Source: Candidatus Micrarchaeales archaeon (GTDB taxonomy: Archaea; Micrarchaeota; Micrarchaeia; Anstonellales; J096). From it: DNA of 26,010 nucleotides. Below, piece by piece: positions 1 through 26,010 of this stretch (within the stretch, counting starts at the first letter, position 1; every line of letters begins with the position of its first letter). The stretch lies in the NCBI GenBank assembly GCA_039793475.1, contig JBAMLP010000040.1, positions 1-26,010 of the forward strand. Reading direction: 5' to 3'. The notes below the pieces were generated by a model. It had not been told where the DNA came from and ran no database searches. It saw only the letters and a program-made list of their open reading frames with translations. Both the position numbers and the translations under genes were made by a program.

Positions 1-62
1 CGTCTTATAAATACCTTCTACGACCTCCCCTGGGTTTCGAAATTAAGCTCCCCCTAGTCGTA

Positions 63-311
63 TGCGGTTGCCGGGATTTTCAAGCCAAAACCTCCTAAGA
101 CAAACCGCGGAGGGGAAGACAAACCTCATAGGGGGCTCCGCCCCCTCGCGGTTTTTCCTTGATTTCCCCTTCACCCCCAAACCAAAACCACCTAATAACA
201 TAGGGGGGTTGGAGCTAGGGGGAGATGAGAACTACTTCAAGCTCCCCCTGGCTTATTGAACCCGGGCCGCTGGCTTGGGAAGCCAGAATCATACCACTAG
301 ACCACAACCGC
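63..311 (-). tRNA. tRNA-Gly (anticodon CCC), intron-containing; exon 1 = 311..255, exon 2 = 76..63
   Basis: Minus strand reads GCGGTTG-TG-GTCTAGTGGTATGAT-T-CTGGC-TT CCC AA-GCCAG-CGGC-CCGGG-TTCAAT (311..255) and resumes T-CCCGG-CAACCGC-A (76..63). Joined, the exons give a 71-nt cloverleaf: 7-bp acceptor stem, 5-bp anticodon stem (CCC at 279..277), 4-nt variable loop, T-loop TTCAATT. CCA is not encoded. Confidence 0.95.
77..254 (-). other. 178-nt archaeal tRNA intron at non-canonical position 59/60
   Basis: Strict hBHBh' motif. Central helix TTCA (260..257) pairs with TGAA (82..79). 3-nt bulges AT|A and AA|T. Intron helix AGCCA/TGGCT; exon helix is the T-stem CCGGG/CCCGG. Confidence 0.9.
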
Positions 312-332
312 GCTATTACTTAAAATATAGAA

Positions 333-1259
333 TTAAATTTTAAATGTTTGCGGATTCCTTTCCTTCTCGAGCACGCCTATTAATGCTTGAGGTGGGATGA
401 TGCCCTGTTCTGTTATATATGCGTTTATGTATTTCGCCGCAGTAACATCGAATGCAGGGTTTCTTATCTTCAAATTTTTCATTTTTACTTTCCACACTTC
501 AGCAGGGTCTCTTTCTTCTATATGCTCCCTCACTCCATACTGGGTCAATGGGTCGTATTTCAGCGTTTCTGTAGCTGAAAAAAAGCTCTTGTCATGAAAG
601 CGCATGATGTGCGCTAGTGTTGATGTTCCGATTTTGTTCACCAAATCCCCGGTGGCGGTTATTGCATCAGCACCGACGAGCGCAAAATCAGTTTTTTTTG
701 CAAAAAAATTCATCGCGCCATCAACGATGAAAGTAACCTCTATCCCTGCCTTTGCCAGTTCCTCAGCAGTAATCCTTCCCTGATATCTGGGCCTGGTTTC
801 GCACGCAATCACATCTACCTCCTTTCCCATCTTCACCGCTTTTTTTATTATTCCGGTTACGGTCGAGGAGTGGCAGTGCACCATAATCGTTGCTTTGTCC
901 GGGATGTATTTTGCTCCATAATCCTTCAACTTCTCAACATTTTTGTCAATCTCATCCAGCGTTCTTTTACAGTATACAAGCATGCCGCTTTTCAGAAGCT
1001 TCGCATCCTTCCTCCTATTCTCCACAGCATACTTCTGCATTGCCATCATAACATTCCGCAGCATGGGCTCCGTAGGCCTTGCTTTGCTCAGAACTTCTAT
1101 CGTTTTTGAAATTTCTCTCACAAATTCATTCGAACTTCTCTCTTTTGAGTTTTTAATCTCGTATATAACAGAATTAAGCGCTGCTTTTGCAATATTCCTC
1201 GCGCCCTGCACCTTAAGCGCCTTTATATCCGCAATAACCTTTTTTGTTTTCGCCTGCAT
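333..1259 (-). CDS. Ribose-1,5-bisphosphate isomerase (eIF-2B alpha/beta/delta family)
   Basis: Motifs VQGARNIA, ARPTEPMLRN, HCHSSTV (catalytic Cys), ETRPRYQGRITA, GADAI (catalytic Asp), NKIGT and NPAFDVT match archaeal R15P isomerase of the AMP/nucleoside salvage pathway. Confidence 0.88.
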   Translation of the reverse strand: MQAKTKKVIADIKALKVQGARNIAKAALNSVIYEIKNSKERSSNEFVREISKTIEVLSKARPTEPMLRNVMMAMQKYAVENRRKDAKLLKSGMLVYCKRTLDEIDKNVEKLKDYGAKYIPDKATIMVHCHSSTVTGIIKKAVKMGKEVDVIACETRPRYQGRITAEELAKAGIEVTFIVDGAMNFFAKKTDFALVGADAITATGDLVNKIGTSTLAHIMRFHDKSFFSATETLKYDPLTQYGVREHIEERDPAEVWKVKMKNLKIRNPAFDVTAAKYINAYITEQGIIPPQALIGVLEKERNPQTFKI

Positions 1260-1289
1260 GGAATATACTCTTTAAAAAAGAATAAAAAG

Positions 1290-1919
1290 TTATTCTTCTC
1301 CTACTTCGGCTATGACTGCCCCCAGCAAAAGCAATCTCATGTTTTTGTCCCATCCATCGTATTCTGATGCTTCTTTATAAAGCTGGTAGGCTGTTTTCAG
1401 CAGATCCGGATCCTTTGTAATTATGGCCCTTTCGTACAAATAATCAAGTAAAGGAGTTTCATCATCAGCCGCAACTTTTTTGTAATACTCATCAATCGCT
1501 TCTTTAAAGCACCCGCCGTCCCTATAAATGCTTTGCAGCATTTCTATTTTTTCAGCATCATTTGCAATAATATAACTCTCCAAAAATTCGCAAAACATAT
1601 CACAATCCAGACCCCTATCAGGGCGTTTTACGCCCATTTCCACTGCAATAGATAAATATTCTCCGAACTCTTTAAACAGTCTTGCTTTTGGTATGTTGCC
1701 TGCTTTTTCATAGGCGTCCGCGAGGGCATTGATTCCTTCGCTGTCGAGTTTTTTACAATTGAATCTCATTCTATTTAGATCAAGCTTTTTTTCAAGAGCC
1801 ACGAAAAGTTCGTATCCCTGCTTTTTCCTCATCAAGTTTCGTATCATCACACCACTACGATGTTTAGCTATGTTCATCCCCGCATTTTTATTAGTAGAAA
1901 TGTTTAAATATGTTTTCAC
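1290..1919 (-). CDS. Hypothetical protein, probably alpha-helical (209 aa)
   Basis: Long ORF filling the gap between the isomerase and the ligase. One weak TPR-like segment (INALADAYEKAGNIPKA); no recognised family. Confidence 0.6.
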   Translation of the reverse strand: MKTYLNISTNKNAGMNIAKHRSGVMIRNLMRKKQGYELFVALEKKLDLNRMRFNCKKLDSEGINALADAYEKAGNIPKARLFKEFGEYLSIAVEMGVKRPDRGLDCDMFCEFLESYIIANDAEKIEMLQSIYRDGGCFKEAIDEYYKKVAADDETPLLDYLYERAIITKDPDLLKTAYQLYKEASEYDGWDKNMRLLLLGAVIAEVGEE

Positions 1920-1970
1920 ATTTTAAAAAACAGCGAAAAGTTTTAATTGGTTGATTTTTCAAAACCTTTT

Positions 1971-3692
1971 ATGAAGTTTGAGGAGCTGGCGAAGATATTT
2001 GAGGAAATAGAGGCCAGGAGCGGAAGGCTCGAGATGACGGATTTGCTGGCAGAGATGTTCAAAAAAACAACCCCTGAAGAGGCGGAAAAAATCGCCTATC
2101 TATTGCAGGGTCAGCTTGCGCCTCCATACATCGGCTTAAATTTAGGGCTCGGGGAAAGGTTTGCGATAGAGGCGATCTCTCATTCCACCGGATACAACAA
2201 AAATGCAGTGGAGAAAAAATACAAAGAAATTGGGGATTTGGGAAGGGTTGCAGAAGAATTGCTGAAAACAAAAAAACAAACTGCGCTTTTCGCAAAAGAG
2301 CTTCGCGTTGTTTATGTTTATGACACATTTGTTAAGATTGCAAAAGCATCTGGTAGGGGAAGCCAGGAAGCGAAAATAAAAATGTTGGCAGAACTTCTTA
2401 ACAACTCAAAACCCCTTGAGGCAAGGTACATTATAAGAATAGTTCTGGGACGGCTCAGGCTTGGCGTTGGCGACCCGACCATTTTAGATGGACTGAGCGT
2501 TGCGCTTTTCAAAACAAAAGAAAAAAGGGAGGAAATAGAGAGGGCATATAACCTATGCTCGGACTTAGGGTATGTTGTAAGGACTGCGATGGAAGAGTAC
2601 AAAAAAATAGCAAGGTTCAAAATCCAGCCATTCAAACCCCTCATGCCCGCGCTTGCGGAAAGGCTCGCATCTGCAGAAGAAATAATAAAGAAGCTTGGAA
2701 GGTGCGCAGTAGAGCGAAAATACGATGGGTTCAGGATGCAATGTCATAAAAAGGGGGATAAGGTGGAGATATACTCCCGAAGGCTAGATGTCATGACGGA
2801 TATGTTTCCTGATGTTGTTGATGCAACTAAAAAACTAAAAACAAAAGAAATAATTTTCGAGGGCGAGGCGCTCGCTTTCAACAAAAAGAAGAACAGGTTC
2901 TACTCCTTCCAGGAGACGATGCACCGCCGGAGAAAATATGGAATTGATAAGGCGAGCAGGGAGTTTCCTCTTTATGTTTTTGTTTTCGACCTTCTCTATT
3001 TAAACGGCCAGGATTATACAACAAAAACATACAGGGAAAGGAGGAAAGCGCTCAAGAAAATATTTCCCTCAGGAATTCTCAAAATTGCGGAGAGCATAGA
3101 GACGGACAATCCAAAGCAGCTTGAAAATTATTTTCAGGACTCGCTGAAAAAAGGGCTGGAGGGAATTATCGCAAAAGATTTGAGCGCAGTTTACACCGCA
3201 GGAAAAAGAAAGTTCGCATGGATAAAACTGAAGAAGAGCTACGGGAAGGCGGTGGATACGATAGATGCTGTAATAGTTGGCTATTATCTTGGAAAAGGCG
3301 CGAGGGCTGAGTTCAAGTTTGGAGGGCTTCTTGTCGCTGTTCGGAACGAGGATACCGGGAAGCTGGAAACAATTGCAAAAATAGGCTCTGGCTATACAGA
3401 AGAGGAAATGAAAACCCTGAAAGAACTACTCGATGAAGTAAAAACAAAAGAACCGCCAGGGGATCTGGTGTACAGAATAAAACCTGATTTTTGGGTGGAG
3501 CCGAAGTATGTAATAGAGGTTGCATTCGATGAAATTACTGAAAGCCCTCTCCACACAGCGGGCATGCACGGAGAAAAGGGCTATGCGCTGAGATTTCCGA
3601 GGATGGTGAGGATAAGGAACGACAAGGCGCCGGATGAGGCGACGACAACGAGGGAAGCAGAGGAGATGTTTGAACTGCAGAGAAAAAAATGA
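1971..3692 (+). CDS. lig: ATP-dependent DNA ligase (archaeal type)
   Basis: Motif I ERKYDG, EGE, FDLLY, EGIIAK, WIKLK, DAVIVG and RFPR..RIRNDK, plus an N-terminal DNA-binding domain. The ORF track starts at TTG 1947; ATG 1971 (MKFEELA..) resembles typical archaeal ligase N-termini. Confidence 0.97.
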   Translation: MKFEELAKIFEEIEARSGRLEMTDLLAEMFKKTTPEEAEKIAYLLQGQLAPPYIGLNLGLGERFAIEAISHSTGYNKNAVEKKYKEIGDLGRVAEELLKTKKQTALFAKELRVVYVYDTFVKIAKASGRGSQEAKIKMLAELLNNSKPLEARYIIRIVLGRLRLGVGDPTILDGLSVALFKTKEKREEIERAYNLCSDLGYVVRTAMEEYKKIARFKIQPFKPLMPALAERLASAEEIIKKLGRCAVERKYDGFRMQCHKKGDKVEIYSRRLDVMTDMFPDVVDATKKLKTKEIIFEGEALAFNKKKNRFYSFQETMHRRRKYGIDKASREFPLYVFVFDLLYLNGQDYTTKTYRERRKALKKIFPSGILKIAESIETDNPKQLENYFQDSLKKGLEGIIAKDLSAVYTAGKRKFAWIKLKKSYGKAVDTIDAVIVGYYLGKGARAEFKFGGLLVAVRNEDTGKLETIAKIGSGYTEEEMKTLKELLDEVKTKEPPGDLVYRIKPDFWVEPKYVIEVAFDEITESPLHTAGMHGEKGYALRFPRMVRIRNDKAPDEATTTREAEEMFELQRKK

Positions 3693-4064
3693 CTAAACTA
3701 CTTTCAGCCCCTTTATCCCCTCATACTCATTCCTGTTTTTTGTGAGAAGAAATGCATCATTCCTAATGCAGATTGCTGCGTTTATTATCGCCCGCGTAGA
3801 GGTCCTAACCCCTTCTTTCATTCCTTCATGGTAGAATTTTGACGCAAGCTCCGCGCTCTGGCTGTCGAAACCAAGAATCTCTAGGTTCTTCATAAACCTA
3901 AGCACCGGAGCAATTGATTTCACACTCGAGAGAACCTCGAACATCACAACACTCGTGGTCACAATCTCTTCCTTTTCAATGTAGTATCTAAGCTTTTCTA
4001 TTGTCGCCCTCCTTCCCTCAAGAAAGTCTATTATTATGTCTGAGTCAAGGCAGATTTTCACCAT
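3693..4064 (-). CDS. vapC: PIN-domain VapC toxin
   Basis: LDSDIIID, TTSVVMFEV and LLTKN PIN motifs. ATG 4064 overlaps the antitoxin stop (TGATG) with RBS GAGGTGG upstream; the track start is 4073. Confidence 0.88.
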   Translation of the reverse strand: MVKICLDSDIIIDFLEGRRATIEKLRYYIEKEEIVTTSVVMFEVLSSVKSIAPVLRFMKNLEILGFDSQSAELASKFYHEGMKEGVRTSTRAIINAAICIRNDAFLLTKNRNEYEGIKGLKVV

Positions 4065-4276
4065 CACATCCACCTCTTCAGTGTAATCAGCTGCTTCTCA
4101 TCAACATCCCTAGGCCCGAGAATGCCAGCGAACTCCATTATGCTTGAGTCTGTTCTCTTCTCCTGCATGATGGAAACAAGGTATTCTATCGCCTCGGAAA
4201 AACTCATCCCCTTTGATTTTTTCAGCTTGTCCAGCTTCTCGTAAACATCATCCCTAATAGTAATTACACGCACCAT
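4064..4276 (-). CDS. vapB: VapB-type antitoxin (DUF217-like)
   Basis: ITIRDDVYEKLDKLKKSKGMSFSEAIEYL pattern; small gene directly upstream of and coupled to the PIN gene. Confidence 0.8.
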   Translation of the reverse strand: MVRVITIRDDVYEKLDKLKKSKGMSFSEAIEYLVSIMQEKRTDSSIMEFAGILGPRDVDEKQLITLKRWM

Positions 4277-4288
4277 TCTGACCGCCTC

Positions 4289-4319
4289 ATAAATACATTC
4301 AATAAATACATTTAAATGT
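4289..4319 (-). promoter_or_regulatory. vapBC promoter with putative operator repeats
   Basis: ATAAATACATT occurs twice (4289-4299, 4302-4312). Perfect palindrome ACATTTAAATGT (4308-4319) contains a TATA-like TTTAAA. RBS GAGGCGG lies at 4288..4282. Confidence 0.55.
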
Positions 4320-4396
4320 TTTTCGTCTGGGATTAGGGGAAGTAGAGTATGTTGGTTGGAAAATGTGCATCTCCCTTACCGTCGGCAAACAGAAGG

Positions 4397-4434
4397 TATA
4401 TAAAACTATTTTTTGCTTTTTCCGTTGAGGTGAC
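4397..4434 (+). promoter_or_regulatory. ftsZ promoter TATA box and RBS
   Basis: TATATAAAA at 4397-4405 and GAGGTGA at 4428-4434, four nt before ATG 4439. Confidence 0.6.
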
Positions 4435-4438
4435 CAGG

Positions 4439-5512
4439 ATGGATAGTTTGATAAAAGACGTATTAAACGCCTCCTCGCAGGCAGGGGCGAAGGAGGAAGA
4501 GGATGTGGGAAACGAGCACATAAAAATCGTAACCTGCGGGGTTGGAGGAGCAGGGAACAACACCATAAACCGGCTTGTGAAAGCGGGCGTGAAAGGCACA
4601 GACCTTGTGGCAGTAAACACAGACCAACAGCACCTGAACATAGTGCATGAGAGGGCAAAGAAGGTGCTCATAGGAAAGAGCATCACAAAGGGCCTTGGTG
4701 CAGGCGGATACCCGGATATTGGTGAAAAGGCCGCAGAAGTGGACAGGCACCTAATCGAGAAGGAGCTCGAGGGCTCGCACCTTGTTTTCATATGCGCTGG
4801 AATGGGTGGAGGAACAGGTGGCGGAGCAGCACCGACAGTTGCAGAAATAGCAAAGGAGCAGGGCGCAATTACCGTTGCCATGGTTACATACCCGTTCGCT
4901 CTGGAAAGGGCGAGAAGGAAGAAGGCAGACGAGAGCATCACGAAGCTGAGAAAGCACTGCGATTCGGTTATAATTTTGGACAACAACAGATTGGTTCAGC
5001 TTGTCCCGAACCTTCCGATGACAGAGGCGTTTGCTGTCGCGGATGAAATTTTGGCGCGTGCGATTTCAGGTCTGGTGTGGACCATCACCCAGCCGTCCCT
5101 CATCAACATAGACTTCGCGGATGTAAGAAGCATAATGAAGGGAGGCGGAGTCGGCTTCATAGCTGTGGGAGAAGGAAAGGGAGCAGACAGGGTGAAGTCC
5201 GCGGCTGAAAGCGTCTTGAAGAACAGGCTGCTGGATGTAAGCTTTGAGGGTTCGAAGGGCGCGCTCATCCACATCTCCGGAGGAAGCGACCTCACTCTCG
5301 GCGACGCCATAAAGGCAGGAGAGATTATTACAGAACAGATGGACGCTGAGGCGAACGTAAAATGGGGTGCCAGGATAATGAACAACTACGAGGGCAAGCT
5401 TGAGATTGTCGCGATAGTCACTGGTGTGAGGGGAGCAAGCATTCTCGGCACATTCCCACAGGAGGAAGCGCTACCAGCACCAGCTTACTCAGGCGACCTT
5501 GACCTCCTCTAA
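4439..5512 (+). CDS. ftsZ: Cell division GTPase FtsZ, copy A (FtsZ2-like)
   Basis: GVGGAGNNTIN, AVNTD, GLGAGG, GMGGGTGGG, DNNRL and T7 loop PSLINIDFADVRSIMKGGG. Start moved to ATG 4439 because of the RBS; the track start is 4349. Confidence 0.96.
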   Translation: MDSLIKDVLNASSQAGAKEEEDVGNEHIKIVTCGVGGAGNNTINRLVKAGVKGTDLVAVNTDQQHLNIVHERAKKVLIGKSITKGLGAGGYPDIGEKAAEVDRHLIEKELEGSHLVFICAGMGGGTGGGAAPTVAEIAKEQGAITVAMVTYPFALERARRKKADESITKLRKHCDSVIILDNNRLVQLVPNLPMTEAFAVADEILARAISGLVWTITQPSLINIDFADVRSIMKGGGVGFIAVGEGKGADRVKSAAESVLKNRLLDVSFEGSKGALIHISGGSDLTLGDAIKAGEIITEQMDAEANVKWGARIMNNYEGKLEIVAIVTGVRGASILGTFPQEEALPAPAYSGDLDLL

Positions 5513-5540
5513 CTTTTTTCTTTTTTATTTTTTGTTTTTT
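5513..5540 (+). terminator. Oligo-T tract, putative archaeal intrinsic terminator between the ftsZ copies
   Basis: CTTTTTTCTTTTTTATTTTTTGTTTTTT immediately follows the ftsZ-A stop codon. Confidence 0.5.
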
Positions 5541-5573
5541 ATTGTCTGGGCAGTTGATGGTTCGGTGGTTGGA

Positions 5574-6584
5574 ATGACTGGAAACAACGCAGATGTTCGG
5601 ATTGCGGTAATCGGAGTTGGCGGTGCTGGAAGCAATGCGGTGAACAGGTTGAAGAAAAACAGAATAGAAAGCGCCCGGACGATTGCTGTAAACACGGACG
5701 CAAGGCATCTTAAGTTCATACATTCTGATGAAAAAATTCTCATAGGAAAAAGCATCACAAAGGGCCTTGGCGCTGGCGGAATGCCAGAGGTTGCAAAGAA
5801 ATGCGCAGAAGCTGACAGAAAACTTTTGAGCGAGAGAATAGGGGAAATGGACATTGTCTTCATTTCCGCAGGAATGGGTGGAGGAACAGGAACCGGCGCG
5901 GCGCCCATCATCGCAGATATTGCAAAGGAGCAGGGCGCAATTACCGTTGCCATGGTCACATACCCGTTTGCTATTGAGAGGTCGAGGATAAAAACAGCGC
6001 GGATGGGAATACAAAAACTCATCAATGTTTGCGACACCGTTGTTGTAATAGACAACAATAGAATGGTGCAGTATGTTCCAAACCTTCCGCTGGATAAAGC
6101 GTTCGAGCTTGCGGATAGCATAGTGGGAAGGGCTGTGAAGGCAATTGCAGATTCCATAGTTCTTCCATCCATGCTCAATATGGATTTTGCGGATTTCAAG
6201 GCAGTGATGGCGAAAAAAGGGCTTTCCATGATAAGCTTGGGCGAAGGAAAGGGAGCAAACAAGATTGAAGAGGCGGTGAAGAACACTCTCGAACACCCCC
6301 TTTTGGAAGTTGATTATGAGGATGCAAACGGAGCGCTGGTGCATGTTGAGGGAAGTCCGAAGCTCACTCTCGCTGAGGCAATAAGGGCAGGGGAGCTGAT
6401 GACAGTTAGTTTCTCGCCTGATTCTGAGGTGAAGCTCGGAGCCCGTGTAAACCCATCCATGAGTGAAGATGCGGTTGTTTTGACCGCGATAATAACAGGA
6501 GTGAAATCCCCACACATAATAGGAATGAGCGAGCCTAAACTGGCTACAACCGAACAGAAGGCCGAAATGTTTGCACTGGCATAG
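5574..6584 (+). CDS. ftsZ: Cell division GTPase FtsZ, copy B (divergent FtsZ2-like)
   Basis: GVGGAGSNAVN, AVNTD, GLGAGG, GGGTGTG and T7 loop PSMLNMDFAD. ATG 5574 is preceded by GGTGG; the track extension from 5499 merely translates the T-tract. Confidence 0.95.
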   Translation: MTGNNADVRIAVIGVGGAGSNAVNRLKKNRIESARTIAVNTDARHLKFIHSDEKILIGKSITKGLGAGGMPEVAKKCAEADRKLLSERIGEMDIVFISAGMGGGTGTGAAPIIADIAKEQGAITVAMVTYPFAIERSRIKTARMGIQKLINVCDTVVVIDNNRMVQYVPNLPLDKAFELADSIVGRAVKAIADSIVLPSMLNMDFADFKAVMAKKGLSMISLGEGKGANKIEEAVKNTLEHPLLEVDYEDANGALVHVEGSPKLTLAEAIRAGELMTVSFSPDSEVKLGARVNPSMSEDAVVLTAIITGVKSPHIIGMSEPKLATTEQKAEMFALA

Positions 6585-6617
6585 CCATTTAAATATTTTT
6601 TTGTTCTCTTTTTCCGT

Positions 6618-9524
6618 ATGTTCTCGTTCAACCCATTCTACCTTGTGCTATGGATATTCCTGGCAAACTTTATCCCTGGCGTGCTGCTCGCTCTCGGGCT
6701 TCTCAAGGAAAAGAAGCTTCTTTTGGTAGAAAAAATAGGGTTTGGTTTTGCGCTTGGGATAGTAATAGCCCCATTCATACTATTCCTGGCGCAACTGGCT
6801 GGGATAGCATATAGTTTCAACCTTGCATTCACCACCACCCTTCTCTTCTACGCACTCTCCATAGCAGTTTTTTATTATAAAAAAGGTTTTGAGGGGTTGG
6901 GCGCAATAGGGAAAGAGGTAGGCGAACACAAATGGGTTTTCTTTGGCATTGTTCTCCTGGTTCTCCTGGCATTTTGGATACGGCTCCAGAGCTACGGGCC
7001 TATTTTTCAGGAGCTGGACCCGTACTACTATGCATATGAGCCATACCTCTATTTAACGAAAGGTTTTGCTCCTCTGAATGATGGGACCGCGTGGTGGCCA
7101 GTTCATGAGGTAAACCACAGGGTGAAACCTGTGCTTGCGTTCATGGAAGCGGAATGGTACTCATTCTATACATGGGGAGGAAGCGCGGACAATTATCTTC
7201 TTTCTGCAGTGTGCAGCATCTATCCGCCGATTGCCGCTGCCCTTGCAGTATTCTTTCTTTACATCTTTCTCTCTTCAGAATACAAAAGGGAGTACGCGCT
7301 CCTCGCCGCCTTCCTCGCCTCCTTCATCCCCGTATTCCTCCTAAAAACAATGGCTGGAGAATTTGAGATCCAGCCATACGCATTCTTCTCACTTTCATTC
7401 TTTTTTGCCTCCTATGCGCTAGCAATAAAAAACAAGGATTTGGTGTTTGCAGCCATCTCTGCCCTCGCGCTGGTTGCAGTATACCTCGGCTCATCTTCAA
7501 TAGTTGTTGCTCTCTCCGCACTCATCCTCTTCATTCCTCTCCACGCCCTCCACCTCTTCATAAAGGGTGAAAAGGATTTCATGCCCGCAATCATAAACTG
7601 GATTGTTCTTGCTGCTCTTGTTTTTGCATCTATCCTGAACTCCACCTATGGAAGCGGAAAATTTGTTTTTAATATTGGCGGCAACTCGAGCTATGCACTT
7701 TTTGGAGTAGTTGCGTTTATGACAGGTTTGCTGTACTTTGAAAAAACATATTCACCTGACAAGTCAAAGATAATAAACTATGCAGGAATTGCGATGGCCA
7801 TCCTTGTTATTGCATTTTTCTTAACCCCATTCGGAGATATTGTAAAAAATATCGCCTCAAACGCCCTCCAAGTTGCTCAGTACACTCTCCCTCTTCACAG
7901 GACAATTCAGGAGCAGGGCCTTGCTGGAAGGGATTTTTATGGCTCCATAGGTTTTATAGGAAAAACATTTTCAGAACAGGATATTCTTTATGGATTTTTC
8001 GCAATCTTCACCTCTCTCATCAATACCCTCTATCATATAGGAGTTGGAATTGCCAACACGATATTCGAATCCTCTCTTGTTTATGAAGATAAGGATGTGA
8101 GCTTCCTGATGTTCTACATATTCCTTGTTGTTGTTACTTCTGCATACGCGCTTTACAGAAAATTTGTAAAAGGGGAGGAAAGTTTGATAGTTCTTTTCCT
8201 TGCGATAGTTTTTCCTGTCTCGCTCGTTGGCATAATAAAAGCAAAGTACACAATATACATGGGCTATTTTCTTGCCATGTGCCTTGCAATAATTCTTGGA
8301 GAATCCGAGCGAATCATCTCTGGTTTTGCAAAGGACGAAAACTCTAAGAAGAGAATTTTCCATGGGCTTTTGGCTTTCGGCCTGTTGGTTGTTTTGTTTG
8401 AAGGATTCTTGGACCCTGTTTCCTATGCAGGGCCTTTGCTCTTCAATTCTTATAAAGTAAGGTTTCAGGACAATCCCCTTGCTCTCCAATCAAAGATGTC
8501 AACCCTTTGCTCCCTTGGCTTGACTGAGGCGTGCTCTGCTTCCCAGGACCCGGTCGCCTATTCAAACAAGGGCATAAACAAGCAGTTTGATTATTCTCTA
8601 TGCGTTTACTCTCTCATTTCAAATCCCCAATCCCCATCCTCTTCAGACCAGCTTGCCGCAAGCGTAAGATGCCAGAGAATTGCTTCCTACTGGATAGATT
8701 CAATGGAATGGCTGCGGTACAACACTCCTGAAGGTTCAAGAGTGATAAGCTGGTGGGACTACGGCCACTGGGAAAACTATTTCGGGCTAAGGAATGCGGT
8801 GATAAGAAATGAGCACACAGACTCTAACATGATTGGCGATGTGGCGCATGATTTCATAATGGACAGCGAGCCCGCTTTGATAGAAACGATGAAAAAATAC
8901 GGTGCGCAGTACGCGCTTTTCGATTCAGAGCTTATTTTTACTGGTGGGCATTTCGGTGGAAAATTCGGAGCCCTCAACTACCTTGCATGCGCCGCAGCGA
9001 ACCTCACGGATGTTTCAAAATGGCCCGGTTCAAGCCTGTGCGAGTTTGAAAACACATGGGAGCAGGTATATGTTTCAAGTCAGGAATGTACAGTTTCTTC
9101 AATAACTGGAAAAAATGGAAGGGTTGCGTATATTATTGATGCCGTTCAAACTTCCTCTGGCCTTCAAACCTCCCTAAAACCCTTCTACTGCCTCTCAACC
9201 ACAAAACTTGCTGATGGAAAAGAGGTCCCGGCTACATACTACTTAGATAGAAAAAACGAGGCAGGAGAGCTTTTGCTTAATAAAGCATTCCTTCTCTATG
9301 ATGGAAAAACATCCGTAGGAGGGTACGATGTTTACACCCTTCTCTACACAAAAGATAAGGTATGGCTTGAAAATGGAACGGTTGTGGACGGATGGAGCGA
9401 CAGGAAAGGAAGGTTCTACGATTCAAATTTATACAAAGGTTTTGTGCTCAAGGAGCTTGATGGGTTTGAGCTTGTGTATACCACGCCCGATGAGGCAGTG
9501 AAAATATATAAAATAAAGGAATAA
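6618..9524 (+). CDS. aglB: Oligosaccharyltransferase AglB (STT3 family)
   Basis: Polytopic N-terminal region with ELDPYY, GEFE and TIQE motifs; soluble C-terminal domain with SWWDYGHW and RYNTPEGSRV. Confidence 0.94.
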   Translation: MFSFNPFYLVLWIFLANFIPGVLLALGLLKEKKLLLVEKIGFGFALGIVIAPFILFLAQLAGIAYSFNLAFTTTLLFYALSIAVFYYKKGFEGLGAIGKEVGEHKWVFFGIVLLVLLAFWIRLQSYGPIFQELDPYYYAYEPYLYLTKGFAPLNDGTAWWPVHEVNHRVKPVLAFMEAEWYSFYTWGGSADNYLLSAVCSIYPPIAAALAVFFLYIFLSSEYKREYALLAAFLASFIPVFLLKTMAGEFEIQPYAFFSLSFFFASYALAIKNKDLVFAAISALALVAVYLGSSSIVVALSALILFIPLHALHLFIKGEKDFMPAIINWIVLAALVFASILNSTYGSGKFVFNIGGNSSYALFGVVAFMTGLLYFEKTYSPDKSKIINYAGIAMAILVIAFFLTPFGDIVKNIASNALQVAQYTLPLHRTIQEQGLAGRDFYGSIGFIGKTFSEQDILYGFFAIFTSLINTLYHIGVGIANTIFESSLVYEDKDVSFLMFYIFLVVVTSAYALYRKFVKGEESLIVLFLAIVFPVSLVGIIKAKYTIYMGYFLAMCLAIILGESERIISGFAKDENSKKRIFHGLLAFGLLVVLFEGFLDPVSYAGPLLFNSYKVRFQDNPLALQSKMSTLCSLGLTEACSASQDPVAYSNKGINKQFDYSLCVYSLISNPQSPSSSDQLAASVRCQRIASYWIDSMEWLRYNTPEGSRVISWWDYGHWENYFGLRNAVIRNEHTDSNMIGDVAHDFIMDSEPALIETMKKYGAQYALFDSELIFTGGHFGGKFGALNYLACAAANLTDVSKWPGSSLCEFENTWEQVYVSSQECTVSSITGKNGRVAYIIDAVQTSSGLQTSLKPFYCLSTTKLADGKEVPATYYLDRKNEAGELLLNKAFLLYDGKTSVGGYDVYTLLYTKDKVWLENGTVVDGWSDRKGRFYDSNLYKGFVLKELDGFELVYTTPDEAVKIYKIKE

Positions 9525-9542
9525 AATTATCCGTAGTACAGA

Positions 9543-11168
9543 TCATCGCTCTGCCTCTTCAGTCGGTGTCGCGGCAGGAGCGCCGGATGTTTCTTCCTCA
9601 ACTTTAGTAAACTCATCTTTCACAGCCAAAACTTCCACTTTGAATTCTCCGCTCGCTTCATTGTATTCGCTTATCCTTCCTTTTATAACTTTCCCGGCAG
9701 GTACGAGTACTGTTCCATCCTCACGGGTAAGTTGCTCCCATGTTTTGAATTCAAACACCTGCCCGCTCGCCGCTAAATAAGGGAACAAAACTTTCTTTGT
9801 ATTCGCCCAGGAAAATACACCAACATTTTTCCTGGTTAGTGTTTTGGTCTCCCAGTTTTCCTTTCCTGCAATTTTTTTGGCTGTTTCCTTATCCGTTTCC
9901 CAAGTACGATCTATCTCACTTAGGTTTCTTTTTACCATCTTCTCTGCACTCAGCCATCCAGCATCAGTCTCAACATAGAAGTTTTCCATTAGTTCAGTTA
10001 CTCCTTTTTCCGGTTTTAAATCCTTTTCAATTTCCCTTGTAAGCGTTAAAACCTGCCCAACAGCTTCCTTTTCTTCCCCTCGTCTCTCTTCTTCCTCTCG
10101 TGCTCCGCCACCCTCTCCTGTTCCCGGAAGCTCTCCCTTTTCCTCTTTAGGTGCAAGCCCAAGCAATCCGTAAATTCCATTTTTTGTGTCAATTCCAAAA
10201 AAACCATCAGGAGTTACTCCAGCAGCCCTCTGCATTCTCTCAACAGCCGCTCTTGTGTCATCACCATATTTCCCATCTACCTTTATCTTCGGACCGCGCA
10301 CGACTCCTTTTTCAACGAGCGTGTTGTAAAGATGCTGAAGGATTGCAACCTGCTCACCATACCACAATCCGCTTGCCCCTCCTATCCAGTTTTTTCCTTT
10401 GTACACCCCCGAAAGCCCATAGTCAAGCGTAATCAAATCCAAAAGCTCCCTTGGTCCCATAGCCATTATTTCTGGGCTCAGTTCAATGTCCGGCAGTTTC
10501 ACGGATGGCTTTGGTGTTGGTTTTGCCCGTATAGGTACCTCCTCCTTTTTCTCAACCATTTCCGGCGCGATTCCGGGTGCTGGGATTGGTTCTCCTATAT
10601 ATTCTTTGAGTTTTTCTGGTTCCTTTTTTCCAATGCGTAATTCCTTAATATACCCTTTCTCAACATCACTTTTGTACAAAATGTACCTAAGCACCGGCCC
10701 CTTCATTGTTTTTCTTATTTCTACTCTTGAAGACCATCCACCCAAATATTTTGCCAACTTTTTATTCGCCCAATCATAAAAACCAATAGGGTCAAGCTCA
10801 GTAAGATTTGCTAATGCTACAGCGTATATCGATGGTGGCATCGCCGATTGCATACGGTGGAGTCTTGCTTTCCAAAAATTTCTCCATTCCTCAGTAACAG
10901 GGGCTTCAATCATGACCGCATCATCCCTGACCTTTACGACTTTTCCATGAAAATCATACCTACCCAACAGACGACCTCCCAGATCACTAGCAACCGTGAC
11001 CTCATCTCCTATTTTTAATTTATTATACTTTTCCATAATAACTTCTTTTTCTTCTTTTTTCTCTTCTTTTTTCTGTTGTTTTTGTTGTTCTGCTTTAGGG
11101 GGCTCAATGTATACTTTCGTTTTATCCGCAGGCATAGGTTCCACAAATGGTTGCTTTTGTTTTGCCAT
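9543..11168 (-). CDS. Multi-domain protein with a central peptidoglycan-binding (PG_binding_1-like) domain
   Basis: VAILQHLY..KVDGKYGDDTRAAVERMQRAAGVTPDGFFGIDT is a textbook PGBD pattern, flanked by Pro/Glu/Lys-rich linkers. The N-terminal region has a possible SH3/KOW-like barrel (LKIGDEVTV..GKVVKV). No signal peptide. Confidence 0.8.
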   Translation of the reverse strand: MAKQKQPFVEPMPADKTKVYIEPPKAEQQKQQKKEEKKEEKEVIMEKYNKLKIGDEVTVASDLGGRLLGRYDFHGKVVKVRDDAVMIEAPVTEEWRNFWKARLHRMQSAMPPSIYAVALANLTELDPIGFYDWANKKLAKYLGGWSSRVEIRKTMKGPVLRYILYKSDVEKGYIKELRIGKKEPEKLKEYIGEPIPAPGIAPEMVEKKEEVPIRAKPTPKPSVKLPDIELSPEIMAMGPRELLDLITLDYGLSGVYKGKNWIGGASGLWYGEQVAILQHLYNTLVEKGVVRGPKIKVDGKYGDDTRAAVERMQRAAGVTPDGFFGIDTKNGIYGLLGLAPKEEKGELPGTGEGGGAREEEERRGEEKEAVGQVLTLTREIEKDLKPEKGVTELMENFYVETDAGWLSAEKMVKRNLSEIDRTWETDKETAKKIAGKENWETKTLTRKNVGVFSWANTKKVLFPYLAASGQVFEFKTWEQLTREDGTVLVPAGKVIKGRISEYNEASGEFKVEVLAVKDEFTKVEEETSGAPAATPTEEAER

Positions 11169-11172
11169 ACCA

Positions 11173-11208
11173 TCACCGTTAGTTATTCTGTTATAAACTC
11201 TTTATAAA
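11173..11208 (-). promoter_or_regulatory. TATA box and RBS for the PGBD gene
   Basis: TTTATAAA at 11208..11201, a second TTTATAA at 11197..11191, and GGTGA at 11177..11173 upstream of ATG 11168. Confidence 0.5.
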
Positions 11209-11234
11209 TATATCCCCGGGTCGTTGATGTTTAA

Positions 11235-12254
11235 TCAAACCGGTTTCTGATAGTACGACCTTTCTGCATACCTTTTATATTCAGATGAAAGATGAATGTA
11301 AACACCCGCGCCATCCTTTATTTTATCGATTATCTCTGTTGCACTTTTTCTGGGAAGAGCAGGACATCCGTGGCTTCTTCCTATTGGTTGCTCGTTCTGC
11401 GCCATTTCTTCTGAAACATAGTCTGCTCCATGTATTACTATATTCCTTTCCCTTGCGTTGCTGTTGTACCCTATCTCCAGACCATCGAGCCGTAAAGAGT
11501 AGCCATTTTTGCCAGTGTATGTTTCTGCCGTAACAAACAGCCCTATCGAACTCTTGTGCGAACCAATATTGTTTGAAACACTTGTAACATTTGCTAAACC
11601 AGAACCTTTTCCATGGGCGACAAGTTCTGTCCTTTCGAGTTTTCCGGTTTTCATGTTAAAAAGAAAAAACCTTTTTTCATAGGAAGGTTTGGAATAATCT
11701 ATGATCACGAAGTAATCTGTGTTTTTTATTTTTCCCGCGTTCACACCGTTTCTGTATGCTATCATTCCGGCGCTGAATGCCTCATAGCTCAACCCCTCTC
11801 TCTCCGCGCCGCTCGAAACCCACATTTCTCCCAGCTCCATTTCTGTTTTCTTTGGTTTCTCTTGAAGAATTGAAGGTTCGAATTTTTTAGGAGGTTCAAA
11901 TTTTTGAGCTGCGATTGGTGTGGGCATTTTCTCTATTCTCAGAAGCTCAATGACCCCTCTCTTTGTTTCAATCCCAAAAACACCATCAATCTTTATTCTC
12001 ATCTTGGTTTTTTCATTTACAGCACTTTGAATTGCCCTGACTGCCTTTTCTGTTTTTTCATCATAAACGCTGGTCAGTTCTATTTTTTCGCCTTCAACGA
12101 GCCCTCTTTCAACAAGGTAATTGTATATCATTTTAACAATGAGTACGTCCTTTCCTTCCTGCACCCCTCTTTTTCCCCCAACCCACCTATCTTTACTAAC
12201 ATCCAATTCGCCTACAAGTCCCTCTGCGGAAAAAGGCAATTTTACAGCTGGCAT
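11235..12254 (-). CDS. Peptidoglycan-binding domain fused to a YkuD_2 (murein L,D-transpeptidase catalytic) domain
   Basis: C-terminal IIDYSKPSYEKRF, VAHGKGSG, SSIGLFVTAETYTGKNGYSLRLDGLE, NSNARERNIVIHGADYV and GRSHGCPA follow the YkuD_2 family pattern with catalytic His and Cys intact. N-terminal PGBD (DGVFGIETK). ATG 12254 preferred over TTG 12272. Confidence 0.9.
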   Translation of the reverse strand: MPAVKLPFSAEGLVGELDVSKDRWVGGKRGVQEGKDVLIVKMIYNYLVERGLVEGEKIELTSVYDEKTEKAVRAIQSAVNEKTKMRIKIDGVFGIETKRGVIELLRIEKMPTPIAAQKFEPPKKFEPSILQEKPKKTEMELGEMWVSSGAEREGLSYEAFSAGMIAYRNGVNAGKIKNTDYFVIIDYSKPSYEKRFFLFNMKTGKLERTELVAHGKGSGLANVTSVSNNIGSHKSSIGLFVTAETYTGKNGYSLRLDGLEIGYNSNARERNIVIHGADYVSEEMAQNEQPIGRSHGCPALPRKSATEIIDKIKDGAGVYIHLSSEYKRYAERSYYQKPV

Positions 12255-12284
12255 GAGTAGTTTATGATGCAAAAAGAATAAAAA

Positions 12285-13298
12285 CTAAACTTTCATCGCC
12301 CTTACTTTTACTCCCGCAGCTTTCAACAATTCAAGCGCATCATCTGCGAGAGGGTACTGCTCATTATACACAACCTCAACAATTCCAGCATTTATTATCA
12401 TTCTCGAGCAATACAGGCATGGAGAATGGGTTGTGTAAATTACTCCGCCCTTTACGCTTACTCCATGGTATGCTGCCTGCACAATGGCATTCTCTTCTGC
12501 ATGCGCGCAAAAACACGATTCCAGATTCTTCCCGCTTTCGCTGAATGAATTGCATCTGGGGCATCCTCCCTCATAGCAGTTTTTCACCCCTCTTGGCGTT
12601 CCGTTATACCCGGTTGAAATGACCCTCTTGTCCTTCACAATAACCGCGCCTATTTTTCTTTTTATGCAGTTTGCGCGGGAAGAAACGACCTTCGCGATAT
12701 TCATAAAATACTCATCCCACACAGGCCTTTCAAATTTAAATTTCACAAGAACTTTCTGCAAAATTCCGTCCACGCTCTCCTGCAACCTTTCCAAAGTGGA
12801 ATCATTCAAAATCGTAAAATCAGCCATTTTTGCGGTTTTTTTCAACTGCTGTTTATACCCCTCCTTACTTTCTTCCTCCATCTTCTCCAATTTCAGAAAC
12901 TCCTCAAAAGTTTGCGGGTCCTCCTCCCTCCCTCTCGCCTTTATCCTTTCAAACCTCACCTCAGCTGGTGCGTTTATGTAAAGCAGATAAAAATTCTGGA
13001 GTTTTTTCAGCTCCTCAACTTCGCCAGGATTTCTTATAGAATCCACAACATAATTTTTCCCCCTTTCCATTTTTTTTATGGCCATGCTGGCAAGCGTTCC
13101 CTCCCCAAATTTTTTTCTCATTTCATTCCCTTTTTTTATCAGATTTTCCCTTGTGAGCGGCTTTCCTTCCTTTACCACCTCTTCTCTTATCACATCTGAA
13201 AGGGAGAGGTAGTAAAAACCTTTTTTCTTCAGATACTCCGCAACAGTTGTTTTTCCGGCGCAGTTTTCGCCCGTTAGCCCAAGGAATATGTTTGACAT
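12285..13298 (-). CDS. P-loop nucleoside monophosphate kinase-like domain fused to dCMP deaminase
   Basis: N-terminal GLTGENCAGKTT (Walker A), DSIRNPGE and R-F-E-R lid. C-terminal WDEYFM, GYNGTP, HAEENA and PCLYC zinc motifs of dCMP deaminase (ComEB-like). Confidence 0.9.
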   Translation of the reverse strand: MSNIFLGLTGENCAGKTTVAEYLKKKGFYYLSLSDVIREEVVKEGKPLTRENLIKKGNEMRKKFGEGTLASMAIKKMERGKNYVVDSIRNPGEVEELKKLQNFYLLYINAPAEVRFERIKARGREEDPQTFEEFLKLEKMEEESKEGYKQQLKKTAKMADFTILNDSTLERLQESVDGILQKVLVKFKFERPVWDEYFMNIAKVVSSRANCIKRKIGAVIVKDKRVISTGYNGTPRGVKNCYEGGCPRCNSFSESGKNLESCFCAHAEENAIVQAAYHGVSVKGGVIYTTHSPCLYCSRMIINAGIVEVVYNEQYPLADDALELLKAAGVKVRAMKV

Positions 13299-13362
13299 GT
13301 TTTTAGTTTGCGGTATGGAAGGTTTTTAATAATATTGTATTAAACTCTCAAAGGGTGAGCGT

Positions 13363-13752
13363 ATGATAGTAGGGAACAGAGTGAATTCCATAGAAGCAAA
13401 GAGAGGAGAAAGCGAGATAAAGAGATTGGATATAAGGATAGGGTTTAGGGATGTGCGGGAGAGTAAAAACAGCAAGGAGATCCTGGAGATAGATTATGAG
13501 TATGTTGCTGCCTACGGAGAAGACGCCGGGGAAATAAAGATCGGCGGAACGATATTCACGAAGGAGGACGAAAAAACAAAAAAAGCAATCCTTGATGAAT
13601 GGAAAAAAAACAAAAAACTACCGGATGATTACATGGAGGCAGCATTGAATAATGTAAATTTTATGGGCGCCGCGAACGGAACTATAATTGCAAAGGTGCT
13701 TAACACTACGCCGCCCCTACTACCACCAAGGTTGAGGATGCAGAAATCATAG
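13363..13752 (+). CDS. Uncharacterised archaeal protein, possibly SecB-like fold
   Basis: RBS GGGTGAG before the ATG. Beta-strand-rich N-terminal half followed by helices and a C-terminal PPLLPP segment reminiscent of SecB PPL. The CDS is solid; the fold call is tentative. Confidence 0.65.
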   Translation: MIVGNRVNSIEAKRGESEIKRLDIRIGFRDVRESKNSKEILEIDYEYVAAYGEDAGEIKIGGTIFTKEDEKTKKAILDEWKKNKKLPDDYMEAALNNVNFMGAANGTIIAKVLNTTPPLLPPRLRMQKS

Positions 13753-14808
13753 TAGGGCTGCTTTATTTTTTAACAAAAGATAGAGTGCAAGGTATTCTGG
13801 CACTTCGACAACCGCGCCCCTTTCAGCTTTTATTCCCTCCCCTATTTTCACATCAACATTTTCATTCACTCTAATCTTTACCCTCTCCTCTCCAAACGCA
13901 ATCGCGTCCTCTATTTCCATTTCGTAATTTTTTGTTGGAAGAACAACAAGCCCTGTTGAGCCATGGAGGGAGCCAGGCAGGCGTATTAATTTAGATGTAT
14001 CCTGCGTCACTCCAACATCCACATTTATGCTTTTTACAGGAAGCTCTTTTGCAACATCTTCCAGCCTCTCAACAACCTTTGGTAGCCTTGTTTTACTCCA
14101 TATGCCCTGTTTTATCCCCTCAACAAAACGCTTCTTTTCCTTATCTTCATTAAAAATTCTGCTTATTTTTTCCGGTTCTGTTTCAAGTGTTTTTATAACC
14201 ATTCTCGCAAACTTTCCCCTATACCCGCCTTCGCTCGGTTTAGGCCCAAATATTTTTTTGCTCTTTTTATCCACATCAAAAAATTTTGTATAGTCCAAAC
14301 CGATTCCGGCAAGATAGGAAGCAATCTCCCTTCTGCTTTCCCTTCCCAGCATTCTGAACTTTTCATAAACATGGACATGAAATCCCCTGTTCCCAGAAAA
14401 AACAAAAGCAATCTTGTTCCTGTCTACGCCGAACTCCGGGATCAAAAATTCCTCTACCAGCCTAACTGCATCCTCCCTAACTTTTTCAAAAATTTCCTTG
14501 TCGAAAATCTCCATCTCGGCGTCGAGGTCGAACACAAGGTCGCTTCCCTTCCATCCCTTATTGTTCATCGGCTGGGCACCTGGCCTTTCGTAGTATGCTG
14601 TTGAGCGGGAAACATAAAGTGGGGCATTTTCCCTCAGAAATTCATTCAGTTTTTCAGAGTTTTCAAAAGCAAGATGCCTCGCTTCTATCTTTCTGTCCCA
14701 ATCGCCGTACCCAAACTCCCTTTCCTCAACTGCATCCGGTTTGAGCTCATGCCTAGCATAGTAGCTCCTGAACCTACTCTTTATCCAACTCTTTTCCCTT
14801 TCGTCCAT
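13747..14808 (-). CDS. priS: DNA primase small (catalytic) subunit
   Basis: REFG, SDLVFDLDA (DxD), FSGNRGFHVHV and VTQDTSKLIRLPGSLHG motifs of archaeo-eukaryotic primase. Confidence 0.95.
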   Translation of the reverse strand: MDEREKSWIKSRFRSYYARHELKPDAVEEREFGYGDWDRKIEARHLAFENSEKLNEFLRENAPLYVSRSTAYYERPGAQPMNNKGWKGSDLVFDLDAEMEIFDKEIFEKVREDAVRLVEEFLIPEFGVDRNKIAFVFSGNRGFHVHVYEKFRMLGRESRREIASYLAGIGLDYTKFFDVDKKSKKIFGPKPSEGGYRGKFARMVIKTLETEPEKISRIFNEDKEKKRFVEGIKQGIWSKTRLPKVVERLEDVAKELPVKSINVDVGVTQDTSKLIRLPGSLHGSTGLVVLPTKNYEMEIEDAIAFGEERVKIRVNENVDVKIGEGIKAERGAVVEVPEYLALYLLLKNKAALL

Positions 14809-15712
14809 ACCCCTTCCCCCAGCTCAGAGGGTTTTTTATCCCGCATTCAGCAACGCAAAGCCCGTATGCCCTCATTGTTTCGCAGGATGGCATGATGTAC
14901 CCGCGCTTTTTCGCATGCTCAATGTAATATCTTGTTTTTTTCTCATTGAAATCCGGAAGGTTTGAAAAGAGGGAGAGTATTGCTTCTGTGTCAACCCGTC
15001 TGTTCACAAAATAAACAGCCAAACTCCACCTCGCATGATGGCCGAGGTTTTCGTGTTTGTACACCTGGTCAAGGAGGGCCTTTACGCACGGTGGGTGCTC
15101 TCCCTTTATGGCTGTTGTTGTTTTCCTGTCTATTTTTGGCAGGAATTCCCTCAGCTGCTCTCCAGCTTTTTTTATCCTCTCATCCTCCACCCTTCCTCTC
15201 GGAAGCTTTTCAAGATGCTTTTTCACTCCCTCCTCCACTATCCTTAAGAATTCCCTTTCCTTTATCTTTACAAACCCGCTATCCATCTCCCTGTTCACAA
15301 GAGAGTACGCCACATCATCAGGAGCAAATTCAAGATAAACTGCAATTGGCAGAAAAGTTTCCCCATTTTTTTCAACCCGTTCTATTCCAAGCTCTCGTCC
15401 TATTCTTTCTGCCTCCTCCTTACTCATTTTTTCATAAGTGCTTTTCGCCCATACAATCGCGTACTTGTTCGTGAGATAGGGGTTATTTATGCTCGCGAGA
15501 ATCATCCTGCTGGTTGCATATATGAGAATCTCTTCGAATTTCTCCCATGCGCTTGTGGCAGTTCCCGCCATTATCCTGCCATTTCTAAGCGCATGCTTCA
15601 ACCTTTCCAAAGCCTTCTCTATTATTTCATCGCTTATTTCCGGCTTTCTCTCATCCATTATTTTTTTTGCGTCATTGCTGAACGGGAATTTCGCAGCAAA
15701 CTCAAGATCCAT
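14774..15712 (-). CDS. priL: DNA primase large subunit
   Basis: AKFPF N-terminus, HPPCV, LGHHARW..AVY, FNEKKTRYYIEH and PSC..GLC..EC..NPL (four Fe-S Cys). Overlaps priS by 35 nt. Confidence 0.93.
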   Translation of the reverse strand: MDLEFAAKFPFSNDAKKIMDERKPEISDEIIEKALERLKHALRNGRIMAGTATSAWEKFEEILIYATSRMILASINNPYLTNKYAIVWAKSTYEKMSKEEAERIGRELGIERVEKNGETFLPIAVYLEFAPDDVAYSLVNREMDSGFVKIKEREFLRIVEEGVKKHLEKLPRGRVEDERIKKAGEQLREFLPKIDRKTTTAIKGEHPPCVKALLDQVYKHENLGHHARWSLAVYFVNRRVDTEAILSLFSNLPDFNEKKTRYYIEHAKKRGYIMPSCETMRAYGLCVAECGIKNPLSWGKGYGRKGKELDKE

Positions 15713-15768
15713 GATTCAATTTACTCCATTGACTATAAAAACTTTTGTTAGCCCTGGTTCCGCAACCC

Positions 15769-15807
15769 TTTTAAACATTTGTATACTAAAGTATACTCAT
15801 GTATACT
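15769..15807 (+). promoter_or_regulatory. TA promoter: TATA box plus three GTATACT operator boxes at 10-bp spacing
   Basis: TTTTAAAC at 15769-15776. GTATACT at 15781, 15791 and 15801; the last overlaps the ATG at 15799. Confidence 0.7.
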
Positions 15808-16017
15808 ACAATAAAAATATCATACGAGCTGAAAAAAGTGCTTGATAGGATGAAGTTTGTGGAAGGCGAAACCTACGAGCAGGTAATAGAAGATTTTGTT
15901 GAGGACCATCTAGAGCTCAATCCTGAATTTGAGAAAGAGATTAAAGAAGCTCTGAAGGAGTGTAGGGAAGGAAAAACAGTCCCCTTTGAGAAAATAAAAT
16001 CCAAACTCAAGAAGTGA
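15799..16017 (+). CDS. Antitoxin (RelB-like, putative RHH N-terminus)
   Basis: TTIKIS.ELKKVLDRMK..GETYEQVIED and acidic C-terminal EIKEALKECREGKTVPFE; sits directly upstream of a RelE-family gene. Confidence 0.8.
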   Translation: MYTTIKISYELKKVLDRMKFVEGETYEQVIEDFVEDHLELNPEFEKEIKEALKECREGKTVPFEKIKSKLKK

Positions 16018-16021
16018 GCTG

Positions 16022-16273
16022 ATGTACGACATTGTTTTCTCAAAAAAAGCCGAGCGCGACCTAGATTTTCTTTCGCAAAAGATTAAAGAAAGAGTAGTCG
16101 CAGTGCTTGAAAGAATAAGAATAGACCCTTATCGCTATTTGAGGAAACTTTCCAAGTTAGGTGTTTACCGTATTAGGACAGGAGATTACAGGATTATAAT
16201 TGATGTTAACGAAAGCGACAAGGTTCTGTTCGTATTGAAAGTAGGCCATAGAAAGAAAATATATAAATGGTAG
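16022..16273 (+). CDS. relE: RelE/StbE-family toxin
   Basis: YDIVFSKKAERDL, YRIRTGDYRII and VLKVGHRKKIY are typical RelE/ParE superfamily motifs. Confidence 0.92.
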   Translation: MYDIVFSKKAERDLDFLSQKIKERVVAVLERIRIDPYRYLRKLSKLGVYRIRTGDYRIIIDVNESDKVLFVLKVGHRKKIYKW

Positions 16274-16275
16274 TG

Positions 16276-16860
16276 CTAAACCTCCTTAAACGCAATCAGC
16301 CCTATTTTTGATTTGAAAAAACTGTAATTTCTCTCCAAATAAACCTTTTCTATTTTCGTCCCTCTCTCCTTTATTACTTCTATTATGTTCTCCTCTTTCG
16401 GAACCTCTTCGCTCGCGATCGCAATAACATACTTTAACCCAAGCGCCCTTGCCTCATCCTCCCTTGCCTTAACTAGCTTCTGCCTTATTCCTCTTCCCTC
16501 ATAAGCGAGTAAAAGAGCAACATCCTCTAAATAAAGCGCATTTGCCGCCCCCTTTCCTATTGTTTTTGTTGCCCTATCAAATGCAGTCGGCCATGCCAAA
16601 CCGACAGCAACGAGCATCCTATCCACATACGCACCGTAGCTCGCACCCTGTTTCAGAATTTCCTCAATCTGCTTTGCCTCTGCCTTTCCTATTTCAAACA
16701 TCGCCTTTCTCATTATGGAAATAACATCCTCAAAGTCTTCCATATCGAGCCTTTTTATCTCCGCCTCCTCACTATCTATCGCAAGCTCGTATGCTCTCTT
16801 TTTCTTTGCAGCAGGAGGTGCTTTTATTTCCTCTTCCCTATGCGTAAACGGATTCGCCAT
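16276..16860 (-). CDS. GNAT-family N-acetyltransferase-like protein
   Basis: IKRLDMEDFEDV, YLEDVALLLAYEGRGIRQKLV (motif A, degenerate) and EARALGLKYV. Confidence 0.7.
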   Translation of the reverse strand: MANPFTHREEEIKAPPAAKKKRAYELAIDSEEAEIKRLDMEDFEDVISIMRKAMFEIGKAEAKQIEEILKQGASYGAYVDRMLVAVGLAWPTAFDRATKTIGKGAANALYLEDVALLLAYEGRGIRQKLVKAREDEARALGLKYVIAIASEEVPKEENIIEVIKERGTKIEKVYLERNYSFFKSKIGLIAFKEV

Positions 16861-16869
16861 ATCCTCTCC

Positions 16870-17199
16870 TCACATAAACTTTATTCCACAGGAGGGGCAC
16901 CTTGTTGCATAGTAATCCATTCTGTATCCGCACCTCGGGCATATGTATAATGTTTTTCCCATCCTTGCTTCGAGCTCCTCAAAATCAAACCCGCATTTCT
17001 CGCATTTTTTTGCATCTAGTTGGTTTGCAGTTCCGCATTTTGGGCATTTTTTGCGGAACATGCTCTTTATTCTTGTTCCGCACTTTGGGCATCTCTCCAT
17101 CTCTAATGTTATCTCTTCTCCACAGTTCGGGCATTTGTATTTTCCGGCATATTTCGGTTTTCCTTTTACCCATCCAAGCAACAGGTCTAATATTCCCAT
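16870..17199 (-). CDS. Double zinc-ribbon protein
   Basis: Six CxxC pairs (CPNC, CPKC, CPKC, CEKC, CPRC, CPSC) in 109 aa, with a short amphipathic N-terminus MGILDLLLGWVKG. Confidence 0.85.
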   Translation of the reverse strand: MGILDLLLGWVKGKPKYAGKYKCPNCGEEITLEMERCPKCGTRIKSMFRKKCPKCGTANQLDAKKCEKCGFDFEELEARMGKTLYICPRCGYRMDYYATRCPSCGIKFM

Positions 17200-18032
17200 C
17201 TAGCTATCAGCACCCCTAATGCTGTTAAAATAAATGCTGAAGGGCACATGCCTGGTTGTTGTTGAGGTTGGGGTTCCTGTTCCTCCTCTTCCGGTGGCTG
17301 TTCTACCGGAGGCTTCTCTTCCGCAGGCGGCTGCTCCTCTTCCGGAGGGGGTATGTTTATCTCTTGCTCCTCTTCAGGGGCAGGAGGAATGCATCCTTCG
17401 AGTAATGCCTGTGCATCTGCTTTCACTTGGGTTGCGAGTATGTTTGCTTTTGGAGCTTCACATATTGCCATCAGCCTTTCCATCTCATCTATTTTGTTTT
17501 TTATCTCTGTTGCGTTACATCCCTTTTCTTCAATCTGAGAAACCAATCCCTCAATTTCCGCGATGTTTTTTTTCAGGATTATCTCGTTTGTTGTTTCCCA
17601 GTGGTCCACCCTTATTGTAATCTCTTTTCTTACAGTTAGCCCTCGATTCTCAGGGTCATCGTACCGGAGTTCGATCGCGGGCGTTTCTACTGTTCCGTTT
17701 CCCTTTCCTCCGTAGTAAAAATCAAATTGAACCTGCTTATTCTCAAAATCTCCTTCCTTAACGACAAGCAGAAGCCCTCTATCTACCCATCCGCCGGTTC
17801 TCATATCATAGGTTGAGTAGTATACAGGCACATCCTCATTATACTCATTACTAAGCCCAAGTTTTATCATAAACTCAAATGGTCCATTATTTGATGGATG
17901 ACAGTTCATCGGTTGCATGGAAATAACAGGCTTAACTTCTTTTACAGTTATTTTCATTTTTGACTCCAAGGTTGCTGTAAAAACCATCCCCAACAATCCA
18001 AACAACACAAACAGTGCAATAATTTTTCTCAT
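17187..18032 (-). CDS. Secreted surface protein with Pro/Glu-rich stalk and Cys-containing C-terminal anchor
   Basis: Signal peptide MRKIIALFVLFGLLGMVFT, beta-rich domain, coiled-coil-like segment, PPPEEEQPPAEEKPPVEQPPEEEEQ linker, then GMCPSAFILTALGVLIARWEY. Confidence 0.8.
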   Translation of the reverse strand: MRKIIALFVLFGLLGMVFTATLESKMKITVKEVKPVISMQPMNCHPSNNGPFEFMIKLGLSNEYNEDVPVYYSTYDMRTGGWVDRGLLLVVKEGDFENKQVQFDFYYGGKGNGTVETPAIELRYDDPENRGLTVRKEITIRVDHWETTNEIILKKNIAEIEGLVSQIEEKGCNATEIKNKIDEMERLMAICEAPKANILATQVKADAQALLEGCIPPAPEEEQEINIPPPEEEQPPAEEKPPVEQPPEEEEQEPQPQQQPGMCPSAFILTALGVLIARWEY

Positions 18033-18093
18033 TCTCTCCCCCTATTTCTTTGAATACAAAACATTTTTAAGCACTTACTTTCATCTCCCAACG

Positions 18094-19212
18094 ATGGATC
18101 CGTTCTTTTGTTTGCCTATTATTGTGCTCATCTCTGTTTTTGTGATTGCATTTGGTTTTATGCTTGCAGGCATTCTGAACAACCCCCAGTTTGATGCAAA
18201 AGTAAAGGAGGAGATGAGAGTAACCATAACAGGAATTCTGTTGCTTATATTCGTTGTTGGAATATTCACTTCAATAAATGCATTCATAAAAACATACACT
18301 GGTTATGAAGATGTTGGTACCCTCTCTGGCTTTGTGCTGGAAAAATTCGAGAACAAAACCAAATTTCTGTTTGTTGAATACTCAACTGTGCTTACAAGGA
18401 TTGGGCAGTATGCTGGCCTCAGCTACCATGTTTCCATTCCTATTGCTGTCTATCAAGTGAATATTGGAGAGGCTCCTTTCACCGGGCTTGGTTCTGTTTC
18501 CTCCTCTCTCCATGGAATAGGGAATGTTCTTTCCATATTCTATTTCGCTTTGGTTTCGCTGAAAATTGTCATTCCGTTCGCAGCATGGATAAGCAAGGAC
18601 TACCTTCTTCCAATTGCGTTTGCATTTAGGTTGATGCCCGGAACAAGGAAAATAGGCGCAACGCTTATTGCGCTGGCTCTTTCTGCAGCCATAGCTCTGC
18701 CAGCGGCTGTTGTTGTAGTCGGAGACCTTCTGGATTCTGCGGTTTCCATGCCCCATTACGCCGCCATCGAGATGAAGAGCATGCATTCCAGAATGCCAGA
18801 CCCGATGAGAATGAGCGTAATTCCGCCGATCGTCTGCTCCCCTGCGTTTCAGGCAATAGCCCAACCTACAGACCAGGTTTATGACTGGGCAATATGCACG
18901 CCGCTCTCTTGGGTTGGTGTTCCTTACCCTATTTGCGAACTAGTTGTTGACTTTGCTTACAATATTGTATTCACCATAGCCGCAATACTCCAGTTTTATC
19001 AGATAATCGGATTAACATTCTGGGTGGATACGCTTGCGGAAGTTTTCGATCCACTCATGGATTTTTTCATTCCTGCAGTAGTTGAGCTGAGCACAACACT
19101 TACAATATTCCTTGTTTCAATCACTCTCATAGTTGTTAGCGCCTACCGCTCCATTTCCGTTGCGCTTGGAGGGGAGTTCTTCATGTATGGATTTTCAAGG
19201 TTTACGGGGTGA
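18094..19212 (+). CDS. Polytopic membrane protein, paralog 1 of 6 (CedA/VirB6-like)
   Basis: Shared motifs FMLAGILNNPQFDAKVKEE, LLPIAFAFRLMPGTRKIGATLIA..LP and C-terminal SVALGGE. ATG 18094 chosen because the track start 17917 overlaps the opposite-strand gene. Confidence 0.75.
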   Translation: MDPFFCLPIIVLISVFVIAFGFMLAGILNNPQFDAKVKEEMRVTITGILLLIFVVGIFTSINAFIKTYTGYEDVGTLSGFVLEKFENKTKFLFVEYSTVLTRIGQYAGLSYHVSIPIAVYQVNIGEAPFTGLGSVSSSLHGIGNVLSIFYFALVSLKIVIPFAAWISKDYLLPIAFAFRLMPGTRKIGATLIALALSAAIALPAAVVVVGDLLDSAVSMPHYAAIEMKSMHSRMPDPMRMSVIPPIVCSPAFQAIAQPTDQVYDWAICTPLSWVGVPYPICELVVDFAYNIVFTIAAILQFYQIIGLTFWVDTLAEVFDPLMDFFIPAVVELSTTLTIFLVSITLIVVSAYRSISVALGGEFFMYGFSRFTG

Positions 19213-19217
19213 TTTTT

Positions 19218-20132
19218 ATGAAAAAAGCATTTCTCCTGCTGATGTTTTTTTCCTTTCTCTTTGCGCAGAATGTGTGCGACCCCACAACAGGAATAGACGA
19301 TTTCTGGTGGCAGGTCATCACTATTCTCGCTGGTGTTTCTGCCCTTTTGATTGCAGTAGTTTACATCATCGGTTCAGCCTTCCATTTTCCAAACTACATT
19401 GTGCTCGCAAAGGATGAGCTCTCCCACCTCATCCTAACCCTCTTCATAGTGTTGCTCATGCAGGGAATATTCGTTGGAAGCTGTGGAATTTTTTCCTCCT
19501 ACCTCTCTGCGTATGCAGGGGTTGAGAACCCCATAGAGTACTCAAAAACCTTCTTTTCAAAAATGCAGAACGAGCTCCAGAATATAATAAAAACCCTGTA
19601 CAGCGACTATTTTGACTATCGCATCCAGTCCTCTGTTTTCATGGGAAGGTATGACATAGGTGGTAGCGGAGTGATGCTCTACACGAACTACTGGATGGAT
19701 GTTGTTGCCTCGCAGATTGAAACCATCATAAACCTTCTTTCCATTCTACTTCTCTCAGCAAAGATGCAGGCAATAATGTTCGAGCTCGCTGTGGATGTGA
19801 TTGTTCCGTGGAGCATACCGTTTGCAGTAATTGCGCGTCTTATTCCGCAGGCAAGGGAAGCAGGCAACATCCTCCTTGCGATCGTATTCTCATTCTACAT
19901 TCTTCTTCCATTCTCCTATTCAATTTTCGCAGCGAGCTATGATAAAATTTCAATTCCCTGCTCATCCAAAATCGCCGCAGACCCGTTCTTCGGTGGCTGT
20001 GAAGCAAACGGTTTCATCGCATTCGCAAAGTTTTTCCCATACACAATACTTTTCCCGAACATAGCGCTTGCAATTGTCATAAGCTCCATAGATGCAATAA
20101 GAAGAACGCTCTCGTTTGGTGGTGTACCATGA
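19218..20132 (+). CDS. Polytopic membrane protein, paralog 2 of 6
   Basis: Signal peptide MKKAFLLLMFFSFLFA; YIIGSAF..LAKDEL; IPFAVIARLIPQAREAGNILLA..LP. RBS GGGGTGA precedes ATG 19218 (GTG 19209 is an alternative). Confidence 0.75.
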   Translation: MKKAFLLLMFFSFLFAQNVCDPTTGIDDFWWQVITILAGVSALLIAVVYIIGSAFHFPNYIVLAKDELSHLILTLFIVLLMQGIFVGSCGIFSSYLSAYAGVENPIEYSKTFFSKMQNELQNIIKTLYSDYFDYRIQSSVFMGRYDIGGSGVMLYTNYWMDVVASQIETIINLLSILLLSAKMQAIMFELAVDVIVPWSIPFAVIARLIPQAREAGNILLAIVFSFYILLPFSYSIFAASYDKISIPCSSKIAADPFFGGCEANGFIAFAKFFPYTILFPNIALAIVISSIDAIRRTLSFGGVP

Positions 20133-21847
20133 AAAAAATACTAGTGCTGTTCCTGCTGGCTGTTTTGCTTTTTGCCCAGCCACCAACCTACACAGAAGCT
20201 TTTGAAACCCTCCCGAAAACAACCTTTGTTTCAACAGTCTTTTCCAACTGGCAGCTCGTTGCTCTCATCCTCCTTCTGATTTCACTAATGGTTGCTATAT
20301 TCGCTATAGTTGGGGGAAAAGCTTTTAGGCTGTCCCAGCTTGAGGCATGGGGAAAGGTTGAGCTGGGCGAGATATTCATAAATGCACTCATAATAATTTT
20401 CATACTTTCATTCCTCGGTTTTCTTGATGCCCTTGCATCCCAGGTAATTCCGTGCACTCAGAACTGCATTGCTGGAAGTGCTTCTGAATATTTAGGAGAG
20501 TATATAACACAAGTAAGAGATGTTGCCAAGGCAATATACTCAGATGCGATTACTTACGGAAAAATCTCCTCACTCTCTCGTGGTTTTGGGTCGGATACAA
20601 TATGGACTACCCAACTTCCATCATGGCTTTACTACCACATTAGTAACAGGCCTTTTGCATGGTTTGCCATTCACCTAACGCGCGACAATGTTTTGATGGA
20701 TTTTTTAAGTTCTGCATACTCCCTTTTGTTGGCTGAAAAATTCTTTCTGGATAATGTTGCATTTGTTTTCGGGCCTTTTTTCATACTTACAGGGGTAATA
20801 CTTCGCTCATTCTTCCTAACAAGAAGGGTTGGCGGGACGTTCATTGCTGTTGGATTTGGGGCCATGGTTGTTTTCCCAGCAATGTTCTTGCTTACTTTTG
20901 CAACAACAGAAAATAGATTCTCTCTTGATGTAAGCTATAACTTTGGCCAACAGTGCCCTCTTGAATGCAAAATGCAGGTTCCGGTTGCATACAATTCAAC
21001 ACATGCAATCTCATACGAAGAGCTCATACAAATTGCACAGGATAAGAATTGGACGAATGAGGAGTTTGAAGAAATATACAATGGAAGCAGAGAGGGGCTG
21101 GATGGCGTTTACTCGTGCAACTATCCGCCTTTCTGCCCCTCTTTCTGCCGGATTCTTCCCTATCCCCTTGAAATTTCTGAATGTGTAGATGCGCAGAAAA
21201 ACTGCTCTCAGGTTTTAGATAGCAGGGAAAAATGCTTTACAAACAGGGTTGTTCTCGAACCGAATTATGAGGAATTGAAAACTGTTGATTCACGGTGCAG
21301 GGTCGTTGCACCGCTTTCCATTCCGACCTCAGAGGAGTATTGCCCATCTTTTTGCATGGCAGTTTACACAAACAAAACCTCCTACTGCTATAACAATATA
21401 AACTATGAAAAGTTTAAGGATGGGTGCAAAAGCTACTATCCGCAAAATCCAGAACAAATATGGAAGGACGCAAACGAGAGTTTCTATGCTGAGAACAGGG
21501 AGGGAATGATTGAAACGGCTAAGCAAACAAGCGTTTACATAATACACGAGGGTATGGGAGAGGCTGATTGCAAAGCATTGCTAGATTTTGATGACCCTGG
21601 CTTTGGCTACAACCCACCAGTTTTTGCAAGCTGCGAGGACCACTGCACAACCCAAGCTCCGACCCAGACACACTCCGCAATCGGCAAGCTCACAACCATT
21701 CCCTATGTTGAAAGTGTTGCAAAAATGATGATAGACGCCTACCTTCTTCCGCTCTTCAACATAGCTGTCACAATAGTTTTTATCTCAGGGCTTGCTTCAT
21801 TTTTGGGAGGGGAACTTTTCGTTCCTGCTTTGGGTGAACTCATATGA
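20129..21847 (+). CDS. Polytopic membrane protein, paralog 3 of 6, with a large Cys-rich extracellular insert
   Basis: Signal peptide; GGKAF..AWGKVEL; GVILRSFFLTRRVGGTFIA..FP; 16-Cys insert; C-terminal SFLGGE. ATGA overlap with the upstream gene. Confidence 0.78.
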   Translation: MKKILVLFLLAVLLFAQPPTYTEAFETLPKTTFVSTVFSNWQLVALILLLISLMVAIFAIVGGKAFRLSQLEAWGKVELGEIFINALIIIFILSFLGFLDALASQVIPCTQNCIAGSASEYLGEYITQVRDVAKAIYSDAITYGKISSLSRGFGSDTIWTTQLPSWLYYHISNRPFAWFAIHLTRDNVLMDFLSSAYSLLLAEKFFLDNVAFVFGPFFILTGVILRSFFLTRRVGGTFIAVGFGAMVVFPAMFLLTFATTENRFSLDVSYNFGQQCPLECKMQVPVAYNSTHAISYEELIQIAQDKNWTNEEFEEIYNGSREGLDGVYSCNYPPFCPSFCRILPYPLEISECVDAQKNCSQVLDSREKCFTNRVVLEPNYEELKTVDSRCRVVAPLSIPTSEEYCPSFCMAVYTNKTSYCYNNINYEKFKDGCKSYYPQNPEQIWKDANESFYAENREGMIETAKQTSVYIIHEGMGEADCKALLDFDDPGFGYNPPVFASCEDHCTTQAPTQTHSAIGKLTTIPYVESVAKMMIDAYLLPLFNIAVTIVFISGLASFLGGELFVPALGELI

Positions 21848-22866
21848 GAAGGATGTTGTTCCTCCTATTGCTGTTTACTCTTTCTTTTGCAGCCAACCCA
21901 GAGAACTGGGAGAGATCCTCTATTCTTGCGATGCTCATCGCAGCACTCCTCATTACTTTTGTTTATGCAGGAGGAATAGCTTTTGAGAGTGATGGGCTGA
22001 AGCTTGCAGCGAAGCAGGAGGCGTACGAATGGATTACTACTCTTGGAATGTTCGCCCTCTTCCTTTTTGTGGTTTCACTCATAGATCAGTTTTCTGCTGG
22101 AGCTGCTTCCTACTGGTTCCCACATGAAAATTTAGATTCAATCCCAACACCCAAGCACATAAATTTTGCAATAAACATAAGCGAGAGGCTTCTTTCTGAG
22201 CAGGCAATCCTTCTTAGCCAGATAGCAACCATCTCAAAAGCCATCTCCGATGAATCCACAAAGAGCTTCTCCTGTTCAGCAATATACGCTGGTTTCGAGC
22301 TGAATCCGTGCATGGGGTTCAACGCGTTTTCCAACCCTCTCAACATGTATGGAGCTACGGTTGGCGCTTCCATAGCAACAACAAACTCTCAAATATTTCT
22401 TCTGAAGCTCACCCCTCCATTCGTCCTTCTCATAGTTTTCCCGCTAGGAATATTTATGAGGTGCTTTGCAGTGAGCAGGGGGCTTGGCGGGTTCCTGCTT
22501 TCCCTTGCGTTTGGGCTTTATTTTGTCTACCCGCTCATGATTGTTTTCATGTACGGAGTTACCACGAATTACCAGGTCATCAACACTCTTAACCCAATTA
22601 TAAATGTGGATACTTCGAATATTAAATGCAAGGCAACGAACATAGGCATCAGTCCTTCCGTAGACCCAGCGCGTGATGCCATGGACGCAACAAGAACAAT
22701 GGTTTATGCAGACTATTCCGGGGCCGTTTTCCTTGTGCTCGTAAAATCCATGTTCTCTGAAGGAGTTTCCCTTCTTGTGTTGATCTCCCTGATAGGCGCA
22801 TCATCAAAAGCCTTCGGTGCAGAGGTTTATGCCTTTGTGCTCGCGCAACTTGAGAAGATAGCATGA
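21844..22866 (+). CDS. Polytopic membrane protein, paralog 4 of 6
   Basis: Signal peptide; YAGGIAF..AAKQEA; FPLGIFMRCFAVSRGLGGFLLS..YP; KAFGAE. ATGA overlap. Confidence 0.78.
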   Translation: MRRMLFLLLLFTLSFAANPENWERSSILAMLIAALLITFVYAGGIAFESDGLKLAAKQEAYEWITTLGMFALFLFVVSLIDQFSAGAASYWFPHENLDSIPTPKHINFAINISERLLSEQAILLSQIATISKAISDESTKSFSCSAIYAGFELNPCMGFNAFSNPLNMYGATVGASIATTNSQIFLLKLTPPFVLLIVFPLGIFMRCFAVSRGLGGFLLSLAFGLYFVYPLMIVFMYGVTTNYQVINTLNPIINVDTSNIKCKATNIGISPSVDPARDAMDATRTMVYADYSGAVFLVLVKSMFSEGVSLLVLISLIGASSKAFGAEVYAFVLAQLEKIA

Positions 22867-23951
22867 CCTGCACAACATTCACCCCGGAAATGCTGAACAT
22901 GGACTTTGTGTACACAGCCATGGCCATAGGAACCGCTTCCTCTGCGATAGCGATCTCAATAGTTTATATGATAGGAAAAATAACAAACAACCCAAGATTG
23001 GATGTGTGGGCGCATGATGAACTTCCCCAGCTTTTTTTCTCAGCGCTGTTCGCAATTTTCATACTCGGCTTCCTAAATATTGGAATGATGTACAAAGTTT
23101 CTGCGCTTTCTGAACTTACAAATTTTACTGTTCAGAATGGAGAGATGTGCTTGTACGATTTTGCAGATGCCTATCTTGATGACATGGCCATGTATGTGCA
23201 CAACACCATGCGCATCACAAGAATATATACTATGATGGCAGGTTTTATTTCTGCTATATGGAAATACCAGTGCACCTCTGTATGGTGCTTCCTTGCAGGC
23301 CAGGGGGTTGGCTTAAACCCTGATGCCTGGGTCTCTTTAATTTCTGCTGTTCTTAACGCGCAGGCCCAGACCTCCTCTCTCGCTCTTCTCAGTATTCTTG
23401 CGCAGAAATACCTCCTTCGCTCTTTTATTAGCGGTGGGTTTCTCCTTATTATCCCGCTTGGCCTTGTCCTCCGCTCTGTTCCATTTGCAAGGAGGGTTGG
23501 CGGGATTTTGCTTGCAATAGGAGCAGGCTTCATAGTTTTCTTCCCAATTCTTCTTGTTGTTGAAGGGCTTGTTTTCAGGCCTGAAATGTGGGGATACGGC
23601 AATCAGGAGAATATTGATTATTTAACATCTGAGGGAGGGCTCAACATTGATGAAACCGACCCGTATTTTAAGGGCGGGCTGGAGTGGAATATACTTCTTT
23701 TCGGCCAGTTTGATTATTTTTTCGAGGAGGATGATGGCAGGATATTCTTATGCAAAAACCTCGGCCCGCCATGGTCTAACCCAGCATGCTCTGTTTCACT
23801 TGATAGGCTGCTTGCGTATGGTGGGATAAGCTTTTTAATTTCCTCGTTCCTCCTTTCATTAAACTTCATAGGTACTTCCGCTGGGATAATCGCGCTCGGA
23901 AAATTCCTTGGAGAAGAAATAGAGATTGCAAGGTTTTTGAGGATGGTGTGA
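22863..23951 (+). CDS. Polytopic membrane protein, paralog 5 of 6
   Basis: YMIGKITNNPRLDVWAHDEL; IPLGLVLRSVPFARRVGGILLA..FP; KFLGEE. ATGA overlap. Confidence 0.78.
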   Translation: MTCTTFTPEMLNMDFVYTAMAIGTASSAIAISIVYMIGKITNNPRLDVWAHDELPQLFFSALFAIFILGFLNIGMMYKVSALSELTNFTVQNGEMCLYDFADAYLDDMAMYVHNTMRITRIYTMMAGFISAIWKYQCTSVWCFLAGQGVGLNPDAWVSLISAVLNAQAQTSSLALLSILAQKYLLRSFISGGFLLIIPLGLVLRSVPFARRVGGILLAIGAGFIVFFPILLVVEGLVFRPEMWGYGNQENIDYLTSEGGLNIDETDPYFKGGLEWNILLFGQFDYFFEEDDGRIFLCKNLGPPWSNPACSVSLDRLLAYGGISFLISSFLLSLNFIGTSAGIIALGKFLGEEIEIARFLRMV

Positions 23952-24904
23952 TGGTGGATTTTCTCGCTGATTGGGAAACCAACTGGGGCCTTATTGCCCT
24001 CCTCTCAGTGTTCATACTTTTTTTCATAGAAATAATACATTACATGTTTGCGAAAATGTTCATGGACCAGAGAGGGCAGACGATTGCAATTGCTGAAATA
24101 ATAGACAATGTTGCGATCGCGTTAATAATAATATTCCTCATCTTCATCATAGACGGAATCTCAACAGCTCTCACATTCCCCGGCATTGAGAGGCCGATAA
24201 ACATTCTTGCAATCGAACAATCAAAAGAACAAACACTTCTCATGCTTACCTCAACGCAGGAAATACTGAATTCGGCTGCATCTGATGCGAGATGGGCTAT
24301 GCCCCTCTACTCCACTTACCTAGGGCTTATGGGTATTCCGGTTTTTCAGGGAAGCTGGTGGAGCGGTATATACAAAAGGGTTTCTGAGGTTCAGTTCCTC
24401 ACGCAGAAAGGAACAGAGCTCGCGTTTTTTCTGGCTGCAGAATACTATGTTCTGGATTACATATCAAAGTACATGCTTGCAATATTCCTTCCGATTGGAA
24501 TAGTCCTCCGTGCGATGAAGATTACGCGCGGAATAGGTGCGCTTTTCATTTCAATCGCAATCGCGCTTTACTACGTCTACCCTTCAATTTTATGGATTGC
24601 TTCAACCGGCTTTTTTGCTCCTCCAAAATCGCCAGCGCTCGAAACCGAAACAGTATGCAACTACCCAACTTACCTAAGTATAGGAAGGGGGTTTGATTTG
24701 GATTTCAGCAGTTTTTCCATGCAATCGGCGCAGATGGGAATAAAGCATAAATCAATGCAGGGGTTCATGACCTCTGTTTTCTACCACCTTCTGCTCGGAA
24801 ACCTCGCTGCCCTCTCTCTCGCGTTTGTTTTCATAAGGTTTGCGACTGTTGTGCTCGGAGGAATGCCCACGGCATTTATTTCAATGGTTTCAAAATTGGT
24901 TTAG
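23948..24904 (+). CDS. Polytopic membrane protein, paralog 6 of 6
   Basis: YMFAKMF..IAIAEI; LPIGIVLRAMKITRGIGALFIS..YP; VVLGG. Start GTG 23948 or ATG 23951, overlapping the upstream stop. Confidence 0.75.
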   Translation: MMVDFLADWETNWGLIALLSVFILFFIEIIHYMFAKMFMDQRGQTIAIAEIIDNVAIALIIIFLIFIIDGISTALTFPGIERPINILAIEQSKEQTLLMLTSTQEILNSAASDARWAMPLYSTYLGLMGIPVFQGSWWSGIYKRVSEVQFLTQKGTELAFFLAAEYYVLDYISKYMLAIFLPIGIVLRAMKITRGIGALFISIAIALYYVYPSILWIASTGFFAPPKSPALETETVCNYPTYLSIGRGFDLDFSSFSMQSAQMGIKHKSMQGFMTSVFYHLLLGNLAALSLAFVFIRFATVVLGGMPTAFISMVSKLV

Positions 24905-24912
24905 GTGAAAGA

Positions 24913-26010
24913 ATGAGAATAGGAAGAGTATTTATTTTGTTTTTGGTTTTTGCGTTGCTTCTCACCATGGGCTGTTTCCAGAAACCAGAGGCGCACTGCT
25001 GTCTGTACAAAAAAGCTCAAAGTGATTTGTGCTATTTTGCAGACAAGCTCGCAGAAAACTCGAGTTACACTGGTGAAACTAACTGCAAAATATGGAAAGA
25101 AAATGATGAGCCAGTTTTCTGCGAAGTTGATAAATTCAATTACAGCATATGCTCAGAATGGGAAACAAAATCCTGTGTCGAGGGATGCTCAGGAATGCTC
25201 TGCGGGGATTTTGGAAAAATAGGAATTCCCATGCACCTGAGCTCGGAGGATTTGAAAAATGGAACCATAGATATCCTCACAGGCCAGGGTGCTGTTTTTG
25301 CTCTCCTGCATGCAGAATGCAATATTCTGAAGATGACTCCTTCTGTTGAGCGTGCAATGAGAAAAGGGATTTTGCTCAATAGTTTTAGGTTTGGGATCGG
25401 AAACAGTTTTGAGGAGTACGACAACTACCGCTACCTCTTCCCACTCTCCGACAAAATTTTCAATTCCTACACCGCAACAAAAGATAGGTATTCAAACTAT
25501 TTTTTTATTAAAAAGGAATGCAGAGAACAAAATGGTTATTATTCGTGCCCCACGAACAACAAGAAATACTCCTCTTATTACGAATGCGAATGGGATTGCA
25601 GGGGCATAAACCCTGCGATGGTCTGCTCTGCGAGCATGGAAGAGTTCTCCCTTCCAAACTCTCCTTTTGGGGATGAACTTGGGCATGCAAAACACTGGTA
25701 CGGCGGGCTTTTCTGGGCAGATGTTGAAGATGAGACCGCATCCGGAAGGGGGAACACTTTTTGGAGCATGGGCAAGGTTGACCTGCAATATCCGAATGAT
25801 GGAAGAACTGCAAATGTTGGTGTTTTAAAGTTTGCAAAGAAAGAGAGTGGGTTAACTGCTGCAACTGTTGGGATTTTTGGTTTTAAAGAAATTCCAACCT
25901 ATTATGCAAATGTTCTTCCAAGGCATACTGTTTACAGCACGCAGATTTTTGAAGGCGGAAAGGCTGAATTTGAATGTGAGAGTGGATTAGAGTGCTATTC
26001 AAGTATTTGC
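24913..26010 (+). CDS. Cys-rich secreted lipoprotein-like protein, 3'-truncated by the window edge (absent from the ORF track)
   Basis: RBS AGGTGA at 24903-24908. My translation, MRIGRVFILFLVFALLLTMGCFQKPEAHCCLYKK..., stays open for 366 codons to the window end. It has a lipobox-like LTMG|C and many Cys. Confidence 0.85.
   Translation, partial: MRIGRVFILFLVFALLLTMGCFQKPEAHCCLYKKAQSDLCYFADKLAENSSYTGETNCKIWKENDEPVFCEVDKFNYSICSEWETKSCVEGCSGMLCGDFGKIGIPMHLSSEDLKNGTIDILTGQGAVFALLHAECNILKMTPSVERAMRKGILLNSFRFGIGNSFEEYDNYRYLFPLSDKIFNSYTATKDRYSNYFFIKKECREQNGYYSCPTNNKKYSSYYECEWDCRGINPAMVCSASMEEFSLPNSPFGDELGHAKHWYGGLFWADVEDETASGRGNTFWSMGKVDLQYPNDGRTANVGVLKFAKKESGLTAATVGIFGFKEIPTYYANVLPRHTVYSTQIFEGGKAEFECESGLECYSSIC

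Follow-up and report, generated by a model that had tools for sequence, protein, structure and literature searches.

A tRNA-Gly(CCC) gene of Anstonellales with a probable 178-nt BHB intron at position 59/60, built from hairpin repeats shared with the flank of the gene

Near the start of the window (the whole 26,010-nt stretch of DNA that was analysed), two parts of a tRNA-Gly(CCC) gene lie on the minus strand with 178 nt between them. This raises the question of whether the gene is a working one, interrupted in its T-loop by an exceptionally long BHB intron, or one that an insertion has destroyed. Judging from sequence comparison and predicted structure, positions 311 to 63 probably represent a working tRNA-Gly(CCC) gene with a 178-nt BHB intron at 59/60; the intron is real and most likely functions as a BHB intron. 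The gene and its neighbourhood are arranged as follows.

255..311, minus strand: tRNA-Gly(CCC) exon 1, 57 nt, tRNA positions 1–59, recognised from a partial Rfam match and the intron-less orthologues
77..254, minus strand: BHB intron at tRNA position 59/60, 178 nt
63..76, minus strand: tRNA-Gly(CCC) exon 2, 14 nt, tRNA positions 60–73, TCCCGGCAACCGCA
336..343, minus strand: TATA-box-like TTTAAAAT, 25–32 nt upstream of tRNA position 1, read from the sequence
333–1259, minus strand: IF-2B-family isomerase gene, neighbour of the tRNA gene

Exon 1 holds the 5′ strand of the acceptor stem, the D arm, the anticodon arm (CCC, in an anticodon loop UUCCCAA), the 5′ strand of the T stem and the T-loop bases TTCAAT. 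Exon 2 supplies T60, the 3′ strands of the T stem and acceptor stem, and the discriminator A; CCA is not encoded at the 3′ end. The TATA-like sequence falls within the 3′ end of the adjoining IF-2B-family gene and is probably the promoter of the tRNA gene. The exact IF-2B-family protein, like its close relatives, comes from MAGs labelled Candidatus Micrarchaeota, Micrarchaeia or Anstonellales.

ARAGORN called no tRNA in the 26-kb window, and the gene was not detected by Rfam at the gathering score; a relaxed Rfam search returned only a partial tRNA match (304–247, 23.2 bits against a threshold of 29). When the 178 nt were removed in silico, the resulting 71-mer was called as tRNA-Gly(ccc) by ARAGORN, with a normal cloverleaf and the T-loop TTCAATT. 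The spliced 71-mer is identical (71/71) to the uninterrupted orthologues of three relatives (L006, L007 and L134) and differs by 1–3 bases from those of four others (L129, L131, L133 and L135). Because of this complete match, the predicted BHB junction, GGTTCAAT^TCCCGG (^ marks a junction or cut), is the same as the junction of the intron-less genes, and the match gives the strongest single support both for reading the 178 nt as an intron and for the predicted placement of the cuts. The first-pass annotation had proposed a tRNA-Gly(CCC) gene, one that standard tRNA finders could miss, in which a perfect hBHBh′ motif directs cuts that restore the T-loop and this exon junction. Its coordinates, intron length and 59/60 site are exact to the base, the elements of the motif are all present at the positions that restore the tRNA, and the finders did miss the gene.

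The predicted cuts are enclosed by a strict hBHBh′ motif, the outer helix h of which is the T stem itself (CCGGG/CCCGG, 265–261 paired with 75–71). Its other elements are as follows.

254..256, minus strand: 5′ bulge, A58 T59 ^ A, predicted cut between 255 and 254
76..78, minus strand: 3′ bulge, A A ^ T60, predicted cut between 77 and 76
257..260, minus strand: central helix H, 5′ strand TTCA, tRNA positions 54–57, pairing with 79–82
79..82, minus strand: central helix H, 3′ strand TGAA, intron nt 173–176
246..253, minus strand: inner helix h′, 5′ strand AGCCAGGG, with which the U module described below begins at its 5′ end
83..90, minus strand: inner helix h′, 3′ strand TTTTGGCT

Both predicted cuts agree with the junction of the intron-less orthologues. 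The inner helix can be written AGCCA(GGG)/(TTT)TGGCT, and its five Watson-Crick pairs have pair probabilities of 0.75–0.88. A scan of the 249-nt precursor found no other hBHBh′ motif in which each flanking helix reaches 5 bp; a motif of this quality occurs somewhere in about 10% of shuffled sequences, a figure that takes no account of the requirement that it sit at the only pair of positions restoring the tRNA. In a plain thermodynamic ensemble the acceptor stem, T stem and h′ are well populated, and the 4-bp central helix has a probability of only about 5–6%, owing to a competing 2-bp extension of h′. We ascribe this low value to the model, which would underrate bulged motifs stabilised by the enzyme. 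The hairpin of the U module is also able to compete with h′.

In relatives, tRNA-Gly(CCC) is always found just downstream of the IF-2B-family gene, which allowed the orthologous locus to be compared across the clade. The percentages give the identity of the IF-2B protein to that of the window.

L006 and L007: 80%, tRNA-Gly(CCC) uninterrupted
L129: 80%, uninterrupted
L131–L134: 77–78%, uninterrupted
L135: 76%, uninterrupted
L128: 87%, the closest other lineage, with a D-loop intron only (46 nt)
Species C: 72%, with a 45-nt D-loop intron at 15/16 (L143 and L144, two samples) and a composite 59/60 intron
L148 (GCA_038891555.1): 138-nt intron at 59/60, TTCAAA^ACC...GGAAA^TCCCGG

The D-loop intron of L128 has its own central and inner helices (H, GTCT/AGAC; h′, GCCTTG/CAAGGC), and its spliced product is identical to that of the window (71/71); a second intron of this kind is thus present in two lineages, L128 and species C. 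The 59/60 intron of species C, of about 149 nt, is a composite of L143/L144, L145 (middle) and L146, across contigs and samples: past ...GGGTTCGAA in L143/L144, sequence of the G5/C5 modules described below runs to the contig end, while L146 starts inside module sequence and reads ...CCGCGGTTTGTCTTGCGGAAA^TCCCGGCAACCGCA^T^AAGCCAGGGGG... L145 itself is a broken allele, which has lost its middle exon by deletion and keeps exon 2 only in the decayed form TCCCGGCAAAGG. The product of L148 after splicing was called as tRNA-Gly by ARAGORN, and contigs from three further samples (L149–L151) start within that intron. The DNA flanking L148 is 97.7–98.9% identical to that of the intron-less L129, so that a 59/60 intron is present in one and absent from the other of two near-identical (~98%) genomes. 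The L148 intron was uncovered in a search with homologues of a cassette gene of species C; as a route to the region past exon 2 in the species of the window, that search led to another species.

The homologous long 59/60 introns (178/170, ~149 and 138 nt) are therefore patchy in the clade, and this one orthologous gene exists in at least six states: intron-less; with a T-loop intron of 178/170, ~149 or 138 nt; with a D-loop intron; with both; and exon-deleted. In a neighbour-joining tree built from a single protein, species C is basal and the intron states are scattered. This scatter would fit either an old intron with repeated loss or the spread of intron alleles by recombination. The surrounding gene order (IF-2B, tRNA, ORF190, LysRS) is conserved among relatives, small cassettes have been gained or lost between the tRNA and the next gene, and the intergenic DNA around the gene cannot be aligned between species.

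If the BHB motif is used in splicing, then its helices might be expected to persist as the introns diverge. Across the three intron-bearing lineages, 92.9% of cells pair compared to 21–62% with slid partners, in an alignment of three sequences, one of them composite, which was brought into register manually at the splice sites and so leans towards the structure. Five BHB pairs change on both sides between lineages. These include position 57 of the central helix (A57-U to G57-C in species C) and, in h′, four of the five aligned pairs. The pattern suggests that the BHB helices of the homologous introns are kept by compensatory change; with three sequences and a hand-set register it lends support but falls short of proof.

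The intron is pieced together from short hairpin repeats of the G5/C5 type, here called the U and V modules, and modules of this kind sit directly 3′ of the same tRNA gene in relatives. Those of the window are given below.

183..254, minus strand: U module, intron nt 1–72, hairpin AGCCAGGGGGAG...CTCCCCCTAGCT plus tail, inverted repeat I3
99..175, minus strand: V module, antisense, 77 nt, holding a 19-nt tandem duplication (repeat D2)
81..98, minus strand: second copy of an 18-nt direct repeat, the first copy being at 178–195, family D3, 89% identity
42..60, minus strand: first bases of another hairpin module, CGACTAGGGGGAGCTTAAT, lying two bases beyond the 3′ end of the tRNA, repeat D4

In L006, L007, L135 and species C, the DNA that immediately follows the intact tRNA is homologous to the U module. 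Intron nt 1–70 are 86% identical over 70 nt to positions 3976–4044 of L006, just 3′ of the tRNA, where the flank reads CGCA^T^AAGCCAGGGGG..., and the equivalent flank of L135 is 74% identical to the U module over 47 nt. The ends of the U module are self-complementary (AGCCA...TGGC), and it therefore brings the inner BHB helix along with it. Part of the V module is 98% identical over 41 nt to the flank of L007, and the pair of 18-nt direct repeats brackets the V insert. The module start after exon 2 (CGACTAGGGGGAGCTTAAT) matches a module of the L006 flank, read as its reverse complement, at 19 of 19 positions, and the start of the species C intron is 87% identical over 61 nt to another stretch of that flank. 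At the 3′ end of the L148 intron the U module is found in reverse orientation (77% over 65 nt). The modules thus occur in both orientations, with hairpins, and they are found at each breakpoint of the 18-kb inversion by which the species of the window differs from that of L006. A MITE-like or palindrome-associated repeat element would be marked by many dispersed copies with defined ends; in about 178 kb of Anstonellales DNA, partly redundant between assemblies, no module was seen beyond the tRNA-Gly locus and the matching inversion breakpoint. A dispersed, genome-wide repeat finds no support in the 26-kb window and the other examined loci, which contain no further copies.

The intron folds somewhat better than shuffled sequences (z = –2.4) and is not foreign coding DNA. 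Taken together, the sequences point to modules that recombine, invert and duplicate at the tRNA-Gly locus in this clade. Several other identities were considered for the 178 nt and rejected. A box C/D sRNA would need boxes that the intron does not have (neither UGAUGA nor CUGA occurs in the 178 nt), and no snoRNA or sRNA family of Rfam matched at E ≤ 10; nor did Rfam match any known RNA family within the intron. A group I intron is contradicted by the short length and by the absence of an Rfam match in window positions 1–500 (E ≤ 10) or in the whole window (E ≤ 0.5). The 97-nt V insert gave only a weak 3+3-bp BHB-like match, overlapping the main motif, and was rejected as a nested intron (twintron). 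A tRNA-targeting integrative element with an att site was set aside, as no integrase is present nearby and exon 2 was found once. More generally, a viral, plasmid or integrative-element origin was rejected, the sequence searches being negative and integrase and transposase absent nearby. In viral contigs the 14-nt U motif gave chance matches only and three longer, specific patterns gave none; blastn found no match of the L006 flank modules to phage records or of the intron and 3′ flank to plasmids; and no integrase or transposase domain was found in any of the window's large ORFs or in the two that follow the tRNA in L001.

Two further assemblies of the same species bear on the state of the gene. 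L002 (GCA_049700095.1), an independent assembly, carries the same gene with a 170-nt intron and identical intron ends, and in both the window and L002 a single contig runs through exon 1, intron and exon 2. The two differ by 16 substitutions in 11.3 kb; seven of these, and an 8-nt indel, fall within 36 nt of the intron interior (window 168–203), while the exons and both BHB halves are unchanged. L001 (GCA_049971235.1) is identical to the window through exon 1 and 160 nt of the intron, up to ...CGCGGTTTGTC, and then goes on as AGAAAGAATT..., the upstream region of ORF190 (followed by LysRS). The second 18-nt repeat copy starts one base past this point of departure. Exon 2 is absent from the next 10 kb of L001.

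The same join recurs in three other assemblies, whose ORF190 contigs (L137, L138 and L139) start exactly 77, 55 and 23 nt before GGTTTGTC^AGAAAGAATT, all of these nucleotides being common to the intron. The start of L137 is the 77-nt V stretch (window 99–175), followed by the ORF190 upstream region in place of exon 2. Past window position 99 there are thus two continuations in at least three assemblies, GGTTTGTC^TTAGGAGG...exon 2 and GGTTTGTC^AGAAAGAATT...ORF190, and window-type contigs stop 62–78 nt past exon 2. Since overlaps of 77 and 55 nt equal common de Bruijn k-mer sizes, this is a branch in the assembly graph. One possible cause is that the genome has two copies of the intron's V part (in the intron and before ORF190), with L001 representing a loop collapse or a deletion; another is that two alleles coexist, one of them without exon 2.

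Such alleles lend some weight to the relic scenario raised in the first-pass annotation, in which flank modules inserted into the T-loop would have killed the gene, with the BHB-like fold unused and GGG codons left to tRNA-Gly(UCC) or a different CCC copy. Exon-lacking alleles do exist (L001, without exon 2 within 10 kb, and L145, with its middle exon deleted and exon 2 decayed), and the intron is built from the same repeats as the non-coding flank. Such a relic is nevertheless unlikely for the window allele, where both exons are intact and match functional-looking orthologues at 71 of 71 positions, while the intergenic DNA around them cannot be aligned between species; the strict hBHBh′ motif sits at exactly the right bases, its helices co-vary across three lineages, and the variation between strains spares the exons and BHB ends.

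The branch in the assemblies could also mean that exon 2 lies on a variable or looped segment bounded by V copies, so that some cells have a cis-spliced gene (window, L002) and others exon 1 only (L001), the latter gene being either broken or completed in trans as a split tRNA. The positions at which L137, L138 and L139 begin, the two continuations, the path taken by L001 without exon 2, the ends of window-type contigs shortly past exon 2, and the coming and going of small cassettes here in relatives would all suit this arrangement. We regard it as very unlikely, given that one contig carries exons and intron together in the window and in L002, that exon 2 was not seen at a locus of its own with a promoter, and that a two-copy repeat collapsed in L001 explains the pattern equally well. 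For the gene in the window and L002 a split (trans-spliced) tRNA was rejected, its exons lying on one contig, 178 or 170 nt apart; it is a possibility that the L001 allele is a trans-spliced split gene. As all of the data are metagenome assemblies, and contigs break at this repeat-rich locus, a truncated tRNA might conceivably have been joined in error to an unrelated fragment with a tRNA 3′ end. The same join recurs in the independent L002 with a different intron variant, analogous intron-bearing genes are found in other species and samples (L148–L151, L143/L144, L146), and a chimera would not yield a perfect BHB motif with covariation, which together make such an artefact extremely improbable. 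A model in which exon 2 was moved downstream by a 15-nt deletion had been prompted by L006 and L135, where a U module follows the tRNA directly; it was dropped because of the older homologous 59/60 introns in species C and L148 and the module after exon 2 of the window.

For a working gene with a BHB intron, we infer the following path. A precursor of about 249 nt would be transcribed, probably from the TATA-like TTTAAAAT at –25 to –32, and the T stem and T-loop positions 54–57, together with the intron TGAA and the paired intron ends, would form the strict hBHBh′ motif. The splicing endonuclease EndA would then cut both 3-nt bulges, at 255/254 and 77/76, and an RtcB-type ligase would join the exons to a 71-nt tRNA with the T-loop UUCAAUU and circularise the 178-nt intron, CCA being added last. 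The expected junction of the spliced RNA is GGUUCAAU^UCCCGG, and that of the circular intron ...CUUGAAAA^AAGCCAGG... Neither EndA nor RtcB is among the annotated ORFs of the 26-kb window and the locus fragments. The intron itself probably arose by the capture of local hairpin repeats at 59/60, where they would be continually reshuffled, a few bases complementary to the conserved T-loop being sufficient there for splicing; the first event may have been an insertion, a duplication or a rearrangement. L145 shows that a broken allele can persist, and the gene is thus possibly dispensable.

Archaeal rRNA genes also carry BHB introns, which reach hundreds of nucleotides, often bear ORFs and are circularised once excised; they show that intron length does not limit EndA. 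The window intron is likewise BHB-bounded and long, and differs in lying in a tRNA T-loop and in having no ORF. Among tRNA introns its size stands out: the four T-loop introns found here (178, 170, ~149 and 138 nt) all exceed the range of 11–129 nt that a 2014 review reports for introns of archaeal tRNAs (PMC4090602), and a limited literature search found no later report of longer introns. The remark in the first-pass annotation that 178 nt is at or beyond the upper end of known lengths is borne out by this comparison, and its placing of T-loop introns in some ultrasmall archaea fits both the host (Candidatus Micrarchaeota, Anstonellales) and the published 59/60 introns of the phylum (PMC3239211).

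The closest known cases are in ARMAN-2 (Candidatus Micrarchaeum acidiphilum), where pre-tRNA-Pro(GGG) has introns at 53/54 and 59/60 with strict hBHBh′ motifs, and pre-tRNA-Cys(GCA) has one at 59/60 with an hBH motif (Fujishima et al. 2011, PMC3239211). ARMAN-2 and the Micrarchaeota have a broad-specificity epsilon2 endonuclease (PMC3239211), and by analogy a splicing endonuclease of broad specificity would be expected here. The phylum, the 59/60 site and the BHB motif on the T stem are shared with ARMAN-2; the tRNA (Gly(CCC)), the order (Anstonellales), the 178-nt length and the hairpin modules common to the 3′ flank of the gene are not. In Thermoproteales, transposition of non-canonical tRNA introns has been proposed (Fujishima et al. 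2010, as summarised in PMC4033280). The introns described here resemble those in being non-canonical BHB introns with a seemingly recent gain and with related sequences at more than one place, suggesting mobility. According to the same summary, similar introns occur across different tRNA genes of one Thermoproteales genome, whereas here every related copy seen belongs to a single locus, either within the T-loop or immediately 3′ of this one gene; Thermoproteales also belong to another phylum, and the introns here are several times longer.

The intron of euryarchaeal tRNA-Trp(CCA), which carries a box C/D sRNA (as cited in PMC4090602), is comparable in being unusually long and internally structured and in its release and circularisation after BHB cleavage, which in our case are predicted. 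It lies at 37/38 and encodes a guide RNA, unlike the window intron, which has no C/D boxes or evident embedded function. Desulfurococcales have recently split and rearranged tRNA genes, and tRNA loci have been described as rearrangement hot spots (Chan, Cozen and Lowe 2011, PMC3218864). As in that order, a tRNA locus is rearranging here, with intact, interrupted and broken versions of the gene among related genomes; in contrast to it, the exons of the window are in cis, 178 nt apart, and there are no adjacent mobile-element genes.

The class of BHB intron, the 59/60 site and a phylum with such introns are thus already known (PMC3239211). What is distinctive is the length, the repeat modules common to the flank, the very recent presence/absence and exon-loss polymorphism, and the assembly branch at exon 2. 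The lengths extend the range reported for archaeal tRNA introns. Routine tRNA finders overlook genes of this kind, so that an annotation of these DPANN genomes would list tRNA-Gly(CCC) as absent.

For the gain of non-canonical introns by archaeal tRNA genes, earlier proposals invoke transposition or the integration of mobile elements but give no mechanism. In Anstonellales, the many states of a single orthologous gene are found among very close relatives, the intron DNA can be traced to repeats in the gene's own flank, and the splice signals co-vary between lineages, so that the gain and loss of introns, and the passage from an intron to a split gene, can be tested directly on reads and RNA of existing samples. 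Tentatively, the G5/C5 modules may be a recombinogenic, effectively mobile family tied to tRNA-Gly(CCC) in Anstonellales, one that repeatedly creates, remodels and destroys 59/60 BHB introns; this is somewhat doubtful at present. On such a reading, any insertion at 59/60 with a few bases complementary to the T-loop could be spliced, since the U module supplies the inner BHB helix ready-made. If true, the clade would record, as a natural time series, how tRNA introns are gained and lost and how a tRNA gene breaks up, including presence and absence of an intron at about 98% identity and alleles heading towards a split gene or a relic.

The assembly graph of the window's species branches within the 178-nt T-loop intron of tRNA-Gly(CCC). 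On L001, a contig from another assembly of this species, exon 1 and 160 nt of the intron run directly into ORF190, the gene next to the tRNA, and exon 2 is missing (join at 11161/11162). Three further contigs bearing ORF190 begin exactly 77, 55 and 23 nt ahead of this join, in sequence shared with the intron:

L137 1–77: contig start in intron-shared sequence
L138 1–55: contig start in intron-shared sequence
L139 1–23: contig start in intron-shared sequence

In the window and in L002, exon 2 is followed by an 11 bp inverted repeat (GGGGAGGTCGT...ACGACCTCCCC) flanking a TATA-like sequence (TATTTATAAG). The window stops within this inverted repeat, and the contig L002 ends directly beyond it.

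window 1–62: DNA after exon 2, with the inverted repeat
L002 11190–11267: DNA after exon 2, with the inverted repeat

ORF190 (L001 11349–11921; homologues P0121–P0125), which is conserved, is the constant neighbour of this unstable locus. It gave no match in Pfam, and one homologue is labelled by JGI as 'Holliday junction resolvase-like predicted endonuclease'. The L131/L134 lineage, with an uninterrupted tRNA, carries a candidate 5S rRNA gene after it, as judged by eye:

L131 4990–5165, opposite strand to the tRNA: candidate 5S rRNA gene
L134 1190–1360, opposite strand to the tRNA: candidate 5S rRNA gene

The interval between the tRNA and LysRS has also received a wHTH-nucleotidyltransferase (MNT-like) gene, at an insertion point that varies among strains. 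In species C (L145, L146) a 132-aa ORF comes after it, and among DPANN metagenome proteins its nucleotidyltransferase family is widely distributed.

L145 2242–2920: wHTH-nucleotidyltransferase cassette
L146 223–1078: the same cassette
L148 3001–3525: wHTH-nucleotidyltransferase gene, in a relative with a 138-nt intron

Comparison of window 1–18096 with L006 3001–6900 and L140 1–5723 showed that the window's species differs from the L006/L007 species by an inversion of ~18 kb. One breakpoint lies directly 3′ of the tRNA and the second in the intergenic region 18033–18096; both bear hairpin modules, the repeats of the T-loop intron, in the L006 species. Window 17917–24904 (plus strand) holds a run of six mostly overlapping ORFs (431, 307, 572, 340, 362 and 318 aa), none with a Pfam match, the first two of which are kept beside the tRNA locus in L006. 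Elsewhere in the window, two tandem FtsZ paralogues have as neighbours a PG_binding_1 protein and a YkuD_2 L,D-transpeptidase, whose peptidoglycan-type domains one would not expect to find in a DPANN archaeon.

window 9543–12272, minus strand, and 4349–6584, plus strand: YkuD_2/PG_binding_1/FtsZ region

Two other lineages, L128 and species C, carry a D-loop intron of 45–46 nt at position 15/16 of tRNA-Gly(CCC), and in species C it occurs together with the T-loop intron. Its BHB lacks the outer helix, with H being GTCT/AGAC or AGGC, and h′ being GCCTT(G)/(C)AAGGC.

L128 1361–1477: tRNA-Gly(CCC) with D-loop intron
L143 2940–3040: tRNA-Gly(CCC) with D-loop intron
L144 1471–1571: tRNA-Gly(CCC) with D-loop intron
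L145 1983–2160: broken tRNA-Gly(CCC) allele of species C

In the broken allele the middle exon is deleted, fusing the D-loop intron with modules of the T-loop intron, and TCCCGGCAAAGG is what remains of a decayed exon 2. It therefore seems that tRNA-Gly(CCC) can be lost.

Follow-up and report, generated by a model that had tools for sequence, protein, structure and literature searches.

A T-loop intron made up of dispersed palindromic repeat modules in a micrarchaeal tRNA-Gly(CCC) gene

What occupies a long, GC-rich, multi-hairpin intron in an archaeal tRNA gene: an RNA kept for its own sake, as a preliminary description of the locus had suggested, or DNA of another kind? The window that we analysed is a stretch of 26,010 nucleotides from a contig of a Candidatus Micrarchaeales archaeon, whose genome (G000) amounts to 0.67 Mb, is 82% complete and has a G+C content of 43%. 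Positions 63-311 of the window, on the minus strand, hold a tRNA-Gly(CCC) gene that is split in the T-loop, at 59/60, by an intron of 178 nt. The reading that we hold to be reasonably probable is that of a functional, spliceable tRNA gene whose T-loop intron has been filled by a mobile palindromic mosaic repeat with no dedicated RNA function. The gene and its surroundings consist of the following features.

333..344, minus strand: TATA-like AT-rich box, a putative promoter read from the sequence, about 27 nt upstream of tRNA position 1
255..311, minus strand: 5' exon of tRNA-Gly(CCC), positions 1-59, with the T-loop end TTCAAT, read from the sequence
279-277, minus strand: anticodon CCC of tRNA-Gly, read from the sequence
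250..265, minus strand: 5' side of the hBHBh' motif, from sequence inspection and a script scan
77..254, minus strand: BHB intron of 178 nt at T-loop 59/60, from sequence reading, a script scan and the exon join
71..86, minus strand: 3' side of the hBHBh' motif, from sequence inspection and a script scan
63..76, minus strand: 3' exon, TCCCGG CAACCGC A (T-stem 3' strand, acceptor 3' strand and discriminator)
1..62, minus strand: 3' trailer, beginning with an M1-like repeat (TACGACTAGGGGGAGCTT) and running on to the contig end

The acceptor stem of the gene has 7 bp (GCGGTTG/CAACCGC) and pairs perfectly. On its 5' side, the splice motif comprises the T-stem strand CCGGG (265-261), the H strand TTCA (260-257), the bulge ATA (256-254), and the h' strand AGCC (253-250), and on its 3' side the h' strand GGCT (86-83), the H strand TGAA (82-79), the bulge AAT (78-76), and the T-stem strand CCCGG (75-71). 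By a script scan for strict 59/60 motifs, these junctions form a strict 3-4-3 hBHBh', with two 3-nt bulges, a 4-bp H helix, and an h' helix that pairs at all four positions. The standard BHB rule has the cut fall after the second bulge nucleotide, so the 5' cut is placed between 255 and 254, in ATA, and the 3' cut between 77 and 76, in AAT. The intron accordingly spans 254-77, 178 nt at 59/60, and these borders, derived here from the BHB motif, are the ones that the preliminary description had proposed. When the exons are joined, they reproduce base for base the intron-less tRNA-Gly(CCC) at the syntenic site of the congeneric genome G002, and the 5' exon (255..311) is 100% identical to this orthologue. 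BLAST of the precursor against its own genome finds no second copy of either exon in G000, and no duplicated 3' tRNA fragment is found at the tRNA-Gly locus or in G002. The 60 nt that form the trailer are also present downstream of tRNA-Leu on contig C41. As expected for a gene with a T-loop intron, the tRNA escapes ARAGORN, which calls none in the window, and the Rfam tRNA model matches the 5' part alone (247-304, 23 bits). Judged by its motif, the exon join and the encoded endonuclease, the intron is of the BHB type, and its removal from the RNA is predicted.

The position of the intron finds many parallels in the same genome. In G000, 12 tRNA genes are found by ARAGORN and about 20 by Rfam, and at least 16 further tRNA genes are split by strict 59/60 T-loop introns, 29-97 nt long, that fall into a few sequence families; the tRNA-Gly intron, at 178 nt, is the longest strict 59/60 intron of G000. 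A three-unit EndA of 375 aa, encoded on C42, aligns end to end with the epsilon2 EndA of ARMAN-2 (4FZ2, E 3e-84), an enzyme that cuts a 59/60 intron in vitro (PMC3239211). Given these 16 or more other cases and the epsilon2-type endonuclease, a T-loop intron is normal architecture in this lineage, and what is unusual about the tRNA-Gly intron is its length and content, not its T-loop position. As a practical point, most tRNA genes of G000 are missed by standard tRNA finders because most carry T-loop 59/60 introns. Other observations concern the same repertoire: in tRNA genes on C26, C36, and C37 a single short intron family apparently accounts for two or three introns, a second EndA-like ORF of 153 aa lies at C41:13786-14034, and tRNA-Cys(GCA), at C43:19143-19629 on the minus strand, is interrupted in its anticodon loop by an intron of 414 nt or more, composed of tandem units of about 100 nt, with a scaffold gap of N inside and an M2-like module at its end.

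The content of the intron proves to be repetitive. About 88% of its length is a chain of GC-rich palindromic modules, M1-M2-M3-M4 followed by a partial M4, which are arranged as follows.

211..254, minus strand: M1, starting with AAGCCAGGGGGAGC, with an 8-bp hairpin around a 15-nt loop, and ending with CTAGCTCC
174..210, minus strand: M2, with the hairpin AACCCCCC..TATGTTATTAGG..GGTTTGGGGG
116..173, minus strand: M3-M4, with an A-rich tract and a 7-bp G5/C5 hairpin, ending with GAGGTTTGTCTT
173-151, minus strand: M3, the A-rich tract
150-116, minus strand: M4, the G5/C5 hairpin, ending with GGTTTGTCTT
97..115, minus strand: partial second M4, the 3' half of a variant, CCCCTCCGCGGTTTGTCTT; source of the doubled GGTTTGTCTT and of a 13-bp pairing
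77..96, minus strand: intron tail, an M2-like AGGAGGTTTTGG and then the BHB-closing GGCT-TGAA-AA

Compared with its own genome by BLAST, the tRNA-Gly precursor gives 33 matches; other loci of G000 match positions 1-157 of the 178 in the intron, and the modules recur at more than 20 loci of the 0.67-Mb genome in varying order and number. Copies of M1 are found on C17, C20, C11, C22, C38, C39, C41, and C44, copies of M2 on C7, C17, C18, C20, C22, C38, C39, C43, C44, and C45, and the variant M4 is present in full form on C22. An intergenic array on C45 is 98% identical to the intron over 123 nt, including the junction of M4 with the partial M4, and a match directly downstream of tRNA-Val (C17) reaches 90% over 142 nt. 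The T-loop intron of tRNA-Thr(CGT) on C20 has M1-M2 in common with that of tRNA-Gly (≈88-90% over ≈70 nt) and a comparable tail, and the exons of the two genes are unrelated. Modules lie directly 3' of tRNA-Val (C17), tRNA-Leu (C41), and another tRNA (C44), directly 5' of tRNA-Thr(GGT) (C18), in reverse orientation where the anticodon-loop intron of tRNA-Ser begins (C33), and in intergenic arrays, often at contig ends (C11, C22, C38, C39, C45, and C48). Homologues of the intron, which the preliminary description had proposed to seek, therefore exist, but they are repeat copies and not orthologous introns. As multi-copy, dispersed palindromic units with a conserved hairpin, the modules have the hallmarks of REP/BIME/REPIN-like repeats, and the similar intron in different isoacceptors of one genome (Gly-CCC and Thr-CGT) is what defines a transposed intron. 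G000 contains two more repeat families that are unrelated to the M modules and often at contig ends: one of about 95 nt, often just upstream of ORFs, and one of about 85 nt that contains a perfect short hairpin, ACCTATAAGTAGGT. The two are placed on C8, C23, C26, C29, C44, and C48 and on C19, C25, C37, C45, and C48, and they may be the ends of an insertion element.

These modules account for the folded appearance that first drew attention to the intron. Every hairpin, alternative pairing and internal repeat that had been listed for 77-254 is there in the sequence: the AGGGGGAG/CTCCCCCT hairpin on the minus strand, ACCCCC/GGGGGT enclosing CCTA/TAGG, the pairing of AAACCGCGAGGGG with CCCCTC(C)GCGGTTT in competition with AGGGGGC-GGA-GCCCCCT, and, near the 3' end of the intron, two copies of GGTTTGTCTT followed by GGTTTTGGCTT. 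The competing pairings arise because G5/C5 cores are common to the modules and because M4 is followed by a partial tandem copy of itself; this copy is also why GGTTTGTCTT is doubled, and the 13-bp competing pairing joins the 5' flank of M4 to the 3' half of its variant. The intron has a minimum free energy of -75.3 kcal/mol, compared with -64.1 +/- 4.7 for 200 dinucleotide shuffles (z = -2.41), and 6 of the 200 shuffles are as stable as the intron, so that its stability is better than its composition predicts, by a modest rather than a dramatic excess. An Rfam scan at E values up to 10 over positions 1-700 matches no family to the intron body and returns only the partial tRNA hit and chance matches.

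Two kinds of long intron can be ruled out at this locus. A C/D-box guide intron is excluded because C (RUGAUGA) and D (CUGA) boxes are absent on both strands, as had been stated for RTGATGA and CTGA, and no Rfam snoRNA match is found. A coding intron, for a homing endonuclease or a peptide, is excluded because the 178 nt hold no frame with a start codon, again in agreement with the earlier reading. On the plus strand, one frame of 77-254 is open through all 59 codons without a start codon; this open antisense frame is probably a composition effect of the G/C runs. The suggestion that selection acts on the intron RNA itself finds no support, because the hairpins belong to the repeat modules wherever these are located, module copies occur in both orientations relative to transcription, the competing pairings come from the common cores and the partial copy of M4, and no Rfam family matches. 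The intron does have the structure described, but this structure comes with the repeat family and is no sign of selection on the intron RNA. Where the preliminary description had left the choice between a functional ncRNA and a mobile intron, the dispersed modules bear out the second in substance, and the first remains unsupported.

Orthologous loci show how readily the content of this site changes. The flanking upstream gene and the tRNA-Gly gene are syntenic in G001 and G002, with gene identities of 76% and 73%. In G002, the intron of tRNA-Gly(CCC) is absent and M1-M2 modules lie directly 3' of the tRNA; in G001, an intron of about 135 nt occupies the same position, with a short M1-like start and a different remainder. 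An unrelated intron of about 170 nt is found in tRNA-Gly(CCC) of G040, from another family, and most other relatives have the gene without an intron. Because the orthologues are either empty or differently filled, the presence and content of the intron turn over quickly while its position is fixed. Module arrays differ between near-identical strains as well, and a metagenome contig of G002 type has a downstream array that differs from that of G002, with a palindromic module of about 105 nt nested in one unit. At L232:10730-10900 and at L050, in two different families, a palindromic module of about 105 nt lies exactly within the A5/T5 tract of M3-M4 and constitutes a nested insertion within the repeat family.

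M1-M2 are confined to the genus. The 62-nt M3-M4 unit occurs in 14 of the 176 genomes of the order, in four families and at 84-100% identity, and the six remaining genera of the family to which the window belongs yielded no match to it. In a scan of 185,579 prokaryotic species genomes, one for each species, all complete M3-M4 units fall in Micrarchaeota records; a 19-nt core pattern gives 117 genome hits, most of them chance hits in bacteria. The eight matches to this core in IMG/VR are all chance, and the full unit is in none of them, so viral carriage was rejected. Such a spread, patchy and near-identical, is that of a horizontally moving element and not that of an RNA gene conserved by vertical descent. 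Among 24 distinct copies that were aligned (A1), four pairs and 12 cells of the inner hairpin are changed on both sides, changes in arm length from G5/C5 to G6/C6 are matched, and 92% of the cells are paired, against 35-65% with the partner slid. The hairpin itself is thus maintained by compensatory changes, and the A5/T5 tract and the hairpin are nearly invariant across copies. The high conservation of M3-M4 across families could reflect function.

The placement of M3-M4 is far from even. We took a census of 52 non-redundant 3' ends of the unit, with the adjoining tRNAs confirmed by Rfam at 15 loci. Thirteen of these ends lie 0-2 nt (one at 5 nt) from a tRNA 3' end, on the opposite strand, and five abut a tRNA 5' end on the same strand; seven close T-loop introns, all co-oriented with the tRNA, and two, which are orthologous, lie against the 5' splice site of tRNA-Ser. 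A further 4-5 end exactly at an ATG, about 10 run into other modules, and about 10 are located elsewhere. About half of the M3-M4 copies therefore lie in or against tRNA genes, which make up well under 1% of the genomes, and the GTCT end faces the tRNA in all cases. At least four different tRNAs of G002 have one M-bearing T-loop intron of about 190 nt in common. The strand of M3-M4 that lies 3' of tRNAs combines a GC hairpin with TTTTT and is terminator-like (plus strand, 130-146, in a terminator scan), and the opposite strand has GAGG 7 nt before the ATG. Exact abutment to tRNA ends and ATGs (0-2 nt) goes beyond random insertion with tolerance and hints at a targeting mechanism or a function.

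One pair of genomes offers a filled and an empty site. Relative to the empty site in G159, of the same genus, G026 has a clean 63-nt unit against position +1 of tRNA-Leu, with no target duplication. A candidate duplication of 12 nt was rejected, since what had seemed its upstream copy is part of a conserved tRNA-like leader, found at the empty site of G159 as well. This leader, of about 95 nt and located upstream of tRNA-Leu(TAA) (L023, ~1565-1660 minus strand, in G026; L221 in G159), starts with the first 12 nt of the tRNA, ends with the acceptor complement, and forms two hairpins with compensatory changes between the two genomes. The tRNA-Leu(TAA) with M3-M4 at its 5' end (L023, G026) has no anticodon-loop intron, which is present at the unit-free L221 (G159). 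At L056 (G047:C4, ~532.2 kb) and L236, M3-M4 lies between imperfect 37-bp copies of the 3' end of a TyrRS-like gene, which was named by eye from its C-terminal translation alone. The unit at L056 lies 1.6 kb from a 390-aa tyrosine-integrase ORF, a single case from which no general integrase origin follows.

Known agents of DNA movement were considered in turn. An RNA-mediated route, by template switching of a reverse transcriptase or by tRNA-primed cDNA, came into question because unit ends coincide with RNA ends, and was rejected: RVT_1 is found in 0 of the 14 element genomes and in 42 of the 162 others. Mobilisation by a RAYT or IS200 transposase was set aside, as the Y1 transposase PF01797 is absent from G000 (82% complete), and so was an integrase or casposon origin, tyrosine recombinases being absent from G000, G001, G002, and G026 and Cas1 present in G001 only. 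The modules do not classify as MITEs either: terminal inverted repeats are not clear, the 63-nt insertion is clean and without duplication, and the flanking duplications elsewhere are 15-37 nt long. Archaeal integrating elements leave attL/attR duplications of tRNA 3' halves (in the model of Sugahara et al. 2012, PMC3293823). In likeness to these, a few related loci have the unit bracketed by 15-17-nt repeats of the tRNA that run from T-loop 58-60 to the 3' end and so begin at the boundary of the intron position; the bracketed DNA, however, is only about 110 nt long. An att scar at tRNA-Gly was rejected, with no second copy of the 3' exon at the locus or in G002 and no PF00589 in the 82%-complete G000. 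Because transposase, integrase, and reverse transcriptase were not found in this genome at that completeness, it is by distribution alone that we call the modules mobile. Recombination anchored on the conserved T-arm is a possible route of movement.

Taken together, the proposed account runs as follows. Excision would fall to the three-unit epsilon2 endonuclease, and the rejoining of the exons to an RNA ligase. The body of the intron would consist of four to five modules strung together, all from a mosaic repeat family that is GC-rich, palindromic and lineage-specific, behaves like REP/BIME or MITE elements, and would spread at the DNA level by an enzyme or by recombination. Selfish or neutral in effect, such repeats would persist where they are harmless, above all in tRNA introns, 5' leaders, and 3' trailers that are removed by RNA processing. 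The modules and their juxtaposition would then explain the many hairpins, the competing pairings, and the repeats inside the intron.

Several other explanations bear on the same observations. If the modules were functional cis-elements, acting as terminators or 3'-end stabilisers or else as an RBS, the intron copy would be a by-product, and the terminator-like plus strand at 130-146, the 13 copies that put the T5 strand 0-2 nt (one 5 nt) past a tRNA 3' end, the 4-5 copies that end exactly at an ATG with GAGG upstream, and the near invariance of the A5/T5 tract and hairpin would all be expected. We nevertheless regard this as unlikely: between tandem genes the T5 strand meets no incoming transcript, neither role applies inside introns, variant M4 forms lack GAGG, and the patchy occurrence in 14 of 176 genomes implies that the order does not need the unit. 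We give somewhat less credence still to the view, improbable to us, that the intron or the M1-M4 unit is a functional small RNA freed by EndA, RNase P, and RNase Z, possibly persisting as a stable circular intron. The module ends do coincide with processing sites, M1 starting at tRNA 3' ends and M4 ending at tRNA 5' ends, covariation accompanies the conservation of the hairpin, the fold is somewhat more stable than that of shuffles, and in all seven T-loop introns examined the copy runs in the same direction as the tRNA; yet an antisense orientation is found in 13 trailer copies and in the tRNA-Ser intron copy, orthologous tRNAs are intron-less or have other content, module order and number vary freely, no conserved promoter stands upstream of free-standing copies, and Rfam matches, C/D boxes, and H/ACA boxes are all absent.

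It is very improbable that the gene is dead, broken by the repeat insertion and left unspliced with GGG read by tRNA-Gly(UCC). A tRNA-Gly(CCC) is dispensable in principle, and the insert is a repeat and the longest strict 59/60 intron of G000, but chance is unlikely to produce a perfect 4-bp H, two 3-nt bulges, and a 4-bp h' in exact register, the exons show 100% identity to an orthologue that is intact, against only 73% for the flanking gene, and the upstream TATA-like box has been kept. The least credible reading in our view is an assembly artefact, in which a chimeric repeat join would have brought together exons that are not linked by the 178-nt sequence. The locus does lie within repeats in the last 311 nt of the contig, and the intron interior, 145-226, is covered by short, high-depth, multi-copy repeat contigs only, so that the exact module count rests on the MAG assembly. 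Against this, two independent hot-spring metagenome runs, of 2017 and 2024, both yielded contigs that cover each exon-intron junction. In addition, the acceptor strand of the 3' exon complements that of the 5' exon exactly, and neither exon has another copy in the genome; the presence of the intron is secure. Read depth over the modules is 5-10x that of the flanking gene in two metagenomes. Among the metagenome contigs compared, none has the exon-exon joint of an intron-less allele in the population, and the sole contig that matches the exon pattern is the intron-less gene of G002 type.

The preferred reading, a spliceable tRNA-Gly(CCC) with a repeat-filled intron, can be set against several known systems. 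Bacterial REP/BIME/REPIN sequences are palindromic mosaic repeats mobilised by RAYT Y1 transposases. The M modules resemble them as short GC-rich palindromes in variable mosaics, mostly extragenic, with hairpins that are maintained, arrays that differ between strains, and one terminator-like strand; they differ in their archaeal host, in that a Y1 transposase is not found in G000, and in their strong tie to tRNA borders and introns. The relation to REP/BIME/REPIN is one of analogy only. The tRNA-Trp introns of Euryarchaeota carry a C/D-box sRNA, and the tRNA-Gly intron is likewise a long archaeal tRNA intron with a possible RNA product after excision, but C, D, C', and D' boxes are missing from it, and Rfam gives no snoRNA match.

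Within the phylum, ARMAN-2 (Candidatus Micrarchaeum acidiphilum) has non-canonical BHB tRNA introns and an epsilon2 endonuclease (Fujishima et al. 2011, PMC3239211; 4FZ2), and it shares with G000 the T-loop 59/60 position, the three-unit type of endonuclease, and many disrupted tRNA genes. The 59/60 intron tested in ARMAN-2, however, has 13 nt and a relaxed motif, whereas that of tRNA-Gly has 178 nt, a strict hBHBh', and dispersed repeat modules. In Thermoproteales, families of ‘transposed’ tRNA introns have been described (Fujishima et al. 2010, via PMC4090602; re-measured in bioRxiv 10.64898/2026.10.13.758758), and their transposition was inferred without a mechanism (PMC4090602). As in that group, near-same introns occur here in different isoacceptors of one genome (Gly-CCC and Thr-CGT; at least four tRNAs in G002). 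Unlike those introns, the M sequences are also found outside introns, in leaders, trailers, and intergenic arrays and before ORFs, and they cross family borders in near-identical form, which leaves a non-intron donor pool visible. A 2026 census of Asgard archaea reports no donor sequences and no link to mobile elements for tRNA introns (bioRxiv 10.64898/2026.10.13.758758), and in the literature that we searched, no description was found of tRNA introns built from dispersed repeats in Micrarchaeota.

The tRNA-Gly intron is a visible example of repeat DNA within a tRNA intron, not a purpose-built RNA. The route by which archaeal tRNA genes come by new introns is an open question, and at the tRNA-Gly(CCC) locus a donor pool is visible in the 98% identical non-intron copy, the intron-less orthologue, and the units that are nearly identical across four families. 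Intron gain thereby becomes testable in a defined system, that of hot-spring Micrarchaeota with an epsilon2 endonuclease. It is a tentative and rather doubtful proposal that the M elements are previously undescribed archaeal mobile DNA that targets tRNA borders (the mature 5' end, the mature 3' end, T-loop 59/60, and the anticodon-loop splice site) and creates or refills 59/60 introns. If it were true, the M elements would supply a concrete donor and a mechanism for the gain of archaeal tRNA introns, and possibly for their loss as well, through replacement by processed copies.

Follow-up and report, generated by a model that had tools for sequence, protein, structure and literature searches.

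A fused YkuD_2 protein in an Anstonellales archaeon, a candidate enzyme acting on bacterial murein

Introduction

Enzymes that target bacterial cell walls have been described in archaea. About 5% of archaeal genomes, Micrarchaeota included, encode modular peptidoglycan (PG) hydrolases, and a signal peptide is present in only 32% of these enzymes (Strock et al. 2025, PLoS Biol, PMC12352652). Bactericidal activity has been shown for the Halogranum enzymes, and the architectures already reported from Micrarchaeota are LysM+SLT and PG_binding_3+GH108 (PMC12352652). We found neither YkuD nor YkuD_2 in that paper's text or in the supplementary files searched. DPANN archaea of other phyla, Woesearchaeota and Pacearchaeota, encode lytic murein transglycosylases (Castelle 2021, PMC8204110; Vigneron 2022, PMC9723730).

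Here we analyzed a 26,010-nt stretch of Anstonellales DNA (the window) that carries two adjacent genes, A and B. The original prediction saw in them a peptidoglycan-targeting gene pair, by which the archaeon may bind, remodel or lyse bacterial walls. The genes and their neighbors are as follows.

6618..9524, plus strand: AglB/STT3 oligosaccharyltransferase, conserved downstream neighbor of gene B
9543..11168, minus strand: gene B, 541 aa, Lys/Glu-rich, with a central PG_binding_1 domain
11235..12254, minus strand: gene A, 339 aa, PG_binding_1-like module, Pro/Lys-rich linker and YkuD_2 catalytic domain
12285..13298, minus strand: kinase/dCMP-deaminase fusion gene, conserved upstream boundary of a variable slot
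13747-14808: PriS, archaeal flank
14774-15712: PriL, archaeal flank

Like the archaeal modular PG hydrolases (for example Woldo, with M23 and two PG_binding_1 domains, and Danwoldo of Halogranum salarium; PMC12352652), gene A combines a bacterial-type catalytic domain, YkuD_2, with a PG_binding_1-like module; a single ORF of an archaeal contig encodes both. It shares with them a patchy distribution and domain shuffling: its best 80 loci are bacterial, and it is absent from five related Anstonellales loci. Most of those enzymes likewise have no recognized signal peptide. In contrast to them, its catalytic domain is YkuD_2, with a predicted Cys/His L,D-transpeptidase fold, and its binding module appears to come from an archaeal-lineage paralogue family and not to have been co-transferred. 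Woldo and Danwoldo carry Tat signals, whereas gene A, known here from its sequence and predicted structure, has no signal. With the DPANN transglycosylases gene A has in common a bacterial-type murein-directed enzyme and the inference of bacterial prey or hosts. Those proteins, however, are very large extracellular GH23 glycosidases, whereas gene A is small, signal-less, of the peptidase type and from Micrarchaeota. Gene A is thus a new example of a published idea, that of archaea acting on bacterial cell walls; the idea itself is not new, as murein-targeting enzymes of DPANN and other archaea were already in PMC8204110, PMC9723730 and PMC12352652.

Results

A Pfam scan of gene A matched YkuD_2 (PF13645) at E=1e-58; the score is 197.9 bits (cutoff 27), and the match covers positions 3-169 of the 169-position profile. 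YkuD (PF03734) also matched, with 32 bits. The catalytic features are located as follows.

11292..11798, minus strand: YkuD_2 (PF13645) domain of gene A, residues 153-321
11430..11432, minus strand: codon of catalytic His275, motif VIHGA
11364..11366, minus strand: codon of catalytic Cys297, motif GRSHGCPAL

An intact YkuD_2 domain had been predicted, with catalytic His (IHGA, 11432..11430) and Cys (SHGC, 11366..11364), and both codons lie exactly there. Furthermore, in an alignment with 32 bacterial homologues gene A keeps 28/28 invariant columns, including H275, G296 and C297. The AlphaFold (AF2) model has pLDDT >90 across most of residues ~140-339, and Foldseek matched it to the L,D-transpeptidases LdtMt2, LdtMt1 and Ldtfm (E 4e-6 to 1e-4, probability 1.0), consistent with the expected YkuD fold. 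Neither gene A by itself nor a 33-sequence profile matched any sequence in the PDB; the tie to solved L,D-transpeptidases is one of fold comparison only. From the model, the catalytic region is predicted to adopt the YkuD (ErfK/YbiS) fold.

Among GTDB species representatives the best 80 loci for the catalytic domain are all bacterial (80/80), indicating that the domain is of bacterial origin. The homologues come from many phyla and are 42-58% identical to it. Bacterial YkuD_2 proteins, for example Legionella pneumophila Lpg1697 (PMC10117105), share all the invariant residues, including His and Cys, with the conserved motifs V(I/V)HGA and GRSxGCPA, the latter as GRS(H/W)GCPA(L/V). They are, however, ~210-280 aa long, start with a signal or lipoprotein-like sequence and have no PGBD, whereas gene A has a PGBD, a linker and no signal. 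A YcbB/LdtD-like gene stands beside the bacterial YkuD_2 gene in 23 of these 80 loci. We searched for a donor using p-distances among the homologues. The nearest one is 58% identical over the domain and the median to all of them is 50%, about as far as the bacterial homologues are from each other (median identity 51%), and this comparison identified no bacterial donor.

A hydrophobic N-terminus is present in 32/32 aligned bacterial homologues, all short, and was read by eye as a signal peptide. Genes A and B encode neither a signal peptide nor a TM segment (maximum 19-residue hydropathy <1.1); clear Sec-like signals occur in the same window in orf281, orf307, orf572 and orf340. The bacterial signal peptide appears to have been lost in gene A. 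Lacking signal and TM segment, both proteins have an unexplained access to bacterial walls.

The region in front of the catalytic domain is of a different kind.

11937..12185, minus strand: PG_binding_1-like module at the N-terminus of gene A, residues ~24-106
10158..10406, minus strand: PG_binding_1 module of gene B, residues ~255-337

PG_binding_1 (PF01471) scores 19.6 bits in gene A, under the Pfam cutoff of 23. BLASTP aligns the N-terminal region of gene A with residues 261-336 of gene B (40% identity, E=9e-15), and its match to the paralogue P0128 has E=6e-17. A PG_binding_1 module is typically a three-helix bundle carrying two D-G-(hydrophobic)2-G-x-x-T repeats. In the alignment the first D-G repeat of the gene A module is degenerate (TSVYDEKT) and the second is intact, and its helices are predicted at pLDDT 72-84 in the AF2 model. 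An insert, NEKTKMRIKI, is common to gene A and P0128. A word-indexed homologue search with the N-terminal 139 aa found no matches, whereas full HMMER on 1.84e9 representatives succeeded: the best non-self matches by phmmer are P0128, the gene B family and P0131, and wherever the source names them the best non-self relatives are Micrarchaeia/Anstonellales proteins. P0128 has no Pfam match; most other paralogues pass the PG_binding_1 cutoff. By sequence similarity, the gene A module belongs to a putative Micrarchaeia-specific paralogue family that includes gene B and P0150, both in the same genome. P0150 is a cluster mate of P0128, and its context consists of large ORFs without Pfam matches.

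Together these comparisons indicate that gene A is a fusion, with a binding module closest to Micrarchaeia paralogues and a bacterial catalytic domain. A bacterial periplasmic YkuD_2 Cys/His domain would have lost its signal peptide and been joined, via the Pro/Lys-rich linker, to a Micrarchaeia PG_binding_1-type module.

Gene B is the second, paralogous PGBD protein that had been proposed, and its PG_binding_1 domain is above the Pfam cutoff (34.4 bits against 23). Both D-G-x-(F/Y)-G-x-(D/E)-T repeats of the gene B module are intact, and the lineage motif YKGKNWIGGA lies just before it. The module is modeled at pLDDT ~88-90, and Foldseek relates it to PG-binding domains in SleC, 1lbu and KZ144; the probabilities are 0.75-0.99, but the E values are 0.06-1. 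The whole-protein model is poor (mean pLDDT 58.8, from a 7-sequence alignment), so that only the PGBD module is interpretable; for the poorly predicted N- and C-terminal domains Foldseek found no credible PDB match. No catalytic domain is recognizable in gene B. Topology hints within its family are contradictory, with a TM segment at residue 168 in P0126 and a C-terminal TM segment in P0122, and none of the PGBD-family members examined has an N-terminal signal peptide.

We examined the flanks and the conservation of the locus. As had been noted, the surroundings are archaeal: in addition to AglB/STT3, PriS and PriL, they include an ATP-dependent DNA ligase, two FtsZ genes and aIF-2B, and near-identical proteins at NCBI are named 'Candidatus Micrarchaeia / Anstonellales archaeon'. 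Gene B is kept at the same position in six related Anstonellales lineages. Gene A is absent from five related Anstonellales loci and restricted to one species-level lineage (one 90%-identity cluster). In the related loci L006, L008/9 and L011 gene B directly follows the deaminase gene, and the L012 contig starts inside gene B. The flanks of L010 and L006 are 99% identical, and a 2.4-kb replacement lies exactly at the slot. The slot that gene A occupies, with the kinase/dCMP-deaminase gene on one side and gene B on the other, is prone to recombination, and gene A is one of its alternative cassettes. The two genes were not acquired together. Gene B is older than gene A, is conserved with its synteny across Anstonellales and lacks a catalytic domain, so the term 'gene pair' overstates their functional link.

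The borders of the cassette are the following.

12255..12284, minus strand: leader upstream of gene A, 30 nt, from the deaminase stop codon to the gene A ATG
11169..11234, minus strand: upstream region of gene B, with TTTATAAA (11201-11208) and GGTGAT (11172-11177)

The alignment between the window and L010 extends on to window position 12249, and the 30-nt leader of gene A is homologous to that of a different, unrelated cassette gene in L010. We place the start of gene A at the ATG at 12254: it is conserved in L010, next to the leader homologous to that of gene A, whereas an alternative upstream start, the TTG at 12272, is not conserved in this comparison. A T-rich TTTTTATT at 12277-12284 in the leader may be an archaeal TATA element or a terminator. 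Upstream of gene B, TTTATAAA and GGTGAT are both kept in relatives without gene A.

Does gene A truly reside in an archaeon? The same A-B arrangement is found in L001 (GCA_049970035.1); the 21 kb that it has in common with the window are 99.895% identical and differ by 19 SNPs and one in-frame indel. The gene A cluster lies on 5 contigs, and in 3 MAGs genes A and B have consecutive accession numbers. Overall, the A-B pair occurs in at least three deposited MAGs, and in at least three the full-length ORF of gene A is intact. The GC content and codon usage of gene A are within the range of the neighboring genes, and we found no compositional break. The recurrence of the arrangement, the archaeal-lineage N-terminal domain and the host-like codon usage indicate that gene A is truly archaeal-resident and not an assembly chimera. 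Between the two strains gene A differs by T224I and R332M (2/2 nonsynonymous). There are 5 nonsynonymous and 1 synonymous differences in genes A and B together and 6 and 7, respectively, in the remainder of the shared 21 kb, counts too few to interpret. Given the restricted lineage and the two nonsynonymous changes, weak constraint on gene A is conceivable.

Two further ideas about the locus were considered and rejected. A viral origin was dismissed, as PHROG endolysin families match the PGBD modules only and not the catalytic domain, 50,697 phage records gave a single weak match, this PGBD type is on no viral contigs, and no BFVD fold match was obtained. Phage endolysins of the KZ144/EL188 type resemble gene A in having an N-terminal PG_binding_1, a C-terminal catalytic domain and no signal peptide, but gene A has no phage context, holin or viral relatives, and its flanks are syntenic housekeeping and core genes. 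Likewise, the kinase/deaminase gene resembles an anti-phage dCTP deaminase family, but with 172 bits against a cutoff of 400. Because it is under that cutoff and is conserved in relatives whose contigs reach there, we see no sign of a defence island.

Discussion

Our analysis favors the reading that gene A encodes a real, probably functional, chimeric Anstonellales cell-wall enzyme that acts on the L,D bond of bacterial murein, to which we give a probability of about one half. Murein-directed activity is the most economical reading because the only known substrates of YkuD-type domains are murein stem peptides. Judging from family chemistry, the PGBD module would dock on murein and Cys297 would attack the carbonyl at the L-center of the third residue in a tetrapeptide stem, so that D-Ala4 leaves and a thioester is formed. 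Water (L,D-carboxypeptidase/endopeptidase) or an amine (exchange/cross-linking) would then resolve this thioester. Which reaction gene A would catalyze is a guess, since the YkuD_2 family has no biochemically or structurally characterized member; its functional data are genetic only, from Legionella Lpg1697. The likely target would be the murein of neighboring bacteria or bacterial debris, in antagonism or scavenging. The archaeal PG hydrolases Woldo and Danwoldo are one precedent for this. Antibacterial activity is also documented for L,D-transpeptidase-like T6SS effectors (bioRxiv 10.1101/2020.02.18.954545), and in Tlde1/Tae5, which show L,D-carboxypeptidase and exchange activity, a YkuD-related Cys/His fold serves as an antibacterial weapon against murein stem peptides. 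These effectors, however, belong to another clade (DUF2778), are delivered by T6SS and have an immunity protein, none of which is seen at gene A: DUF2778 is absent from its Pfam scan, which gave only YkuD_2, YkuD and PG_binding_1, and its neighbors are housekeeping genes.

That a bacterial fragment was mis-joined into an archaeal contig during assembly or binning is close to refuted. The catalytic domain is otherwise exclusively bacterial among the best 80 loci, as such an artefact would have it, but the arrangement repeats in independent assemblies with SNP-level differences, a Micrarchaeia-type domain is inside the same ORF, the leader is common to another Anstonellales genome and composition runs on without a break. 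Gene A might instead be a recently shuffled, functionless cassette heading to decay, and its confinement to one 90%-identity cluster, the coming and going of cassettes in its slot and the amino acid changes caused by both differences between strains speak for this. We consider such a passenger quite improbable, as the ORF is intact at full length in at least three MAGs with 28/28 invariant residues and codon usage matching the host, the 58% identity to the nearest bacterial homologue implies a long stay or divergence during which the active site was kept, and two SNPs are too few for inferring selection.

The target could also be something other than murein. The Micrarchaeia 'PGBD' family (gene B, P0150, P0131 and others) would then bind a ligand of archaeal origin, for instance a glycan of the envelope, part of an S-layer or a partner in the cytoplasm, and YkuD_2 would have been taken over for cutting or cross-linking archaeal peptides or proteins, either in the cell itself or in an archaeal host. 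The PG_binding_1 fold is not confined to murein binders, being found for example in metalloproteinase pro-domains, and to our knowledge all characterized DPANN hosts are archaea. Gene B is ancient in the clade and adjoins aglB and two ftsZ genes, and the examined family members have no N-terminal signal peptide. We nevertheless hold this to be unlikely: YkuD-fold enzymes are known only to act on L,D peptide bonds of murein stems and protein adducts, a change of substrate is hard to square with the full set of invariant bacterial-family residues in gene A, and gene B has intact copies of the two D-G-x-x-G-x-x-T repeats that are typical of a PG-binding module. Rather doubtful, too, is a cytoplasmic role, in which gene A would trim imported murein-derived peptides inside the cell as an L,D-carboxypeptidase, like LdcA of bacterial recycling, and harvest D-Ala, mDAP or Lys from bacterial necromass. 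It would suit a protein without signal peptide or TM segment in a window whose other proteins have readily recognized Sec signals; pure L,D-carboxypeptidases with the YkuD fold exist (Csd6, Tae5/Tlde1), and some amino-acid pathways are reported to be missing from Anstonellales (PMC12892359). A polymer-binding PGBD module on a flexible linker, however, would be pointless for soluble peptides, no muropeptide transporter is evident beside gene A, and 68% of surveyed archaeal PG hydrolases have no known signal in a family that includes secreted killers (PMC12352652).

The murein-directed reading, then, is supported by an intact murein-type domain that is resident in an archaeon, and the missing export signal of genes A and B counts against the proposed binding, remodeling or lysis of bacterial walls. 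The further step to a bacterial host or prey does not follow. Gene A is found in one species-level lineage, and its confinement and hypervariable slot are more in keeping with an accessory or conflict gene that the cell can do without than with one that is obligatory for interacting with a host. Anstonellales are described as metabolically rich and possibly less host-dependent (PMC12892359, PMC8561730), which leaves a bacterial host for this archaeon unsupported, and gene A alone is no proof of such a host for a DPANN archaeon.

Gene A clearly illustrates how protein modules are shuffled between domains of life: an archaeal-lineage targeting module would have been joined to a bacterial catalytic module with loss of the export signal. 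If it is active on murein, the YkuD/L,D-transpeptidase fold would join the glycosidases, amidases and M23 peptidases that archaea direct against murein, and the phenomenon would extend to Anstonellales (Micrarchaeota). As the YkuD_2 family has no biochemically characterized member, assaying the gene A protein or a bacterial homologue would fill a gap, and the variable slot beside the conserved gene B offers a concrete locus for surveying interaction and conflict genes of Micrarchaeota. Anstonellales appear to have long kept a signal-less PG_binding_1 family, with gene B fixed beside aglB/ftsZ and effector-like genes swapped in the slot before it. It is a long shot, but if these modules bind murein, the lineage may have a lasting and specific physical relationship with murein-walled bacteria through an export or contact-delivery route, or else an undescribed murein-like envelope polymer of its own. 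In the former case no DPANN group before Anstonellales would have had bacteria as its hosts or prey.

Gene A carries an intact YkuD_2 domain and lies beside a PGBD paralogue

Two co-directional open reading frames, both on the minus strand, occupy the 9543-12254 stretch.

Features of genes A and B
11235-12254, minus strand: gene A, 339 aa counted from the ATG
11432..11430, minus strand: codon of catalytic His275 of gene A
11366..11364, minus strand: codon of catalytic Cys297 of gene A
9543-11168, minus strand: gene B, 541 aa

Residues 153-321 of gene A match Pfam YkuD_2 (E=1e-58, 197.9 bits; cutoff 27), with a further match to YkuD (32 bits), and the catalytic histidine and cysteine lie exactly where the original prediction had placed them. 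Residues 40-97 score 19.6 bits against PG_binding_1, under the Pfam cutoff. In gene B, PG_binding_1 is significant (34.4 bits) and is the sole Pfam match. Residues 24-105 of gene A and 261-336 of gene B are 40% identical (E=9e-15), indicating that the two PG_binding_1-type binding modules (PGBD) are paralogous, as had been proposed. The predicted model of gene B is confident in its PGBD module (pLDDT about 88-90) and poor in the remainder; Foldseek matches the module to PG-binding domains of SleC, a Streptomyces Zn D,D-peptidase and KZ144. Neither Pfam nor the predicted structure revealed anything recognisable in gene B outside this module, and no catalytic domain was found. Calling the two genes a peptidoglycan-targeting gene pair was an overstatement, since gene B has no catalytic domain.

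Alignment with 32 bacterial homologues shows that gene A retains 28/28 invariant and 18/18 nearly invariant columns. Its catalytic domain is predicted very confidently, the greater part at pLDDT >90, and Foldseek matches the model to L,D-transpeptidase crystal structures (E about 4e-6, probability 1.0). NCBI annotates the protein as 'murein L,D-transpeptidase catalytic domain family protein'. Sequence searches, profile search included, found no solved YkuD_2 structure.

Gene A resides in an archaeal genome

The flanks are unmistakably archaeal on both sides, as originally described, with aIF-2B, an ATP-dependent DNA ligase, two FtsZ genes, AglB/STT3, PriS and PriL, and near-identical proteins are labelled 'Candidatus Micrarchaeia/Anstonellales archaeon' at NCBI. 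This gene order is repeated in a second assembly (GCA_049970035.1, L001), at 99.895% identity across 21 kb; 19 SNPs and a single in-frame 3-nt indel separate the two. This indel and two adjacent SNPs fall at 10970-10977, in the N-terminal domain of gene B. Genes A and B together hold 5 nonsynonymous and 1 synonymous differences, against 6 and 7 across the remainder of the 21 kb in common, numbers too small for a test. Members of the 90% cluster of gene A lie on five contigs, and three MAGs give A and B consecutive protein accession numbers. The composition of gene A (GC 0.414; GC3 0.374, against 0.371 for gene B; codon-usage correlation 0.74) lies within the spread seen for the other 21 genes, and no break was found in the composition profile of the window. 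The original suggestion to check for a chimera is answered by this recurrence and even composition. Together with the archaeal-lineage domain inside the same ORF, the second assembly, the five-contig cluster and the host-like composition essentially exclude an assembly artefact.

A Micrarchaeia binding module is fused to a bacterial-type catalytic domain

The 32 bacterial proteins in the alignment are all short, at about 210-380 aa, and each begins with a hydrophobic N-terminus that, from the alignment, reads as a signal or lipoprotein sequence. Gene A has its PGBD module and a Pro/Lys-rich linker in that place. A phmmer search of residues 1-140 against 1.84 billion representatives placed P0128, a PGBD-related protein, on top (E=1.9e-10), followed by the gene B family, P0129 and P0131; the named sources among these matches are Anstonellales or Micrarchaeia. 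Gene A and P0128 have in common a distinctive 'NEKTxMxI' insert. P0150, a cluster mate of P0128 (MGB9719710.1, MGC8899304.1), is a third PGBD paralogue and the best relative of the binding module of gene A. Its accessions follow the number series of A and B, suggesting an intragenomic paralogue from the same MAG series. At its locus (L094:8001-15524), P0150 follows an AbiEii/AbiEi toxin-antitoxin pair and is itself followed by two long ORFs for soluble proteins (1338 and 796 aa), neither of which has a Pfam match.

For the catalytic domain, bacteria account for every one of the best 80 loci in the GTDB species representatives, with Acidobacteriota, Bacteroidota, Chlorobiota and Gammaproteobacteria among them. 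Identity to gene A over this domain reaches 58% in the nearest homologue and has a median of 50%. The search for a bacterial donor thus pointed to bacteria and singled out no lineage, because the bacterial homologues (median 51% among themselves) are no closer to each other than to gene A. As its N-terminus is closest to Micrarchaeia proteins and the best loci for its catalytic domain are bacterial, gene A is a chimera of a Micrarchaeia PGBD module and a bacterial YkuD_2 domain.

Gene neighbourhoods offer a clue to what the uncharacterised YkuD_2 family does in bacteria. In 23 of the 80 bacterial loci (L014-L093), spread over several phyla, the YkuD_2 gene adjoins a YcbB/LdtD-like gene, which would tie it functionally to 3-3 cross-linking.

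Example of the bacterial gene pairing
L002:6001-8398: YkuD_2 gene beside a YcbB/LdtD-like gene encoding Scaffold, PG_binding_1 and YkuD domains

E. coli has an ldtD-mepK gene pair. By analogy, YkuD_2 might act on L,D-linked structures by trimming or cleaving them. Published phylogeny places YkuD_2 together with the YcbB/LdtD clade. The periplasmic YkuD_2 protein Lpg1697 of Legionella is required for survival in water (PMC10117105); the literature searched yielded no functional data on YkuD_2 proteins beyond these genetic ones.

Gene A occupies a variable cassette slot

Among 5.8 billion proteins, homologues of gene B form just seven clusters, and all those with a named source are Anstonellales. 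In related Anstonellales loci (L006, L008/L009, L011 and L012; about 75-80% DNA identity) the order is PriL, PriS, a 129-aa ORF, a kinase/dCMP-deaminase gene, B, AglB, FtsZ, FtsZ, VapBC and ligase. No YkuD_2 gene is present in these loci, and B directly follows the deaminase gene wherever the contig reaches it (L006, L008/L009, L011). The upstream region of gene B (TTTATAAA, then GGTGAT, then ATG) is kept in the window and in all these loci. The absence of YkuD_2 from related loci that keep B and its own upstream region argues that gene A is an insertion limited to one species-level lineage and gene B an older resident.

A further Anstonellales relative, L010, is 99% identical to L006 as far as the deaminase stop codon and 97.6% from mid-B onward; between these points 2.4 kb in L010 stands in place of 0.6 kb in L006.

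Cassette replacement
L010:5610-8054 versus L006:7952-8542: exactly the slot of gene A in the window

In L010 the segment codes for a novel, unrelated 567-aa protein with a TM segment and gives the B orthologue a new TM-bearing N-terminus. Its cassette gene is preceded by a leader (TAGTTTTTATTTCTTTCTGATCATAAAATATTTATG) homologous to the 30-nt leader upstream of gene A (TAGTTTTTATTCTTTTTGCATCATAAACTACTCATG). A shared leader with unrelated genes behind it indicates that different genes occupy one slot. The T-rich 'TTTTTATT' of the leader would suit, by its approximate position, an archaeal TATA box serving a leaderless mRNA.

The kinase/dCMP-deaminase gene (12285-13298, minus strand) fuses a nucleotide-kinase-like P-loop domain to a dCMP/cytidine deaminase domain. 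It scores 172 bits against the NCBIfam 'anti-phage dCTP deaminase' model NF041025, far under the cutoff of 400. Every Anstonellales relative with a contig extending that far keeps it in this place, so it is probably housekeeping rather than defence.

Other features of the window

The tandem FtsZ paralogues (4349-5512 and 5499-6584, plus strand) overlap slightly, and the first has higher GC (0.52) and the lowest codon-usage correlation of the window (0.66). Toxin-antitoxin genes stand amid core replication and division genes: a VapC PIN domain with VapB at 3693-4279 (minus strand), and a ParE-like toxin with a small upstream ORF at about 16022-16273 (plus strand). Six consecutive multi-TM ORFs (431, 307, 572, 340, 362 and 318 aa; 17917-24904, plus strand) have no Pfam match; several carry Sec-like signal peptides, and their Lys+Glu content is 0.06-0.10, against about 0.2 elsewhere in the window. 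Matched on size and position, at least the first four are found again in relatives, and the six may thus form a membrane complex or a paralogue family. Over all 22 ORFs, IVYWREL residues make up a fraction of 0.415, which by the Zeldovich formula corresponds to optimal growth at very roughly 54 C, and many cytoplasmic proteins are very Lys/Glu-rich; in this sample of only 22 proteins, both are consistent with a moderately thermophilic source.

Localisation and possible roles of gene A

No hydrophobic stretch was found in A or B, where 19-residue hydropathy peaks at 0.88 and 0.85, respectively. Textbook Sec-type signals stand at the start of other proteins of the window, namely orf281, orf307, orf572 and orf340. 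Topology hints from the gene B family are mixed: P0126 has a TM helix ahead of its PGBD module, by which the module would probably be outside the cell, and P0122 has a C-terminal TM helix, by which its module would be inside. Localisation is the main weakness of the view that gene A attacks bacteria. The archaeal modular PG hydrolases surveyed by Strock et al. present the same puzzle, with a known signal reported in only 32% (PMC12352652).

A murein-directed enzyme is our best reading of gene A, at a probability of about one half. Against it stand scavenging by gene A within the cytoplasm, action on an archaeal target other than murein, and carriage of the gene as a neutral passenger. Anstonellales are described as HGT-rich, which fits acquisition of a bacterial gene, and as comparatively self-sufficient, which weakens the inference of a bacterial host (PMC12892359, PMC8561730). 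The original proposal of a murein-targeting archaeon is partly supported: the murein-directed enzyme stands as the best reading, and the missing export signal and this self-sufficiency count against the attack on bacteria and the bacterial host, respectively.

Earlier papers have more than once described murein-degrading enzymes in DPANN archaea and suggested that these archaea have bacterial hosts or prey (PMC8204110, PMC9723730). The systematic survey detected modular PG hydrolases in roughly 5% of the genomes of archaea, Micrarchaeota included, and demonstrated killing by Halogranum enzymes; YkuD and YkuD_2 were not found in the searched text or supplements of that paper (PMC12352652). No paper joining DPANN, peptidoglycan and YkuD was found in the literature searched. 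Archaeal anti-murein enzymes are thus already known, and the notable features here are the cross-domain fusion in gene A and the cassette slot. Worth pursuit are this variable slot beside a conserved, lineage-specific PGBD protein and, likewise, the fusion itself.

Follow-up and report, generated by a model that had tools for sequence, protein, structure and literature searches.

Why should a Micrarchaeon encode two neighbouring proteins that carry a peptidoglycan-binding domain (PGBD), and where would such proteins act? The window analyzed here, the whole stretch of 26,010 nucleotides, belongs, by the NCBI names of proteins with 99% identity, to a lineage of Ca. Anstonellales (Micrarchaeota, DPANN) whose habitat is hot springs, where the metagenome runs containing it were sampled. 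DPANN archaea are thought to depend on other archaea for living. The known or proposed hosts of Micrarchaeota are archaea without peptidoglycan (PMC12892359). A Pfam scan of the open reading frames found archaeal housekeeping genes in the window; primase, ligase, FtsZ and AglB share one conserved block of ~25 kb with the gene of a 541-amino acid protein (W541) and an operon of six membrane proteins. Both PGBD peptides quoted in the preliminary description exist exactly as written in the window sequence.

The resident protein W541

Only 7 homologues of W541 were found among 5.8 billion proteins, the named ones being from Ca. Anstonellales, and its orthologues (32–71% identity) are located between dcd and aglB in L001–L007 and L014. 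Judging from this distribution and gene order, W541 is a vertically inherited, resident protein at a fixed chromosomal position. From the N-terminus it is composed of a K/E/Q-rich head, an N-domain, a linker, an extended PGBD, an acidic linker and a conserved C-domain:

9543–11168 (−): W541 open reading frame, 541 amino acids, resident member of an Anstonellales-specific family
9603–10061 (−): C-domain, residues ~370–522, where conservation within the family is highest (GVFSW..T....F.Y, invariant columns, alignment A1)
10158–10388 (−): PGBD overall, residues 261–337
10158–10355 (−): PGBD core, residues 272–337, with helices 272–286, 303–316 and 326–335; AF2 pLDDT ~88–90
10356–10478 (−): PGBD lead-in, residues 231–271, a short helix ELLDLITLDYG followed by YKGKNWIGGASGLWYG
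10626–11033 (−): N-domain, residues ~46–181, a small SH3-like barrel with a helical/beta part; AF2 pLDDT 70–89
11169–11213 (−): promoter and ribosome-binding block, TATA-like TTTATAAA at 11201–11208 and GGTGAT at 11172–11177

The PGBD of W541 scores 34.4 bits against PF01471 (gathering cut-off 23), a family matched in 7/7 members, and it contains both D-G-x-[FY]-G motifs flanking helix 2 (VDGKYG and PDGFFG). Its model adopts the three-helix bundle fold of the PGBDs of 1lbu, SleC and phage endolysins. Foldseek gave a probability of 0.99 with the PGBDs of SleC (9h68) and of the Zn DD-peptidase 1lbu, and of 0.75 with phiKZ gp144 (3bkh), phage endolysin PGBDs being thus also among the structural matches; these span 72–88 columns, with E values of only 0.06–1 because the domain is short. 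Structural modelling, suggested earlier for this protein as a candidate carrier of an effector domain, bore out the PGBD fold and was less informative elsewhere: the N-domain, modelled with moderate confidence, gave no significant structural match in PDB or BFVD by Foldseek, and the C-domain has a pLDDT of 27–63 and zero Pfam matches across the 7 family members. Having a binding domain only, W541 does not qualify as a modular peptidoglycan hydrolase as defined in PMC12352652.

The gene of W541 is preceded by a block, TAT.TTTATAAA.AGTTTAT...GGTGAT.GTATG, that is kept in L001, L004 and L007, where the dcd stop codon immediately precedes it. In the window the same block follows instead the stop codon of the second PGBD gene, W345.

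W345, an inserted chimeric gene

The W345 gene is found in the NCBI gene call (P0008) as a 339-amino acid form, and the maximal open reading frame gives 345 amino acids, whose numbering is used here. Its features are as follows:

11235–12254 (−): W345 gene, 339 amino acids from the ATG at 12254, chimeric and lineage-specific
11235–12272 (−): maximal open reading frame, TTG start at 12272, 345 amino acids
11292–11798 (−): YkuD_2 (L,D-transpeptidase-fold) catalytic domain, of bacterial origin
11364–11375 (−): catalytic S-H-G-C motif, Cys codon 11364–11366
11799–11939 (−): linker, P/K/E-rich, with a short KFEPPK/KFEPS direct repeat (D6)
11940–12185 (−): N-terminal PGBD-like module, residues 30–111 of the 345-amino acid form, divergent member of a Micrarchaeota subfamily
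12255–12284 (−): short spacer from the dcd stop codon (12285–12287) to the W345 ATG

W345 is absent from the position adjacent to W541 in six relatives that have W541. Together with the displaced promoter block, this gene order indicates that a recent, lineage-specific insertion of W345 has separated the W541 promoter from the dcd stop codon. Five near-identical copies were found (four contigs of unequal size plus the window), each adjoining a W541 orthologue, and contigs from an independent run span both junctions. The upstream spacer aligns only in part with the ancestral promoter block. An A/T-rich TTTTTATT is located ~26 nt 5′ of the W345 ATG and no Shine-Dalgarno sequence was found in the spacer (12255–12284); a leaderless transcript would fit the spacing of TTTTTATT to the ATG. 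In lineage L006 a different gene has been taken up at the position of W345.

The C-terminal half of W345 matches PF13645 with E = 1.1e-58 over model positions 3–169 of 169, that is, over the whole domain, and PF03734 with E = 2.4e-7. Its model (AF2 pLDDT > 90) resembles LdtMt1/2, B. subtilis YkuD, Ldtfm and Pgp2, with a Foldseek probability of 1.00 and E ~1e-5. More than 6000 homologues of the catalytic domain were found at 40–59% identity, and all the named ones outside the cluster of W345 itself are bacterial. The active site reads VIH275-G...R-S294-H-G-C297-P-A, with both the catalytic His and the SHGC motif; S294, G296 and C297 are invariant among 119 bacterial homologues, H214 and H275 are also conserved, and of 51 positions with ≥90% conservation in bacterial YkuD_2 homologues W345 keeps 46. 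Hence the catalytic domain looks intact, and activity is predicted.

The best 119 matches after the cluster of W345 itself, all bacterial, contain PF13645/PF03734 only and no PGBD, and cover the C-terminal 42–73% of W345. A hydrophobic N-terminus is present in 79 of the 95 complete bacterial YkuD_2 homologues, the signal peptide occupying the place taken by the PGBD in W345. The N-terminal module is degenerate: alone it scores 19.5 bits against PF01471, below the cut-off of 23, so that it is assigned to PG_binding_1 through the resemblance to W541 (E = 9e-15). The second motif, IDGVFG, is kept, while the first D-G-x-Y-G is replaced by T-S-V-Y-D. The AF2 pLDDT is 50–70 in the module and below 50 in residues 105–130, towards the linker. 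On these domain comparisons W345 is a chimera of an archaeal PGBD and a horizontally acquired bacterial YkuD_2 domain. With at least one predicted wall-binding and at least one predicted wall-active catalytic domain, it falls, by domain content, within the definition of modular hydrolases (PMC12352652).

Since W345 is restricted to one lineage as an insertion, the gene could be neutral: recently acquired, without a role in the archaeon and heading for decay, its missing signal being incidental. Its confinement to one species-level lineage, the loss of a core motif from its PGBD, which has diverged further than any other in the subfamily, and the arrival of another gene at the same position in L006 agree with such a history. 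We consider it improbable, as the open reading frame is intact, the 46 strongly conserved positions mentioned above and all the catalytic residues are retained, and the architecture of module, linker and domain is orderly. Moreover, the GC3 of W345 (0.35–0.39) resembles that of the resident W541 (0.37), as would not be expected of a gene that arrived very recently.

A Micrarchaeota PGBD subfamily and the neighbouring membrane operon

The PGBDs of W345 and W541 are identical at 33 of 82 positions (40%; BLASTP, E = 9e-15). A phmmer search with the 92 amino acids of the W345 PGBD gave only 30 matches at E ≤ 1e-3 among 1.84 billion representatives; the similarity of the two domains is far beyond chance. 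Whole-domain matches in a single stretch were obtained only with the 541-amino acid family (P0001, P0002 and P0005; E from 2e-7 to 2.5e-9) and with six further K/E-rich proteins (P0129, P0130, P0136–P0138 and P0149), the named ones being from Micrarchaeia or Anstonellales; the subfamily is thus spread over several K/E-rich proteins. In a genome scan, lead-in plus core were matched only in Micrarchaeota contigs, whereas bacterial contigs matched the core alone. These searches support the view that the two domains are paralogues of a lineage-specific subfamily, and an origin from unrelated bacterial donors, envisaged as a counter-indication, did not come out of either the phmmer search or the genome scan. 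Hence, as far as homology searches can tell, both PGBDs are members of one Micrarchaeota-restricted subfamily whose marker, YKGKxWIGG, precedes helix 1 in the protein.

The subfamily has a lead-in of the type L-x-Y ... Y-K-G-K-x-W-I-G-G, followed by helix 1 and a loop, Y-N-x-L-V-E-x-G-x-I-x-G-x-K-I. Two stretches had been described as foreign to the PGBD consensus. For W-x-GG, together with the preceding YKGK, this is correct: the W541 lead-in is a subfamily-specific extension kept throughout the subfamily and lies N-terminal to the stretch that can be aligned with solved PGBDs (profile positions ~35–90), beyond the canonical domain. In contrast, helix 1 and the helix 1–helix 2 loop of the ordinary PGBD fold account for YN-x-LVE(K/R)G, which carries subfamily-specific residues. 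The view that the pair reflects lineage-specific adaptation rather than a fresh transfer fails for the YkuD_2 half of W345, which is bacterial and belongs to a gene missing in six relatives.

The preliminary description further proposed a local duplication and an export apparatus resembling CedA/VirB6. According to this proposal, a tandem duplication of the W541 PGBD gave rise to that of W345, and both proteins are exported by the operon of six paralogues located 6 kb away. The two genes are indeed adjacent and on the same strand, their PGBDs share the identity given above, and the members of the 541 family are jointly nearest to the W345 PGBD in 56% of column bootstraps. However, the W345 PGBD is a long branch, about equidistant from all subfamily members, and only 4% of bootstraps place W541 itself closest to it. 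With P0129/P0178, a third paralogue encoded elsewhere in the same genomes, W345 shares a derived insertion, N-EKT-x-M-x-I. Given this third paralogue, the neighbouring W541 is one of the candidate donors in the proposed duplication.

The six membrane proteins are true, distant paralogues of one another, and 4 of the 6 begin with hydrophobic, signal-like or membrane-spanning segments. Their operon is close to the 541-family gene in all relatives with enough flanking sequence. Nevertheless, none of the six matches Pfam at E ≤ 5 or NCBIfam at E ≤ 0.1, CedA/VirB6 (TrbL) thus included, and no VirB4/HerA/CedB-type or other secretion ATPase was found by the Pfam scan among 20 open reading frames of the window, where a kinase-dCMP deaminase fusion is the sole P-loop protein. 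The predicted co-occurrence is seen in relatives as synteny of the ~25 kb housekeeping block only, and it does not track the W345 gene. Nothing supports a CedA/VirB6-like identity of the six proteins or a link between W345 and the operon, and duplication combined with export through it is, in our opinion, the least credible of the explanations weighed here.

Export, function and related systems

The absence of a Sec/Tat signal, as first described, holds for both proteins. Over the full length, the maximal Kyte-Doolittle hydropathy (19 residues) is 0.85 in W541 and 1.05 in W345, with no hydrophobic stretch suitable for Sec/Tat, and no twin arginine was found at either N-terminus; stop codons bound both open reading frames upstream, so that a signal cannot arise from an alternative start. 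None of the 13 subfamily members examined has a hydrophobic N-terminus. Obvious Sec-type N-termini are present in four neighbouring genes (17187–18032(−), 19209-, 20129- and 21844-), and therefore such signals are recognizable in this organism. W345 lacks the signal peptide or anchor by which bacterial YkuD_2 members are exported.

As all subfamily members are signal-less, they would most simply be placed in the cytoplasm, an awkward location for a wall-binding domain. Both proteins would stay inside, the PGBD serving as a general interaction or soluble-ligand module and W345 trimming imported muropeptides or D-amino acid peptides for nutrition in the manner of ElsL. Besides the lack of a signal or membrane segment in 13/13 members, the K/E-rich composition is like that of cytoplasmic neighbours, and W345 has not retained the bacterial signal peptide. 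W345 also has a weak NCBIfam match to ElsL (E = 0.011), although its 15.6 bits fall far short of the cut-off of 270. In Acinetobacter baumannii, ElsL is the L,D-carboxypeptidase of cell-wall recycling; it is reportedly a YkuD-type enzyme without signal peptide that is active in the cytoplasm, and hence a precedent. It resembles W345 in type and in the lack of a signal but has no PGBD. Its recycling pathway is without reason to exist in an archaeon. A cytoplasmic role appears possible yet doubtful, given that the bacterial members of YkuD_2 are exported, that neither a muropeptide transporter nor a partner recycling enzyme was found in the Pfam scan of the window, and that in P0006, of the 541-amino acid family, the PGBD is preceded by a membrane helix.

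We propose a model in which W541 is the resident protein and W345 a chimera, composed of a fast-evolving archaeal PGBD copy and a bacterial YkuD_2 domain, that acts on wall peptides; as a whole we give it slightly better than even chances. In the model, the PGBD copy would have been flexibly linked to the acquired domain, the bacterial signal peptide being discarded and a resident targeting module put in its place. The Cys/His site would attack the L,D bond in stem peptides of peptidoglycan while the PGBD may keep the enzyme on its substrate. An enzyme on peptidoglycan stem peptides is the most likely predicted function; it could work as carboxypeptidase, endopeptidase or exchange transpeptidase, the reaction type being a guess because YkuD_2 has no characterized or solved close member. 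As the producer has no peptidoglycan, W345 would be harmless to it, and cytoplasmic synthesis without an immunity protein would be possible. Without Sec/Tat, the enzyme would then reach the bacterial wall through, for example, lysis, vesicles or cell contact, or else it may work on imported wall fragments. Besides the awkward lack of a signal, two observations speak against the model: the PGBD of W345, below the Pfam cut-off and with one DG motif lost, may bind nothing now, and a peptidoglycan target is not obvious for an organism of a phylum whose known or proposed hosts lack this polymer (PMC12892359).

Archaeal modular peptidoglycan hydrolases are known in which catalytic domains were swapped onto a resident PG_binding_1 module, and a signal peptide is recognized in 32% of them, the other 68% being without (PMC12352652). 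Woldo and Danwoldo of Halogranum salarium combine, like W345, a PG_binding_1-type module with a bacterial catalytic domain in an archaeon without peptidoglycan, are patchy among close relatives and have the same proposed history of a resident module and a swapped-in catalytic domain (PMC12352652). They differ in having Tat signals and being found in the supernatant, whereas W345 is signal-less; in their catalytic domains, M23 or glucosaminidase instead of the L,D-transpeptidase fold of YkuD_2; and in their binding domains, which derive from Actinomycetota and not from a Micrarchaeota-specific subfamily (PMC12352652). The bacterial YkuD_2 proteins (PF13645, 'murein L,D-transpeptidase catalytic domain family') share with W345 the full model and the catalytic His/Cys, but consist of ~200–270 amino acids with an N-terminal signal peptide where W345, in an archaeon, has PGBD and linker. 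The type VI effectors Tae5/Tlde1 are, as W345, signal-less proteins of L,D-transpeptidase fold; they target the peptidoglycan of another cell and are toxic only in the target periplasm after non-Sec delivery (bioRxiv 10.1101/2020.02.18.954545). Their clade is DUF2778 and not YkuD_2, and they come with an immunity protein and a T6SS; the window open reading frames scanned contained neither.

W345 adds a modest novelty to what is known of archaea that have taken cell-wall enzymes from bacteria: its domains are named in public annotation, the general theme has been in print since 2025 and the practical value is modest. Nonetheless, it would be a clean example of archaeal gene building, with a bacterial catalytic domain grafted onto a resident targeting module, and the fusion may serve as a natural annotation linking an opaque, signal-less PGBD-like subfamily to cell-wall chemistry. 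An intact peptidoglycan-aimed enzyme in a Micrarchaeon would point to contact with bacteria, be it antagonism, foraging on wall debris or an unrecognized host range. A broader idea, rather unlikely in our estimation, is that the YKGKxWIGG-type module is a Micrarchaeota invention guiding signal-less proteins to an extracellular target, either the bacterial wall or a wall-like host polymer, by an undescribed export or contact route. In that case W345 would be direct genomic evidence of a hot-spring Micrarchaeon attacking or feeding on bacteria, beyond archaeal hosts, and a host-interaction toolkit would comprise all of the signal-less subfamily, W541 among them, together with the P0178 operon and its giant proteins. 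Among other DPANN, large murein-like lytic transglycosylase proteins have been described in Pacearchaeota and Woesearchaeota and read as a hint of bacterial interaction (PMC8204110). Similarly to W345 they are DPANN-encoded and carry bacterial-type wall-acting domains, but they are huge, glycosidase-type, predicted to be extracellular and from other phyla (PMC8204110).

The PGBD pair and its extended subfamily

The features concerned, together with other genes of the window, are:

9543-11168, minus strand: W541, a 541-aa protein with a peptidoglycan-binding domain (PGBD; PG_binding_1, PF01471)
11235-12272, minus strand: W345, a 345-aa protein with a PGBD and a YkuD_2 domain (PF13645, L,D-transpeptidase fold)
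12285-13298: dcd, a 337-aa nucleoside-kinase/dCMP-deaminase fusion (P-loop nucleoside/nucleotide kinase plus dCMP/cytidine deaminase domain)
4349-6584: two FtsZ genes in tandem, the second known by synteny only
17917-24904: six consecutive, overlapping ORFs for polytopic membrane proteins
aglB, for the AglB/STT3 oligosaccharyltransferase
gene for an ATP-dependent DNA ligase
genes for both primase subunits
gene for an eIF-2B-family protein

Both peptides quoted in the preliminary description were found in the sequence, one in the W541 ORF and the other in the W345 ORF, and the similarity claimed for the two PGBDs was confirmed by BLASTP (W541 residues 261-336 against W345 residues 30-111, 40% identity, E = 9e-15). 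The start codon of W345 is more likely the ATG at 12254, giving 339 aa.

When the 92-aa PGBD of W345 was compared with 1.84 billion representative proteins, 30 matches were obtained at E <= 1e-3, and the whole module was matched in one stretch only by the W541 family and by P0129, P0130, P0136, P0137, P0138 and P0149. All members of this subfamily are K/E-rich and have in common a YKGKxWIGG lead-in and the motifs YNxLVExGxIxGxKIxVDGxYG and DGYFGIDT; their source names, where given, are Micrarchaeia or Anstonellales. When one genome for each GTDB species was scanned with a 4-sequence PGBD alignment, the lead-in together with the core was found on Micrarchaeota contigs only, bacterial contigs having the core alone, and just two further Micrarchaeota loci were added, both at contig ends. 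Against solved PGBDs (SleB, 1lbu, endolysins), the alignment of the subfamily profile begins only at about the point where helix 1 ends. The first helix of the AF2 model of W541 comprises residues 272-286, EQVAILQHLYNTLVE, and in Foldseek the model matched PGBDs (SleC, 1lbu, phiKZ gp144) over 72-88 columns, so that the non-canonical N-terminal extension attributed to both proteins holds in part: Y-K-G-K-x-W-I-G-G lies outside the canonical domain, but YN-x-LVE(K/R)G corresponds to helix 1 plus the adjoining loop, with unusual residues.

The W541 family consists of only seven clusters among 5.8 billion proteins, to which a metagenome scan adds loci L013 and L014; a profile search for more distant relatives gave one extra match only, a PGBD alone. 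W541 is a resident gene with a fixed position, its relatives (32-71% identical) being always placed between dcd and aglB (L001-L005, L007, L014). The mean pLDDT of the AF2 model is 58.8, the N-domain (about residues 46-181) being modelled at 70-89, and Foldseek found no significant match for this domain in PDB or BFVD. Conservation within the family is highest in the C-domain. Searches bearing on the function of both domains (Foldseek against PDB and BFVD) gave PGBD matches and small-barrel noise only, and Pfam scans of the seven members detected no catalytic family, just one weak YajC match in a single member (E = 0.003; matching region not given). By eye, the small barrel with which the N-domain begins (window 10900-11033, KIGDEVTV…GKVVKVRDDAVMIEAP) is like the YajC soluble domain.

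Composition and insertion of W345

The C-terminal domain of W345 matches YkuD_2 over the full Pfam model (E = 1e-58). Homologues of this catalytic domain number more than 6000, with identities of 40-59%, and those named outside its own cluster are all bacterial (Vicinamibacterales, Chitinophagaceae, Flavobacteriaceae). The best 119 homologues cover only the C-terminal 42-73% of W345; none has a PGBD, and a hydrophobic signal-like N-terminal segment is present in 79 of the 95 that are complete. So W345 is a bacterial catalytic domain in which an archaeal PGBD module plus a P/K/E-rich linker has taken the place of the signal peptide. Among the 51 positions that the same 119 homologues conserve to 90% or more, W345 has kept 46, including H214, H275 and S294-H-G-C297. 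The model of the domain (pLDDT >90) matches L,D-transpeptidases and the L,D-carboxypeptidase Pgp2 with a Foldseek probability of 1.00; by sequence, no solved close relative was found at E <= 0.01. The domain is very probably still active.

No YkuD_2 gene is present at the W541 position in L001-L005, L007 and L014. In relatives, the promoter/ribosome-binding block TAT.TTTATAAA.AGTTTAT…GGTGAT.GTATG directly follows the dcd stop codon, and in the window the same block follows the W345 stop codon; therefore, W345 was inserted between dcd and the promoter. Five near-identical copies of W345 are available, the one in the window and four on contigs that differ in length, and a W541 orthologue adjoins every copy. 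Both junctions are also covered by contigs from an independent run of 2017, among which there is no deletion variant. The insertion is real. Mobile-element traces were sought around W345, and only short repeats at chance level were found.

At a further relative's locus, L006 (GCA_038894355.1), a different gene of 567 aa (L006:5641-7344) lies between dcd and the PGBD gene; its product belongs to no Pfam family and contains several Gly-rich, hydrophobic segments. In P0006, the W541-family protein encoded downstream (L006:7390-9201), the N-terminal region is replaced and there is one membrane helix. This site, between dcd and the PGBD gene, seems to be a hot spot of gene gain.

As for the origin of the W345 PGBD, the local duplication suggested in the preliminary description, from the neighbouring W541, is not well supported. 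With 30-38% identity to each of the others, the W345 module diverges more than any other member of the subfamily; its Pfam score is under the cut-off, and the first DG motif is lost. Its nearest neighbour is unstable in column bootstraps (P0005 35%, P0138 28%, W541 4%, P0129 1%), which conflict with a derived insertion, N-EKT-x-M-x-I, common to W345 and P0129/P0178. The latter is a 368-aa protein with an N-terminal PGBD, the gene for which is at another place in the same MAGs, as shown by accessions of one series, and hence the organism has at least three PGBD paralogues. A within-genome origin of the W345 PGBD is well supported. P0178 heads an apparent operon (L015:5278-13107) that also encodes proteins of 1338 aa and of at least 657 aa, both lacking a signal and a Pfam family. 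The operon is immediately preceded by the gene for an AbiEii toxin and by an ORF of 193 aa, a possible antitoxin, and could be a module that is mobile or serves host interaction. A comparison of this operon with the 567-aa insert of L006 showed no similarity.

Absence of export signals and a proposed action on peptidoglycan

As described before, neither protein has an export signal: maximal 19-residue hydropathy is <= 1.05 and no twin arginine is present. No alternative start can add a signal to either protein because upstream stop codons close both ORFs, and there is no hydrophobic stretch anywhere in them. Genes near W541 and W345 have recognisable, classic Sec-type N-termini (e.g. MRKIIALFVLFGLLGMVF and MKKILVLFLLAVLLFA), and therefore the absence is meaningful. 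Since a hydrophobic N-terminus was found in 0 of 13 members of the PGBD subfamily, the missing signal is a family trait and not an annotation accident.

Export by a CedA/VirB6-like apparatus, the role proposed for the six membrane proteins, was not borne out. These are mutually distant paralogues (blastp E from 1e-14 to 1e-4) without a Pfam or NCBIfam match even at lax thresholds, and there is no secretion ATPase among the other scanned ORFs of the window. In all relatives with sufficient flanking sequence, the operon is indeed close to the W541 orthologue, but so is the rest of a housekeeping block of about 25 kb, whether W345 is present or not, and hence the co-occurrence says nothing about export. 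Four of the six proteins begin with hydrophobic, signal-like or membrane-spanning segments, and the set is conserved in Anstonellales relatives. The first membrane ORF, listed as 431 aa, overlaps a divergent gene for a 281-aa secreted protein by 116 nt (window 17917-18032); it probably starts further downstream, because its orthologues have 369-374 aa.

Domain identities, intact active site, chimeric origin, insertion and absence of signals are established, and the explanation towards which we lean, by a little, is that W345 acts on peptidoglycan stem peptides. The enzyme would act on their L,D bond while the PGBD module would hold it on the substrate. The producer itself would be without peptidoglycan, so that neither compartmentalisation nor immunity would be needed. 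W345 could reach its substrate by release without Sec, via lysis, vesicles or contact, or it could work on imported fragments within the cell. ElsL is a signal-less cytoplasmic recycling enzyme with an L,D-transpeptidase fold; a purely cytoplasmic role of both W345 and W541 seems to us rather unlikely.

Among published work, the closest precedent is provided by the archaeal modular peptidoglycan hydrolases described in 2025, only 32% of which have a recognised signal; in Halobacteriaceae, different bacterial catalytic domains have been acquired by a resident PG_binding_1 module (PMC12352652). Signal-less enzymes with the L,D-transpeptidase fold are also found among T6SS effectors, Tae5/Tlde1 (bioRxiv 10.1101/2020.02.18.954545). 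Wall-active genes have been noted in other DPANN phyla (PMC8204110), and recent Micrarchaeota surveys are silent on peptidoglycan, murein, transpeptidase and cell walls, except that one lysostaphin-like M23B peptidase is mentioned for a Norongarragalinales MAG (PMC12892359, PMC8561730). New with respect to the known archaeal systems are the YkuD_2 catalytic domain, a Micrarchaeota-specific extended PGBD subfamily that is signal-less throughout, and, for W345, a clear history of insertion and fusion.

Genomic setting

The gene content of the window is archaeal, as judged by Pfam scans of its ORFs, and proteins 99% identical to W541 and W345 have been annotated by NCBI in Ca. Anstonellales or Ca. 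Micrarchaeia MAGs. The public runs listed with the locus are hot-spring metagenomes, DNA runs only. A virus or defence origin was considered and rejected, as PHROGs matches were endolysin PGBDs only and neither a tRNA nor an Rfam feature was found in the window.

The dcd fusion is kept at the same position in all relatives, and the FtsZ genes adjoin aglB both here and in relatives. Relatives have a VapB/PIN(VapC) pair between the FtsZ genes and the DNA ligase gene, and the candidate PIN ORF of the window is 3693-4073, on the minus strand. Third-position GC is 0.35-0.39 in W541 and W345 (window 9543-12254) versus 0.43-0.58 in the surrounding housekeeping genes, although W541 is vertically inherited; the low value of both PGBD genes may reflect expression level or amino-acid bias.
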